A stretch of 64,000 nucleotides of DNA from an uncultured Campylobacterales bacterium (GCA_964560425.1 CAZLLE010000078.1:16303-80302); one strand, 5' to 3'. Positions 1 to 64,000 are shown, numbered from the stretch's first letter. Made by a program: numbers and translations. Notes: generated from the letters alone by a model not told the origin.

Positions 1-2
1 CT

Positions 3-845
3 CTTGCTCCTGAATCACTTCTTCCTTTTGATATTAATCAAAAAGATGCAAAAGTAATATTCAAAAAATGGGTGGGAAGTTTATGGTTTGCACCAAATGA
101 ACTAAAGAAATTTACAAAAACAGAACATAATTTTCAAGGTATTTATCTCCCTTATTGGACTTATGATAGTCAAACTACCAATCACTATAAAGGACAAAGA
201 GGTGATATCTATTATGAAAAAAGATATAGAAGAGTATATATTGAAGGCAGAGAGAGAACTATAGAAGAGTCTGTCGCCAAAATAAGATGGACACCTGTTA
301 GAGGGACGGTAAGAAGATATTTTGATGATGTTTTAATAGGAGCAACACTTAGTATTCCTAGAAAATTAGCAGATAGTTTAGAACCTTGGGACTTGGAAAA
401 TTTAGAAGTATATGATGAAAAATTTTTGAGTGGTTTTGATAGTGAAGTCTATCAAGTATCTCTTGATACTGGATTTGAGTATGCAAAACAACAGATGGAA
501 TATATCATTAGAGAGGCAGTAAGATACCAGATAGGAGGAGACCAACAGCAGATAACTTCCCTAAGAATATATCATGAGAATACTACATTCAAATATATTC
601 TATTACCAATATGGACAGCTCATTTTAAATACAAAAAAAAGGATTACCGTTTTGCAATAAATGCAAGAACAGGAGTAATAAAGGGTGAAAGACCATATAG
701 CAAACTCAAAATATTTTTACTTATATTTGCTATTTTGGTCATTGTAGGAGGATTTTTATATTTTGCAGATTTGGAACAAATAGAAGATAACTTTGAATAT
801 CAGTCTCCACAAAACCCTTTTCATGAAGTTATAATTCTAAAATAA
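3..845 (+). CDS. Hypothetical membrane-anchored protein, 5'-truncated by the window edge
   Basis: The frame is open from nt 3 (LAPESLLPFDINQKDAKVIFKKW...), so the GTG at 72 in the ORF track is probably internal. Stop codon at 843-845. Hydrophobic helix IFLLIFAILVIVGGFLYF near the C-terminus. No family recognised with certainty. Confidence 0.6.
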   Translation, partial: LAPESLLPFDINQKDAKVIFKKWVGSLWFAPNELKKFTKTEHNFQGIYLPYWTYDSQTTNHYKGQRGDIYYEKRYRRVYIEGRERTIEESVAKIRWTPVRGTVRRYFDDVLIGATLSIPRKLADSLEPWDLENLEVYDEKFLSGFDSEVYQVSLDTGFEYAKQQMEYIIREAVRYQIGGDQQQITSLRIYHENTTFKYILLPIWTAHFKYKKKDYRFAINARTGVIKGERPYSKLKIFLLIFAILVIVGGFLYFADLEQIEDNFEYQSPQNPFHEVIILK

Positions 846-1074
846 GCAAATTTTTTAAAATTATTAACATTCTGTTATCTTTTTATTTAGTATGTATTAA
901 CAACCAAGGAGTATAATATTTTTCAGAAGGAGATCGAATCCATCTATATCTTTTTACTCCTTGTATGATATAGATATTTGTCACACACTTGGTTTAGTCC
1001 CCCTCATTGTTTGCCCCAAGAATCAATAGCCAAATCTGCTACTTTGGCTGGAGATTCAAACTTTTCCCATCTAC

Positions 1075-3084
1075 TCATAAAATTGATTTTTGAATAATTT
1101 TTGCATAATTCTCTATTTTACTTGGTAAAATAGTGGATATATTACTCAATGGAGATATAGAGATATTAGAAGCAATTGCATACTCCTGATCATCTGAAAT
1201 AATTCGTTCTCCCTTAACAATAAATTTATATATACCTGCTGGTAAATTTTCTACTAAAACTTGTTCAATATTATCTACTTTATTTAATTTATTGGCTGTT
1301 GCCAATTTTGTAGGATTGTCTTTATCCAATGTAAATGGATAATATTTTTTTCCACTCTCAATATTTTCTAACCAAATATCAATATCATTAACCAAAGATT
1401 GATTATGTGCGGGATTTGCTTCAGGATCCACCCAACTAATTGTCGCTTTAAAAAGATTTGAAGATTTTAATTCAAATGTAAACTCTTTTCTATCACCATG
1501 TAACATTTTTCCTGAATATATTAATGGAGAAGTAGAATCCAAAGATCTAACGGTATCAACTGCAGCTTTTGCATCAATTAAACCAAATCCTACTTCATAA
1601 TCTGGACCTTTTCTCCCTTTATCTATAGCTGTATTAGCTAAAACAGATTTTAAAATATCATGACGAATTTCATACCCGCCTGTAATCATTTGAAACTGCT
1701 GAGCTACTAAAATACCAATACCTGTAGCAGAAGGAGAAGCCATGGATGTACCACTCATCCACTCATAATGGTCATCTTTATCAGGGGCACTTGAATAGAC
1801 ATAAGACCCCCTAGTACATAACTCTGGTTTAATCCTACCATCTGAAGTGGGTCCTTTTGAACTATAATCTGCTACATTTTTCGCTGCCAAATCTAAAGCA
1901 CCTATTGTAAAAATATTTTTTGAATTTCCTGGTCCCTTTATAAAACCATATTCAGGGTAGCTATCATCAATACCATCATTACCAGATGCTTCAAAAAGAT
2001 TTAAATATGGATTACTATATATTGCACGATCTTGAGTTGATGCTTCTGAATCATATTCACCCAATTGAATCTTTTCATTATATCCATAAGAGTGGTTGGA
2101 AAAAAGAACCCCATATTTGTTATACATATCAACTGAAGCATCAGCAAAAGCACTATTATCAAAACTATAACTATATATAGTTACATCATTTGCCATGCCA
2201 TGAGCTTTTTCGTCTACTCCCATTGCACCTATAGTTCCTGCAACATGTGTAGCATGTGCATTATAGATATCATTATTCTTTTCTAAAATTACTCTACTAG
2301 TTCCTAGTTTAATAAATTCATTATGCGTAACCCTCGTTGCCCCACCATCAACAACTCCTACTTTCATACCTTCACCATTAAGTTGATATTCACCGCCCCA
2401 AAGCTGATCTACATTTGAGTAGTGTGCTGACTTTAAATTTCTATCTACTTTTTTTGAGATTTTCTCTACAGATAGAGTGGAGATAGTATGAATCTCTTCA
2501 ATATATTGAACAAGTGGAAGTTTTTTTAGTTTTTCCAATTCAGATACAAAAAGTTTAATTTTTGCAGATCTTAAAGATGGCATTGCCATATTAATATAAA
2601 TATCCAAACCATACTTATCAAAATAATCAATTAGATCATCTTCACTCATCTCCTTTAAAAAAAGTACATTAATATCCAACATATCATTCATAGAGTAAGT
2701 ACCCAAAATATTATCTGAATGAAGGCTTGGAGGAGTAGTAAACTCAACTTCCATAGTAGAGTAAGATAAAATAAACTCTCTACTATCTAATATATTTTTA
2801 ATTACTTCACTAGTTGCATAAAAATAATAACTTAGATCTCCAGCATAAACAATATTTTCTATACCATCTTCATATAATGACTCTTTTTGTGAGAGACTTA
2901 ATGGCTCTTGGACTTGAACAATAATTGTCTGTTTAGCTTTACTATTAGAATAAACTCCTAGGGATTTATTGTTATCTTTCGTATCAAAAACAACATCTTC
3001 ACCACCTAATACCAAAGCACTAGATATAGTTGGTAATAAAATCGAACTAAGTGTCGAAGCTAATAAAATTTTTCTTATACCCAT
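1075..3084 (-). CDS. Secreted subtilisin-like (S8) serine protease with N-terminal propeptide-like region and C-terminal beta-rich domain
   Basis: Asp/His/Ser triad contexts VGVVDGG, HATHVAGTIG and GTSMASPSATG. N-terminal signal peptide MGIRKILLASTLSSILLPTISSALV. RBS GAAGGAA upstream of the ATG. Confidence 0.9.
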   Translation of the reverse strand: MGIRKILLASTLSSILLPTISSALVLGGEDVVFDTKDNNKSLGVYSNSKAKQTIIVQVQEPLSLSQKESLYEDGIENIVYAGDLSYYFYATSEVIKNILDSREFILSYSTMEVEFTTPPSLHSDNILGTYSMNDMLDINVLFLKEMSEDDLIDYFDKYGLDIYINMAMPSLRSAKIKLFVSELEKLKKLPLVQYIEEIHTISTLSVEKISKKVDRNLKSAHYSNVDQLWGGEYQLNGEGMKVGVVDGGATRVTHNEFIKLGTSRVILEKNNDIYNAHATHVAGTIGAMGVDEKAHGMANDVTIYSYSFDNSAFADASVDMYNKYGVLFSNHSYGYNEKIQLGEYDSEASTQDRAIYSNPYLNLFEASGNDGIDDSYPEYGFIKGPGNSKNIFTIGALDLAAKNVADYSSKGPTSDGRIKPELCTRGSYVYSSAPDKDDHYEWMSGTSMASPSATGIGILVAQQFQMITGGYEIRHDILKSVLANTAIDKGRKGPDYEVGFGLIDAKAAVDTVRSLDSTSPLIYSGKMLHGDRKEFTFELKSSNLFKATISWVDPEANPAHNQSLVNDIDIWLENIESGKKYYPFTLDKDNPTKLATANKLNKVDNIEQVLVENLPAGIYKFIVKGERIISDDQEYAIASNISISPLSNISTILPSKIENYAKIIQKSIL

Positions 3085-3281
3085 AAATATTCCTTCTTTT
3101 TCATATCTCTGTTATCTAATTCGGTAAATATAAAATTTTATTAATAACTTTTTTTTACTTTTAATCATAAAAAGAAAGAAAATATCTACTTGTTACAAAA
3201 TGTATCTATTGAATATAATGAGAGAGGCAAACATAAAATTTTTGTGATATAATCTTAAAAATTTATTTAACTAGGTAATTC

Positions 3282-4244
3282 ATGAGAGTATTGACCGCTA
3301 TTCAGCCATCTGGGGCTATTCATATAGGTAACTATTTTGGGGCTATCAAGCCCATGTTGGAGCTACAAGAGAGTAATGAACTCTTTTTATTTATTGCAAA
3401 TTATCATGCACTTACTTCTGGTACAGATGCAGAAGTTTTAAAGGAGAATAGCATTGATGCTGCTATTACTTTTTTGTCACTTGGAATTGATCCAAATAAA
3501 ACTACATTTTGGACACAATCGCATGTAAAAGAGGTGTTAGAGTTATATTGGATTTTATCAAGCTACACACCAATGGGACTTTTAGAGAGAGCTCATAGTT
3601 ATAAAGATAAAGTTGCCAAAGGCATTAGTGCAAATCATGCACTCTTTTCATATCCAGTTCTTATGGCAGCAGATATTTTACTTTATGATGCACAGATTGT
3701 TCCTGTAGGAAAAGATCAAATACAACATGTAGAGATAACAAGAGATATAGCACAAAAATTTAATAATGATCATGGAGATATTTTTACACTTCCAAAATTT
3801 AAAGTAGATGAAAATCTAGCAACTGTTCCCGGAATAGATGGGGCAAAAATGAGTAAAAGTTATAAAAATACAATTGATCTATTCCAAAGTGAAAAAAAGC
3901 TCAAAAAGCAGGTTGGAAAAATTGTTTCAGACTCTACTCCAATAGAGGAGCCTAAAGAGTATGAAAATTGTAATATTTTTGCATTATGTAAACTATTTTT
4001 AGATGATAATGGAATAGAAGAGTTAAAAGCTAGATATAAAAGAGGTGGAGAGGGTCATGGTCACTTCAAAATGTACCTCAAAGATATCATGATAGAACAC
4101 TTTGCAAAAGCCTCAGAAAAAAGAGCTTATTATATGGATAATAAAAAAGATGTCCAAGAGATACTAGAAGAGGGAGCAAAAAAAGCTAAACTAATTGCTA
4201 GTGAAAAAATGAAAATTATAAGAGATGCCGTAGGCATCATATAA
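3282..4244 (+). CDS. trpS: Tryptophan--tRNA ligase
   Basis: Class I motifs HIGNYFG (HIGH) and KMSKS. Length of 320 aa is typical. Sits directly upstream of serS. Confidence 0.95.
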
Positions 4245-4261
4245 AAAAGGAAAAGAATAAT

Positions 4262-5509
4262 ATGCTTGATTTAAAAGCCCTACAAAATGATTTTGAAACA
4301 GTTGCAGATAAACTAAAAAAGAAAAAAGTAGATCCATCGCTGTTAGAACAACTAAAAAAATTATCTTTATCTTTAAAGGATCAAAGAAAATCATTAGAAC
4401 TATTACAAGCAGATCAAAATGCAAAAAGTAAACTTTTCCCTATATACAAAAAAGAGGGAAAAGATATAGCTGAACTAAAAGCTATACTTGATAAGAATAA
4501 ACAAAAAATTACAAAAGAGCAGGATATAGTCAGAGAGCTAGAAGAGAAACTTTCACAAATTGCACTAAATGTTCCAAATATTCCAGATGAGAGTGTTCCT
4601 GAAGGAGATGATGAAGATAGTAATATTGAGATAAGAAGAGTATTAGATATACCAACATTTAATTTTGAACCTAAAGAGCATTGGGATATAGATAAAGAGC
4701 AAAATTGGATAGATTTTGAAAGAGGTGTCAAACTCTCTAAAAGTCGTTTTTCTGTTTTAAAAAATAGAGCGGCAAGAATAGAGAGAGCATTAATCAACTA
4801 TATGTTAGATTTTAATAGAAAAAGAGGATTTGAAGAGGTTTCTGTACCATACATAGTCAACAGAGAAACACTTATGGGTACAGGTCAACTTCCAAAATTT
4901 GAAGATGATCTATTCAAAATTGAGGGTGAAGATCTATTTCTTATTCCAACAGCAGAAGTACCTGTTACAAATCTATTCAGAGATGAAATTTTAAAAGAGG
5001 ATGAACTTCCAATAAAACTAACCTCTTTTACTGCTTGTTTTAGAAAAGAGGCAGGAAGTGCAGGAAGAGATACTAGAGGAATGATTAGACAACACCAATT
5101 TGGAAAAGTAGAGTTAGTATCTATATCTAAACCAGAAAATAGCGATAAAATTTTTGATGAGATGGTAAATTGTGCAAGTGATCTATTGGAATCTTTAGAG
5201 TTGCCACACAGATTAGTAGAATTATGCGGTGGAGATTTGGGATTTAGTGCAGCAAAAACGGTAGATATTGAAGTTTGGTTACCAGGGCAAAATAGATATA
5301 GAGAGATTAGTTCAATCTCTAATACAAGAGATTTTCAAGCTCGTCGTGCCAAAATCAGGTATAAAAAGGGTAAAAAGAATAGCCTTGTACATACACTAAA
5401 TGGTTCATCTTTGGCAGTAGGAAGATGTTTAATTGCAATTATGGAAAATTATCAACAAGAGGATGGATCAATTGCCATACCTAGAGTTTTACAACCATAC
5501 TTAGATTAA
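4262..5509 (+). CDS. serS: Serine--tRNA ligase
   Basis: N-terminal coiled-coil arm plus class II core ([42 protein letters not shown]). RBS AAGGAAAAG. Confidence 0.95.
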
Positions 5510-5518
5510 GAGTGAAAT

Positions 5519-7831
5519 ATGGCTGAAAATGAAATTATTATCTTAGATGATGAGTTTGATGAAGATGAAGATTTAGATTTTGAAGATGAAGAACATACGC
5601 AAAGTATAAATCCAGCTTCTCAAAATAGCAATACAAAATTATATATAGCTATTGCTCTTTTAAGCTTCATGACTCTATTGGTTATAATATTTTTAGCCTA
5701 CACTTACTATACAAAGCAACAAGAACAAGAGATAGATAAAGAGCCAGAGGCTCAGGAGATTATTACAAAAATAAAAGCAAGAGAAGAGGAGAAGAACAAG
5801 GTAAAAGATAGATTAAACTTAACTAAAAAAGAGCAAGCTGATCAACTTTTTAGTGAAGGCAAAGAGAGAAAGGCTCTCAAAATATATCAAAATATCTCAT
5901 CTTATAATAATGCTCTATCCTTTTATAATATAGGTGTAGCACATCTTAAAGAGAAAAAGTATAATGAAGCAATTGAATCATTTTTACACTCCATGGGACA
6001 TGAAAAATTACTATTTGAGAGTGCCATAAACATAGCTGTAGCATACTTTAATCAAGATGATAAAGAGAACTTTCAAAAATATTTAGATCTATCAATAGAG
6101 TATCTATCTACAACAGTTAAAACACCACTATATAGTTATTATAGAGCTCTCACAGATTATTATAGTAGACAATTTCCAGAGACTATTGTGCCACTTAAAT
6201 ACCAAACTTCAGATCATTATCAAGAGAAACAGAGATATATAATTGCCAAAATATATAGTGCTTTAAAAAATGAATCCTTGGCTATTAAGGCTTTAGAACT
6301 TAATAATGATCCAAAAGACAACTTTACACTAGGTCTTTTAAACGCAAGATTAGGGCAATATAGAGCAGCACAAAAATATCTCTCTCAAGCACTAGAAGAT
6401 AGAGAAAATAGGCTTAAATCAAAAATATCTCTATCTTTAGTAGAAAACAAGATGGGCGAATTAAAAAGTGCCGCAGATAGACTTCGTAGTGCAAAAACCG
6501 AGTCTCCTGATAAAGCTGAAGAGTTATATCCCATTAAAGTGATACTAAAAGAGTCATTTTTTGATCCTATTGCTGCTCAAAGAGATTTTAAACAGCAACT
6601 ATTTTTTACACAAAGATACAAATATGCACTAATATTTTATTATGCTCCATATAATGCTATTGCCACAAAACAGACACTAAACAAAATAAATCAAGGTGTT
6701 AAAAATATATATATTAATAAAACATCATATGCAATTAATAAATTAGATTTGAGTAAAAATATTTCTGATGCAAACTTAGAAAACTCTAGAGGTATAGAGA
6801 AGGTACTCTCTCATAAAATGTATGAAGCAAAAAATATTTTTGAAAAAGGGATAAAAAAATATCCTAGTAGTGCTGAACTTCATTACAATTTGGGATTAAC
6901 TTATGCAAACTTATTTAATTTTCAAAAAGCTTATGAACACTTCAAAAAAAGTTATACTCTAAATAATAACAATCATATGGCAAAAATTTTTTCGTACTAT
7001 TGTGGCTCTCTAACTAATAAGAAACAAGAGAGTAAAGAGATGAATATTTTAGAAAAAGAGATATCTTACCTTCCTGAAAGTAGATATAAAGATAGAATCT
7101 TATCACTCATAGCAATTTCAAGAAAAAGCTTTGGTCTTAATACAAATTTAACAACAAAAAAAGAGCCTTTTGATGAGATACTTATGCTTATTTTTGCAAG
7201 ACACAAAGAGGAGTCAACAGCATATAAACAAAGTAGTACAAATCTTTTAAACATGTTACCAAATGATATTATTGCAAATATTCTTCATATTGATGCATTT
7301 AATGATAAAGAGAATATCAAAGAGTATGCACTTGAGATTCAAAAAAAATTAACAAGAAAAAATATAGATTATAAACCACTTATCTATGGTGGATCTTTGG
7401 CTAAAGAGCTATATATAAATACACTAAATATAGCTGGTATTGTAAGTTACGCCAAAAACTCTTTAAAAAGAAGAGAGAGTAAACAAAAAAAAGAGAGCAT
7501 AGCACTTCTTCAATCCATAGCTTATGCTGATATATTTTTACGAGATTTTCAAGAATCTTTTGATATATATAATAAACTAATTGATAAATACAATCAAAAA
7601 GATACAAATACTCTATTTCTAGCATCTGTAGCAGCAATAGGAGCAAAACATCATGCCCAAGCTATTGCACTTTTAGAGCTTGCAAAACTTAGTGACACAT
7701 CAAATTTGGAGAGTCGATATGCATTAGGTCTACTATATCAAGAGGCTAAAAATTTTGATGGAGCTTCTATACAATATAATAAAATTGGTGATATCAAATT
7801 TAAATCTCGATATTTTGATTTTCATTTGTAA
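5519..7831 (+). CDS. Large TPR-repeat inner-membrane protein, PflB-like by position
   Basis: Acidic N-terminus, one TM helix (LYIAIALLSFMTLLVIIFLAY), then many TPR-like helical repeats. As I recall, the C. jejuni flagellar scaffold gene pflB (Cj0390) sits immediately after serS. The assignment is by synteny and architecture only. Confidence 0.55.
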   Translation: MAENEIIILDDEFDEDEDLDFEDEEHTQSINPASQNSNTKLYIAIALLSFMTLLVIIFLAYTYYTKQQEQEIDKEPEAQEIITKIKAREEEKNKVKDRLNLTKKEQADQLFSEGKERKALKIYQNISSYNNALSFYNIGVAHLKEKKYNEAIESFLHSMGHEKLLFESAINIAVAYFNQDDKENFQKYLDLSIEYLSTTVKTPLYSYYRALTDYYSRQFPETIVPLKYQTSDHYQEKQRYIIAKIYSALKNESLAIKALELNNDPKDNFTLGLLNARLGQYRAAQKYLSQALEDRENRLKSKISLSLVENKMGELKSAADRLRSAKTESPDKAEELYPIKVILKESFFDPIAAQRDFKQQLFFTQRYKYALIFYYAPYNAIATKQTLNKINQGVKNIYINKTSYAINKLDLSKNISDANLENSRGIEKVLSHKMYEAKNIFEKGIKKYPSSAELHYNLGLTYANLFNFQKAYEHFKKSYTLNNNNHMAKIFSYYCGSLTNKKQESKEMNILEKEISYLPESRYKDRILSLIAISRKSFGLNTNLTTKKEPFDEILMLIFARHKEESTAYKQSSTNLLNMLPNDIIANILHIDAFNDKENIKEYALEIQKKLTRKNIDYKPLIYGGSLAKELYINTLNIAGIVSYAKNSLKRRESKQKKESIALLQSIAYADIFLRDFQESFDIYNKLIDKYNQKDTNTLFLASVAAIGAKHHAQAIALLELAKLSDTSNLESRYALGLLYQEAKNFDGASIQYNKIGDIKFKSRYFDFHL

Positions 7832-7980
7832 TACTAATCCCCACGAAGGAGTATAAATTCAAAACTTAATTCATTCTGAATAGCCATTTTTAAAGTAAAA
7901 TGTTATTTTGTTTTTCGCTTAAAGTGCTATAATTTTTTACTTTTAAAAAAACTCTGTTTTTTAATGTTTGAGGAGTGATT

Positions 7981-8961
7981 ATGACAAAACGACAGTGGGT
8001 ATGGTTATGGATATGGATTTTAACCTTCTTTTTTATTTTTTGTATTTGGAGTAAATTGCAAAATATGCAAGAAGAGTCAAGAAGTAGAGTAACTGTTGCA
8101 AAAATAGTTACCCCCATCAAAAAAGAGTTAAGTTTTAAAATAGTTAAAGATGATAAAAAAATTAAAATTATTGCACTAGTGCCAGATGAAGAGTCTGCAC
8201 AAAAACTTATTGAACCATTCAAAAATTTTCAATCTGATATTGATAGAAGTGAGATTACAATTGATAAAAATACGCATGAGAGTCAAATATTGGATAAAAT
8301 CTCTAGTTTAAGCCCTAATTTTACTAGATTGCAATCTGGATATATTGAATATGGTGATCACAAACTAATTTTAGATGGAATCACTAATAATCAAGAGATC
8401 AAAGATAAACTTTATGCACAAGCATTAAAAATAGAGGATATTGATATTGAAAATAAAATTTTTATTGATGATATAAAATCTATAGAAGAGAGTATGAAAA
8501 CTATTGATAGTAGTATATCTGCTGTTGAAATAGAGATAGATAATATATCTGAAAATGATGGTACAACTCAACAAGAAGAGGAAAAAAGTATAAGTGAAAT
8601 TCAAGCTGAACTAGATTCCATAATGAAAAATCAAAAAGTCGAGTTTAAATATGGCACAAATCTTTTAACATATCAAGGTAAAAATAGTGTTGATAAAGTT
8701 TTAGCATTTTTGAAAAAATATCCTCATATCAAAATTGAAATAGGTGGACATACAGATTCAGATGGAAGAAGAAAGAGTAATCAAATTTTAAGTCAAAAAA
8801 GAGCTGATTTCATTAAATCGTACTTCATAGATAACGATGTACAAAGTAGTAGACTCACTTCTGTTGGATATGGGGAGACTCAAAATATTGTTACAAATGA
8901 CTCTTTGGAAAATAAACAAAAGAACAGAAGAGTTGAATTTAAAATTATAGGAGAAGAGTAG
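7981..8961 (+). CDS. Membrane-anchored OmpA/MotB-type peptidoglycan-binding protein
   Basis: C-terminal OmpA-like signature GGHTDSDGRRKSNQILSQKRADFIKSYF...NRRVEFKI and an N-terminal TM helix. ATG at 7981 follows RBS GAGGAG, so it is preferred over the GTG at 7975. Confidence 0.8.
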   Translation: MTKRQWVWLWIWILTFFFIFCIWSKLQNMQEESRSRVTVAKIVTPIKKELSFKIVKDDKKIKIIALVPDEESAQKLIEPFKNFQSDIDRSEITIDKNTHESQILDKISSLSPNFTRLQSGYIEYGDHKLILDGITNNQEIKDKLYAQALKIEDIDIENKIFIDDIKSIEESMKTIDSSISAVEIEIDNISENDGTTQQEEEKSISEIQAELDSIMKNQKVEFKYGTNLLTYQGKNSVDKVLAFLKKYPHIKIEIGGHTDSDGRRKSNQILSQKRADFIKSYFIDNDVQSSRLTSVGYGETQNIVTNDSLENKQKNRRVEFKIIGEE

Positions 8962-8962
8962 T

Positions 8963-9451
8963 ATGTTAGAATTAGCAACTAAAATGGCTTTATGCCTTAT
9001 AATTGCCGCAATTATAGGTGGTATCATAGGTTATCTGCTTGGTAGAATTGCAAAATGCAAACAAGAAGATAGAGAATATCTAGCGGGTAGCTTAAGTGAT
9101 TATAATGATCAACAAAATAGCAGTAATGGATATATTAGCATGAAAGATGCAAAATATACAACACCAACAGCAAAACTTAAAGATTCCATTCATGGAGTAG
9201 CTCCAGAACAACTTAATGAACCAAAAGGGAAAAGAGATAATCTCAAAGATATTAAGGGTATTGGACTAAGTATTGAAACACTATTAAATGATTTGGGAAT
9301 ATATCATTATGATCAAATTGCCTCTTGGGATAAGGATAATATTAATTGGATAGAGAGAGAGTTAGATTTTAAAGGTCGTATTGATAGAGAAGAGTGGGTT
9401 TCTCAAGCTAAAATCCTCTCTACCTCAATTTTGACAAAACACAAGTACTAA
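8963..9451 (+). CDS. Small membrane protein with C-terminal helix-hairpin-helix / H3TH-like domain (COG3743-type)
   Basis: N-terminal TM helix. C-terminal DNLKDIKGIGLSIETLLNDLGIYHYDQIASW...GRIDREEWVSQAKIL matches the widespread GIGP-type H3TH module. The start is 2 nt after the upstream stop, with RBS GGAGAAGAG. Confidence 0.5.
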   Translation: MLELATKMALCLIIAAIIGGIIGYLLGRIAKCKQEDREYLAGSLSDYNDQQNSSNGYISMKDAKYTTPTAKLKDSIHGVAPEQLNEPKGKRDNLKDIKGIGLSIETLLNDLGIYHYDQIASWDKDNINWIERELDFKGRIDREEWVSQAKILSTSILTKHKY

Positions 9452-9530
9452 TATACTAAATGATCTTCTTTAAATAGATAGTAGACCAAATATAATTTAA
9501 AATTTTTGCGATACAATATCACTTCTAATA

Positions 9531-9570
9531 CCAACTCCCATTAAGAATCACAATTCTAAGGGGGAGTTGG
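9531..9570. other. Long near-perfect stem-loop (about 18 bp, CACA tetraloop) in the intergenic region
   Basis: CCAACTCCCATTAAGAAT-CACA-ATTCTAAGGGGGAGTTGG, with two mismatches by hand pairing. No strong U-tract follows. It lies 80 nt after the stop at 9451 and 150 nt before hisH. Confidence 0.4.
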
Positions 9571-9722
9571 AATTAAATAATTTTCATATAGAAAGATAGA
9601 ACCAATAATAATGATTCTCTTATCTCACCACAAAAACATATTCAACATACTACATAATAGTACAGCAAAAAACCAAATTAATAATTTTTGTATAAAATTA
9701 TAGAAGGAACAAAAATAAATCC

Positions 9723-10334
9723 ATGATAGCAATAATTGATTATAATATGGGAAACCTACGAAGTGTAGAAAATGCTTTAGATAAAATAGGTAGTAAGTCA
9801 AAAATACTCAAAGATCCTCAAAAACTTTCATCTTATGATAAAGTCATTTTACCAGGGGTAGGAGCATTTGGTGATGCAATGGAACATCTAAATCAAAATG
9901 GAATGAAAGAGGCTATAGTAGAGTTTGCAAATAGTGGAAAACCGTTCTTGGGTGTTTGCCTAGGAATGCAACTACTTTTTGAAAAGGGTGAAGAGTTTGG
10001 CGAACATCTCGGTCTTGGTATTATTGAGGGAGAGGTTAAAGCTTTTGATAAAGATAAATTTTCAACACCTATGAAAATACCACATATGGGCTGGAATGAT
10101 CTTATAGTAGAGAAAGATTCTCCACTATTTAAAGATATGCCAAAATCATTTTATCTATATTTTGTACACAGTTTCCATGTTGTAACATCCCCACGATATA
10201 TTATTGGAAAAACAATCTATGGGTATGATTTTACATCAGCTGTTCAAAAAGATAATATTTTTGGATTTCAACCACATCCAGAAAAATCACATGATAATGG
10301 ATTACAAATACTTAAAAATTTTATGGAGTTATAA
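9723..10334 (+). CDS. hisH: Imidazole glycerol phosphate synthase, glutamine amidotransferase subunit
   Basis: Class I GATase catalytic context [10 protein letters not shown] and HPEKS. Overlaps the hisA start (ATAATG). Confidence 0.95.
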
Positions 10335-11044
10335 TGGACATTTTACCAGCAATCGATCTTAAAGATGGAAAAGCCGTACGATTAACCAAAGGGTTAATGG
10401 ATAGTGCAAAAGTTTATAGCAATGAACCTTGGGAGCTAGCAAAACTTTTTGAGGACATGGGTTCAAAATGGCTACATTTAGTCGATTTAAACGGTGCTTT
10501 TGCAGGAGAGCCAAAAAATTTAGAACAGATTAAAAAAATTCGTCAAATGTGCGATATAGAGATAGAACTTGGCGGAGGTATCCGAGATGAAGATACAATT
10601 AAGAGGTATCTTGATCTTGGTATAGATAGAATCATTTTAGGTTCAGTAGCTTTAAAAAATGCCGATTTTGTAAAAGAAGTTAGCAATAAATACCGCATTG
10701 CAGTGGGTATAGATGCAATTGATGGCTTTGTAGCAGTTGAAGGATGGGCAGAGAAATCTACTATGAGAGCAACTGATCTAGCCAAAGAGTTTGCAGATGC
10801 AGGTGTTGAAGCAATTATCTGCACAGATGTGGGTCGAGACGGTACACTTAGCGGTGTGAATATTGACTTTACATTAGAGATTGCTAAGGCATCAGGCATA
10901 GATACTATTGCAAGTGGTGGAGTGAAAGACTTAAATGATATTAAAGCATTAAAAGAGACAGGAACTATTTCTGGAGTAATCGTAGGAAAAGCTTTTTATG
11001 AGCAAACTCTAGATTTACCTGAAGCTTTTAAAGTTATTTCATAA
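10334..11044 (+). CDS. hisA: ProFAR isomerase (HisA)
   Basis: [17 protein letters not shown] start and the GGGIR and [10 protein letters not shown] motifs typical of HisA/HisF barrels. Adjacent to hisH. Confidence 0.93.
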
Positions 11045-11082
11045 ATAATTGTGATAAAATTAAAATAGTTTAAGGAAGTAAG

Positions 11083-11445
11083 ATGAAAATTTTGGTAGTT
11101 GATGATAGTTCGACAATGAGAAGAATTATAAAAAATACACTAGGTAGACTTGGTCATAAGGATCTTTTAGAGGCAGAAGATGGTGCTGTTGCGTGGGATG
11201 TTATGAGTAAAAATAGTGATATCGATATTCTTATTACTGATTGGAACATGCCAGAAATGAATGGTTTGGAGTTGGTACAAAAGGTAAGAGCAGAAGAGAA
11301 GTATGCTGATATGCCAATTATCATGGTTACTACAGAGGGTGGTAAGACTGAAGTTATTACAGCACTAAAAGCAGGTGTAAATAACTACATTGTAAAACCA
11401 TTTACACCACAAATATTACAAGAAAAATTGAAAGATGTTTTATAA
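11083..11445 (+). CDS. cheY: Chemotaxis response regulator CheY
   Basis: 120 aa single receiver domain: MKILVVDDSSTMRRI, ITDWNMPEMNG, YIVKPFT. The cheY-prmA-ftsH order matches the Campylobacter arrangement. Confidence 0.9.
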   Translation: MKILVVDDSSTMRRIIKNTLGRLGHKDLLEAEDGAVAWDVMSKNSDIDILITDWNMPEMNGLELVQKVRAEEKYADMPIIMVTTEGGKTEVITALKAGVNNYIVKPFTPQILQEKLKDVL

Positions 11446-11454
11446 AAGAGAGAG

Positions 11455-12264
11455 ATGCAAGAGAGTTATTACGAACTAATTATAACACCCAATAGAGATC
11501 TGAAACTATTTTGTGATTTAGCTTATGAAATCACACAAAACACAATTGAGGAGAGTGAAAACTCTCTTATCATTAGGGATAGTGAACCACTTGATAATGT
11601 TCAGTGGGCAATTGAACAGTTTGCAAATAAACTAAATATTCCAATTAGTACACAAATTAGTAAAAAAGAGAATATTGATTGGATTAACCAATACAAAAAC
11701 TCTATTTCACCAATCGAAGTTGGCTCTTTTTATATTAGACCTGATTGGGAAAAGAAAAAAGATGATTTGATTGATATCATTATCAACCCTGCTTTGGCAT
11801 TTGGTTCAGGGCATCATGAAACTACAGCTAGTTGTATTCAAGCTATTGATGCTTATATACAAAAAGATCAAACACTCTTAGATGTTGGTTGTGGTAGCGG
11901 TATTTTAGCTATTGCGGCAAATAAAAAAGGTGCGATCTGCGATATCTGTGATACAGATGAAATTGCAATAGATAGTGCAAAAGAGAACTTCATATTAAAC
12001 AGTGCAACCATCAATAATTCTTGGGTGGGTTCAGCAAATAAATCAAAAGAGACTTATGATTTTGTTATAGCAAATATCATTGCCGATATTATTTTACTAA
12101 TCAATAAAGATCTAAAAAAAGCCGTTAAAAGTGGCGGTCTGTTAATCTTGTCTGGTATAATTGATAAATATCATAAAGATATTCAAAATAAATTTCAAGA
12201 TTTTGATACTATTCAACACATTATAAAAGGTGAATGGCACACATTCATTTTAAAAAGGAAGTAA
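11455..12264 (+). CDS. prmA: Ribosomal protein L11 methyltransferase
   Basis: NPALAFGSGHHETT and the SAM-binding LLDVGCGSGILAI motif. Length and position are typical. Confidence 0.9.
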   Translation: MQESYYELIITPNRDLKLFCDLAYEITQNTIEESENSLIIRDSEPLDNVQWAIEQFANKLNIPISTQISKKENIDWINQYKNSISPIEVGSFYIRPDWEKKKDDLIDIIINPALAFGSGHHETTASCIQAIDAYIQKDQTLLDVGCGSGILAIAANKKGAICDICDTDEIAIDSAKENFILNSATINNSWVGSANKSKETYDFVIANIIADIILLINKDLKKAVKSGGLLILSGIIDKYHKDIQNKFQDFDTIQHIIKGEWHTFILKRK

Positions 12265-14271
12265 ATGTCACAAAACAAAAAAGATGATAAGAATAATAAT
12301 TTTTTTAATCAAAATCCCCTGCTTATATTTGCAATATTTTCGATTTTAATTATTATGATATTTAAAAGTTTTATTGAGCCAAGTGCTGGAATTAATGAGG
12401 GAGAGAGTGCTTTTAACTCAATGAAGACCTCTCAAACAAAATCTATTAATTATTTTGAATTTAAAGAGTTAGTAAAATCAAAACAGATCACTTATGTAGC
12501 CATTGGTCAAACATCTATCAAAGCTGTTTCCAAAACAGGTGTAGGAAAAACAATATATTATGTTAAAAAAGTAGGACAAGACAATACACTTATCCCACTT
12601 TTGGATGCACAAAAAATACCTTATGGGGGATATAACGAGACCAACTGGTTTACTGAAATTCTCTTCTCTTGGATTATTCCTATTTTCATCTTTGTAGGAA
12701 TATGGATGTTTCTTACAAGCCGTATGCAAAAAAATATGGGCGGTGGTATTCTGGGTATGGGAAATAGTAAAAAACTCGTAAACTCTGAGAAACCAAAAGT
12801 TACCTTTGATGATGTTGCAGGAGTACAGGAGGCAAAAGAGGAGGTAAAAGAGATTGTAGACTTTTTAAAGTATCCAGAAAGATACATGAATCTTGGTGCC
12901 AAAATACCTAAAGGTGTACTTTTAGTAGGTCCTCCGGGTACTGGTAAAACCCTTCTTGCTAAAGCTGTTGCAGGAGAGGCTGATGTACCATTTTTCTCAG
13001 TTTCTGGATCAAGCTTTATCGAAATGTTTGTAGGTGTTGGTGCTAGTCGTGTAAGAGATCTTTTTGAAAATGCAAAAAAAGAGGCTCCATCTATTATATT
13101 TATTGATGAAATTGATGCAATTGGTAAAAGTAGAGCAGCGGGAGGTATGATGGGTGGAAATGATGAGAGAGAACAGACACTAAATCAACTTCTTGCAGAG
13201 ATGGATGGATTTAGTTCTGATCAATCTCCTGTTATCGTTTTGGCTGCTACAAATAGACCTGAAGTATTAGATGCTGCCCTACTTCGTCCAGGAAGATTTG
13301 ATAGACAAGTTTTGGTAGACAAGCCTGATTTTAGAGGAAGAGTTCAAGTACTTAAAGTTCATATAGAAAAAATTAAAATTGCTGATGATGTAGACTTGGA
13401 AGAGATTGCAAGACTTACTGCTGGTTTGGCAGGTGCTGATTTGGCAAATATTATCAATGAAGCAGCTCTTCTTGCAGGAAGAGCTAGCAAAGAAGAGGTT
13501 GAACAAAAAGATTTCTTTGAAGCAGTAGAGAGAGCAATTGCGGGGCTTGAGAAGAAGAGTCGTCGTATTAATCCAAAAGAGAAAAAAATTGTAGCTTATC
13601 ATGAGAGTGGACATGCTCTTATTGCAGAGACAACAAAAGGGGCAAAAAGAGTTTCAAAAGTCTCTATTGTTCCAAGAGGATTAGCCGCACTTGGTTACAC
13701 ACTAAATACTCCTGAAGAGAATAAATTTTTAATGCAACGACATGAGTTAATTGCTGAAATTGATGTTCTTTTAGGTGGTCGTGCAGCTGAAGAGGTATTT
13801 TTGGGTGAAATTTCGACAGGTGCAGGAAATGATTTAGAGCGTGCTACTGATATTATTAAAAGTATGGTGGGGCTATATGGAATGAGCGATGTTGCTGGAC
13901 TTATGGTGCTAGAGAAGCAGAGAAATACATTTTTACAAGGTGGCTCAACAAAAGATTACAGCGATAAAATGGCTGAAGATGTAGATCAGTACATCAAAAG
14001 TCTTTTGAATGAGAGATATAAAGATGTACTCAAAACTCTAGAAGATTATAGAGAAGCTATAGAGGAGATGGTTAAATCACTTTTTGAGACAGAGACACTT
14101 GAGGGATCAAAAGTAGTTAGCATTATCAGAGAGTATGAAGAAAAATATAATTTAGATAGCAGATTAGCCACTCATGAAGATAGTAATCAAGATATAGAAG
14201 AGGCAAAAAAGAAGAAAGAACAACACGAAAGTGAAACTACAACAGATAAAAATAGTGAAGAGGAGTCATAG
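12265..14271 (+). CDS. ftsH: ATP-dependent zinc metalloprotease FtsH
   Basis: Two N-terminal TM helices, Walker A GPPGTGKT, Walker [13 protein letters not shown] region, and the zinc site HESGHAL. Confidence 0.97.
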
Positions 14272-14469
14272 ACCCTCTTCACATTACATTTATGTAACTT
14301 ATTGTTACACTTCAACTTACTATTTAAATTTTCTAAAAACAGCCTTTTATTCAATATATTTCACTTAAAAGCTTTTTATTTTAATAATAAAATATTTTAA
14401 TATCTTAACCAATATTTAAAATATTTTTTTAAAAAAGTTTATTAAGATATCTTTTGCTAGATTATAAAA

Positions 14470-15093
14470 ATGAAAACAAAAAACAGATACATAATCAGAT
14501 CAAGAATATCGGAAGCAAAGTTTAGAGAGATTGTAAAACTATTCTTATTAGATTTACAAGCTAATCAAATTTCACAAATTAGCGGAATTAGCAGAAATAG
14601 CATTAATAAATATTTAAAGGCAATAAGAATAACTATTATAAAAAACAATCCATTACCAACTACTATTTCTCATGAATTTTCACACAACCCAAATCCCAAC
14701 CTAATTGGAGTAATAAACTACAATGGAAAAATATATACACAATTAATACCAGAATCCAAAGAGGAAGAGATCCTACAACAAATTAAACATAGATTGGATA
14801 AAACAGATGAAAATTTACAATCCACACAAATATACAATGGAATAATTCATCTTAAAAAACATAGATATTATAGACTTGAAAATACAGAACAAACAAATAC
14901 AAAATATGCAATAACCACAAGTGAGGCTTTTTGGGGATATAGTAAAAATAGACTCTCAAAATTTAGAGGACTCTCAAAAAATAGTATAGATTTACATTTT
15001 AAAGAGTGTGAATTTAGATTTAACACAAAAGATCAAGATCAATATTCACTACTGCTCAAGCTTTTTAGGGAAAAACCATTAAAACTATCCTAA
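14470..15093 (+). CDS. IS1595/ISXO2-like transposase-derived protein, apparently degenerate
   Basis: N-terminal HTH-like QANQISQISGISRNSINKYL. The C-terminal EAFWGYSKNRLSKFRGLSKNSIDLHFKECEFRFN resembles the end of the IS1595-type DDE domain. At 207 aa it lacks the recognisable first Asp region. I could not find terminal inverted repeats. Confidence 0.55.
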   Translation: MKTKNRYIIRSRISEAKFREIVKLFLLDLQANQISQISGISRNSINKYLKAIRITIIKNNPLPTTISHEFSHNPNPNLIGVINYNGKIYTQLIPESKEEEILQQIKHRLDKTDENLQSTQIYNGIIHLKKHRYYRLENTEQTNTKYAITTSEAFWGYSKNRLSKFRGLSKNSIDLHFKECEFRFNTKDQDQYSLLLKLFREKPLKLS

Positions 15094-15170
15094 TCAAAGT
15101 ATTACCTTGGTACTTATATTACTTAAAGTAACACTATTAAAAGGAATTTTAGATTTCAATAAAAAAACAT

Positions 15171-15218
15171 AATAGAGTATATTTAATATATTAAATTAAA
15201 TATTAAATATACTCTATT
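15171..15218. repeat. Perfect AT-only palindrome (19-nt arms, 10-nt centre) in the leader of the 15561 lipoprotein gene
   Basis: AATAGAGTATATTTAATAT-attaaattaa-ATATTAAATATACTCTATT, checked by hand reverse-complementing. Confidence 0.85.
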
Positions 15219-15560
15219 GTAAAAATTTGATAAAAAGTGAGCTAGACAAGTAAAAAATATTATAAATACAATTAACCCCCACAATATCAACATTTAAGAT
15301 GATATGTTTCAATAAAAAAGAGAAAATATAAATTATTATAAAAAGATCAACAAAAAATTAAAATAATATGCTCATAACACTACTATTTATACTGCAAAGA
15401 AAATATTTTATTCCCTTATAGATATTTTTTACATATAAAATAAATTTTTAAAATCTTCTAATTGTCTTGAATATAAAAGTTTAATACTTCAATATATAAA
15501 TAACAACAGTCAAAATATTTACCGATCTAAGGAGTGTAACAAAAAAATTAAGGAGCAGTT

Positions 15561-16469
15561 ATGCAAATAACAAAATTATTTATCTCAGGTCTATCTCTTT
15601 CACTTCTATTGGCATTAGCAGGATGTGAAAATAGCAATACAACAGCAACTACCAATGATGCTACTACTACTACTACAGCACTATCAACAAATGCAGTAAA
15701 GACATCACTAGAAGAGGAGTCACTTCATATACTTAGTAACCAAACTTACCTAACACAAAAAGAGGTAAGGGACAATGCATTTATTGCACCTGTAAAGCTA
15801 AAAGCATATGATATTAATGATACAAATGCATCACTAAATTGGTATCATGATGACTTAGATGATAGTAGCGATGGTTTTTTCCTATTTTATACAGAACTTG
15901 AAGATGGTGTAGATTTTAATGCAACAAAACCACTATTTGATAATTCAAGAATTGTAAATTCACCAGATCAACTCAATACTCTATTATCATTACTTAAACC
16001 AGACACAAGATATGGTGCAAGAATTGCCTCATTTAAAACAACGATTGATAATGGAGCTCCAACAAACATTGATATTTTATTAGGGGATTGGAATAAGACC
16101 ACAACAGAGTTTAGAACTCAAATAGCACAAGATCAAAATAACAGTGATGATAATAATTCTCAACAAGAACCAACACTAGCCGAACCAGATTATCGTTTAT
16201 GGTGTGAAAATAATGAGAGTACAGTTATAGCTATTGAAAATATAGATAGTAGTGTTGATGGCGTAAGAATCTATAGAAATATCAAAGGAGAAGCAAGACC
16301 AGGAGAGCTTGTAGAGGATAATATCACAAATAGTGGTGAATATATTGATAATAATAACTCAAATGGATTAAAACCAAGTTATCATAATTTTGAATATACT
16401 GTAAAATCGTATAAAGATGTAAATGGCACAAGAGAAGAGTCTAATGGCATCACTAAAGCTGCAGAATAA
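15561..16469 (+). CDS. Lipoprotein with two fibronectin-III-like beta modules (paralog A)
   Basis: Lipobox LLALAGC and RBS TAAGGAG. Blocks NASLNWYHDD..SSDGFFLFY and LKPSYHNFEYTVKSYKDVNGTREESNG are shared with the 16933 gene. Confidence 0.75.
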   Translation: MQITKLFISGLSLSLLLALAGCENSNTTATTNDATTTTTALSTNAVKTSLEEESLHILSNQTYLTQKEVRDNAFIAPVKLKAYDINDTNASLNWYHDDLDDSSDGFFLFYTELEDGVDFNATKPLFDNSRIVNSPDQLNTLLSLLKPDTRYGARIASFKTTIDNGAPTNIDILLGDWNKTTTEFRTQIAQDQNNSDDNNSQQEPTLAEPDYRLWCENNESTVIAIENIDSSVDGVRIYRNIKGEARPGELVEDNITNSGEYIDNNNSNGLKPSYHNFEYTVKSYKDVNGTREESNGITKAAE

Positions 16470-16482
16470 TATTTGAGACTTT

Positions 16483-16508
16483 AACACCCTTTTAATAAAG
16501 GGTGTTAG
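16483..16508 (+). terminator. GC-containing hairpin after paralog A
   Basis: TAACACCCTTT-taat-AAAGGGTGTTA, 14 nt after the stop. No strong U-run follows. Confidence 0.55.
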
Positions 16509-16570
16509 CCCATAAATAGCAAAATCAAGTAACTTAAAGTAACAATATTCCAAAAGATATAGATAAAAGC

Positions 16571-16621
16571 TAAATTAAATATATTAATTTTTTTAAAATT
16601 AAAATTAATATATTTAATTTA
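16571..16621. repeat. Perfect AT-only palindrome (21-nt arms, 9-nt centre) in the leader of the 16933 lipoprotein gene
   Basis: TAAATTAAATATATTAATTTT-tttaaaatt-AAAATTAATATATTTAATTTA. It occupies the same relative position as the 15171 palindrome. Confidence 0.85.
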
Positions 16622-16839
16622 ATAAAACAGATGAAAATAATCTAAAAAAGTAACTATTACTTTAAACAAGACAATTTAAACAGACTAATTAAACTTAAAA
16701 AACCCATTATAATATAAAAAACTTATCCTAAATAGATAAAAAATTTAAAGTTTTATCTTTATTCAATCAGCGTAATTAACAATATATAAAACAACAGAAT
16801 AAATTTAATAATTTATATTTACACCGATTTAAAGGCATG

Positions 16840-16904
16840 TAAGTGAGAGAACATACAAAATAAGCTCTCAATCAAAAGAGTTATTTTTTATGCTCTCTCA
16901 CTTA
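16840..16904 (+). promoter_or_regulatory. Candidate 5'-UTR stem-loop / attenuator upstream of paralog B
   Basis: TAAGTGAGAGAACAT pairs with ATGCTCTCTCACTTA (one mismatch). The loop holds a smaller AGCTCT/AGAGTT hairpin followed by TTATTTTTTA. It ends 16 nt before RBS AAGGAG. This insertion is absent from the paralog A leader. Confidence 0.4.
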
Positions 16905-16932
16905 ACAAAATTAAAACTTTAAGGAGTTTATT

Positions 16933-17718
16933 ATGAAAACTAGAAAATCTTTCATTAAAATAACAGCATTGTCTATAGCAGTATCTTTTATGCTTAGTGC
17001 ATGTGGGACACAAACAGCAACTCAAAAGGATCAAGTAATATCTACTAAAACTTTTGCTACTAAAAGATTAAGAGATAGTGTTATAAATAGACCTTATAAT
17101 TTGAGTTTTACAGATTTATCAGAGAACAATGTAACTATTTTATGGGATCACAACGATACTAGCTCTGATGGCTTTATTGTATATTATGCAAAATTACCAT
17201 TTGATGCTATTGAAATAGGAGATGTAAACTTTACAAATGCTGCAATTATTAATGATAAAAGTATTCATCAAGTTACGCTCTCCAACCTAGAGAGTAATTC
17301 AACATATGGTGTAAAAGTATCATCTTGTATGAAGTATTATATTGATGGGGCTGTAGATAAAGTTGACTCTTTGTGTAGCAAAGAAGAGGTTGTTATTACA
17401 ACTCTTCCAACAATAGATACATCAAACAATGAATTGGAAAAACCGAAGTTTGATGCTTGGTGTGTAACACATTGGAGTAATATAATTGAAATTACAGAAA
17501 TTCCAGTTGGTATTGATGGTGTAAATATATATAGAAGAGATAGAGATGGAAATGGTTCAGGTGAACTTATATTAACCGAAACAGAAATTGGTGAATATTT
17601 AGATCCAAATGACAACCTACAACCTAGCTATGAAGCATATGAGTATATAGCCAAATCATTTAAAGATGACAATGGAACAATTACAGAATCAAGTGGTGTT
17701 ATAGTTCAACCAGATTAA
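16933..17718 (+). CDS. Lipoprotein with two fibronectin-III-like beta modules (paralog B)
   Basis: Lipobox MLSACG and RBS TAAGGAG. Blocks NVTILWDHNDTSSDGFIVYY and LQPSYEAYEYIAKSFKDDNGTITESSG parallel paralog A. Confidence 0.75.
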   Translation: MKTRKSFIKITALSIAVSFMLSACGTQTATQKDQVISTKTFATKRLRDSVINRPYNLSFTDLSENNVTILWDHNDTSSDGFIVYYAKLPFDAIEIGDVNFTNAAIINDKSIHQVTLSNLESNSTYGVKVSSCMKYYIDGAVDKVDSLCSKEEVVITTLPTIDTSNNELEKPKFDAWCVTHWSNIIEITEIPVGIDGVNIYRRDRDGNGSGELILTETEIGEYLDPNDNLQPSYEAYEYIAKSFKDDNGTITESSGVIVQPD

Positions 17719-17724
17719 AACTAT

Positions 17725-17750
17725 AAGGTGTGGTCTTTTCACCACACCTT
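17725..17750. terminator. Bidirectional hairpin between convergent genes, with arms identical to the REP 5' half
   Basis: AAGGTGTGGT-cttttc-ACCACACCTT. It lies between the stop at 17718 (+) and the stop at 17763 (-). Confidence 0.65.
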
Positions 17751-17762
17751 TACTCTAATTTT

Positions 17763-19202
17763 TTATTTATCTTGCAGATACTCATCTATAGAGTTTGCAG
17801 CATCTCTACCCATTCCCATAGCAAGAATAACCGTAGCTTGTCCAAGAGTGATATCTCCACCAGCCCAAACACCCTCTTTTGTCGTTTTTCCTGTTTTTGG
17901 ATCAGCTTCAATATTACCCCATTGATTCAACTTTAAACCTTCAGTTGTATTTGTCAATAGTGGATTAGCACTTGTCCCAATGGAGATAATTGCCAAATCA
18001 CAATCAATATATTCATGTTTACCCTCTATTGCTATAGGTCGTCTTCTTCCCCCCTCATCTGGCTCTCCAAGCTCCATTTTTTGACAATTTATACCTGCCA
18101 ATTTTCCATTGGCATCTCCAATAAATTCTAATGGTGAAGTCAAAAATTTAAACTCTATACCCTCTTGCTCGGCATGATGAATCTCTATATGTCTTGAAGG
18201 GGCCTCCTCTCTTGTTCGTCTATAAACTATAGTTACAGTTTTGGCACCCAATCGAATAGCCGTTCTAGCTGAATCCATAGCTACATTTCCAGCACCCAAT
18301 ATTACTACATTTCTTCCAGGAATAATTGGTGTATCATATTTTGGAAAATCATAAGCTTTCATAAGATTTGCTCTTGTAAGATACTCGTTTGCAGAAAAGA
18401 CTCCACTCAAATCTTCACCAGGAATATTAAGAAAATTTGGAAGCCCTGCCCCAACACCTATAAAAACAGCATCATATCCCATATCATCAAATAGTTCATC
18501 AATATCAATAGTTCTTCCAATTACATTATTACACTCTATCTTTACACCAAGATCTTTAAGAGCCTCAAGCTCATAATCTACAATATCTTTTGCTAGTCTA
18601 AACTCGGGAATACCATATAAAAGTACTCCACCAGCTTTATGAAGAGCCTCATACATAACAACTTCATGACCTTTTTTTGCCAAATCCCCAGCAACAGTAA
18701 TTCCAGCAGGTCCACTACCTACAACAGCAACTTTTTTGCCTGTTGAAGGGGGTATATCAGAGATATTTTTGACACCACTATCTCTAGCCCAATCAGCTAT
18801 GAACATCTCAAGATTACCAATACCTACAGGCTCACTATTTTTCTTTTTACCAACTACACAAACTGCTTCACACTGTATCTCTTGAGGGCAGACTCTACCA
18901 CAAACAGCGGGAAGTGCCGTCTTATCCCACACAGTATTAATAGCTCCATCCAAATCTTCATTTACAATCTGTTCTAAAAAAGCAGGAATATTAATACTTA
19001 CAGGACAACCAATAATACATTGGGGATCTTTACACTGAATACATCTTGCTGCTTCAAGTTGGGCTTCATGAAGACTATATCCAAGAGTTACCTCATCAAA
19101 ACATTTGTTTCTTACTTCAGGGGCCATCTCTGGCATATGCTGTCTAGGAATCTGTCTTCTCTCTTTTTTACTTAGGTATTTTACCTCTTTTTCAATCTCC
19201 AT
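17763..19202 (-). CDS. nfnB: GltD-family NADPH-dependent oxidoreductase, NfnB/SudA-like large subunit
   Basis: N-terminal Cys clusters CIQCKDPQCIIGCP and CGRVCPQEIQCEAVC. Two dinucleotide folds VAVVGSGPAG and VVILGAGNVAMD. Start ATG at 19202 (AGGA 9 nt upstream) is preferred over the TTG at 19208. Confidence 0.8.
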   Translation of the reverse strand: MEIEKEVKYLSKKERRQIPRQHMPEMAPEVRNKCFDEVTLGYSLHEAQLEAARCIQCKDPQCIIGCPVSINIPAFLEQIVNEDLDGAINTVWDKTALPAVCGRVCPQEIQCEAVCVVGKKKNSEPVGIGNLEMFIADWARDSGVKNISDIPPSTGKKVAVVGSGPAGITVAGDLAKKGHEVVMYEALHKAGGVLLYGIPEFRLAKDIVDYELEALKDLGVKIECNNVIGRTIDIDELFDDMGYDAVFIGVGAGLPNFLNIPGEDLSGVFSANEYLTRANLMKAYDFPKYDTPIIPGRNVVILGAGNVAMDSARTAIRLGAKTVTIVYRRTREEAPSRHIEIHHAEQEGIEFKFLTSPLEFIGDANGKLAGINCQKMELGEPDEGGRRRPIAIEGKHEYIDCDLAIISIGTSANPLLTNTTEGLKLNQWGNIEADPKTGKTTKEGVWAGGDITLGQATVILAMGMGRDAANSIDEYLQDK

Positions 19203-19211
19203 CACCAAATC

Positions 19212-20045
19212 CTAACCATTTAATTTGCAATATTCATTATCTGAACACTGCTCTTCAAGATTATAAGCTCCAAGTCTTCTAATAAGAGAATCATAATCAA
19301 CTTTATGTCCATCAAATTCTGGACCATCTACACATGCAAATTTAGTCTCATCACCTATCGTAACTCTACAACCTCCACACATACCAGTACCATCTATCAT
19401 GATAGGATTAAGACTTACAACAGTTGGCACATCATACTCTTTTGTCATTTTTGATACAAATTTCATCATAGGAACAGGACCAATAGCAACAACTTCACTT
19501 ACATTTCCCTCTTCAAGAAGCTCTTTTAAAACTTCAGTCACAAATCCATGACGACCTTTTGAGCCATCATCAGTACAAATTCTAAGCTCACTTGAAACTT
19601 TAGCCATCTTATCTTCTAATATTAGAAATTTTTCATTTCTAGCACCCAAAATAGTTATTACTTCATTTCCTGCCTCATAATTTCCACGAGTAATAGGATG
19701 TAACACAGCTGTGCCCGTACCACCACCAATACAAACCACTCTACCTTTATGTTTCTCAATATGAGTAGGAGAACCAAGGGGACCTACAACATCCATATAA
19801 GAATCACCAATCTCAAGAGAACTAAAAAGTCTACTACTTTTACCTACAACCATATAAATAATAGTAATAGTACCCCTCTCTTTATCTACATCAGCCATAG
19901 TAAGAGGAACTCTCTCTCCCGTCTCATTTGCCTTGACAATTACAAATTGACCTGGTTGTGCCTTTTTTGCTATTTGTGGAGCCTCAATTTCATTTAAAAA
20001 AATAGATCCTCCCGCCATTTTCTCTTTACTTACAATCCTAAACAT
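19212..20045 (-). CDS. nfnA: Ferredoxin-NADP reductase-like FAD/[2Fe-2S] subunit, NfnA/SudB-like
   Basis: FNR-like fold with a C-terminal GMCGGCRV...FACVDGPEF cluster. Start moved to ATG 20045 (MFRIVSKEK), which follows GGAGGAAATC. Ends 3 nt before the nfnB-like start region. Confidence 0.8.
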   Translation of the reverse strand: MFRIVSKEKMAGGSIFLNEIEAPQIAKKAQPGQFVIVKANETGERVPLTMADVDKERGTITIIYMVVGKSSRLFSSLEIGDSYMDVVGPLGSPTHIEKHKGRVVCIGGGTGTAVLHPITRGNYEAGNEVITILGARNEKFLILEDKMAKVSSELRICTDDGSKGRHGFVTEVLKELLEEGNVSEVVAIGPVPMMKFVSKMTKEYDVPTVVSLNPIMIDGTGMCGGCRVTIGDETKFACVDGPEFDGHKVDYDSLIRRLGAYNLEEQCSDNEYCKLNG

Positions 20046-20134
20046 GATTTCCTCCATTGGAACAATTATATTCAATAACATTTTATTATAAAAGTTATAA
20101 AATTACATAATATCATTATTGAAAGGGGTAAAAG

Positions 20135-20413
20135 ATGAGCAAAACTTGTATAAAGGCATATCATGAGATGGAGGAGAGGTATGCAAGACTGGTCTTAGAG
20201 TATCATGATAATGAGCAGAGAAATTTGATTTGTGACACAGTTGGAGATGTCATCAATGAGTTTGGAATTGCTCCAGCACTAACTGTAACACCCGGTAAAA
20301 ACTTGGGTGGTGAGTATAGTATTGAGCTTCATGATGATTATGATAGAGAGAGCCAAAAGTTTTTTGAGCTATTAATAAAAAAACTTGGTGTAGATCATTG
20401 TGAAGTTGGTTAA
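20135..20413 (+). CDS. Small hypothetical cytoplasmic protein (92 aa)
   Basis: RBS AAAGGGG, an ORF with ordinary composition, and a hairpin terminator overlapping the stop. No family recognised. Confidence 0.5.
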   Translation: MSKTCIKAYHEMEERYARLVLEYHDNEQRNLICDTVGDVINEFGIAPALTVTPGKNLGGEYSIELHDDYDRESQKFFELLIKKLGVDHCEVG

Positions 20414-20430
20414 GGGCTTTTTAGCCCTTA
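20411..20430 (+). terminator. Hairpin overlapping the stop codon
   Basis: TAAGGGC-ttttta-GCCCTTA. Confidence 0.55.
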
Positions 20431-20566
20431 TAGCTATAAAAATGTTACTTTATCTATAAAAATACTTAAAAATTTTATTAAAAGTAAAAATCAGTATACC
20501 ATTTAAGTCAAATTAAATTATCTTTTCAATAAACTTTAAAAAATAAAAGTTATAAGGATAATTATA

Positions 20567-21025
20567 ATGAAATTAACAACTAGCTTACTTATTGGTACTA
20601 TTTTTTTATGGAGTGGCTGTGCTACAGTAACAAATTATTCTCAATTAAAACAAATTCCATCCGATGGCAAAATTACAGTTTTACCATTTCAAAATAATAC
20701 AAATACACCACTAGCAGGAAAAAAAGCAAAAAATATAATGGAAGGTGTCTTAACTTCCAAAAATCATTCTGTCAATATTTCTGCATCAAACACTCCTTGT
20801 ACTATCAATAATATAAATACGAGATATTATCTATCTGGAACTATCAATGAATGGCGTTATAAAACAGGAATAGAAGCTGAACCAGCTGTTGCAATGAATT
20901 TTAATGTTGTGGATAAATTAAATGGAAATATAGTTTATAGTGCTGTTGGTGCAAAAAATGGATGGGGACAAGAGTCTATTGGATCTGTAGCACAAAAATT
21001 AATATTGGAATTGACAAATAACTAA
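20567..21025 (+). CDS. pelC: PelC-like outer-membrane lipoprotein
   Basis: Lipobox LWSGC. Size of 152 aa. VLPFQNNTNTPLAG and SGTINEWRYK resemble my recollection of PelC. It is the first gene of a pelDEFG-containing operon, and its stop overlaps the next start (TAATG). Confidence 0.6.
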   Translation: MKLTTSLLIGTIFLWSGCATVTNYSQLKQIPSDGKITVLPFQNNTNTPLAGKKAKNIMEGVLTSKNHSVNISASNTPCTINNINTRYYLSGTINEWRYKTGIEAEPAVAMNFNVVDKLNGNIVYSAVGAKNGWGQESIGSVAQKLILELTNN

Positions 21026-22263
21026 TGAATCGTTTTGATACTTCAATACTTATAAAGTATACAGAGTCTTTTATCGTCTCTACTCTTTTTATTTTTGCTG
21101 GGTATCTATTAAATATTCATGACCCATGCTTTTTGGAGAGTAAACTAAATATATCACTCTTTTTTATTACGATATTAACTCTCTTTTTTGGATGGGGTGG
21201 TCTATTACCATTTCTAGTAATATATACTTTGGCTATGAATATTTTTTATGATAAATTCGATCTATATCATATACTAGAGCTTACTCTTCTAGGACTCGTA
21301 TTGTATCTTTTTCAGTATGTTTGGCATACAAAGACAAAAGAGCAAAAAGTAAAAGAGGAGTATCTCAATCAAAAACTAAATGAAAATACCAATGCATTTT
21401 ATACACTAAAAGCTTCGTATGATAAATTGGAAAAAACATATATAACCAAACCATTTAGTCTAAAAGATTCTCTTCAAAAGATTATTAATCTTGTAAATAA
21501 TAGTGATAAAGAGATAGAATTTTTAAAACTATTATCTCAAATATATCAAGTAAAAAAATCTATAATAGTTACCTATGAAAAGTCTAAAGATACAAGAGTC
21601 TACTCTTTGGATCAAAATAATAATTTTGATGAAAATGATCCTCTAATAAAGAGAGCCATCCAAGAGAAAGCACCTGTATATATAGATTTTAATGATGATA
21701 GTAATCAAACCAAATATTTAATAGTAATCCCTGTAAGTTTAGAGAATCAAAAAAAAATATCTCTACTTATAATTGAGGATATACTCTTTACTTCATTTAA
21801 TAAAGATACTCTATTAGAAATTTCGGTTATTTTTACATACTTTTTACAAAGTTTAGATAAAAAGAACTTTATGGATTTAAATAATTGTACTCGCCCATAT
21901 TTGAGTGATAATTTTGCATTTGAACTATGCAAACTTAAAGATATTGAAAAGATTTATAATATTCCATCATCAGTAATAACTTTCAAATCTAGTAGTCATG
22001 ACTATATACAAAGATTACTAGATATTATCAAAAAAGAGAAAAGGGCTATTGATATGATTCAAACTTTAAAGGTTGATAATATGAATTACGCCATTATAAT
22101 ACTTTTTCCTTTTTCAAATAGATCTAGTGTAGAGGGATTTTTCACAAGATTAAAAGATAGTTTACATAAAGATAAAGAGCTTCTAAGACATATAGGCTCA
22201 AAAGATTTTATCTATAAAATAGGCGATATCAAAAAAAATAGACTTGAAAACTTGTTAGGATAA
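21025..22263 (+). CDS. pelD: PelD-like inner-membrane c-di-GMP receptor (4 TM, coiled coil, GAF-like, degenerate GGDEF-like)
   Basis: Four N-terminal hydrophobic helices followed by a heptad-like segment. RxxD motif RAID at aa 340-343 (nt 22042-22053). No intact GGDEF motif. Positioned between the pelC-like and pelE-like genes. Confidence 0.6.
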   Translation: MNRFDTSILIKYTESFIVSTLFIFAGYLLNIHDPCFLESKLNISLFFITILTLFFGWGGLLPFLVIYTLAMNIFYDKFDLYHILELTLLGLVLYLFQYVWHTKTKEQKVKEEYLNQKLNENTNAFYTLKASYDKLEKTYITKPFSLKDSLQKIINLVNNSDKEIEFLKLLSQIYQVKKSIIVTYEKSKDTRVYSLDQNNNFDENDPLIKRAIQEKAPVYIDFNDDSNQTKYLIVIPVSLENQKKISLLIIEDILFTSFNKDTLLEISVIFTYFLQSLDKKNFMDLNNCTRPYLSDNFAFELCKLKDIEKIYNIPSSVITFKSSSHDYIQRLLDIIKKEKRAIDMIQTLKVDNMNYAIIILFPFSNRSSVEGFFTRLKDSLHKDKELLRHIGSKDFIYKIGDIKKNRLENLLG

Positions 22264-22269
22264 ATATCT

Positions 22270-23178
22270 ATGCAACATACATTTTTGATAACAAGTTTAA
22301 TAACTTTTTATCTTCTAGGGATCACTATATTATCCTACTATTTTATTAGAAAAGTGGTTAAAGTACAAAAAATTTGGAGCTTTATATTTTTAATAATCTT
22401 TAATAGCACAATGATTCTACTAGGTCCTATTTTTACGATTTTACTCTACTTTTATCTAACAAAAGAGAAAAAAGAGGTACAAGAGCTTAAGACTAAGAGT
22501 ATAGATATGAACCAACTCAAATTATCATATCCAATGGTCGATAAAATATATAGCCAAGGTCCACTAGAAAACCTTCTAAAAAATGACAAAGCTTCAGAAG
22601 ATAGAAAAGTAAATATATTATCTTATATTACAAACAAGCTACATAGCGACGACATGAGACTGCTACATAGTACACTTTCAAGTAGAAGTGATGAGAGTAG
22701 ACTTTTATGTTTTGGAGCTATTAATCAGATAGAAAAAAAACTAAATGACCAAATAAGTGATGCACTAAAAGCAATTGAGATAACTCAAGATACTAAAGAG
22801 AAAAGTAATTATCAAAAAAAGATTGCTCATCTATATTGGGAGTTTATCTATTATCAACTTGTTAGTAAAGATCTACAAGATTTTTATCTTCATAATGCAA
22901 AAGATTTTGCACTTAAAGCATTAAAAGATGATTATGATAAAGTAGAGCTATATCTTCTATTAGGAAAAATCAATTTGAAAATGAAACTATATGATGAATC
23001 TTTGGAAGCTCTAAAAGAAGTAATAAAAAGCCCCTACTTTAGAGAGGGGGCATTGCCATATCTTGCAGAGTTATATTTTGAAAAGAGAAATTTTAAGGCA
23101 TTACATAAGGTATTACATGAGATTAAAAAAATTAAATACACTCCAAAAGCATTGATGATCTCATCTTTATGGAGGTAA
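22270..23178 (+). CDS. pelE: PelE-like membrane protein with TPR-like C-terminal region
   Basis: Two N-terminal TM helices, then helical repeats. Size (302 aa) and position immediately before pelF support the call. Confidence 0.5.
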   Translation: MQHTFLITSLITFYLLGITILSYYFIRKVVKVQKIWSFIFLIIFNSTMILLGPIFTILLYFYLTKEKKEVQELKTKSIDMNQLKLSYPMVDKIYSQGPLENLLKNDKASEDRKVNILSYITNKLHSDDMRLLHSTLSSRSDESRLLCFGAINQIEKKLNDQISDALKAIEITQDTKEKSNYQKKIAHLYWEFIYYQLVSKDLQDFYLHNAKDFALKALKDDYDKVELYLLLGKINLKMKLYDESLEALKEVIKSPYFREGALPYLAELYFEKRNFKALHKVLHEIKKIKYTPKALMISSLWR

Positions 23179-23182
23179 AATA

Positions 23183-24694
23183 GTGAAATCTAATAGAGAA
23201 GAAACTGTAGATATTTTGATGATTGCAGAGGGAACTTATCCATATATTAGGGGTGGTGTCTCTAGTTGGATAGATCAAATTATCACAGGAATGCCCGAAT
23301 ATAGTTTTGGTATACTTTTTTTGGGTAGTAAAAGAGAAGATTATGAAGAGACAAAATATGATCTTCCCGATAATGTAAAGTTTTTTGAGACATATTTTCT
23401 TTTTGATCCTTTGGATGTAGATGAACCAAGTGCAAGAAATATCAAAAAAGAGAGCATGGATAGACTCAAAAAGTTTTATCAAAATATCAGACAAAATAAA
23501 AAATTTGATTTTGCTTCATTGATTGATGAAGAGTTACTATCCAAAGATATTACTATAAATGATTTTTTATATGCTGATGAATCATGGGAATTTATCAAAG
23601 AGAATTATCGTAAAAATTGCCCTACTTTATCATTTATAGACTATTTTTGGAGTATCAGAAGCATTCATAGACCAGTATGGCTACTTACACAAATCGCTCA
23701 AAAAATGAATTTTGCAAAAGTTATACACTCACCCTCTACAGGATATGCTGGTTTTTTGGCAACACTTATCTCCAATTTTCATAGCATACCATTTATTTTG
23801 ACAGAGCATGGAATATATATTCGAGAAAGAAAGATGGATATGCATACAAATTCTAGTTTTGAGCTTTACAAATCTGCCCTACAAAAGAGTGTAAAAAGTA
23901 ATGATTATATAAAACAGATGTGGATTAACTTTTTTGAAAAAATGGGATATTTGACATATCAATCTGCTCAAGAGATTTTATCTCTATTTAATGGAGCCAA
24001 AGATCTTCAGATCAAATTTGGGGCTGATGAGAAGCGTTGTCGTGTGATACCAAATGGTGTTGATGTTCATAGACTAAATAAACTTGTATCATTAAGAGAT
24101 CCAACTCCACCAAAAGTTATTACACTTTTAGGAAGAGTTGTATCTATTAAAGATATCAAAACATTTATTCGAGCAATAAGAATTACAGCAGATCGCTTTC
24201 CTGATGTACAAGGGTGGGTTGTTGGACCAACTGATGAAGATGTAATTTATGCTGATGAGTGTAATAGAATGGTTGAATCTATGAACCTAAAAGATAATAT
24301 AAATTTTTTGGGTTTTCAAAAGATAGATGATATTTTACCAAAAAGTGGTATTTTGACTTTGACCTCTATTAGTGAAGGTATGCCCTTGACAATATTAGAG
24401 GGTTTTGCATCAGGACTCCCATGTGTTGCTACAGATGTTGGAAGTTGTACGGAGTTGATATATGGAGCATTAAATGAAGAGGATATTGCTATTTCAAAGG
24501 CGGGTGAAGTTGTATCTGTTTCAAATCCATCAGAGTTAGCAGAGGCATATATCATGCTTTTAGAAGATGTAGATTTATGGAAAAAATATCAAAAGAGTGC
24601 ATTACAAAGAGTAAATACTTTTTACACTCAAGAGATCTTTTTTAAGCAATATAGAGGAGTTTATGAAAAGGCATTGGCACAATGGCAGGGATAG
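23183..24694 (+). CDS. pelF: PelF glycosyltransferase (GT4 family with PelF-type N-terminal domain)
   Basis: N-terminus DILMIAEGTYPYIRGGVSSWIDQIITGMPE closely matches the PelF signature as I recall it. GT4 C-terminal EGMPLTILEGFASGLPCVATDVG. GTG start follows GGAGG. Confidence 0.88.
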   Translation: MKSNREETVDILMIAEGTYPYIRGGVSSWIDQIITGMPEYSFGILFLGSKREDYEETKYDLPDNVKFFETYFLFDPLDVDEPSARNIKKESMDRLKKFYQNIRQNKKFDFASLIDEELLSKDITINDFLYADESWEFIKENYRKNCPTLSFIDYFWSIRSIHRPVWLLTQIAQKMNFAKVIHSPSTGYAGFLATLISNFHSIPFILTEHGIYIRERKMDMHTNSSFELYKSALQKSVKSNDYIKQMWINFFEKMGYLTYQSAQEILSLFNGAKDLQIKFGADEKRCRVIPNGVDVHRLNKLVSLRDPTPPKVITLLGRVVSIKDIKTFIRAIRITADRFPDVQGWVVGPTDEDVIYADECNRMVESMNLKDNINFLGFQKIDDILPKSGILTLTSISEGMPLTILEGFASGLPCVATDVGSCTELIYGALNEEDIAISKAGEVVSVSNPSELAEAYIMLLEDVDLWKKYQKSALQRVNTFYTQEIFFKQYRGVYEKALAQWQG

Positions 24695-26058
24695 GGTTTG
24701 AATTAGAAAAATCTCTCAAAAAAGAGAGTCTTTTATCTTATATAAAAGTATATGGTTACTCCGCAATACTTAGTGCTGGAGCTTGGATGGTCTCTATCAT
24801 CTCCATTATTATGGTAGGTTATATTAGTCTAAATTCATATCATAATATACAAGAGACCACACAATTTCAACTAATCGTAACTTATGCGTTTATGTTCTCT
24901 TCAAGTTTTATGCTCTCAGGTTTTTTGCAACTACCCTTGACAAGATTTATAGCTGATAGAGTATATGAAGAGAAATATGAAGAGGTTTTACCTGCATATT
25001 TTGCAACAATTTTTATGGTTCTAATTGCTGGAATATTTATCATGATGCCTATAACATTTTATATGCTTCCAAATGAATCTCTAATATTCAAAATATTAAC
25101 ACTAAATGTATTCATGATAGTAAGTTTAGTATGGGTTGCAAATGTACTAGCATCTAGTCTAAAACGCTATAAAATGGTTGTATTCTCCTATTTTGTTACA
25201 TATTCCTCTATTATTATTTTGACCTACTTTTTTGGTGAAAATAGTATCTTTTTGATGGGAGCTTTTTTTATTGGTAATTTTGCACTCTTTACCATTTTGA
25301 CAATGCTTATAGTCAAACAATATCCATCAAACAAATTAATTAGCTTTGAGATATTTAGAATAAAAACCTTTTATTGGAGATTAGCAGCCGCTGGTTTTTT
25401 CTATAATCTAGGAGTTTGGATAGATAAAATTATTTTTTGGTATCACCCAATGACTGGTTACTCTGTAGTAGGAAACATGAAAGCATCTATTGTTTATGAT
25501 CTTCCTATTTTTCTAGCTTATTTAGCTATTATGCCCGGAATGGCTATATTCTTTTATAGATTAGAGGTGGACTTTACAAGAAGTTTTCAAGGCTTTTTCA
25601 ACTCTATTATAGAAGGCAAACCTCTCTCAACTATAGAGCATTATAAAAATGCTATGAATAGCAATGTAAGAACAATTATCAAAGAGATTATTGTAGTACA
25701 AAGCATGATAAATATTTTTTTATACAATACAGTACCATATATTTTTGAAAAACTATATATCCCAAATTTATATCTTGATCTTTTTTATATTCTATTAATT
25801 GGTGCTACACTACAACTCTGCTTTATGACCATGCAAGCACTTCTATTTTATATTGACAAGAGAATAGAGACACTCTTTTTATCAATTATATTTTTGATTT
25901 TAAATGCAACATTTACATATATATCTATTAATTTAGGTCCACAATATTTTGGTTATGGATATGCTATATCTCTTTTAATAGTCTTTATTATCTCACTCAT
26001 TATTGTACGAAAAAAGTTTTGGAGAATCGATTATGAGACTTTTATGTTACAAAAGTAG
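24682..26058 (+). CDS. pelG: PelG polytopic membrane protein (putative Pel exporter)
   Basis: MAGIGFELEKSL start is typical of PelG. About 12 hydrophobic segments, 458 aa. 13-nt overlap with the pelF end. Confidence 0.82.
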   Translation: MAGIGFELEKSLKKESLLSYIKVYGYSAILSAGAWMVSIISIIMVGYISLNSYHNIQETTQFQLIVTYAFMFSSSFMLSGFLQLPLTRFIADRVYEEKYEEVLPAYFATIFMVLIAGIFIMMPITFYMLPNESLIFKILTLNVFMIVSLVWVANVLASSLKRYKMVVFSYFVTYSSIIILTYFFGENSIFLMGAFFIGNFALFTILTMLIVKQYPSNKLISFEIFRIKTFYWRLAAAGFFYNLGVWIDKIIFWYHPMTGYSVVGNMKASIVYDLPIFLAYLAIMPGMAIFFYRLEVDFTRSFQGFFNSIIEGKPLSTIEHYKNAMNSNVRTIIKEIIVVQSMINIFLYNTVPYIFEKLYIPNLYLDLFYILLIGATLQLCFMTMQALLFYIDKRIETLFLSIIFLILNATFTYISINLGPQYFGYGYAISLLIVFIISLIIVRKKFWRIDYETFMLQK

Positions 26059-26911
26059 GCTAATGTTATACTCTATAATTCTACTAATCATGATTATATT
26101 TGTGGTAGTAATGCGGATAAATTATTTTAATCCCAAAAGTGCAATAGTCTATTATGGGAATAATCCTAATTATAAAGTTTTAGATTCATTTGATATTAGT
26201 ATAGTAGAGTCAGGACATATAAATAGTGGTGATATTGAATTTCAGAAATATAAAAAAAAGATGTTTGCTTATGTTAGTATAGGAGAAGTAGAAAAAAATA
26301 GATCCTATTATCAAGAGATTAAAAAGGAGTGGATTTTAGGAGAAAATAGACTCTGGAAAAGCAAACTATTAAATCTTTCAAACAGAGATTATCAAAACTT
26401 TTTAATCGATAATGTCATCGGTTCTCTTATTAAAGATGGATATGAAAATTTCTTTTTTGATACAGTAGACTCTTATCATCTTCTATCTCTAAATGATAAA
26501 TTAAGAGATAAATATGAAAATGATATTGTTATTTTTTTAAAACATCTTAAAACAAAATACCCAAACATCAAAATAATTTTAAATAGAGGATTTGAGATTA
26601 TAGATAGAGTCTATCCCTATATTGATGGAGTTTTATTTGAATCACTATTTTGTGGCTTAAATAATAAAACCTTAGCATATAGAGACATTCCACCAAAAGA
26701 TAGAGAGTGGCTTTTGGGAAAAGTTAAAAATATTCAATCATATAAGCTATTTGTAATAGCCCTAGATTATCTACCACCAAATCAAGATAAAAAAGCCAAA
26801 AATATTATACAAAAGATCAAAGCCTTAAATATAATTCCGTATATAGGTGAAAAAGATTTACAAAACATAGGCATATCTACAAAAGGAACAAGTAATGCAC
26901 AACTTCATTAG
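26033..26911 (+). CDS. Membrane-anchored PelA-hydrolase-like glycoside hydrolase (GH114/GH166-type TIM barrel)
   Basis: AYVSIGEVEKNRSYY and GYENFFFDTVDSY match the endo-alpha-1,4-polygalactosaminidase / PelA N-domain pattern. N-terminal TM helix. Start moved to ATG 26033 (RBS GGAGAATCG), which overlaps the pelG end. Confidence 0.7.
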   Translation: MRLLCYKSRLMLYSIILLIMIIFVVVMRINYFNPKSAIVYYGNNPNYKVLDSFDISIVESGHINSGDIEFQKYKKKMFAYVSIGEVEKNRSYYQEIKKEWILGENRLWKSKLLNLSNRDYQNFLIDNVIGSLIKDGYENFFFDTVDSYHLLSLNDKLRDKYENDIVIFLKHLKTKYPNIKIILNRGFEIIDRVYPYIDGVLFESLFCGLNNKTLAYRDIPPKDREWLLGKVKNIQSYKLFVIALDYLPPNQDKKAKNIIQKIKALNIIPYIGEKDLQNIGISTKGTSNAQLH

Positions 26912-27758
26912 TACAAAAAGAGAGGAGTTCATTCAATCAGATGTAGATATAAATGCAATAGGAATTAAAGATATTATATTTTTATTTATTGCCTTCTCTT
27001 TTGTACTCTATATACTTTTTCCAAAAGAGACATTAAAAGAGAAGGTACTCAAAGAGACAAAAAGTAACGATCTTGCATTAGTTTATATAGAAAACATGAT
27101 CAATTTTGATTATAAAAACTATGAATTACTACTTCATTATGCAGATATGCAATTTAAAGATGAAAATTTTGCAGCTGTTAAAGGTATTGTTGGAACACTA
27201 TTAAAGTTAGACAATAAAGAGACACAAAAGAGTGCTTTAATTCTTGGAGAAAAGCTTTTTAAAAGAGAGTATTTTCAATTAGAGGAGCAAGAAGATAAAG
27301 AGAAACTACTAAAAGAGTATCAAGATATTCTTAAAGATATGGTGTTAATCTCAGAAGATGAGCAATTTCAAAATGATATTCTTAGTTATTTTAGTACAAG
27401 TAAAGATAGAGATGAATATATAAAACTTCTAGAAAAATTATCAAAAATTGACGATAAATGGGAATTAAAACTTACAGAATACTACATGGCAAATAACAAA
27501 CTTCAAAAAGCACTAATATTATATAAGAAAAGAATTTCCAAAGATATACCATATAAAGAGAAAAAAGTAGTTTTCAAAAAAATTATCAAAGTACTTATGT
27601 TTGGAAGTTTTTTTGATGAAGGAACTAAAATAATGCAAAAGTATGAAAACCTTTTTATAGAAGATGAAGAGATTTTTGAAGAGATAATTCGATTTTATAT
27701 CTCTGCGGGGGAGGAGAAGAAGGCTAGAAAGTATATCTTAAAGAGAGGGAAATATTAA
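26895..27758 (+). CDS. Single-pass membrane protein with helical-repeat (TPR-like) domain, possibly the detached N-terminal part of PelB
   Basis: One TM helix (IIFLFIAFSFVLYILF) followed by all-helical Lys/Glu-rich repeats. 17-nt overlap with the upstream gene. Sits directly before the PelB-like porin gene. Confidence 0.45.
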   Translation: MHNFISTKREEFIQSDVDINAIGIKDIIFLFIAFSFVLYILFPKETLKEKVLKETKSNDLALVYIENMINFDYKNYELLLHYADMQFKDENFAAVKGIVGTLLKLDNKETQKSALILGEKLFKREYFQLEEQEDKEKLLKEYQDILKDMVLISEDEQFQNDILSYFSTSKDRDEYIKLLEKLSKIDDKWELKLTEYYMANNKLQKALILYKKRISKDIPYKEKKVVFKKIIKVLMFGSFFDEGTKIMQKYENLFIEDEEIFEEIIRFYISAGEEKKARKYILKRGKY

Positions 27759-27833
27759 ATATAGACATTTTAAACCAATATAAACAATTTTAATTTATTG
27801 CCGATTTGCAGTAAATATCTTAAGGGTTTTTAG

Positions 27834-30800
27834 ATGCAATTGGTTACTATATTTATATTGATATTTGTTACACAGCTTTATGCAACACAATCAAAAGATA
27901 TATGTTATAACATTCAAATAAGCTCTTTTAGCAGTGCTTCACTAGAGGATATCAAGAAGCTATCTTTTCCAAAAGCTTGTAAGATTATTGAAAAAGGTGG
28001 AATCTATACAATAAAATGTGAATGTGATACAGAAGCAAATATACGAAAAAAACTTCCCTATTATCAAAAAAATGTACCGGGTGCATTTGTTACTAAAACA
28101 GAAAAAAAGTTATTTAATCAAACTCTAGATACAAAGAGAGAACCAACTACACAAAAAGTAGCTCAAAAAATGGATAAGAAGAGGGAAAATCCAGATAAAA
28201 AAGAGCAAAAAAAGAGAGAAACACTAAATGAACTCATGTATAAAGTGTTTATCTATAATAATGATCTCAAAAATGCACAAAAAGTAGCACTAGCAGCACT
28301 AAAAAGAGATCCAACCAATATCATGTGGAGAAAATATTTAGCAGATGCCCTAAGTTGGAGTGGTAAAACAAAAGAGGCTTTTAAACACTATACTTACATA
28401 TACAAGAAAAATAGAGCAAAACAAAATATTAAATCCAAAATAGAGGGATATGGTAGCTATGACAAATATTTTATGCTTTTGGGCAAAGTTTACTCTAATC
28501 CAAAAAACCAAAATAGTATTAATAAGTTTATAAAAGAGGCTGAAAAGCTAGGCAACTCAAAAGAGGCAGTTATCGCCTTGGATAAACTATACAATAAGAC
28601 AAAAAGTGTACCCGCACTAAAGACTAGTGCTAATCTATATCTGAAATTAGGGTTCAAAAAAGAGGCTATGAGACGATTCAAAATTTTGGAAAAAGCAAAA
28701 CTTTTGGATATAAAAACAGCTATGACACTATCTAGAGTATTTTTTGAAGAGAAAAAATTTTCTGATTCTCTAAATGTCCTATTGAGTGTAAAACATTTAG
28801 CAACAATCAAAGATCGAGAGTATTGGCTGCTATTAGTGGATATATACTCTTATCTCAAAAAAGATGAAAAAGCTGCAAAACTATTGAGAGTATTATGTAA
28901 TAATCATGAGTGTAAAAAAGGAGATTATGACAAACTAATATCATTTTATTCCAAAAAAGATAAAAATTTTAGCCTCAAAATAGCACTAAAAGCATTTCGT
29001 CAACTAAAAGAGAGTTCATACTTTTTCTCTTTTACAAAAATGAGTTTAGAAAAAAAAGATACAGATGCAGTAATTAAAGCAATAAGATCACTTACACCTA
29101 AAGAGGAGAGAGAGTATAAAAAACTTCCACTATTTTGGCTCACTATGGCATCACTAAACAATCAATTAGGATTAACTAAAAAAGCAATACTCTCATATCA
29201 ACAAGCACTAAATCTAGACCCCGAATCTATAGAAATCTTAACTCAATATAGTTGGTATATAATGGACAAAAACAGCATACCAAATCTTCAAAATATAGTT
29301 CACAAAATAGAACAGAGAGCTACAGATGATAAAAAACTATATATTCTTGCCGCAGCAATCAATTATAAGCTCAATCATATACAAAAAGCTTACATATATT
29401 ATACAAAAGCAGTACAAGCAGAGCCAGATAATGTTAGTCTAAAATTAGATTATACAAATTTACTTCGTGTAATGAGGGAAAAAGAGTATGCCGATAAAAT
29501 TACATATAATATTTATAACTTGCTACAAAATCAGATGAAAAATAGACCAAATCTACTAAAAGAGAAAGAGTTTCTAACAAACTATTTAAGAGCTTCAATA
29601 TCTTTTATACCTGCACAAAACTATAGAGAAGTTATGAAATATGCCAAAACGATTTTAGATAAAGAGATATATACAAACATGGATATTTCATGGAAATTAT
29701 ATACAAAAGATGGTGATAGCGTTCAATATTTGAGTAGAAAGCTCAAAAAAACAGAAGTTTGGTTGGAATCATATTTAACAATGAGAAGCAATAATATATA
29801 TGCAATGAGAGAGCTTCTATATAAATATGGAGCAATCTTACCACTTGTAGACAAAATTAGTATGGAGCTAAAAACTAAACAGATTGGAGTTGCAAGAAGA
29901 GAGATATTTGAGGCACTAGAAGAGATACCTCAAAACCAATCACTCTATCGTACAAAATATGATATAGACACACAATATGGAAATAAATTTAATAGTGAAA
30001 TAGGTTATGAAGCTCAAGGAGATCTAAAAAGAGAATATGTAAAGATTGAAAATATTCACCATTTGGCAAATAAATACTATCTAGGAGCATCATTCAATTA
30101 TGGAAAAAACCACTCTGATAAGATAGATTTATCTAATAATATGTCTGAAGATTCTACAGCAAAATTGTGGCTAAAAATGTTAATGAACAATGGTTATATA
30201 GAAGCAGGAGGAGGATATAGTGATAAATACACTCAATATCCTCAATATTTTTTCAATCTTTATAATAAACTAACCAACAAATTGAGTATAAAATTGGAAT
30301 TTGAGAAAAGCAAAAATGCAAATGAGACCTTAGATTTAAGACTAAAAGGTAAAAAAGATTATTCAGCTATGGGTATTCGATATCAGTTTAATCAAAGATT
30401 AGCCTTTGAAGCAGAGGCATCAAATAGTAATTATAAATGGCAAAAAGGTGATACTTTAGGTAACTCCCAAAGATATAATATTCAAATGCAACAAAAAATT
30501 AAATTTAGTTATCCAGATATCCTTTTTAGAGAGTATCTAACTATAGCCAACTTTAACGATAAAGGGATAAAAGAGCTACCTGACAACTATATAGAGGGTG
30601 GGTTAGGAGTACAAATAGGTATGGGTTCACTCAAGAGATATAGTAGTAGCTGGAGACCTTATGCTGACTTATCAACCTCATATCATGATACCTTTGGATT
30701 ATCTTTTGCAGGTCAATTTGGGGTCTGTGGAAAATTTATTGGTGATGACTATCTAAACCTATCTTTAAACTATAGTCGTTCAGCAGTTGATAAAAATGAG

Positions 30801-30842
30801 GAGTTATGGCTATTGAAACTTACCCATAGTTATTTATATTAA
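27834..30842 (+). CDS. pelB: PelB-like TPR scaffold plus C-terminal outer-membrane beta-barrel, with an N-terminal SPOR-like module
   Basis: Signal peptide. About 600 aa of TPR-like repeats (for example AILSYQQALNLDPESIE and AYIYYTKAVQAEPDN). The C-terminal 300 aa has alternating beta-strand patterning and ends with an aromatic residue (...THSYLY). Confidence 0.7.
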   Translation: MQLVTIFILIFVTQLYATQSKDICYNIQISSFSSASLEDIKKLSFPKACKIIEKGGIYTIKCECDTEANIRKKLPYYQKNVPGAFVTKTEKKLFNQTLDTKREPTTQKVAQKMDKKRENPDKKEQKKRETLNELMYKVFIYNNDLKNAQKVALAALKRDPTNIMWRKYLADALSWSGKTKEAFKHYTYIYKKNRAKQNIKSKIEGYGSYDKYFMLLGKVYSNPKNQNSINKFIKEAEKLGNSKEAVIALDKLYNKTKSVPALKTSANLYLKLGFKKEAMRRFKILEKAKLLDIKTAMTLSRVFFEEKKFSDSLNVLLSVKHLATIKDREYWLLLVDIYSYLKKDEKAAKLLRVLCNNHECKKGDYDKLISFYSKKDKNFSLKIALKAFRQLKESSYFFSFTKMSLEKKDTDAVIKAIRSLTPKEEREYKKLPLFWLTMASLNNQLGLTKKAILSYQQALNLDPESIEILTQYSWYIMDKNSIPNLQNIVHKIEQRATDDKKLYILAAAINYKLNHIQKAYIYYTKAVQAEPDNVSLKLDYTNLLRVMREKEYADKITYNIYNLLQNQMKNRPNLLKEKEFLTNYLRASISFIPAQNYREVMKYAKTILDKEIYTNMDISWKLYTKDGDSVQYLSRKLKKTEVWLESYLTMRSNNIYAMRELLYKYGAILPLVDKISMELKTKQIGVARREIFEALEEIPQNQSLYRTKYDIDTQYGNKFNSEIGYEAQGDLKREYVKIENIHHLANKYYLGASFNYGKNHSDKIDLSNNMSEDSTAKLWLKMLMNNGYIEAGGGYSDKYTQYPQYFFNLYNKLTNKLSIKLEFEKSKNANETLDLRLKGKKDYSAMGIRYQFNQRLAFEAEASNSNYKWQKGDTLGNSQRYNIQMQQKIKFSYPDILFREYLTIANFNDKGIKELPDNYIEGGLGVQIGMGSLKRYSSSWRPYADLSTSYHDTFGLSFAGQFGVCGKFIGDDYLNLSLNYSRSAVDKNEELWLLKLTHSYLY

Positions 30843-30932
30843 ATTGGAAAATTAATTTTACTAAGTAATCTATTTTTTTGTTATTTTTTGTTATGGTGGA
30901 ACTTATAAAAATAATAAGGGTCTAGTTATAAA

Positions 30933-33596
30933 ATGAAAAATAAAAGTTTTTTATTATCAAAGTGTCTGTTAGCTACAACATTATTACTATCATCAAGTAA
31001 TCTTTTTTCGGATGTGGTAATTGATGGAGATGTAAGTGAATGGGAGATGTTGGAGCAGATTAATCTTCCTATCGACTTACCACCTTATCTCTATCATGGA
31101 GATAAAGTTTATGGAAAACATGTTACTTCACCACAAAATGCGTATGTTTTTGCAATCAAAACTACAGGTACACAGATAGGAGCAAATACAACATTTTGGC
31201 TCAATACTGACAATGATGTAAATACAGGATTTAAAGTATGGGGCAGTTATGGGGGAGCTGAGTTTTTTGTAAATATCAATAGTGGAGATAACTTGCCTTA
31301 TCTTTATGATAAAGATGGTGCATTTGTCACAGGTCCGCTAGAACATAGTTATAGTGCAAATGGCGATATTATTGAAATCGTAGTACCTGATTCTTATATA
31401 GGTGATCCTCAAAACGGTATTGGGGTAATTGGTGATATTAATGATCAAACTTTTTTCCCAGAAAATTATGCTCTAGGAGAGCTAAAAGTTTCAAATGAAG
31501 CTCTAAATCTACCTCCTCGTACAGATTTTAGTAAAAGAGTTGGTATTGTATATTCACAAACAAGCAAAAATTATTTTTATGATGCTACTCTACCAATTCA
31601 AAAGGCATATTCTCAACTATTCATGACAATGCAACATCATGCAATGATGGCAGGAGTACCATTTGACCTTTTAAATGAAGATGATCTTACAGATATCTCA
31701 AAATTGGTCAATTATGATGCACTAATATTTCCTGATTTTGCTTATGTACCAAGTGACAAATTAGATCAGATTCATCAAACACTATACTACGCAACTTACC
31801 ATTATGGCATAGGTATTATCACCGCTGGTGATTGGATGACAAATGGTTCTGATGGTAACTCTATTGATGGAGATGCTTATAGAAATATGAAACAGATGCT
31901 AGGAATCGGTCGTGTAACAGGAGAAGGACCTGTATCAATAGATCTAAAAGCATACGATGTTAACCATCCTGCAATGAAAGAGTATCAATCAAATGAGACA
32001 ATTTTTCAATATGCTGGAAATAGATGGTATAGCTATTTTGCACCTGCTAGTAGTGGTTCAGATGTACAACCTATCAATGTTTTGGCAAAGCAGACAGTAA
32101 CAGGTAATGCACCAGGTACTTATAATGCTGTTATCGCAGATCAAACAGGTGGACGAAATGTACACTTTAGTTCTCTTGAATTTATGGGTGATACTAATCT
32201 TTTATGGTCTGCTCTTCAATGGTCAGTTTTTGGAAATGATGATCCTGTAGCACTCAAAATGGGACGATACAATAATCTATTTGTATCTAGAAATGATATG
32301 GATCAATCTCAAGAGATAGATGAAGTTGTAGATAATGATGGTGCATTATTAAATCTACTACAAGATTGGAAAAGTCAATATAACTTTTTGGGTAGTTACT
32401 ATATCAATATAGGAAATAACCCACCAGATCAACAAACTGATTGGGCATATTCTGGACCACTATATCAACAATACATTGCATTAGGCAATGAAATAGGTAC
32501 ACACTCTTATACTCATCCACACAATACAAACGAGCTATCATCACAAGAGATAGAGTTTGAGTTTAACCAATCTATGAATATTATAGCATCTAAATTAAAT
32601 CCCACATGGAGAGGTCAAGATATTAGAGGTGGAGCAGTACCAGGTGCACCAGAGGGTGTAAATACGGCAAATAGTATTATTCAATATCTTGATTATTTGA
32701 CAGGTGGTTATTCTAGTGTTGGTGCTGGATACCCAGGTGCATTTGGATATCTTACACCAGATAGCAATAAAGTTTATTTGAGTCCAAATATGTCGTTTGA
32801 TTTTACTCTAATAGAGTTTGGTGTACCTGTATGGGATGAAGCTACTGGCAAATATGTACCACATCCATTAACTACAGCAGAAGCTGAACAATATTGGCAA
32901 GATGAGTATCATAGCTTAACAAAACATGCATCACAACCAATTATCCATTGGCCTTGGCATGATTATGGTCCAACGACTGGTGCAACATCAGGACTATATA
33001 GTGAATCTATGTTTACAAGTACTATAGCAACAGCAGCAGCAGATAATGCAGAGTTTTTGACAGGTATAGATTTAGCACAAAGAATTGAAACATTTAAGAG
33101 TACAAAAATAGATATCGGATATGGTACTGATACACTATATGTAAATGTTGATGCTCAAGAAGTGGGTAAATTTGCATTAGACCTACAAACAGATAAAAAG
33201 ATCAAAAGTATTGATAATTGGTATGCTTATAGCGATACAAAAATATTTTTGGATCAAGATGGTGGTGATTATGTTGTTCATCTTGGTACAAGTACCGATG
33301 CAAAAACACATATCACAAAATTGCCTATGCGTGCAAACCTTTTGACTCTAAATGGAAATGGAAGCAACTTAACATTTACTTTTGAAGGTGAAGGAAGTCT
33401 ATTTGTAGCTTTGGCTAAAAATCAAAACAAATATAATATTAGTGGTGCTGATAATATAAAAAAAGGAAGAAAAGCCAAAAAGTCAAAGAAAGATAAAAAG
33501 AAGAAAAAAAATAAAAAGAGTAAATCAACTACAAATATTGTAGAGTTAATCTTCTCAAACTATGATGTACATACAGTAACTATAGAAGAGAAATAG
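30933..33596 (+). CDS. Secreted PelA-deacetylase-like protein (CE4-type motifs) with extra N-terminal beta module and a lysine-rich insert
   Basis: Signal peptide. NodB-like motifs SRNDMD, GTHSYTHPH and IRGGAVPGAP. Last gene of the pel-like block, followed by a strong hairpin. Confidence 0.62.
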   Translation: MKNKSFLLSKCLLATTLLLSSSNLFSDVVIDGDVSEWEMLEQINLPIDLPPYLYHGDKVYGKHVTSPQNAYVFAIKTTGTQIGANTTFWLNTDNDVNTGFKVWGSYGGAEFFVNINSGDNLPYLYDKDGAFVTGPLEHSYSANGDIIEIVVPDSYIGDPQNGIGVIGDINDQTFFPENYALGELKVSNEALNLPPRTDFSKRVGIVYSQTSKNYFYDATLPIQKAYSQLFMTMQHHAMMAGVPFDLLNEDDLTDISKLVNYDALIFPDFAYVPSDKLDQIHQTLYYATYHYGIGIITAGDWMTNGSDGNSIDGDAYRNMKQMLGIGRVTGEGPVSIDLKAYDVNHPAMKEYQSNETIFQYAGNRWYSYFAPASSGSDVQPINVLAKQTVTGNAPGTYNAVIADQTGGRNVHFSSLEFMGDTNLLWSALQWSVFGNDDPVALKMGRYNNLFVSRNDMDQSQEIDEVVDNDGALLNLLQDWKSQYNFLGSYYINIGNNPPDQQTDWAYSGPLYQQYIALGNEIGTHSYTHPHNTNELSSQEIEFEFNQSMNIIASKLNPTWRGQDIRGGAVPGAPEGVNTANSIIQYLDYLTGGYSSVGAGYPGAFGYLTPDSNKVYLSPNMSFDFTLIEFGVPVWDEATGKYVPHPLTTAEAEQYWQDEYHSLTKHASQPIIHWPWHDYGPTTGATSGLYSESMFTSTIATAAADNAEFLTGIDLAQRIETFKSTKIDIGYGTDTLYVNVDAQEVGKFALDLQTDKKIKSIDNWYAYSDTKIFLDQDGGDYVVHLGTSTDAKTHITKLPMRANLLTLNGNGSNLTFTFEGEGSLFVALAKNQNKYNISGADNIKKGRKAKKSKKDKKKKKNKKSKSTTNIVELIFSNYDVHTVTIEEK

Positions 33597-33606
33597 AAAA
33601 ACTCCT

Positions 33607-33635
33607 AATGCTTCCAACTCTATGTTGGAAGCATT
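33607..33635. terminator. Bidirectional terminator hairpin between convergent genes
   Basis: AATGCTTCCAAC-tctat-GTTGGAAGCATT, perfect 12-bp stem. Confidence 0.75.
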
Positions 33636-33637
33636 CC

Positions 33638-36600
33638 CTAGTGAACTACTAAACTACTTGCCTCTTTGCTATAATCATAAATCCTACTATCATACATCGC
33701 TTCACAAAATGAAGCTGGTATTTGACACTCTCCCTTAGTAGTAACACGAAGTGGTACAAAAAAAGTAGTTAAACTATTTTTTGCTAAGTTTATAAAAGTC
33801 AATACCCTATCATCTCTAATATCTTGATATGAAGGATAGAAATTTTTACTATTTTGAACAGTAGTGGGACGAGTAGAAGAGAATAATCTCTCATTGACAA
33901 TTTCAAAACATGAAGGAGCTCTTTGAACAATAGCAATATTTTCTAATTTATCTCTATTTTTGAGCAATATTTTGGCATAAATCATATCTCCCAATTTAAA
34001 ACTATTAATATCCCTACCATTTTCATCTACAAATCTACTTTTGATATTGATTACTTTATTAAATGATCTATTTGTAGCATCTGTTTTTAAAGGTAAATAT
34101 CCTGAAGCTTCTATAGTATAGTTGAGCATTTTACCTTTTGGATCTATTACAATTGTATCAGAAATTAATTTTTCATATATTGTACTCTCTTTGGTTATCT
34201 CTTGAGTATTACTATTTAGAGTTAGTTTTAGATCAATTTTATCATCTTGATTATCTTTATAATACTCACCAATAGCACGAAGAGCAAAAGCTTTATCTTG
34301 TGTGGAGTATAAATATTTAAAATTTTTGGCAACTTTTTCAAGTAGATTAAATGCTATTTTATCTTTTCCAAAAGTTTTGAGATGAATAAAAAGGGCAAAA
34401 GATAAATTACGACTTTTTGAGTAGAAATTTCCACCAAGTAGATTTTTATCTTTCATCCTAGAGTAATCAAAATTTTGAATTTTTTTTGAAATATCCTCAA
34501 ATGCACTATTCAGATTAGCATTTTTCAAAATATAAGCCATCATGTAGAGTCCAACAATACCACCATCTTTATAAAAAGCATTATCATACATGCTATTTAT
34601 AATAGATTGATCTATTTTATTTTCAGATGAGAGCAAAAAAGAGGCATAAAGTCTATCAAAATATGAGTATCTATCCCTACCATGTTGAGCAATATCCATA
34701 AGAGCATTATATATATTATCTATTACATGAGAAGGAACATTAAACCCACCATTTTTCAAAGAGAGTAAAATATCAGATGCATATACAGAGGCATAAGGAT
34801 TTATCGTTCCATAAGGTTCCCAGTATGCAAAATCACCATTATCATATTGTAAATTGGCAAGTTTAGCTATTCCCTCATTGATAAACATCTCTCTATCTTT
34901 TAGAAGATTTTTACTATATAGTGAATTATCATTTTTAACAAATGAGTTTAGATATAAAAGAGCTAATAACCTAGAACTTGTCTGTTCGCTACAACCATAA
35001 GGATAGCCAATTAGATAATCTAAACTACCTTTTAATTGTGCTTTATATGTTTTTGAAAGATTAATTTTTACTTTTGTACCCTCTTTTGAAAAGTACTCCT
35101 TTGGTATTTTGATAGTAGTTTTTTTGGATATTTCACCTCTAAAAACTTTAGTTTGTAGAGAATTTGCACTATAAATAGGCAACTCTATAGAGTGATAAAA
35201 TATCTTATTATCTACTTTTGCATTAATTTTTAACTCACCTTTTCCCAAACTTTTAGCATATAGATCAACCTCAAAAACTTTTGAGCTATTTGCAGGTATT
35301 TTAATATTTTGTGGTAAATTTTTCAAAATTAATTGACTTGAGCTATTAAAATCCAAAAATGCTTCAATATCTTTTGAAGTGGTATTAAAAAACCGGACAG
35401 GAACTTTTAACTTATCACCAACCAAAGCAAATCTTGGATAAGTAGGTTTGAGTATAACATCATCACGAACAATCAAATCTCTCCATGAAGCACCAATATT
35501 ATCTTTATCAATAGCAATTGCCACTATTTTAGCCGAACCATTAAATGCAGGAATTTTGAGATCAACACTAGCAAACCCCTCATCATCACTCTTTATCAAT
35601 TTTGACCAATATAAAAATGGTTTAACTCTTTTGGCTGCATTTTCGGGAGAGAGATGTTTTTGGCTCATGAGCAGTTCATCACCACCATCTGCACCAAACT
35701 CCAACAGTTTACCTTTGGTTTGATAGTGCATTAACTCATCATATAGATCATAAAAAGCCACTTTTTGCATAGGAGTAAGAGTAAAAAAATCAAAAGGCGT
35801 TGGTACTTTTTGATCTATAATTTGTAAAATCCCCTCATCTACTAGGGAAATTAATAGATAAGATTTTTTATCACAACTAACCGATATAGTAATATCATCA
35901 TGAGAGTGAGAAATTTTTGGTGCTTCAATAGATAGATTAATCTTATGCTCTGTTCTATCTGATTGAATAAACTTCGATCCAAAAGCTCTAAATGGAACTA
36001 TAGCCGAAGCTTTATCAGATGATCGAACAATAGTAACACTCAAATATATACCATCTCTCATATCAAAATCAATAGGTATCTCTAGTGATGCACTCCCTTG
36101 TTTTATAGAAACAACTTTATGAAAATAGATTTTATCACTCTCAAGAGTAACCAAAGCACGACCTTTTATAATGGGAGATTTAAAGCTAACTTCTAAACTA
36201 TCCCCTTTTTGATATAAAATATCATCTACTTCTATCTGTACCTTTTCTATCTCATTAGTTGGAGCGATATTATCATACTCCCAACCACTTACAAAAAACT
36301 CTTGCGAAGCACTGTGCAAACCTTCATTATCATAGATTTCTAAAATATAGTTTCCACTAGCATCAACTATTTTATCTATAACCTCTCCAGCTTCTATATC
36401 AAATCTATCAACCTCTTCAATCTCTTTTTCCCACTTATAATAACCTCTAGCATCATAAAAGTAGTGCCATATCTGTTTTTTGATTACTGCTTGAAGAGTT
36501 CCTTGTTTTGTATCTCCACTTATAGGATCAATCAAAATAGTTTGAGCTTTTAGCTTCTCTCCTCTCTCCAAATTATCATTTGATATCTTTACTCCAACCA

Positions 36601-38356
36601 TAGAAGAGTATGGATAGATATCTACACTTTTATAAGATGAAACCTCCCTACCATCATCAAAAACACTCATTGTAATTTGAGCTTTTAAAATTGAAGGAAC
36701 TCTTTGATCTATTTTGGTGTCAAAGAAAAATTTTGCCTCTCCACTATTTGAGAGTTGAAAATCTTTTCGTATATCCAGATAATTTAGCTTGTTATCCTGA
36801 GCCAAAAGTATATTTGTAAAACTAAAACCCTTATAACGCTCATGAGTATAATCTTTGGAAAAAGCATTCAGTTTTGCCTCAACATTCAAATCAGACGCAG
36901 GAGCACCAAAAAGATAACTACTTTTCAAAGTCCCACTAATTGGTTCATTTTTTAAGAAAATCTCTTTATCAACAATAATTTTGTTTTTAATCTTTTGAGG
37001 CATAAATGTCTCTACAAGGAAGAGCTCAGAGCCAATAACTTTATCCCCTAACTTGACACTTATCTCATAAGTACCAGTTTTATACTCATGAGGAATATCT
37101 AAAACAATCTCTATTGCACCAACACTATTACATTTGTGTACCTTTTTATATATAGTTCTATAATCAGGTGATCTCACATCAACTCTTATAGGTATATTTT
37201 GAGCTGATTTATAATCTTTATCTTTTAATACAATTAAGATTTTTGCCTCTGAATCAGGACGAACAAGTCTACTTTGTAGATATATCCATGCTTTGTATCT
37301 ATTTTCTATAGAGTTTTTATTTGATATTAAAAACTCATTCAAAGAGTCATTAAGTGTTAAAAAGTTTTGATCATTTGAGGTTTTAACTACTATAGATTTA
37401 GGATGTTTACTAAATAGATCTTTTTTATTGATGATACAGATACCATTTTTGTCACTTTTCCCTGAAGCCAAAAAAACATTTTTATCAGAAAATATCTCTA
37501 CTTTTGCATTTTTGATAGATTTAGTAGAACTCAAAGATGCCAAAGAGATAAAAACTTGATCTTTTGATATCTTTGCACTAATCCCAATATCACTAAGATA
37601 TATAACTTTCTCTACAGATTTTTTACCAAATTTCATCACAACTCTAAAGATACCACTCTTATATTTATCAGTAAAAGATTTTAGAGAAAATTTATGTTTT
37701 ACAAACTCATTTTTTGTATTACTTAGAGTAACTATTTTTGAAAAAACCTCTACAGATGATTTATAGACCTTATCTCTATCACCTTCTTGAAAATTGATAA
37801 AATAGCGAAAATTATTATCTGGTACTTTTTCAATAGAGATATTTACCTCATCAAGATTAACACTCTCAAATCCAATCTCTCCAATAGAAGATAGATAGGG
37901 TCTATTATCCTCAAAATGTAATGCACTTTTTCTATCGCCCATGAGAATATCAAACGATATATCATCTCTAAGTTGATATTGATAACTATCTTTTAACCCT
38001 CTTTTTAGAGTAAGCCTATATTTTTGATTAGATTTAAAATCACCAATAACATCTATATAAGTTTCACTTTTATCATTTAAGTGTAATCTATCTCTTTCAC
38101 CATAATCTATATACTTACTATCTGTAAGAGAGAAGCGTTTAACTCCCTCTATTTTCATATAAGATTTAATTTTAGAATCTGAATAAAAATCACCACCAAA
38201 ATATATTCGTATACCTAACCTTCCATCATCAAAGCCCACAAAATGAGGCTGATCAAAAAAGACCATAGCTTTTCGCTTACTATCAAGTTTAAATGGATTT
38301 GCAAAAACAGAAGAGACCATAAAAAGCAGAAGTAGAGTTAGGATTTTTTTAAGCAT
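33638..38356 (-). CDS. Bacterial alpha-2-macroglobulin family protein (YfhM/ECAM-like) with thioester motif
   Basis: 1572 aa with repeated beta-sandwich (MG-like) regions. Thioester context GYPYGCSEQTSSRLLAL (CSEQ at nt 34982-34993). Signal peptide ends VFA-NP with no lipobox Cys. A PBP1C gene is nearby. Confidence 0.88.
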   Translation of the reverse strand: MLKKILTLLLLFMVSSVFANPFKLDSKRKAMVFFDQPHFVGFDDGRLGIRIYFGGDFYSDSKIKSYMKIEGVKRFSLTDSKYIDYGERDRLHLNDKSETYIDVIGDFKSNQKYRLTLKRGLKDSYQYQLRDDISFDILMGDRKSALHFEDNRPYLSSIGEIGFESVNLDEVNISIEKVPDNNFRYFINFQEGDRDKVYKSSVEVFSKIVTLSNTKNEFVKHKFSLKSFTDKYKSGIFRVVMKFGKKSVEKVIYLSDIGISAKISKDQVFISLASLSSTKSIKNAKVEIFSDKNVFLASGKSDKNGICIINKKDLFSKHPKSIVVKTSNDQNFLTLNDSLNEFLISNKNSIENRYKAWIYLQSRLVRPDSEAKILIVLKDKDYKSAQNIPIRVDVRSPDYRTIYKKVHKCNSVGAIEIVLDIPHEYKTGTYEISVKLGDKVIGSELFLVETFMPQKIKNKIIVDKEIFLKNEPISGTLKSSYLFGAPASDLNVEAKLNAFSKDYTHERYKGFSFTNILLAQDNKLNYLDIRKDFQLSNSGEAKFFFDTKIDQRVPSILKAQITMSVFDDGREVSSYKSVDIYPYSSMVGVKISNDNLERGEKLKAQTILIDPISGDTKQGTLQAVIKKQIWHYFYDARGYYKWEKEIEEVDRFDIEAGEVIDKIVDASGNYILEIYDNEGLHSASQEFFVSGWEYDNIAPTNEIEKVQIEVDDILYQKGDSLEVSFKSPIIKGRALVTLESDKIYFHKVVSIKQGSASLEIPIDFDMRDGIYLSVTIVRSSDKASAIVPFRAFGSKFIQSDRTEHKINLSIEAPKISHSHDDITISVSCDKKSYLLISLVDEGILQIIDQKVPTPFDFFTLTPMQKVAFYDLYDELMHYQTKGKLLEFGADGGDELLMSQKHLSPENAAKRVKPFLYWSKLIKSDDEGFASVDLKIPAFNGSAKIVAIAIDKDNIGASWRDLIVRDDVILKPTYPRFALVGDKLKVPVRFFNTTSKDIEAFLDFNSSSQLILKNLPQNIKIPANSSKVFEVDLYAKSLGKGELKINAKVDNKIFYHSIELPIYSANSLQTKVFRGEISKKTTIKIPKEYFSKEGTKVKINLSKTYKAQLKGSLDYLIGYPYGCSEQTSSRLLALLYLNSFVKNDNSLYSKNLLKDREMFINEGIAKLANLQYDNGDFAYWEPYGTINPYASVYASDILLSLKNGGFNVPSHVIDNIYNALMDIAQHGRDRYSYFDRLYASFLLSSENKIDQSIINSMYDNAFYKDGGIVGLYMMAYILKNANLNSAFEDISKKIQNFDYSRMKDKNLLGGNFYSKSRNLSFALFIHLKTFGKDKIAFNLLEKVAKNFKYLYSTQDKAFALRAIGEYYKDNQDDKIDLKLTLNSNTQEITKESTIYEKLISDTIVIDPKGKMLNYTIEASGYLPLKTDATNRSFNKVINIKSRFVDENGRDINSFKLGDMIYAKILLKNRDKLENIAIVQRAPSCFEIVNERLFSSTRPTTVQNSKNFYPSYQDIRDDRVLTFINLAKNSLTTFFVPLRVTTKGECQIPASFCEAMYDSRIYDYSKEASSLVVH

Positions 38357-38417
38357 AATTTTCCTTTAATTGCATTGTACCTTAAAAATAATAAGTAATT
38401 TTATTAGCAGCATATTT

Positions 38418-38446
38418 AAAGGTGTGGTGAGGACACCACAGCCTAC
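38418..38446 (+). repeat. REP element copy 1 (overlaps the RAYT stop codon)
   Basis: AAAGGTGTGGTGAGGACACCACAGCCTAC, a GC-rich imperfect palindrome in an AT-rich background. Confidence 0.85.
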
Positions 38447-38976
38447 TCAAATTCTACATCATGATTAAAGTCTCCCCATGAATCATCATACAATCCCATT
38501 TTGACAAATTTACCAAATGATGAATATTTCCAATCATTCGTCTCCAAAACCAATCCATGTTTTACTGGATTAAAATGGATATAATCAAACCTAATATTAA
38601 AATCTTTTTCATCCCTTATTGTATGTTCATAATATCTACTTTGCCAAATACCCGAATGTCCTCTTTTAATTTGAGAACTACTCAAACTCTTTTTTGCATG
38701 ATTTTTAAAATCTTTGTCCAAACCATATAAAAAACTTCTTTTGATATGTGAAATAATTTTGGGATACTCTTTTGCAATTTTAGGAGTAATAATCATATGA
38801 AAATGATCAGGTAAAATCACAACAGCTTCAATTTCATAATCATATTTTAATTTGCTAAGTGCAAAACTTTTTCGCAATAAATTTATATTATGGATCAAAA
38901 TTGGATTTCGATTATGTGTAACAATCGTCAAGAAACAACTATGATTCTCTTCAAATATCCGTGTGTAATTTGCCAT
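38443..38976 (-). CDS. REP-associated tyrosine transposase (RAYT, IS200/IS605 Y1-type HUH enzyme)
   Basis: HUH motif PDHFHMIIT, catalytic-Tyr region SGIWQSRYYEHTIRDE, and YIHFNPVKHGLV. Flanked on both sides by REP copies. Confidence 0.85.
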   Translation of the reverse strand: MANYTRIFEENHSCFLTIVTHNRNPILIHNINLLRKSFALSKLKYDYEIEAVVILPDHFHMIITPKIAKEYPKIISHIKRSFLYGLDKDFKNHAKKSLSSSQIKRGHSGIWQSRYYEHTIRDEKDFNIRFDYIHFNPVKHGLVLETNDWKYSSFGKFVKMGLYDDSWGDFNHDVEFE

Positions 38977-39017
38977 TTATAATTTTAGCATATTGTTTTG
39001 GTATTCATAATTTTTAT

Positions 39018-39053
39018 AAAGGTGTGGTCAGGAGACCACAGCCTACAAATTAC
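39018..39053 (+). repeat. REP element copy 2
   Basis: AAAGGTGTGGTCAGGAGACCACAGCCTACAAATTAC. Confidence 0.85.
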
Positions 39054-39126
39054 TTTTTGTTGATGTCACATAATAATTATTGGCATTATTATCAAAATCT
39101 TTTTTAATAACTGATTCTAATTCTGC

Positions 39127-39197
39127 TGAAGGTGTGGTCAGGAGACCACAGCCTACAAATTACAATATTCCGTAGGCTGTGGTCTCCCGACCACACC
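39127..39197. repeat. REP doublet in inverted orientation (REPIN-like)
   Basis: AAGGTGTGGTCAGGAGACCACAGCCTAC-aaattacaatattcc-GTAGGCTGTGGTCTCCCGACCACACCTT. The arms differ at one position. Confidence 0.85.
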
Positions 39198-39242
39198 TTT
39201 ATAAAATATGATTTTTAAAGATTTTTGATTATCCTGATGCTT

Positions 39243-39261
39243 ATGTAACCTAAAGTTACAT
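39243..39261 (-). terminator. Short hairpin downstream of pbpC
   Basis: ATGTAAC-ctaaa-GTTACAT, 32 nt past the pbpC stop. Confidence 0.4.
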
Positions 39262-39292
39262 TTTACCTTTTAAAATAAGAAACAAGCTTGAA

Positions 39293-41485
39293 TTACTCTG
39301 ATTTGATAGTTATATTATGAATCTTCAATCTAGCCCTATCATCTAAACACCCTATCACATGATCTCCCTCTTCCAAATACAGATATATTGATCTATTAGA
39401 AGTTGATTTTAGAGGTTTTTTATCATCAATAAACCACAAAATATCTTGCTCTTTTGAGAAAGAGGAGCAGTTAAACTTAATTTTTCTAAACTCTTTTGGT
39501 AAATCTCTATTTTGAGTAATTATACTATGGTTAGAAGGAGATGTAATCATTGGTTTATAACTATTCCATACACCAAAACATGAATTATTTTTCAGATCCA
39601 AAATAGATTTAATCACTTTTGTTTTTATCAAAAAAGCCAAAGTTTCAGCTCTTATCAACTCACATGGTAATTTTACTTCAACACCTTTTATTCTCAAATC
39701 TTCTAAAGAGGTTTTGCACTTATCTATTTTGATAGCATCAATACAACGAACACTTTTTATAATATTTTTTGGTTTTTCAAACCATTTTAGTTGCTGTTTT
39801 CTACCCAAATAGTGAAAAATCTCATGAACTACACCCGAAGCACTATTTAGTCCTGTCAAATTTTGAGTTTTTTTACCATTAAAATTACCAAACCAAACCC
39901 CAACACTATATTCAGGTGTATACCCTATAGTAAACATATCTTTTGATGAGGCAGAAGTACCAGTTTTAAAAGCGACTTTCGGGACATCAGCCGTAGATTC
40001 CCAATAACCACTTAGATCCATCCTCGTAGCATCACTAAGTATTTCACTAACTAAGTAGGAAGACTCCTTAGAGAGAATTTTAACTCCAACACTATTTCTA
40101 CTATCACTCATAAGAAAACAAGCATCTTTTTTGACTCCACTATTTGCCAAAGCACTATAAAGAAGAGTTAAATCAAACAGAGATATACCACATCCACCAA
40201 GGGCAATAGAGTCTCCATAATAAAACTTTTCTCTATTAATAGACTTTACACCTGCCTTTTTTAATAATTCATAAAGAGAGTTATCTCTTAGAACATGGTT
40301 GAGAGATACAGCAGGAATATTAAGCGAATATTGAAGAGCCTCCTCAACACTTATAAGACCAGTGGAGCGTTTATTAAAATTTTTGGGAGAGTAGCCTTGA
40401 AAAAAGAGATCAATATCATAAATTTGCTGTTTGGGAGTGATAAACCCCTCATCAAAAGCAAGAGCATAAATAAATGGCTTTAGGGTAGAACCTGCACTTC
40501 TAATCATGCTTACACCATTATTTTCTCCATCATGATCTTTATCATCAAAATTATGTGAACCAACATAAGCCAAAACTTGCATAGTAGGATTATGAATCAC
40601 CACAGCAGAAGCATTATAAGCATCAAAAGATTTTAATTTTTCACTCTGCCTAGATAGAGACTCTTTGACAAATTTTTGCAATTTCAAATCAAGTGTCGTA
40701 TAAATTTGACTGTTCTGAATCCTAATTTGATTAATAAAATGAGGAGCATAAAAAGGTATTTTTATACGCTTTGATATAATATCTTCCAATTTTGCCCTAT
40801 TATACTGATCTTGATTAATCACTCCTTTATTTCGCAGATTTTCCAAAACTCTATCACGGCGTTTTTCTAAATTTTTTTGTCTATCTGGTCTATTTGCATT
40901 TGGATTTTTTGGAATTGTAGTCAAAATAGCAATTTGAGAAATTGTCAAATCATCTAGTTGTTTTTGAAAATAGAACATAGAAGCACTTTTAACTCCCTCA
41001 ATATTACCACCATATGGAGCAAGATTAAAATATAGAGCTAATATCTCATCTTTTGAAAAGTGTAATTCCAATTGAAGAGCATTAAAAATCTCAATTAATT
41101 TATTAAAAATAGTCCTATCTCTTCGATACATCATGCGACTAACTTGCATAGTAATAGTAGAAGCTCCAACTACTCTTTTTCCTATAGTATTTTGAAAAAT
41201 AGCTCGAACAATAGAGAAAGGATTAATCCCAAAGTGATAATAAAAGTATTGATCTTCAAAAGTAATAACACTTTTTTTAAGAAGAGAGGGAATCTCTTTT
41301 GAAGAGATAGAAAAACGCCAAAATCCATCAGAACTTAATTTTAATCTCAAAGGTTTAGAATTCCTATCGTAAATTATAGTTGATGAACATTTGAAGAGTT
41401 TAGTTTTATCTATTGGAAATATAAGATCAACAATTAAAAAAACAACCAAAACAGATAAAATAAAAAATATAAACTTTTTATACAA
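39293..41485 (-). CDS. pbpC: Penicillin-binding protein 1C (bifunctional transglycosylase/transpeptidase-like)
   Basis: GT51 motifs EDQYFYYHFGINP and GASTITMQ. Transpeptidase motifs SAGSTLKP (SxxK), SLN and KTGTS. 730 aa, TTG start, N-terminal TM anchor. Confidence 0.88.
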   Translation of the reverse strand: MYKKFIFFILSVLVVFLIVDLIFPIDKTKLFKCSSTIIYDRNSKPLRLKLSSDGFWRFSISSKEIPSLLKKSVITFEDQYFYYHFGINPFSIVRAIFQNTIGKRVVGASTITMQVSRMMYRRDRTIFNKLIEIFNALQLELHFSKDEILALYFNLAPYGGNIEGVKSASMFYFQKQLDDLTISQIAILTTIPKNPNANRPDRQKNLEKRRDRVLENLRNKGVINQDQYNRAKLEDIISKRIKIPFYAPHFINQIRIQNSQIYTTLDLKLQKFVKESLSRQSEKLKSFDAYNASAVVIHNPTMQVLAYVGSHNFDDKDHDGENNGVSMIRSAGSTLKPFIYALAFDEGFITPKQQIYDIDLFFQGYSPKNFNKRSTGLISVEEALQYSLNIPAVSLNHVLRDNSLYELLKKAGVKSINREKFYYGDSIALGGCGISLFDLTLLYSALANSGVKKDACFLMSDSRNSVGVKILSKESSYLVSEILSDATRMDLSGYWESTADVPKVAFKTGTSASSKDMFTIGYTPEYSVGVWFGNFNGKKTQNLTGLNSASGVVHEIFHYLGRKQQLKWFEKPKNIIKSVRCIDAIKIDKCKTSLEDLRIKGVEVKLPCELIRAETLAFLIKTKVIKSILDLKNNSCFGVWNSYKPMITSPSNHSIITQNRDLPKEFRKIKFNCSSFSKEQDILWFIDDKKPLKSTSNRSIYLYLEEGDHVIGCLDDRARLKIHNITIKSE

Positions 41486-41685
41486 ATAATAACCCTATTT
41501 TAATTTTTTTTATAATAGTATTTTATCTTAATTTTTAAAAATAGGTGTTTTAAAGTAACATTTTTTAATAATAGAGTATAATCTTAAAAAAGCATCTCTC
41601 ATATAAGCTAATATATTATTTTTAACAGATAGAATATAAAGTTAAATATAGTGCTTATTATAAAACTTTTGAATAGGATTTTTGT

Positions 41686-41982
41686 ATGACATTCTTAAAA
41701 AATATATTTGGTGCAAGACATAGCAAGTCTCCAGCTTCTATAGGTAAAAATAGACTAATGGTTATGCTAGAAACAGAACGAACAGATAACCATAGAAATA
41801 GGCGTATTTTAGAGAAACTAAAAGCTGATATATTGAAAGTAATAGTTAGATATGTAGGGGATAATGATGTACAAATCAAAACAAAGAACAATAACAATAT
41901 ATCTATCATGGAGCTAAAATTTAACTTAAGCGAACTTGGTGATAAAACATCAGAAATAGAGAAGGTATTCTCCTCAAATTAA
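41686..41982 (+). CDS. minE: Cell division topological specificity factor MinE
   Basis: N-terminal MTFLKNIFG...ASIGKNRLMVMLETERT and ILKVIVRYV...ISIMELKFNL align block for block with my recollection of H. pylori and E. coli MinE. Confidence 0.75.
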   Translation: MTFLKNIFGARHSKSPASIGKNRLMVMLETERTDNHRNRRILEKLKADILKVIVRYVGDNDVQIKTKNNNNISIMELKFNLSELGDKTSEIEKVFSSN

Positions 41983-42007
41983 CATAAGTACTAAGGTAAT
42001 AATTATA

Positions 42008-42033
42008 TTTGATGGGCAAAAAAACCCACCAAA
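42008..42033. terminator. Hairpin between convergent minE and clpB
   Basis: TTTGATGGG-caaaaaaa-CCCACCAAA, with one mismatch. Confidence 0.5.
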
Positions 42034-42034
42034 C

Positions 42035-44611
42035 TTATGCAAATTTAACTACAATTTCTCCATTTTGGACATCAAAAACCACACTATCACCCTCTTCAAT
42101 TTGATCAGATAAGATCAAATCAGCCAATCTATCTTCAACCTCTTCATACAAAGCTCTTTTAAGAGGTCGAGCACCATAAACAGGATCAAATCCAGCTTCA
42201 CCAATATATTTTTTGGCTTCTTCTGTGAGTGAGATATCAATACCTCTCTCTTTTACCTTTTTCTTGATAGAAGCAAACAATACATCTACAATAGCTGTAA
42301 TTTGCTCTAATCCAAGAGGATTAAATATGATAATATCATCCAACCTATTTAAAAACTCAGGCTTGAAATATTTTTTGAGGTCATCTTTGACCGCTTTTTC
42401 CCGCTCATCCACATTTTCAAATGCCATAATCTTGTCACTTGCAATATTTGAAGTGAGTATAATAATGGTATTTTTAAAATCTACTGTAACACCTTTATTA
42501 TCTGTCAAGCGTCCATCATCCAACACTTGAAGCATTATATTAAATACATCAGGATGAGCTTTTTCAATCTCATCAAACAACAATACACTATAAGGTTTTC
42601 GTCTTACGGCTTCAGTAAGCTGTCCACCCTCATCATATCCAACATATCCAGGAGGAGCACCGACAAGACGACTAACTGCATGTTTCTCCATATATTCACT
42701 CATATCAAATCTAATTAATGATTTTTCATCATCAAATAGAAACTTTGCCAAAGCTTTTGCACTCTCTGTTTTTCCAACACCAGTAGGTCCCAAAAACATG
42801 AAACTACCAATAGGTCTATTTTGATCTGAGAGTCCAGCTTTATTTCTCTTAATAGCTCTTGAAATAGCCTTTAATGCACTATCTTGTCCAATTACTCTCT
42901 TTTTGAGTTCATCTTCTACACCCAAAATTTTCTCTTTATCGCTTTGAAGCATTTTGTTGACTGGTATACCTGTCCATTTGCTTACTATCGTAGCAATCAT
43001 CTCCTCATCTACACTATTTTTGAGTAGAACTCCGCCCTCTTGCATCTTCTCCCATTTTTCGTTGAGTTCTCTATCTCTCTCTTCAAGTTTTGGAATCTCT
43101 CCATACTCAATTTCAGCAGCTTTATTAAAATCCCCCTCCCTTTTGGCAATCTCAGCTTCTCTTTTTAGTTCATCAACTCTCTGTTTAGCTTCGGCAATCT
43201 CTTTAAATACACTCTTTTCATTCTCAAATTGAGTTTCAAGAGAGAGTTTTTCTTCATTTAGATTTGCTACCTCTTTTTCGATCTCTTGAAGTCGATCACT
43301 ATTTTTATCAGATTTTTCCATCTTCAAAGCCTCTTTTTCAACCAAAAGTGTAGCTATCTCTCTTTTTACTTTACTTAAATCAAATGGCTCAGACTCAATT
43401 TGCATCTTCAATTCTGCCGCTGCTTCATCAATAAGATCAATCGCTTTATCAGGCAAATATCTATCAGTAATATATCTACTACTAAGCTTCACGGCCCCAA
43501 TCAACGCACTATCCAAAATCTGTACATTATGGTGAGCTTCTAATCTCTCTTTGATCCCTCTCATGATTTGCAATGCTTCATTTTGGCTAGGTTCATCTAG
43601 TTTTACAGGTTGAAACCTTCTTTGAAGTGCTGCATCTTTCTCAAAATATTTACGATACTCTTTTAGAGTTGTTGCCCCAATAGTATGAAGCTCACCTCTT
43701 GCGAGTGCAGGTTTGAGAATATTGGCAGCATCCATACTGCCTTCACTAGCTCCAGCCCCTACAATAGTATGAATCTCATCAATAAATAGGATTATATTTC
43801 CATCTTTTTTGACCTCTTCAATAATAGCTTTGAGTCTATCTTCAAACTCTCCACGATACTTAGCCCCAGCAATAAGTGTACTCATATCAAGAGATACAAG
43901 TCTTTTATTTTGAAGACTCAAAGGAACCTCTTTATTTGCGATTCTTTGAGCTAATCCCTCTGCCAAAGCCGTTTTACCAACGCCCGGTTCACCCAAAAGA
44001 ATAGGATTATTTTTGGTCTTTCTAATAAGAATCTGCATCATTCTCTGAATCTCTTCATCTCTCCCAATCACAGGATCAAGCTCACCATCTTTGGCTTTTT
44101 GAGTTAGATCAATACCATATTTTTCAAGTGATTCAAGCTTCTCTTCTGCACTCTTAGAGTCAATAGTTCGCCCTCCCCTTATAGACTCAAAAGTTTTCTT
44201 AAACTCTGAAAGATCAAGAAACTTAGATAGTGAATCTTTAAGCTGAGGATTATCAAGATTCGCAACAATCCAAGTATCAAGAGACAAAAACTGATCCCCA
44301 TTTTTGACCATCACCCCTTCTGCCTTTTGCAAAGAAGATGCCAAATTCCTACTAATTTTAATATTCTCTTTAGTTACAGAAGAGACCTTTGGAAATTTCC
44401 CTACAGCACTCTTTACCTCTAATTCAATAGCCGACTTATCCACACTCATTTTATTAAGTGCTTGATTAAGCAAAGATGATGAATTTGTCAACTGCCCCCA
44501 TAAAACATGCAGAGGTTCAACCTCCTGATTTTGACTATGCAAAGCCAAACTAATACCACTCTCTATAGCCTCAGTCATTGCATTTGTAAGTTTTTCAAAT
44601 AAATTATTCAT
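42035..44611 (-). CDS. clpB: Chaperone ClpB (AAA+ disaggregase)
   Basis: Two AAA modules (GEPGVGKTA and GPTGVGKTE), a long middle coiled coil, 858 aa. Confidence 0.97.
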
Positions 44612-44765
44612 ATTCTACTCCTAAATTTTGAGTAATTATACAACATTGAGTCTATCTTTGTCAAGTATAATTACAAACAAATACTAAAGTTTATTAAAAT
44701 TTTAAGCAGAACTACCCTATTTCAAAATTTTAATATGTTATCATCTCAAATAAAGAGGAGAAATC

Positions 44766-45077
44766 ATGATAGATTTTTTGACATTCAAAACTTTTATAAG
44801 TATAGATGCTTTAATCTTTTTCTATTGTTTGGGTGCGATAATCATGCCTATAGCTATATCATTTTTTACTATTTGGATAGTACAAAAATATAATATTATT
44901 GAAGAGACATATAAAAAAGGTAAAAAATTAATATGGAATTCATTGAGCATAAAACAGAAGATACAAATTGTCTCATGTTTTTTAATATGCTTCTTTTTCA
45001 TGGAACTATTTTGGAGAATGTTATTTGAATTTCTTATCGCATATATGCAGATCCATGATGTATTGGTAGGAGTATAG
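44766..45077 (+). CDS. Small membrane protein (DUF4282-like)
   Basis: RBS AAGAGGAG. Three hydrophobic segments. The MIDFLTFKTFISIDALIFFY start resembles DUF4282 proteins (from memory). Confidence 0.45.
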   Translation: MIDFLTFKTFISIDALIFFYCLGAIIMPIAISFFTIWIVQKYNIIEETYKKGKKLIWNSLSIKQKIQIVSCFLICFFFMELFWRMLFEFLIAYMQIHDVLVGV

Positions 45078-45160
45078 TGAACTACCCCGTCATAAATGAC
45101 AAAGCTTCCTAATATGTAACTCATATTTTAAATTTAATAATTGAATATGTGATTAATATT

Positions 45161-45198
45161 TATACCTATATCGGGGTTAACTCCTAGATATAGGTATA
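45161..45198. terminator. Strong hairpin between convergent genes
   Basis: TATACCTATATC-GGGGTTAACTCCta-GATATAGGTATA. The centre is itself nearly palindromic. Confidence 0.65.
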
Positions 45199-45225
45199 GA
45201 TTTATATGTTTCATCTTTTTACTTT

Positions 45226-45807
45226 TTAGTGGTTTTTTTGTGCATTTGTAAGTATCTGTTTCTCTATATCATTGGCACTATAGCGAGTTTGACTATCAAG
45301 TTCTCCAACCAAATCTTCTCTTATGTAGATTGTTAACTTTGCCAATGCGTATGAGATTTTTTCTCTATCTATTGAGCTTAGATTTCTATCTTCTATATTA
45401 GTATTTAAAACTGATAGAAAATTTTCATACTCATCTAACACTTTAGCAGAAGCAAAAATAGCTAAGCGATGGCTGTTAAATTGCAATTTTACAAAATCTT
45501 TCTCTTGAAGTTGCTCTTTTAAACTTATCTTTTCTAGCATATCTATCAATCTTTGATATGTTTCAGTTTTAAGCTCTATAAACTTAATACTCTGCTCTTT
45601 TTTAAGTTCTACCTCTGTCTGTTTGTTTAAAAGCATAGCTGTTATCAAAATAGTTGCCAAAGTTCCCAATACTACTAAAATAATCTCTTGAGTAAAAGGG
45701 AATTTATCAGAGATATTATATGCTAAACGCAAAAAAAGATAACCTCCCACAAATACAAAAGTACTCATGATTAACAAAAAAATATTGTTTTTAAACCAAT
45801 TTTTCAT
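45226..45807 (-). CDS. Hypothetical two-TM membrane protein with helical cytoplasmic domain
   Basis: RBS GAGGA. Two N-terminal TM helices. No family recognised. Confidence 0.5.
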   Translation of the reverse strand: MKNWFKNNIFLLIMSTFVFVGGYLFLRLAYNISDKFPFTQEIILVVLGTLATILITAMLLNKQTEVELKKEQSIKFIELKTETYQRLIDMLEKISLKEQLQEKDFVKLQFNSHRLAIFASAKVLDEYENFLSVLNTNIEDRNLSSIDREKISYALAKLTIYIREDLVGELDSQTRYSANDIEKQILTNAQKNH

Positions 45808-45953
45808 ATAAGATCCTCGTATAATTTCTTTAAAGAATAATCTTTCATTTTAAGCAAAAAAGATTATTCTTCTAAGATTGAAGTAATAACTTCAAATCTT
45901 TTTGCTCAACCAAAATTAACAGCTGAGACTACAGATTTTTCTCCAAAGTTTTG

Positions 45954-46631
45954 TTACACTTCAACCTTTAGCATCTCGTAAGCCCCTTTTTGAAATTCAT
46001 AATCTGTCTTTACTATTTCTGTTTTAAAACCTCTGTTTTGTAAGGTTTCCAAAATAGGTTTTAAATATTCTGACTTATTATTTTTTAAGTCCAAGAGTGG
46101 AAAAATCCTGACCTCTTTTTTTGCAACTCTAGACATTTCAAGTATCGAATTGATATGAAACTCTAAATCAAAGTGTTCACTATATAAAAACAGAAAATGT
46201 GAACTAAGAACTAGATCAAAACTATTATCATCAAATGTAAGTTTTGGTAGTTCTTGGTAAATATATCGACCTTTAGTTTTCCCCTCATGATAATCTTTTA
46301 TAAAATTATCCATCGCACTCAGTCTTATATCAATAAGCTCGTCAACAGATTTGATATTTTTCCAGATAAAATCATTTTGATTTGCTCTAACCTGCTTACT
46401 TACAGTTTTGGAAGTTTTATCAATTCTCTGCTGTATCTCATCTTTTGTAAATTGGTATATCGGATCTATTGAAGTAACATTCCCACCTTGTTTTGTAATT
46501 TCAACATTAAAACTTGAAGGACCATCTCCACAACCTAATATCTTTGATTGTAAATCCTGCTTTGATAATAAAAACATATTTTTATACTCATCAAGGTTCC
46601 TTCCCCAAGGTACTACATTTTCTAATTTCAA
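45954..46631 (-). CDS. Class I SAM-dependent methyltransferase
   Basis: VPWGRNLDEYKNMF N-terminus and the glycine-rich ILGCGDGPSSFN motif. TTG start 8 nt after the upstream stop. Confidence 0.65.
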   Translation of the reverse strand: MKLENVVPWGRNLDEYKNMFLLSKQDLQSKILGCGDGPSSFNVEITKQGGNVTSIDPIYQFTKDEIQQRIDKTSKTVSKQVRANQNDFIWKNIKSVDELIDIRLSAMDNFIKDYHEGKTKGRYIYQELPKLTFDDNSFDLVLSSHFLFLYSEHFDLEFHINSILEMSRVAKKEVRIFPLLDLKNNKSEYLKPILETLQNRGFKTEIVKTDYEFQKGAYEMLKVEV

Positions 46632-46638
46632 TATTTTA

Positions 46639-47826
46639 TTACATTCCTGGAAGTCTAGGGAATTTGCCTAATTTAGAGTTTCTACAGTACCAGCCCCAAC
46701 CTTTTTTCATCCAGTGTCCTACTATTGGCATTGGGATCATGAGTCCTCTTTTGTCGTTTCTGTATACGAAGGCAGCACCATCACCGCTGTCCATGACACA
46801 TAATATATTTAGGTGATCAAAGTAGCCTTTTCTCTCTATATTATCGTTTTCCATGGCATTGATATTAAATGCTACATTTCTTGCCATGACTTCTGCTATA
46901 TGTCCTTGCTTGGCTCTCCAATCTGGACCATCTAGGGCTACTGAGTCACCTATTGCGAAGATATTGTATTTTTCATTGCTTTCGTCCCAATCATGTTGGA
47001 CTTCACAATAGTCATCTATCAAAATTAGCCCTGCATCATTTAATGGTAAGTCTGAATTTTCAAATACTGCGTGACCGTTTCCAGCAGGGATAAACATTGT
47101 AAAATCACTCTCTAGTTTTGAGTCATCTTCAAATACGATTCCATCTTGTTCAAAATTTTTGATTTTTTTACCAAAGTGTTTATTGATATTTAGTTTTTTG
47201 AAAAAAACATCCATCATTTTTAGAGCTTGAGGTCCCATTCTTGCACCGGGTTCTTTCATAGGAGCGAAGAAAGTTAACTCAAATTTATCTCTTATTCCCA
47301 ATTTTTTGAGTTGGTTATGCACATTGAAAAGAAGCTCAAATCCTGGTCCTCCTCGTACATTACTAGGATCTTTTGGGTTTCCTCCAAATCCCATAGCAAT
47401 TTTACCACTCCCTTTTTTGATAAGCTCATCTAATCTATCTCGAATAAGAAGAGAATCTTCTGGTTTTCCACAGATTGATAGTGTATTTTCTAGACCTTTA
47501 TGTTTCATTTTGCCAGAACCTATTGCTATGACTAAATAATCAAAATCATTAAAGGTATTATTTTTACAAACTACCTTTTTCTCTTTGCTTCTGATCTCTT
47601 TGACACTATCTTTTACCCATCTAAATTTATGAGCTTTACTAAGACCTTCCATTGGAATACAGACATCTTCAAATTCACTTTTTCTTACTGGAATCCAAAT
47701 AGATGTAGGAAAAATAAACATATAATCCCTATCACTCACAAGTGTTACATCATGATTATCTTTTCTCAAAAATATTGCAGCTTCCACACCAGCAAATCCC
47801 CCGCCAAGAACTAAAACTTTAGCCAT
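46639..47826 (-). CDS. FAD-dependent pyridine nucleotide-disulfide oxidoreductase (sulfide:quinone reductase / NDH-2 family)
   Basis: N-terminal KVLVLGGGFAGVEAA dinucleotide fold and C-terminal FAIGDS motif, 395 aa. The subtype cannot be assigned by eye. Confidence 0.7.
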   Translation of the reverse strand: MAKVLVLGGGFAGVEAAIFLRKDNHDVTLVSDRDYMFIFPTSIWIPVRKSEFEDVCIPMEGLSKAHKFRWVKDSVKEIRSKEKKVVCKNNTFNDFDYLVIAIGSGKMKHKGLENTLSICGKPEDSLLIRDRLDELIKKGSGKIAMGFGGNPKDPSNVRGGPGFELLFNVHNQLKKLGIRDKFELTFFAPMKEPGARMGPQALKMMDVFFKKLNINKHFGKKIKNFEQDGIVFEDDSKLESDFTMFIPAGNGHAVFENSDLPLNDAGLILIDDYCEVQHDWDESNEKYNIFAIGDSVALDGPDWRAKQGHIAEVMARNVAFNINAMENDNIERKGYFDHLNILCVMDSGDGAAFVYRNDKRGLMIPMPIVGHWMKKGWGWYCRNSKLGKFPRLPGM

Positions 47827-47992
47827 ATTAAATCCCTATAAATAATTTTTGGGATATTATACATAATATTGACGCTTTAAGTCAAGAAAATTAAGATTTT
47901 TTACACCACTTAAAAAATTAAAACATCAATACATAAACAATATTTAAGGCTCTTGTGCTAAAATAAGCGACAAAAATTCCAAAGGAAAAATA

Positions 47993-48250
47993 ATGGCACA
48001 TAAGAAAGGTCAGGGTAGTACCCAGAATAATAGAGATTCAGCAGGACGAAGACTAGGCGTAAAGAAATTTGGTGGAGAGTTCGTAAGAGCAGGTAATATT
48101 ATCATCAGACAAAGAGGCACAAAAGTTCATGTTGGTGAAAATGTAGGTATTGGTAAAGATCATACAATCTTTGCACTAATAGACGGTCATGTAAAGTTTC
48201 AAAAGAAAGATAAACAAAGAAATAAAGTTTCTGTTATTCCAGCAGCATAA
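47993..48250 (+). CDS. rpmA: 50S ribosomal protein L27
   Basis: [24 protein letters not shown]...GTKVH is a near-universal L27 sequence. Confidence 0.97.
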
Positions 48251-48266
48251 TTTTAATCTAAAGTAG

Positions 48267-48289
48267 ATAGGTAGATTAAATCTACCTAT
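48267..48289. terminator. Hairpin between convergent rpmA and the 48286 gene
   Basis: ATAGGTAGATT-a-AATCTACCTAT arms. The effective loop is larger than 1 nt. Confidence 0.6.
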
Positions 48290-48759
48290 TTAGCACTCTG
48301 CATACATTTTGCCATATCAGACATTACTTTAGCTTTTTTTATACATGGCAGAGCTTTTTCCATACGAGCTATTTGTTTATCCATTTCAGGAATAATTTTA
48401 TTTTTTTCCTCTTTATTCCACTCAAAATCACTCTCTTCTTCATCACTCTCATCAAGACCAAGTTTTTTTGCCAATTTTCTAGAAGCTTTTTCACATACCT
48501 TAGCATCAGCTTTTGTATCAGCTTTACTTAAACACTCTCTATCCAATTTTAATACTTTAACCATTTTTGGAAGTTGATCTTTTTGCTTCTCTAACATTTT
48601 TTTAGCCATGTTTGAACTATTCATAGCTTTCATCATGAGTGCTTTTTGCTCCTCTTTGGTCATGTTTGGATTTGCTTTCATCTTCTCTTGTATATCAGCC
48701 ATCATAGCTCCAAGCTCTTTCATCTGCTCTGCCTTATCTGATGTGGCATCTGCAAACAC
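48286..48759 (-). CDS. Met/Lys-rich probable periplasmic protein; true start probably upstream of the annotated GTG
   Basis: The in-frame upstream extension encodes a signal-peptide-like KKYLSKLAIISILFSTTVVFA-DA but contains no ATG/GTG/TTG before the in-frame TAA at 48847-48849. Confidence 0.5.
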   Translation of the reverse strand: MFADATSDKAEQMKELGAMMADIQEKMKANPNMTKEEQKALMMKAMNSSNMAKKMLEKQKDQLPKMVKVLKLDRECLSKADTKADAKVCEKASRKLAKKLGLDESDEEESDFEWNKEEKNKIIPEMDKQIARMEKALPCIKKAKVMSDMAKCMQSAK

Positions 48760-48922
48760 AACCGTTGTTGAAAATAGAATTGAGATGATAGCTAGCTTAC
48801 TTAAATATTTTTTCCTGTTTTTACCCTTAATTTTAAATATTAAGCATTATATAATAATTTGGAAAGATTTTGAAGAGAGTGGGCAAAAAGCCCACCATGT
48901 TTGTATAGATAAAGATTAGTGA

Positions 48923-50089
48923 TTAATTACAACCACATCCTCCGTCACTCTGCTCTTTTGGAGCTGCCGCTGCTGCTCCACCTGTAGAACATGCACTTAC
49001 TCCAGGAGGTGTTGTTGGTTGGATTGATTCATTATCTACACCACCATCTTCATTGATTTTTTCAATTGTAGCCCAAAGTTTTTCTGCTGATTCTTGATAT
49101 CTTTTGCTTGTTTGGCTAGTTGGAGAATGGAAAACAATTGGTTTACCACTATCTCCACCAACTCTAATCTCTGGTTCAATTGGCACTTCACCAAGAACAA
49201 CAGTATTAAATTTATTAGCTAAAGGCTCTGTTGTCCCTTTTCCAAAAATATCATACTCTTTATTTGTCTCTGGGCAGATAAATCCGCTCATATTTTCCAT
49301 AATTCCAGCGATTGGTATATTCAATTTTTTGAACATATCCAAACTTCTTTCAGTATCATCAAGTGCTACTTTTTGAGGAGTTGTTACACAGATACCTGCC
49401 GTAACTGGTACACTTTGAGCCAATGTAAGTTGAGCATCACCTGTTCCTGGTGGCATATCAATGATTAATACATCTAGCTCACTCCATAAGATATCTTGTA
49501 GAAGTTGTTGAATCGCTTTCATGATCATCGCCCCTCTCCAGATTAGAGATTGCCCCTCTTCCATTAGTGAACCCATAGACATAACTTCTACACCATGAGA
49601 AAGTAGAGGTTTTACTTTGTTTCCTGCGATTTCTGGTTGTTGTCCATCTACACCCATCATTCGAGGGATATTTGGACCATAAATATCTGCATCTAAAAGA
49701 CCAACTTTTTTACCCTGCATTGCAAGAGCAACCGCTAGGTTTACTGTAGTAGTTGATTTACCAACACCACCTTTACCACTACTTACCATGATAAAGTTTT
49801 TGATATGTGGTACTATATTTTTACCTTTAGAGCTTGTCTCTTTTGGTATATTTGGTGTCTTTACCAAAATATCAATTTTCATTGCACCCAAAAGTTGCAT
49901 TTTTTTAGTGATATCATCCTCTATTTGAGTTTTTACTTCAGGAGCAGATGAACTAATATCCACCTCAACATGAACCAAATCACCCTCTACTATTACATTT
50001 TTAACAAAACCAAAATCTACAATACTTTTTGTAAAACCTGGATAAGCTACCTCTTGTAACTTCTCTTCTACTAATGCTTTATTTAACAT
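48923..50089 (-). CDS. apbC: Mrp/ApbC/NBP35-family Fe-S cluster carrier ATPase with N-terminal DUF59-like domain
   Basis: Deviant Walker A SGKGGVGKSTTTVNLA and CPETNKEYDIFG (CxxC-type region). RBS GGGAAAGGA. Confidence 0.88.
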   Translation of the reverse strand: MLNKALVEEKLQEVAYPGFTKSIVDFGFVKNVIVEGDLVHVEVDISSSAPEVKTQIEDDITKKMQLLGAMKIDILVKTPNIPKETSSKGKNIVPHIKNFIMVSSGKGGVGKSTTTVNLAVALAMQGKKVGLLDADIYGPNIPRMMGVDGQQPEIAGNKVKPLLSHGVEVMSMGSLMEEGQSLIWRGAMIMKAIQQLLQDILWSELDVLIIDMPPGTGDAQLTLAQSVPVTAGICVTTPQKVALDDTERSLDMFKKLNIPIAGIMENMSGFICPETNKEYDIFGKGTTEPLANKFNTVVLGEVPIEPEIRVGGDSGKPIVFHSPTSQTSKRYQESAEKLWATIEKINEDGGVDNESIQPTTPPGVSACSTGGAAAAAPKEQSDGGCGCN

Positions 50090-50275
50090 ATAATCCTTTC
50101 CCTAATATTAATTTTAAAATCCTAAATTATACAATAGAGTATATCATCTAGTATTTGTCATTCACATCATAAATTTCAGGAAAAATCATCGCCTATGCTA
50201 CAGCATAAGCTCAAATTTGTCCTAAAATTTCTAATGCAAAGCACAAACACTATATTTCAATGTCTATTATATAAT

Positions 50276-51664
<1,389 letters not shown>

Positions 51665-51737
51665 TTATCCAAAAAAAGATAAAAAAAAGCTTTTTAAGTG
51701 TATACTTTAGTAACACTTTCAACAAAAAGGACAAAAT

Positions 51738-52862
51738 TTGCCCGATTTAACCCTGATAATACTTGCGGCTGGAAATTCTACACGATTTGGTTCAAAAACT
51801 AAAAAACAGTGGATTAGAATTGATAAAGAGCCTTTATGGCTTTTTGTCGCTAATAAATTTAAATTATTTCATGAATTTAAACAAATTATTATTACAGGCA
51901 CTAAACAAGAACTATTCTATATGAAAAAACATGCACCCTTTACATTTGTCCAAGGGGGAGAGAGCAGACAAGAATCCATCCAAAATGCACTCAAAGAAGT
52001 TGATAGTGAATATGTCTTAGTGACAGATGTTGCTAGAGCTTGCCTTCCAAAAGAGATGGTACAAAATATTATTTCACATAAAAATAAAGCTGATATTATT
52101 GTTCCATACATTGGAGTTAGCGATACTGTTGTATATGAGAATGAAACAATAGATAGAGATAAGGTAAAACTTATCCAAACACCTCAACTCTCTAAAACAT
52201 CCACTCTAAGAAAAGCTCTCTCTCAAAAAGAGCTTTATACAGATGATAGTAGTGCCATAAAATCTATAGGAGGGAGTGTTTTTTATACAAAAGGCAGTAC
52301 AAATGCTAAAAAAATTACAAGATATGACGATCTAGTGTCGTTAGCATGTTTGAGGTCATCCTCTAAAGATATTTTTGTAGGGACTGGTTTTGATGTTCAT
52401 CAGTTTTGTGAGAATAAGAAAATGTTTTTAGGTGGTGTTGAGATCAAAACAGACAATCTTGGATTTAAGGCACACTCTGATGGAGATGTTGCATTACATG
52501 CATTGATTGATGCATTACTTGGTGGTATAGGTGCTTCAGATATTGGAGAACTCTATCCTGATAATGATAAAAGATTTAAAGATATTGACTCTAAAATCAT
52601 GCTAACAGAAGTTTCTGATTTTATCAGAAGCGTTGGTTATGAGATAAACAATGTTGATATAACAATTATGGCTCAAGCTCCAAGAGTTTCATCTTATAAA
52701 GATGCTATGAGAAGCACTATTGCTTCTATTTTGGAAATTGAACCAATTTTTGTCAATATCAAAGCAACAACAACTGAAAAGTTGGGATTTATTGGAAGAA
52801 AAGAGGGTGTAGCGGTAGAAGCGATTGCATCATTAAAATATAATAATTGGATGGATAAATAA
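51738..52862 (+). CDS. ispDF: Bifunctional IspD/IspF (MEP cytidylyltransferase / MEcPP synthase)
   Basis: N-terminal ILAAGNSTRFG (IspD) and C-terminal GFKAHSDGDVALHALIDALLG (IspF). This fusion is typical of Campylobacterota. TTG start follows AAGGA. Confidence 0.93.
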   Translation: MPDLTLIILAAGNSTRFGSKTKKQWIRIDKEPLWLFVANKFKLFHEFKQIIITGTKQELFYMKKHAPFTFVQGGESRQESIQNALKEVDSEYVLVTDVARACLPKEMVQNIISHKNKADIIVPYIGVSDTVVYENETIDRDKVKLIQTPQLSKTSTLRKALSQKELYTDDSSAIKSIGGSVFYTKGSTNAKKITRYDDLVSLACLRSSSKDIFVGTGFDVHQFCENKKMFLGGVEIKTDNLGFKAHSDGDVALHALIDALLGGIGASDIGELYPDNDKRFKDIDSKIMLTEVSDFIRSVGYEINNVDITIMAQAPRVSSYKDAMRSTIASILEIEPIFVNIKATTTEKLGFIGRKEGVAVEAIASLKYNNWMDK

Positions 52863-52864
52863 AG

Positions 52865-53755
52865 ATGAAGATATTAGTAGTAGAAAATGAAATATACTTA
52901 GCGCAAAGTATTTCAACAAAATTGACAGAAATGGGACATATATGTGAAAGTGCTACAACAGTAAAAGACGCTTTAAAACTAGGAGAATTTGATTCTATTT
53001 TGCTTTCTACAAATTTGGCAGGACAAGATTTCTACCCTATTATAGAGAAGTATAAACACACCATTATTGTTCTAATGGTCTCCTATATAAGCAACGATAC
53101 TGTTTCTAAACCACTTCAATCAGGGGCTAGTGATTATATATTAAAGCCATTTATGATTGAAGAGTTGGCACGAAAATTAAATCATCTCCAAGATTATATT
53201 GCATATAAAAAAGAGAATAAAACATATAAAAGTTACATTGATCATCTATTAAAACAAAACACTCCTCATAGAATCACAAATAAGACAAAGTTACCAATTC
53301 TACTCAAAGTCAATTATCAAAAGTTAGCTGATTCTATCGTCTTTAACTATGCAAAAGAGTTTAATGACTCTTTCTCTTTTATTTCACTTGATGATGCTGA
53401 TGCACTAGAACAACTCAAAAAAGTCAATGATCATGAACTTGTTTATCTCATAAACTTTCAAAATATGAAAAAAAATGAAAAAAGTAAAATTTTATCACTT
53501 ATTAAAAATAGACGCGTTATACTATCTTCCACAGATCTTAATGAAGATATCGAAGATATGGAAATTATTGAGGTTAAAAATGATAACGGTGTATTTGAAA
53601 AAGGAGATATCCTCTCCATAGAAAATTATGTCAAGTACATTATTGTTAAATATCAAAGTAAGTTTCCAGATACCGAACTTTCCAAAAAACTAGGTATCTC
53701 TCGTAAAAGCTTATGGGAGAAGAGAAAAAAATATGGCATTAGCAAAAAGAAATAG
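52865..53755 (+). CDS. Atypical orphan response regulator (HP1021/Cj1608-like): degenerate receiver plus C-terminal HTH
   Basis: Receiver-like fold with VVENE instead of the DD pocket and Ser48 (ILLSTN) where the phospho-acceptor Asp is expected. The conserved Lys (YILKPF) is retained. C-terminal LSKKLGISRKSLWEKRKKYGI forms the HTH. Confidence 0.75.
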   Translation: MKILVVENEIYLAQSISTKLTEMGHICESATTVKDALKLGEFDSILLSTNLAGQDFYPIIEKYKHTIIVLMVSYISNDTVSKPLQSGASDYILKPFMIEELARKLNHLQDYIAYKKENKTYKSYIDHLLKQNTPHRITNKTKLPILLKVNYQKLADSIVFNYAKEFNDSFSFISLDDADALEQLKKVNDHELVYLINFQNMKKNEKSKILSLIKNRRVILSSTDLNEDIEDMEIIEVKNDNGVFEKGDILSIENYVKYIIVKYQSKFPDTELSKKLGISRKSLWEKRKKYGISKKK

Positions 53756-54926
53756 AGAACTGCACATTGATAGAGAAGCATTAGCAACTCTATCTCTTCT
53801 AAAAGAGGGTGTATTTTCTCCTGTTAATAATCTAATGAATCAAGAAGAGTCTATTCTTGTTGATAAAACTTCATCTTACAAAGATACCTTTTTCCCCTTT
53901 TCATTTATTTTAGCACCAAGTGGTAAACGAAATGAAGAGGTTTTAAAAAATAGCAAAAAGGGAGAAAATTTAGATCTTATCGTAGATGGAGAAAAAAAGG
54001 GATATCTGATTACTGATGAGAGCTTTCCTATTAATAAAAAAGAGAGAATAGAGAAAATCTTTTTGACTTCTGATCTCAATCATCCTGGTGTATTAGATAT
54101 GTATAATAGACTTGGAAATATGGCTATAAGTGGTGAATTCTTTATTGACAGTCATGACACACTAGACATAAAACAGAAAATTCAAGAAGCAAAAGAGAAT
54201 CTTGGAGTACAAAAAAGTACAGCTATAATGATCAATGCTAAGCCTCTTCATCGAGGACATGAGAGAATGATTAGATCAGCACTTGAGAGCAATGATCTTG
54301 TAATTCTTTTTTTATTAAAACCACATGAGCAAGATCGTTTTTCATTTGAAATAAGATGTGAAACAGTACGATATTTTATAAATCACTTTTTACCCAAAAA
54401 TCGTGTTATTGTGCTACCTTTCGAAAACACATATATTTTTGCAGGTTATAACAATATAATTTTAGATGGAATTGCCGCAAAAAACTTTGGATGTGACTCT
54501 ATCACTATAGGAGAAAATCACTCAGGCATTGGTATATATTATGATCAACATGGATTAAACTCTCTAATCAACTCTTTTACACAAAAACATAATATAGAGA
54601 TACGAGTTGTAAGTGAATATGTATATTGTGATACTTGTAGAACACTTGTAAGCACCAAAACCTGTCCACATGGACGACACCATCATATTTCATATAATTC
54701 AGAGTTTATGCAGGGTTTGATTTTGAGTGGGGTTTTACCACCTGCTGTTCTTGTAAGAAAAGAGATATCTGCTATACTATTGAGTAAACTTTTTGAAGAT
54801 AGATTTAAAGACTTTAACCAAAAATTTATAAACTTTTTTCCAAATAAAGGGCTAATAGAAAATATGGACGATAAAAAGTTTTATCTAAAAATCATGGAAC
54901 TACACCAAACAGTATCTCTCACATAA
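53733..54926 (+). CDS. ATP-sulfurylase-like nucleotidyltransferase
   Basis: NAKPLHRGHERMIR resembles the sulfate adenylyltransferase (Q)xRNPxHxxH motif. CDTCRTLVSTKTCPHGRHHH is a zinc-ribbon-like cluster. 23-nt overlap with the regulator gene. Confidence 0.6.
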   Translation: MALAKRNRELHIDREALATLSLLKEGVFSPVNNLMNQEESILVDKTSSYKDTFFPFSFILAPSGKRNEEVLKNSKKGENLDLIVDGEKKGYLITDESFPINKKERIEKIFLTSDLNHPGVLDMYNRLGNMAISGEFFIDSHDTLDIKQKIQEAKENLGVQKSTAIMINAKPLHRGHERMIRSALESNDLVILFLLKPHEQDRFSFEIRCETVRYFINHFLPKNRVIVLPFENTYIFAGYNNIILDGIAAKNFGCDSITIGENHSGIGIYYDQHGLNSLINSFTQKHNIEIRVVSEYVYCDTCRTLVSTKTCPHGRHHHISYNSEFMQGLILSGVLPPAVLVRKEISAILLSKLFEDRFKDFNQKFINFFPNKGLIENMDDKKFYLKIMELHQTVSLT

Positions 54927-54939
54927 AGGCGAATATAAT

Positions 54940-55401
54940 ATGCGAAAAATCTTTTTAACATTCTTTTACTCAGGACTATTTCCAAAAGCACCCGGTACAG
55001 CAGGAACAATAGCAGGAGCTATTTTGGGTATTTGGTTACTCTCTTTTTTACCAGTATATATACTATTTTTACTTACTATTCTAATCACAATGATAGCAAT
55101 AAAAGAGATTGACAAAGAAGAACAAGAGAGTGGTATTCATGATGCAAGCTCTATTGTAATAGATGAAGTTGCAGGAGTATGGCTTGCTTTTAGTATGTTA
55201 CCTCAAACAATGATACATTTTATCTTAGCTATTATCTTCTTTCGTATATTTGATATCTGGAAACCCTCTATTATAGGTCGAATTGATAGAGAAGTAAAAG
55301 GTGGCTTGGGTGTTATGGGTGATGATATTGTAGCTGGGCTTTTTGCTGGCTTTGCAACAGCTATTGTATATTATGGGATAGAGTATTTGGGATTACTTTA
55401 A
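54940..55401 (+). CDS. pgpA: Phosphatidylglycerophosphatase A
   Basis: FFYSGLFPKAPGTAGT, IVIDEVAG and FRIFDIWKP motifs are typical of PgpA. Confidence 0.85.
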   Translation: MRKIFLTFFYSGLFPKAPGTAGTIAGAILGIWLLSFLPVYILFLLTILITMIAIKEIDKEEQESGIHDASSIVIDEVAGVWLAFSMLPQTMIHFILAIIFFRIFDIWKPSIIGRIDREVKGGLGVMGDDIVAGLFAGFATAIVYYGIEYLGLL

Positions 55402-56398
55402 AATGTAATCTCTTCTCTAATCGATAAGTATCATCAAAAAATATGCGTATCTCATACTCTCCAGCAGGAATTGAGTTAAAACTCATTTTACCACTCCTCT
55501 CCCCTTGCGTATAATGCCAAGTCAAGGCACTATCCCAACTATTTTTATCACCTTCAAAAAATATACCTATCCAATCATCATGATTTCCTGAAAAATTGGA
55601 GTACTCAACAACAATTTTTTCACCCTCTATATATATATCTTTTGCATAAACGATAGGTTCTATTCTATCTTTAACAACCTCAAAGGAGGTATGATTTTCA
55701 CTCTTATAAGAATTATTAAAAAAGACCCGTGCTTCATAAAAACCTTCATCTAAAAGACCACCAACACTCCTATTACCCTCAACCTCAGCATCAGTATAGA
55801 ACCATCTTAAAACATTTTTCCACTCATTTGAACTACCCTCTTTGTATATGCCAATCCAATCCTTTTGTGTACCAAAAAGATTTTCATATTTAATATTAAT
55901 AGGTTCATTTATCTTATAAGAGGATTTATCTGAAGTTAGTAGAGGGGGTAGCTGTTCACCCTCTACTTTAAATAATATCTTTTTTTCTACTTTATAACTA
56001 TTATTAAAAAAAAGTCTTACCTCATAAAAGCCAATGGGAAGCTTCTTAAAATATTGTTTTCCACTTGTTTTAGAGTTTGTAAACCCCCAACGAAGTACAT
56101 TTTTCCACTCATTTGAGCTATCTTTTAGATAAATAGCAATCCAATCTTTTTTATTACCTGGTAAATTTTTAAAATTTACACAGATATCTTCATTGGGCTT
56201 AAAACTCACTTTACTAAGCCAAATCTTCGCATTATTGATGTTACAGAGTCTCACACTACTATTTATATCTTGGTAAGCTCTTTTTAGAACAAGATCATCT
56301 ACATCAACAATAGAGTCATCATGTTCACTACAACCAAGCATAGTGAACATAATAATTAAGATAGCTAAAAAATATTTTTTCAAATTGTTCATTCCCAT
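55361..56398 (-). CDS. Lipoprotein built from three tandem beta-sandwich-like repeats of about 95 aa (DWIGIY-type)
   Basis: Lipobox MLGCSE. The repeats carry KDWIAIYLKDSSNEWKNVLRW, KDWIGIYKEGSSNEWKNVLRW and DDWIGIFFEGDKNSWDSALTW, each followed by G.YE.R.FF. Confidence 0.7.
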   Translation of the reverse strand: MGMNNLKKYFLAILIIMFTMLGCSEHDDSIVDVDDLVLKRAYQDINSSVRLCNINNAKIWLSKVSFKPNEDICVNFKNLPGNKKDWIAIYLKDSSNEWKNVLRWGFTNSKTSGKQYFKKLPIGFYEVRLFFNNSYKVEKKILFKVEGEQLPPLLTSDKSSYKINEPINIKYENLFGTQKDWIGIYKEGSSNEWKNVLRWFYTDAEVEGNRSVGGLLDEGFYEARVFFNNSYKSENHTSFEVVKDRIEPIVYAKDIYIEGEKIVVEYSNFSGNHDDWIGIFFEGDKNSWDSALTWHYTQGERSGKMSFNSIPAGEYEIRIFFDDTYRLEKRLHFKVIPNTLSHNIQ

Positions 56399-56499
56399 AT
56401 AAAAATCTTAATTACTCTAATTATAAGTAAAATAATTTTCATTATGGAAACAATATTAGCAAAATTATAATTAATAGATTACATAATTTTACTTTTAGA

Positions 56500-57624
56500 T
56501 TAGTTACTTAAAATATACTCTTGTGGTGTCTCTTCAACTTTAGGTAAAAATAGAGTATTACTCCAATCTTTATCACTAAGTTCTACAGCTACACTTAATC
56601 TATTAGATTTTAGATTCAAATATTCTTTATTTATTTGTAAACTAACAATTTTTTGATCTTCTTTCCATTGTTGAGAAATTATATCCTTAGGATTATCCCA
56701 ATCCCAAGCTCCACTTGTATCATTATATTCAACTAATTTTCCTTGTTCAATCATATAGTCAGCACCAAATCCAACCCATTTATTAGTAGCATTACCATCA
56801 AATCGTTCTCCTGTTTCTGCATTATTATCTATATCAATATAGAACTGCATATGATCCCTAAAATTATTTTGTAATAGATATATTTTAATAAAATTTTCAT
56901 CATCACTTATTTTTAACTCTAAACTATTGTTAATATCCTCTGCATAAGTTTCAATATTAGTCAAATTTAAATCATTTATTGTAGAGTTACTAAAAAATGT
57001 TTTAGATTGACTGCGAGGAGAACTAATTTGAGCAGTCCAATTAGTATCAAGAGCTTGTGCATTAACACTAAATTGATCTTTTTCAAACAAACTACCTGCT
57101 ATTCTAACACTATCAGATTTATTTAAAACGGTATTTACCTTAACGGAATCTTCACCATCCTTTTCAAGGTATGCTTCCCAACTATCAGTACCATTATTAT
57201 CGGCAAAAATATGAAGTTGACCATTTTCAATCTTATATTCCGCACCACCTTCACTTTTATAGCCTGTCTTACTGTCACTATCTAAATCAATAAAAAATTG
57301 TATATTCTGAGCATTTACAGAATTATGTGTAAATGTTAAATATACATAGTTTTTTGTCTTAGCAATTTTCAGCCCTTCATGATTGTCCACAATAATAGCA
57401 TTTGGATAATCTAGATCATCAGTTATATTAAACTCTATTTTATCATTATCTCTAATAACCTCGACAGATTGTATAGGTTGTTCCTCTTTTTTTGCTGGTG
57501 TTGGTTGTACTTTTTTAATCTCATCTACTTTTTTACCACTGCCACTAGAACCACAACCACTAAGAAAAGTGGAAATAGATAATGCACTTACCATAAAAAT
57601 TGATATATAAATCTTTTTTTTCAT
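56500..57624 (-). CDS. Lipoprotein with two copies of an FxIDxDxxxxTG...GAEY beta module
   Basis: Lipobox LSGCGSSGSG. Modules QFFIDLDSDSKTGYKSEGGAEYKIENGQL and QFYIDIDNNAETGERF...GADYMIEQGKL. Confidence 0.7.
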   Translation of the reverse strand: MKKKIYISIFMVSALSISTFLSGCGSSGSGKKVDEIKKVQPTPAKKEEQPIQSVEVIRDNDKIEFNITDDLDYPNAIIVDNHEGLKIAKTKNYVYLTFTHNSVNAQNIQFFIDLDSDSKTGYKSEGGAEYKIENGQLHIFADNNGTDSWEAYLEKDGEDSVKVNTVLNKSDSVRIAGSLFEKDQFSVNAQALDTNWTAQISSPRSQSKTFFSNSTINDLNLTNIETYAEDINNSLELKISDDENFIKIYLLQNNFRDHMQFYIDIDNNAETGERFDGNATNKWVGFGADYMIEQGKLVEYNDTSGAWDWDNPKDIISQQWKEDQKIVSLQINKEYLNLKSNRLSVAVELSDKDWSNTLFLPKVEETPQEYILSN

Positions 57625-57751
57625 TACATTTTTTCCTTTTTAAAAATTATTTTATATAAAATCGACACTTTAGTAGAAAACATTAAATCATACACATTTT
57701 GTTCACATTTAGTTGTTATAATCGATCATCATTCAAAATGGGGGTACTTTA

Positions 57752-58132
57752 GTGAAAATAATAAAATATATACTGCTGGTTATAATGTTGACAAATCACC
57801 TTTATGGAGTAGGAGATGATAAAATTAAACATCTAGAAGTTTCTACCTTTTTAGGTTATACAGGAGAGACATTATTACACAAATATAGCCAACTTCCAGA
57901 CAAAAAAAAGGTTTTATATGCTGTTGGTGCAGCCTTTGCAGTTGGAGTAGGCAAAGAACTTTATGATGAAGAAGATTATGGTGGATTTTCAACAAAGGAT
58001 CTAATACCAGATCTATTTGGTGCGGTAACTGGAGCTATTGTTTCAAACTATCTAAATAAAAACTATTTTCTCAAAATAGAACATAAAAGTGATAAAAAAA
58101 TATCTAAAATATCAATAGCATATAAATTCTAA
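57752..58132 (+). CDS. Small secreted/membrane protein, DUF2279 (YfiM)-like
   Basis: GTG start after GGGGG. Signal-like N-terminus. GKELYDEEDYGGFSTKDLIPDLFGAVTG resembles DUF2279 (from memory). Confidence 0.45.
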   Translation: MKIIKYILLVIMLTNHLYGVGDDKIKHLEVSTFLGYTGETLLHKYSQLPDKKKVLYAVGAAFAVGVGKELYDEEDYGGFSTKDLIPDLFGAVTGAIVSNYLNKNYFLKIEHKSDKKISKISIAYKF

Positions 58133-58149
58133 TTTTTTAAAAAGTGTAT

Positions 58150-58186
58150 CAAAAAGTATATTTTTTTTAAAAAAACATACTTTTTG
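58150..58186. terminator. AT-rich hairpin after the 57752 gene
   Basis: CAAAAAGTAT..T8/A7..ATACTTTTTG, with 10-bp outer stem plus A/T pairs. Confidence 0.4.
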
Positions 58187-58243
58187 TTGAATTTTGTTAA
58201 AGTTTTTTTCTTCCTTTAAGTATACTATCCTAAAGGATATACG

Positions 58244-59686
58244 ATGTCAAATATTGAACAAAAATATCTTCTAGATGAATCTATAGAGGATTTACTATTA
58301 GACCTAGAACTTAAAAAAGAGCAAGTTCAACAATTTTATACAAAAATTAAATCTTGTCAAGAAGTTCAATACAAAAAAGTAAATACAGATTACTCATTGA
58401 TTATTACTCATAGAAGAGATGAAAATCAAGAGCAAGAAAACAAAAAAATTTCAAAAGAAAAATTTTATAAAGAGATAGAAAATAAAATCGGACATACAAT
58501 AAATAAAGATAGATTTTATATCAGTTTAGATGGATATAAATATGAGATATATAGATATTCAGGAATTCTAAAAGATATATATATTTTATATAGAAATCTT
58601 CAAAATGATAATATAAAACAACAAAAATTTGAAATACCTAATTTTTTAAAATCATATATCATTACAGAAATCACAAATAATCCTAGATATAAAAGCCATA
58701 ATTTGGCTATTTTGGGAAATCCCAAAAAAAATATATCTAAACTATACTCCACATTTAAAAACTTAGATGAGGGACGAATCTCAAAAGTAGAAGAGAGTAT
58801 TCTCAAAAATGCCCCTCTTTCAGACTCTATTAGACTAATTTTATATGAATCTTATTATGAAATACTCTCATTAAAAGAGAAAATTATTGAGAAAAAAAGA
58901 GAAAAAGAGATAGAGCTATTTCAAAAAAAATTACAAAAAAGCATTCTACTTATTGAAGAATTTTACTATATTTTTGATACAACAATATTAAGTAAAGTAC
59001 AAAAACATCTAAAATACATTGAAAAAAAGCTAACACTTGCTAAAGAGATTGATGCCTTTAGCTCAAATTTAAAAATATTAGAGAACTCTTACAAAGAAAA
59101 AGAGATCAACAAAATTTTTGCGAAACTTGATAAAAAAACCTATAATAAAATAAACAAAATTATATTTTTTCTCCAAACTAGAGAATTCTCTATTATATTA
59201 ACTCAATATAAGCATCTAATCACTGAAGGGGATCAATCATTTAATCAATATCATCAAATAGGAGAAATACACCAAGTTATTAATAATAAATTATCTTTAA
59301 AGTATCAAAAAGCGAAATTCACTATTAAGGAAAATAGTTATTGTAGAGATTATCAAAGCTATAGCAATATTAAGAAATCAATAGAAAAATTAAAAATAGT
59401 TCTTGAAACATTCCACTACCTTTACGAGAAAGACAAATTTATTAAAGCATCCGAAAGTGTAAATAGATTATACAATCTTTTAGATGAGTTCACAAATATA
59501 CATACAAGATGTAATCTCGTAAATAATCACATAAAAAACCAAAAAGAGATACCTAAATTCGAAACAAATCGAACACTAGATCTAATTAATATTTCATGCA
59601 GTAATCATCAACTTCAGCTTATAAATAGTATAGAGGAAGCTATAAAAGATTTTAAACATAATAGCTCATTAAAAAAGATTAAATAA
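58244..59686 (+). CDS. Lys-rich protein with degenerate CYTH-like N-terminal domain and helical (CHAD-like) C-terminal region
   Basis: NIEQKYLL start, INKDRFYISLDGYKYEIYRY and ITEITNNPRYKSHNLA follow the CYTH strand pattern, but the acidic ExExK and EvE positions are altered. The C-terminal 300 aa is all-helical with scattered His residues. Confidence 0.4.
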   Translation: MSNIEQKYLLDESIEDLLLDLELKKEQVQQFYTKIKSCQEVQYKKVNTDYSLIITHRRDENQEQENKKISKEKFYKEIENKIGHTINKDRFYISLDGYKYEIYRYSGILKDIYILYRNLQNDNIKQQKFEIPNFLKSYIITEITNNPRYKSHNLAILGNPKKNISKLYSTFKNLDEGRISKVEESILKNAPLSDSIRLILYESYYEILSLKEKIIEKKREKEIELFQKKLQKSILLIEEFYYIFDTTILSKVQKHLKYIEKKLTLAKEIDAFSSNLKILENSYKEKEINKIFAKLDKKTYNKINKIIFFLQTREFSIILTQYKHLITEGDQSFNQYHQIGEIHQVINNKLSLKYQKAKFTIKENSYCRDYQSYSNIKKSIEKLKIVLETFHYLYEKDKFIKASESVNRLYNLLDEFTNIHTRCNLVNNHIKNQKEIPKFETNRTLDLINISCSNHQLQLINSIEEAIKDFKHNSSLKKIK

Positions 59687-59758
59687 TTTTTTGACCAAAT
59701 TGCTATTGTGCTATTACTTAACTTTTTGTGATATAATTTTCAAAAAGGATTAGTTATT

Positions 59759-60520
59759 ATGAAAAAAATCTTAAAAATAATCTTATTTAGTACTATAGTA
59801 TATAGTTTTATTTCGTGTAGTAAAACGCCATATACACATCGAAATCAAGTTGTAATGTTTTCTCCTCAACAAGAGCTTCAGATGGGATATCAAGCAGCTA
59901 AGGAGATTTTACAAAAAGAACCACTTAGTAGAAATAGGCAACTTAATGCTGTCGTACAAAAGGTGGGTAAAAGAGTTGCTAGAGCAGCAGCACAACCAAA
60001 TTATAAGTGGGAATTTTTTGTAATTGAAAAAGATCAACTCAATGCTTTTTGTCTGCCAGGAGGAAAAGTTTTTGTCTATTCTGGACTTTTTAAAGCAGTC
60101 CAAAATGAAGATCAATTAGCCGTTGTAATAGCTCATGAAGTAGCTCATGCAATTGCTAGACATGGTGCGGAGAGGATGAGCATCACACAATTAGGAAGAA
60201 TGGGAGCATCAGTAGCAGCTGGCATGGCAGGACCTCAATATGGTGGACTTGTAAAACAAGCTTATGGAGTTACTGAAGGTATTGGAATTGTTCTACCATT
60301 TAGTAGAAAATTTGAATATGAAGCGGATGAAATAGGACTTTATCTCATGACAAAAGCTGGATACAATCCAAATGAAGCTCTTAAATTCTGGAGCAATATG
60401 AGAAGATTATCAGCAAATAGTAGAAAACCTCCTGAATTTTTGTCTACTCATCCTGCAGATGCAAACAGAATCAAAAGAATACAAAAATTAATTCCTAAAG
60501 CACAAAAATATTATAGATAA
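59759..60520 (+). CDS. M48-family zinc metalloprotease lipoprotein
   Basis: Lipobox FISCSK. HEVAHAIARH (HExxH) with a downstream EYEADEIG. Confidence 0.85.
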   Translation: MKKILKIILFSTIVYSFISCSKTPYTHRNQVVMFSPQQELQMGYQAAKEILQKEPLSRNRQLNAVVQKVGKRVARAAAQPNYKWEFFVIEKDQLNAFCLPGGKVFVYSGLFKAVQNEDQLAVVIAHEVAHAIARHGAERMSITQLGRMGASVAAGMAGPQYGGLVKQAYGVTEGIGIVLPFSRKFEYEADEIGLYLMTKAGYNPNEALKFWSNMRRLSANSRKPPEFLSTHPADANRIKRIQKLIPKAQKYYR

Positions 60521-60533
60521 AAGGCAAAATATA

Positions 60534-61244
60534 TTGGATAAACAGACAAAAATTGTAACTATGTTTGACGACATAGCAAAAACATACGATGTTGCAAATA
60601 GAGTCCTCAGTTTTGGGGTTGATAAGAGCTGGAGAAAAGATGCTTGTGATAAGACATTTAAAAAATATGGTAAACAAAATATAGAGTTTATCCTTGATGT
60701 TGCATGTGGCACAGGTGATATGTGTGAAAACTGGGATAAGAGAGCAAAACTAAAAAATATAAAAATAGAACAAATAATTGGAGCTGATCCATCTTCTGGA
60801 ATGCTTTCTCAAGCAAAAGAGAAGGGCTTAAATGCTTCATTTGTACAAGCCGAAGCAAAAAATCTACCTTATGATGATAATAGTGCAGATATTTTGAGTA
60901 TATCTTATGGTCTTAGAAATGTGGTAGATAGGTTAGAGGGACTCAAAGAGTTTCATAGAGTTCTAAAAAAAGATGGCAGAGTTGTTATTTTGGAGTTTAC
61001 AAAACTTGAAAAAGCTACGATTATGTCAAAACTTAGAGATTTTTATATGAAAAAAATACTTCCTATTGTAGGAGGTTTTTTATCAAAAAATTATGATGCT
61101 TATAACTACTTACCAAACTCAATAGAGGGATTTTTAACCAAAGAGAAACTTATTGAAGAGTTAAAAGAGGTAGGTTTTGAGATAGAAGAAGCCAAAGGTT
61201 ACTCTATGGATATATCTACACTTTTTATTGCTCGCAAAATTTAA
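60534..61244 (+). CDS. ubiE: Demethylmenaquinone/ubiquinone C-methyltransferase
   Basis: MFDDIAKTYDVANRVLSFG, ILDVACGTGD and SISYGLRNV motifs. TTG start inferred from the conserved N-terminal extension. Confidence 0.9.
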   Translation: MDKQTKIVTMFDDIAKTYDVANRVLSFGVDKSWRKDACDKTFKKYGKQNIEFILDVACGTGDMCENWDKRAKLKNIKIEQIIGADPSSGMLSQAKEKGLNASFVQAEAKNLPYDDNSADILSISYGLRNVVDRLEGLKEFHRVLKKDGRVVILEFTKLEKATIMSKLRDFYMKKILPIVGGFLSKNYDAYNYLPNSIEGFLTKEKLIEELKEVGFEIEEAKGYSMDISTLFIARKI

Positions 61245-61262
61245 AAGGAAGTATTCTTCCTT

Positions 61263-61949
61263 TTAAAATGGCCAAACACTCTCCATAATTTTAGACCCCC
61301 ATGGCTTTCTAATAGATTCTCTAATATCTCCCTGTGTCTCATATAAAATTTTTGCATCTGCAATATATTGTGAATCAATTGTATTATATTGATCAATATC
61401 ATAAGGACGAATTACTCCTGAAATTTTAACCAACTGTTTTTCACCATTTAATAATAGCTCTCTACTTCCAAATATAAAATAGTTTCCACTAGATAAAATT
61501 TTTATAATTCTTGCTGTTATTGTTGTACTAAATTTTTCATTTCTTGAATTCTGACCAGACCCCTTAAAACTATTCTCTGATCCGGGATTAAAACTTATAT
61601 CAGCAACACGATTTATCCCTTTCAAAAGACCATCAAATTTAATACCTCCAAAATTATTCTGATTTGAAATTTTAGTATTTTTATTTCCTTGTGAAGATTG
61701 AAAAGTAGTTTCATTAATACGAACTGTCACAACATCATTCACACGCATCGCTTTTGCATCAGCAAAAATAGGATTTTCTCCACGACCAAAAGCACTTCCA
61801 TCATTTACCTTTATAGATTGAGGTGGAGGAGCTGGATGTTCTACATAGTGTGGTGGTTTCATACTCATTTGGGGAGCTACTTGGTGGGATGTACAGCCAG
61901 TAAAAAGAAATATTATTATTCCAAATATAGCTATTATAATTTTTTTCAA
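61263..61949 (-). CDS. flgH: Flagellar L-ring lipoprotein FlgH
   Basis: Lipobox LFTGCTS. ADAKAMRVNDVVTVRINE and LVKISGVIRPYDI are typical of FlgH. TTG start after AAGGTAAGG. Confidence 0.9.
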   Translation of the reverse strand: MKKIIIAIFGIIIFLFTGCTSHQVAPQMSMKPPHYVEHPAPPPQSIKVNDGSAFGRGENPIFADAKAMRVNDVVTVRINETTFQSSQGNKNTKISNQNNFGGIKFDGLLKGINRVADISFNPGSENSFKGSGQNSRNEKFSTTITARIIKILSSGNYFIFGSRELLLNGEKQLVKISGVIRPYDIDQYNTIDSQYIADAKILYETQGDIRESIRKPWGSKIMESVWPF

Positions 61950-62025
61950 TAAAAATACCTTACCTTTAATTTTTAATTTTGTTTATTGAGTTATAATCAA
62001 GCAAATTTTATTCCAAAGGTTAAAT

Positions 62026-62472
62026 ATGTCGAAAGTCAAAGATATTCTAAAAAAAGATCTAAAAGCAGCAATGGTTGCAAAAGATAATTTTAAAAGAGAT
62101 ACTATCAGATTTTTAATGAGTGCAATCAAACAAGTAGAGATAGATGAAAGAGTTGAATTAAGTGATAATGATATCTATAAAATAATCCAAAAATCTATAA
62201 AACAGAGAGATGATGCCGCCAAAGCATATAAAGCAGCAAATAGAGAAGATTTGTATGAAAAAGAGGTAAACGAGGCTAATCTAATAAAAGAGTATCTTCC
62301 AAAACAGCTATCATCTGATGAACTTAGACCTATTATACAAAAGATAGTTGATAAAACAGAAGCCAAAAGCATGAAAGATATGGGTAAAGTTATAAAACTA
62401 ACACAAGAAGAGGTTGGTTCAAGTGCTGATGGTAAAACAATAAGTTCTATAGTTAAAGAGATATTAAGTTAA
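62026..62472 (+). CDS. GatB/YqeY domain protein
   Basis: LKAAMVAKDNFKRDTIRFLMSAIKQVEIDER and DMGKVIK are typical YqeY motifs. 148 aa. Confidence 0.85.
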   Translation: MSKVKDILKKDLKAAMVAKDNFKRDTIRFLMSAIKQVEIDERVELSDNDIYKIIQKSIKQRDDAAKAYKAANREDLYEKEVNEANLIKEYLPKQLSSDELRPIIQKIVDKTEAKSMKDMGKVIKLTQEEVGSSADGKTISSIVKEILS

Positions 62473-62583
62473 TTTAAATTAAAGTAGCCTAAAGTTAATT
62501 ATAAATAAAAAAGTTTTTATAGACATATAAACGATATTAGAAGATAATGTAACTAAGTATAAAAAAATCATAAGGAGATTGAG

Positions 62584-63753
62584 ATGAATAGAGAAATACA
62601 AACTGCACTACCTATTGTTCTCTCCACCGCTGTAGCTATTGGGCTGAGTGGTTGTGCTGATAAAACAGTAAATAATTGTAACAAAATACCTACCCTATCC
62701 AAAAAACAGTCTGTAAGTTCCAATACTACAGTTGGTGGAATGGACGAGAAAGATAGACAAATTGCAGCACTTCAAATTGCTATAGCAGAGGCTTTAAAAC
62801 AGAAAAAAAATCCAATTGTAAAGGTAGTTGTTAAAAATAAAGGTGCTTCTCTTTATCCGCCAAACCCACAATCTGGACAATGTTATACCAGAGTTTTAAC
62901 ACCAGAAAAATATGAGACAAAAACAAAAAAGATATTGGTTAAAGATGCAACTGAAGATATTAAAATAATACCAGCCCAATACCAAGATGCTATCAAAAAG
63001 GTAAAAGTTAAAGAATCAACTACAAAATTGATAACTATCCCCGCAACATATAAAACCATTACACAAAAGATATTGGTATCTCCAGCAAGTGAAAAAATTG
63101 TAACTATTCCTGCAACTTATGAGACAAAAATAGAAAAAATATTAGTAAAACCCGCACATACATTTTGGAAAAAAGGTTCAGGTTTAATACAAAAAGTTGA
63201 TGATACAACAGGAGAAATTTTGTGTCTTGTTACTGTTCCTCCTACATATAAAACAATTAAGAGGAAAGTAGTAAAAACACCTGCTTCAACAAAAGTAATT
63301 CCGATTCCAGCTGTCTATAGAACTATAACTAGACAAGTAATAGATAGACCTGCTTCAACAAAAACTGTAACAATTCCAGCAGAGTATAAAACTGTATCAG
63401 TCAGAGAGCTAGTCAAACCTGCCACAATAAAAAAGACAACTATTCCTGCAACATATAGAGTTGTTAAACAACAAGTCAAAGCTGAAGAGTCTGTAATTAA
63501 TTGGAAACCAGTGCAATGTAAATCAAAAGTTAATTTTTATAATAAAAGTTCAAAAAAATCAACGGGAAAAAGAAAAATAGATATTAGTAGTGTTCAACAA
63601 GCACTAAAAGAGGCAGGATTTAACCCCGGTCCAATAGATGGTATTATTGGTGTCAAAACCAAAAGAGCTTTAAAAAAATATCAAAAAGTACATGATCTAC
63701 CGACAAATAAAGGACTTACTAGAGCTACACTTGACTCTCTGGGTCTTTTTTAG
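62584..63753 (+). CDS. Lipoprotein with seven IPAxYxT-type repeats of about 23 aa and a C-terminal PG_binding_1-like domain
   Basis: Lipobox LSGCADK. Repeats include ITIPATYKTITQKILVSPASEK, VTIPATYETKIEKILVKPAH and VTIPAEYKTVSVRELVKPAT. C-terminal VQQALKEAGFNPGPIDGIIGVKTKRALKKYQ. Confidence 0.75.
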   Translation: MNREIQTALPIVLSTAVAIGLSGCADKTVNNCNKIPTLSKKQSVSSNTTVGGMDEKDRQIAALQIAIAEALKQKKNPIVKVVVKNKGASLYPPNPQSGQCYTRVLTPEKYETKTKKILVKDATEDIKIIPAQYQDAIKKVKVKESTTKLITIPATYKTITQKILVSPASEKIVTIPATYETKIEKILVKPAHTFWKKGSGLIQKVDDTTGEILCLVTVPPTYKTIKRKVVKTPASTKVIPIPAVYRTITRQVIDRPASTKTVTIPAEYKTVSVRELVKPATIKKTTIPATYRVVKQQVKAEESVINWKPVQCKSKVNFYNKSSKKSTGKRKIDISSVQQALKEAGFNPGPIDGIIGVKTKRALKKYQKVHDLPTNKGLTRATLDSLGLF

Positions 63754-63764
63754 CCTATTTTTAC

Positions 63765-63790
63765 TTGGTAAGAAGAGCTCTTCTTACCAA
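63765..63790. terminator. Perfect 13-bp-arm palindrome between convergent genes
   Basis: TTGGTAAGAAGAG|CTCTTCTTACCAA. It overlaps the stop of the minus-strand partial ORF. Confidence 0.7.
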
Positions 63791-63999
63791 TCCATTCTAT
63801 CAATATTTTGTAGCGAAATATTTGTATCTATAGTTAATCCCAAATCTCCTTTTCCACCCCAATAACTACTACCGGATGTAAAGCTTACACCAAATGCTGT
63901 ATATTTTTGAAGAGATTTAAATCTATCATAAATTAACCATGAAGATGGTCTAACTCTAATTTTATCTCTATGTGGTGTTTTGAGGCTACCAAGGGAGAG
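63784..63999 (-). CDS. 3' end of a minus-strand gene truncated by the window edge, possibly an outer-membrane beta-barrel protein
   Basis: Hand translation gives ...YTAFGVSFTSGSSYWGGKGDLGLTIDTNISLQNIDRMDW*. It shows an alternating pattern, a terminal aromatic residue, and an open frame to nt 63999. Confidence 0.4.
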   Translation of the reverse strand, partial: LSLGSLKTPHRDKIRVRPSSWLIYDRFKSLQKYTAFGVSFTSGSSYWGGKGDLGLTIDTNISLQNIDRMDW

Positions 64000-64000
64000 C

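Follow-up and report, generated by a model that had tools for sequence, protein, structure and literature searches.

[quoted passage not shown] We consider it likely that the locus represents a clade-specific version of the type-I A2M/PBP1C periplasmic defence operon (class-I definition and defence hypothesis: PMC3735191, PMC5764988) bearing a recent, nearly neutral RAYT/REP insertion; such a locus would depart only modestly from a known system, because the pbpC-first order and the unanchored A2M are normal for its clade.

The locus spans positions 33638–41485 of the window (the whole 64,000-nt stretch analysed, GCA_964560425.1 CAZLLE010000078.1:16303-80302). Its genes are co-directional and intact, in the minus-strand order pbpC (41485..39293), RAYT (38976..38443), A2M (38356..33638), with 936 bp from the pbpC stop to the A2M start. 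The features are as follows (L001 denotes the closest RAYT-free relative).

39293..41485, minus strand: pbpC, class A penicillin-binding protein 1C, 730 aa
38408..39305 (boundaries ±15 nt), minus strand: lineage-specific inserted block of ~0.9 kb, as delimited by alignment with the L001 empty site
39243..39261, minus strand: weak AT-rich hairpin named by the sequence-only reading, inside the inserted block
39129..39199, unstranded: REP doublet, REPIN-like, two inverted REPs 15 nt apart
39021..39046, minus strand: third upstream REP copy, within a 46-nt direct duplication
38443..38976, minus strand: RAYT, REP-associated tyrosine (HUH/Y1) transposase, 177 aa, intact
38421..38446, minus strand: downstream REP copy, 2 mismatches, its GTAG head giving the RAYT stop codon
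38357..38407, minus strand: retained native A2M-proximal leader, alignable with the L001 spacer
33638..38356, minus strand: thioester (type I) bacterial A2M, 1572 aa, seven Pfam A2M-type domains
38356..38300, minus strand: A2M signal peptide, rule-of-thumb cleavage between VFA and NP
34993..34982, minus strand: A2M CSEQ thioester motif, residues 1122–1125
near A2M residues 884–912: bait region
33607..33635, minus strand: intrinsic-terminator-like hairpin and U-run, directly 3′ of the A2M stop

The locus encodes a PBP1C and a thioester-type A2M

The pbpC product passes the TIGR02073 PBP_1c equivalog model (609.6 bits against a cut-off of 494.2), and matches Pfam Transgly (2.3e-48), Transpeptidase (2e-19) and, slightly below the 26.8 cut-off, BiPBP_C (23.3 bits). 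The protein thus comprises an N-terminal membrane anchor, a GT51 glycosyltransferase, a transpeptidase and BiPBP_C, with the motifs EDQYFYYHFG (residue 77), GASTITMQ (107), STLK (333), SLN (387) and KTG (507) in place; it is 30% identical to E. coli PbpC (E=6e-92) and 88% identical to the L001 product.

The A2M matches Pfam bMG3, MG2, bMG5, A2M_BRD, A2M and bMG10 above their cut-offs, with a weak bMG6, and its residues 188–1556 align to the structures of E. coli YfhM (ECAM) and Salmonella A2M (Sa-A2M; E=1.5e-61), bait-region domain and thioester region included. Within this alignment GYPYGCSEQTSS pairs with YPYGCLEQTTS of ECAM, setting GCSEQ (residues 1121–1125) opposite GCLEQ; the thioester is predicted from this motif, and CxEQ is present in 25/25 members of the clade. 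An exact-sequence lookup of the window A2M gave no database match; a database copy differing at 5 residues (P0001, locus L004) and its relatives served as the base for comparison. The sequence-only reading had proposed a same-strand defence pair with a thioester-type A2M, and both proposals are borne out by the PBP1C equivalog match on one side and the A2M domains and motif on the other.

The locus thereby resembles the E. coli yfhM–pbpC and Sa-A2M systems in having the same two families adjacent on one strand, and its A2M shares with ECAM and Sa-A2M (over ~1370 aligned residues) multiple MG domains, a bait-region domain, a CxEQ thioester and MG10. Identity to the E. coli/Salmonella system is only ~25–30%, however, with CSEQ in place of CLEQ, and the window genes, unlike the E. 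coli pair, are split by a RAYT/REP block.

Gene order and the absence of a lipobox are clade-wide

The order of the genes had been read as an inversion. It is indeed opposite to that of E. coli (yfhM then pbpC, 0-bp gap), but it reflects no local rearrangement: in 15/15 informative related loci (L001, L002, L004–L009, L011–L013, L015–L018), drawn from Campylobacterales, Sulfurimonadaceae, Sulfurovum, Sulfurospirillum and Desulfobacterales, pbpC directly precedes A2M on one strand, and the order is thus the conserved arrangement of the subfamily. Eleven of the 15 loci have gaps of −14 to 58 bp between the genes. Identities to the window proteins (pbpC/A2M) run 88/86, 61/57, 51/47, 43/37 and 38/40% across loci, and this co-variation points to inheritance as a unit. 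Campylobacter armoricus has a lipoprotein A2M followed by pbpC with a 4-bp overlap. Budd et al. 2004 is reportedly the original survey of A2M–pbpC gene neighbourhoods; in the literature searched, which did not extend to that survey, we found no mention of the gene order.

Class I A2Ms are defined by a signal peptide with an overlapping lipobox Cys, and are inner-membrane lipoproteins (PMC3735191). The window A2M begins with MLKKILTLLLLFMVSSVFA, followed by NP, a Cys-free N-terminus with the pattern of a type-I signal peptide; its first 45 residues contain no lipobox Cys, unlike E. coli YfhM (LALAGC). This had been noticed earlier as a feature of the locus, whereas the lipobox is absent clade-wide (0/24 full-length members). 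The missing Cys and the rule-of-thumb cleavage site suggest that the protein is periplasmic and soluble, although by analogy with Pseudomonas aeruginosa MagD it could still be tethered via a partner. MagD (type II) likewise has a signal peptide without lipobox and no lipid anchor (PMC3735191), but it lacks a CxEQ thioester, is encoded in a six-gene magABCDEF operon rather than beside pbpC, and is tethered to the inner membrane through MagB; the window A2M has CxEQ, and its locus has pbpC as partner and no mag genes. Two further ideas were rejected. N-terminal truncation of A2M by the insertion fails because the ~195-aa shortfall relative to most clade members is common to RAYT-free L001 (the protein is comparable to ECAM in length and carries a signal peptide of its own), and lipobox absence is not unique to the clade, many distant thioester A2Ms also having no strict lipobox match.

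A RAYT/REP block separates pbpC from A2M

The physical separation described in the sequence-only reading is confirmed, the 936-bp spacer comparing with 54 bp in L001. The L001 spacer (beside an A2M 86% identical to that of the window) is an empty site alignable to both flanks of the block, and by this alignment the block is a lineage-specific insertion of ~0.9 kb. Blastn homology between the window and L001 is limited to 39330..39291 and 38405..38374, and that between the window and other RAYT modules to 39209..38445. L002 and L009, more distant than L001, also have short spacers. The insertion altered the PBP1C C-terminus (from ITIQ to ITIKSE before the stop), and a ~13-nt stretch of the L001 spacer matches each flank of the insertion, a possible target-site duplication that is ambiguous because the window copies agree at 9/13 positions in A+T-rich sequence.

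From the pbpC side the block consists of ~95 nt with no match in L001 or in other RAYT loci, the REP doublet, a further REP, the RAYT gene and a last REP. The RAYT passes NF047646 (143.9 bits against a cut-off of 80), matches Pfam Y1_Tnp, and bears HFH (HUH) at residue 58 and YIHFNP at 132; its 1824 homologues are mostly from Campylobacterota. The REP 26-mer GTAGGCTGTGGTCTCCTGACCACACC has 4 copies (≤3 mismatches) in 64 kb, all within 38421–39197, where none is expected by chance. The doublet copies (39131–39156, minus, and 39172–39197, plus) form inverted repeat I3, with 28-nt arms that are 96% complementary; the outermost REP pair around the RAYT is in inverted orientation, and the third upstream REP falls in a 46-nt direct duplication (39008–39053 and 39118–39163, family D1, 91% identity). 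The REP family occurs on 8 metagenome contigs (7 besides the window) and beside related RAYTs; RAYT relatives at 76% and 68% identity sit in unrelated contexts, their flanks carrying the same REPs.

In possessing a RAYT equivalog with GTAG-headed, imperfectly palindromic REPs and an inverted doublet, the block resembles REPIN–RAYT systems (E. coli TnpA-REP, Pseudomonas Group 2/3), as it does in that the 64 kb hold a single RAYT and members of the population carry it in the same extragenic space. It differs from them in that the REP family is of very low copy number (4 in the 64-kb window, all beside the RAYT), related lineages do not share the RAYT location, and the last REP, which overlaps the stop codon of the RAYT, is direct, not inverted. 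With IS200/IS605 elements it shares the Y1/HUH fold family (Pfam Y1_Tnp) and hairpin-forming flanks; unlike them, the RAYT is under the IS200 equivalog cut-off (25.8 bits against 55), apparently single-copy and tied to dispersed REPs.

Possible consequences of the insertion for A2M expression

Taken further, the sequence-only reading would have the insertion uncouple the pair functionally: transcription of pbpC would end at a hairpin of its own or at the REPs, and A2M would either fall silent or be transcribed independently, using a promoter of its own or one associated with the RAYT. We judge this rather unlikely, although the spacer far exceeds the ≤58 bp of most relatives. The hairpin attributed to pbpC is present (39261–39243, 8-bp stem, −6.5 kcal/mol, z=−2.8), but it is weak (4/200 shuffles fold as well), is followed by AAGCAUCA rather than a U-tract, was not called by the terminator scan and, its region having no homologue in L001 or other RAYT loci, is not ancestral. 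In favour of uncoupling is the REP doublet, whose RNA forms the dominant structure ~95 nt past the pbpC stop (31-bp hairpin, −60.1 kcal/mol, z=−13.5; the third upstream and downstream REP hairpins reach −15.8 and −15.7 kcal/mol). Even with no U-tract, such a hairpin could halt transcription or dampen it strongly, and Rho-dependent termination is also possible along the untranslated stretch. Against this, no hairpin is followed by a U-tract, and the scan found no canonical terminator or terminator-like site from pbpC to A2M; the only such site on that strand in 33400–41900 follows A2M (12-bp stem and U-run, −17.8 kcal/mol, z=−6.1). Rfam at gathering thresholds gave no RNA family anywhere in the window.

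The leader retained upstream of A2M has a ribosome-binding site (AAAGGAA, 38367..38361) and a −10-like TACAAT (38379..38374; TATAAT in L001), a candidate promoter element that would allow A2M to be transcribed separately. TACAAT-like boxes arise by chance in 70% A+T DNA, and the sigma-70 promoter scan (50 sites against 49.8 expected, no excess over shuffles) is uninformative because the window DNA is A+T-rich. Since the nearest relatives already have 45–58 bp spacers with TATAAT-like boxes, partial independence of the two genes may predate the insertion.

The coding sequences give a further view of this question. Three independent metagenome assemblies (ERZ27262694, JGI 3300028908 and the window) share the filled site at ≥99.86% identity, with A2M a full-length, intact ORF in all three, differing by 6 synonymous and 5 amino-acid changes; this intactness argues against functional uncoupling. 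SNPs between these near-identical assemblies are nonetheless enriched in A2M relative to its flanks (13/21, p=2e-5), which favours uncoupling and could reflect relaxed or diversifying selection. Against L001, dN/dS is 0.144 for A2M and 0.143 for pbpC, equal purifying selection over the whole branch to L001 and a measure blind to relaxation after the insertion. Because the genes are co-directional and the first canonical terminator lies beyond A2M, expression of A2M most likely continues, through read-through, the putative retained proximal promoter or both; the REP doublet would then mainly serve as a 3′ stabilizer or partial attenuator after pbpC.

The block was gained rather than lost

Very improbable, in our estimation, is the converse history, an ancestral RAYT module at the junction that was cleanly deleted in L001 and other relatives. 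In its favour, vertical inheritance without jumping is reported for RAYTs (bioRxiv 10.1101/2021.07.10.451892), and two other enlarged junctions exist in the clade (L007, 598 bp; L008, 808 bp), yet these junctions contain neither a RAYT nor REP-like or other inverted repeats. No REP remnant (within 6 mismatches) is found in L001 or the other RAYT-free loci, at least 11 clade loci, outgroups to the window/L001 pair among them, have the short gaps given above, and homologous RAYT modules lie at other loci. That the arrangement is an assembly artefact, a chimeric join at the REP repeats, can be all but dismissed: REPs are repeats, and most RAYT-bearing database contigs are ~1 kb, a sign that assemblies often break at such sites, but the structure is identical in three independent contigs with flanks collinear over 9.5–24.7 kb.

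Under the history of gain that we favour, the ancestral locus would have had pbpC first and A2M next, overlapping or within ~60 bp, and a ~0.9-kb block would have landed at the junction of the pbpC stop and the A2M leader, probably recently and with little effect on fitness, leaving ~50 bp of native leader with the ribosome-binding site and −10-like box.

Implications for A2M/PBP1C and REPIN–RAYT systems

The A2M of this locus would be exported by a type-I signal peptide and carry no lipid anchor while keeping the bait region and CxEQ thioester; presumably it traps proteases entering the periplasm, by bait cleavage and then covalent thioester capture, as PBP1C repairs peptidoglycan. Combining type-I chemistry and a PBP1C partner with a type-II-like absence of lipid anchor, the clade may form a third class, and the pbpC–A2M cassette appears to travel, both genes together, between Campylobacterota and Desulfobacterota. 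The fuller proposal, a third bacterial A2M class mobile as a two-gene unit, with a RAYT module gained at a new extragenic space, we put forward tentatively; if true, the contrast of filled with empty site records either the gain of an entire RAYT-plus-REP module at a new location or its transfer there.

Basic understanding of the A2M/PBP1C and REPIN–RAYT systems is unchanged. For REPIN–RAYT biology the locus supplies a RAYT module whose filled and empty sites can be compared cleanly. For the periplasmic-defence pair it reveals that environmental Campylobacterales and Desulfobacterales conserve a second configuration, a pbpC-first, non-lipidated form that the published class-I description (lipobox, CLEQ, beside pbpC) leaves out and that could be used to probe whether function depends on membrane tethering and gene order. 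Together with the independently enlarged L007 and L008 junctions, the RAYT/REP insertion is a natural experiment on co-expression: tight pbpC–A2M coupling can be broken without decay of either gene, which bears on whether the two need to be co-expressed.

Three co-directional genes at the macroglobulin locus

[quoted passage not shown]

Genes (with assigned products) and REP copies of the locus, in window coordinates
41485..39293, minus strand, pbpC (PBP1C), 730 aa
39172-39197, plus strand, REP copy
39131-39156, minus strand, REP copy
39021-39046, minus strand, REP copy
38976..38443, minus strand, RAYT, 177 aa
38421-38446, minus strand, REP copy
38356..33638, minus strand, thioester A2M, 1572 aa

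The 1572-aa ORF has the domain set of a bacterial A2M (Pfam bMG3, MG2, bMG5, bMG6, A2M_BRD, A2M and bMG10), and residues 188-1556 align with the solved structures of E. coli YfhM (ECAM) and Salmonella A2M (E=1.5e-61). This alignment brings both a bait-like segment (near residues 884-912) and the thioester motif into register, with GYPYGCSEQTSS opposite YPYGCLEQTTS, such that the CSEQ placed at 34993..34982 by the sequence-only reading aligns on CLEQ of the structures; by these features we assign the ORF as a thioester alpha-2-macroglobulin. Its N-terminus (MLKKILTLLLLFMVSSVFA followed by NP) is a typical type-I signal peptide from which cysteine is absent. The window A2M and that of L001 (the closest RAYT-free relative) lack a segment of ~195 residues after the signal peptide that is present in all other members of the clade of pbpC-first relatives, whose proteins span 1780-1810 aa and give faint Big_5 matches; the segment is missing at window 38300-38356 (A2M residues ~16-20) and L001 4069-4140, and even without it both proteins are approximately of ECAM length. 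About two Ig-like domains seem to have been lost in frame, and this loss is older than the RAYT insertion.

The 730-aa ORF exceeds the NCBIfam PBP_1c equivalog cut-off (TIGR02073, 609.6 bits versus 494.2), matches Pfam Transgly and Transpeptidase (BiPBP_C weakly) and contains both GT51 (EDQYFYYHFG, GASTITMQ) and transpeptidase (STLK, SLN, KTG) motifs, which together identify it as PBP1C, at 30% identity to E. coli PbpC. The 177-aa ORF is likewise assigned as a RAYT, scoring above the equivalog cut-off for REP-associated tyrosine transposases (143.9 bits versus 80) and below that of the IS200 model, with an HUH motif (as HFH) and a tyrosine motif (YIHFNP). No Shine-Dalgarno is visible at its start (38977-38990), and an extended -10-like TGCTAAAAT ends 5 nt ahead of the ATG, such that the RAYT mRNA may be leaderless.

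The REP is a 26-mer, GTAGGCTGTGGTCTCCTGACCACACC, composed of a GTAG head and an imperfect palindrome; all four copies in the 64 kb lie around the RAYT, where chance would supply none. The plus-strand copy and its neighbor at 39131-39156 form an inverted doublet (28-nt arms, 15 nt between) whose RNA folds as a hairpin of 31 bp (-60.1 kcal/mol), while the copy at 38421-38446 supplies the RAYT stop codon. The family is low-copy, with exact-pattern matches on 8 metagenome contigs, one of them the same locus. A perfect hairpin with a T-run at 17723-17748 (AAGGTGTGGT-CTTTTC-ACCACACCTT), between convergent ORFs 16933-17718 (plus) and 17763-19208 (minus), shares the REP stem core and lacks the GTAG head; it would be a bidirectional terminator or else a relic related to the REPs.

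Beyond the convergent 887-aa ORF adjoining A2M lies a Pel-type exopolysaccharide cluster (~23640-30840, plus strand, from the gene calls of L004, a near-identical locus), comprising a PelB-like TPR/beta-barrel protein, a GH114 PelA-like protein, PelG and a PelF-like glycosyltransferase; L001 shares this 887-aa ORF together with PelB-like neighbors.

A lineage-specific insertion carries the RAYT and its REP copies

The best matches to the window are metagenome-assembled Campylobacterales. Two further assemblies (ENA ERZ27262694, locus L004; JGI 3300028908, loci L024/L027) have the same pbpC–RAYT–A2M structure at 99.86-99.92% nucleotide identity, which excludes an assembly artefact. Between the window and L004 (L027 was also compared), A2M holds 13 of the 21 SNPs counted over 24.7 kb (binomial p=2e-5) and pbpC none; those in A2M range over 33917-36505, with clusters at 34823-34804 and 33980-33917, and the gene differs by 5 amino-acid changes and 6 synonymous ones. 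Recombination tracts may explain this concentration, as may diversifying selection acting on the protease trap.

Comparing relatives for RAYT presence bore out the earlier proposal that the block separates the pair: in L001 (A2M 86%, pbpC 88% identical) a 54-bp spacer without RAYT joins the two genes. Homology by alignment and blastn ends at ~39306-39291 on the pbpC side and resumes at ~38407 on the A2M side, bracketing ~0.9 kb of the window that is absent from L001, and the PBP1C C-terminus changes across the insertion from ITIQ-stop to ITIKSE-stop. The ~50 bp adjoining the A2M start are kept, including AAAGGAA and a -10-like TACAAT (TATAAT in L001); elsewhere in the sub-clade, spacers of 45-58 bp also contain TATAAT-like boxes, weak evidence given the strong A+T richness. 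No REP remnant was found in L001 and outgroup spacers are short, hence parsimony strongly favors insertion over repeated precise loss, and sequence comparison identifies the block as lineage-specific. Some 13 nt of the empty-site spacer in L001 match both insertion flanks (39291-39303 and 38393-38405). Target duplication or microhomology could account for this match; the window copies share only 9 of 13 positions, in A+T-rich sequence.

Related RAYTs sit elsewhere, one at 76% identity (L021/L022) adjoining an SMC_N-like gene and one at 68% (L023) between a gene of unknown type and a TrkA_N gene. REPs of the same family flank both, and nucleotide homology of other modules to that of the window extends from the REPs across the RAYT (blastn). 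RAYTs are described as single-copy and vertically inherited, keeping the same extragenic space within species, with no evidence reported for self-transposition (bioRxiv 10.1101/2021.07.10.451892); for the window RAYT, by comparison, the extragenic space is shared by the population yet differs between related lineages.

Both partners persist despite the enlarged junction

Relative to L001, pbpC and A2M are intact and, as judged by dN/dS (0.143 and 0.144, respectively), under equal purifying selection. The sequence-only reading had described the pair as physically uncoupled by the insertion, with pbpC followed by a hairpin of its own. That hairpin exists (39261-39243, within ~95 nt outside the homology to other RAYT modules by blastn) but is weak (-6.5 kcal/mol), A+T-rich and without a U-tract; moreover, all three genes run in the same direction, and a terminator scan gave no site between pbpC and A2M, its sole minus-strand match between 33400 and 41900 (33635..33607) directly following the A2M stop. 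The original observation holds except for the weight placed on this hairpin, and its interpretation in part. We consider transcriptional uncoupling, a stronger claim, the less likely reading. Rather, the insertion would be recent and nearly neutral, with the REP doublet behind pbpC most likely a 3' structure that protects or attenuates, and A2M expression would persist via read-through and/or its own retained leader.

Junctions have been enlarged independently in two other clade members, an uncultured Sulfurovum (L007, 7403-8000; 598 bp, with a lipoprotein-like ORF of 176 aa, LFLGCSS, on the opposite strand) and a Campylobacterales MAG (L008, 1026-1833; 808 bp, no convincing ORF), neither RAYT nor REP being found in either; strict coupling of the pair hence does not seem obligatory.

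Gene order and absence of a lipobox are subfamily traits

We gathered loci encoding A2M relatives at 37-86% identity and searched each of them for pbpC by tblastn. Wherever sufficient upstream DNA was present (L001, L002, L004-L009, L011-L013 and L015-L018, spanning unclassified Campylobacterales, Sulfurimonadaceae, Sulfurovum, Sulfurospirillum and two Desulfobacterales MAGs), the gene directly upstream of A2M is a co-directional pbpC, and in most of these loci the distance between the two is short.

Gap from pbpC stop to A2M start in relatives of the window locus
L011, L016: -14 bp
L015: -4 bp
L012, L017: about 0 bp
L018: 3 bp
L005/L006: 9 bp
L009: 45 bp
L001: 54 bp
L002: 58 bp

Identity to the window drops in parallel for both proteins, in keeping with joint inheritance of the cassette. 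The order is thus inverted, as first proposed, relative to E. coli K-12 (yfhM then pbpC, no gap, LALAGC lipobox), yet it is a conserved subfamily trait and not an event at this locus. Campylobacter armoricus likewise differs, with A2M then pbpC (4-bp overlap) and an A2M 25% identical with a lipoprotein-type N-terminus. The suggestion of a soluble A2M fares similarly, in that lack of a lipobox sets the protein apart from that of E. coli but is conserved (a lipobox in 0 of 24 full-length clade proteins), while CxEQ is kept in 25 of 25. The cassette of L013 and L018 (Desulfobacteraceae/Desulfobacterales MAGs) is also pbpC-first and lipobox-free (A2M 40-42%, pbpC 38-48% identical to the window), and this occurrence in Desulfobacterota suggests that the two genes moved together between phyla.

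Class I bacterial A2Ms are defined as pbpC-adjacent with a lipobox and CLEQ, and class II (MagD) as without both cysteines (PMC3735191; PMC5764988); the clade shares the chemistry and pbpC partner of class I but not its anchor. The locus is a known system in a conserved, little-described configuration, to which an ordinary REP/RAYT insertion has been added.
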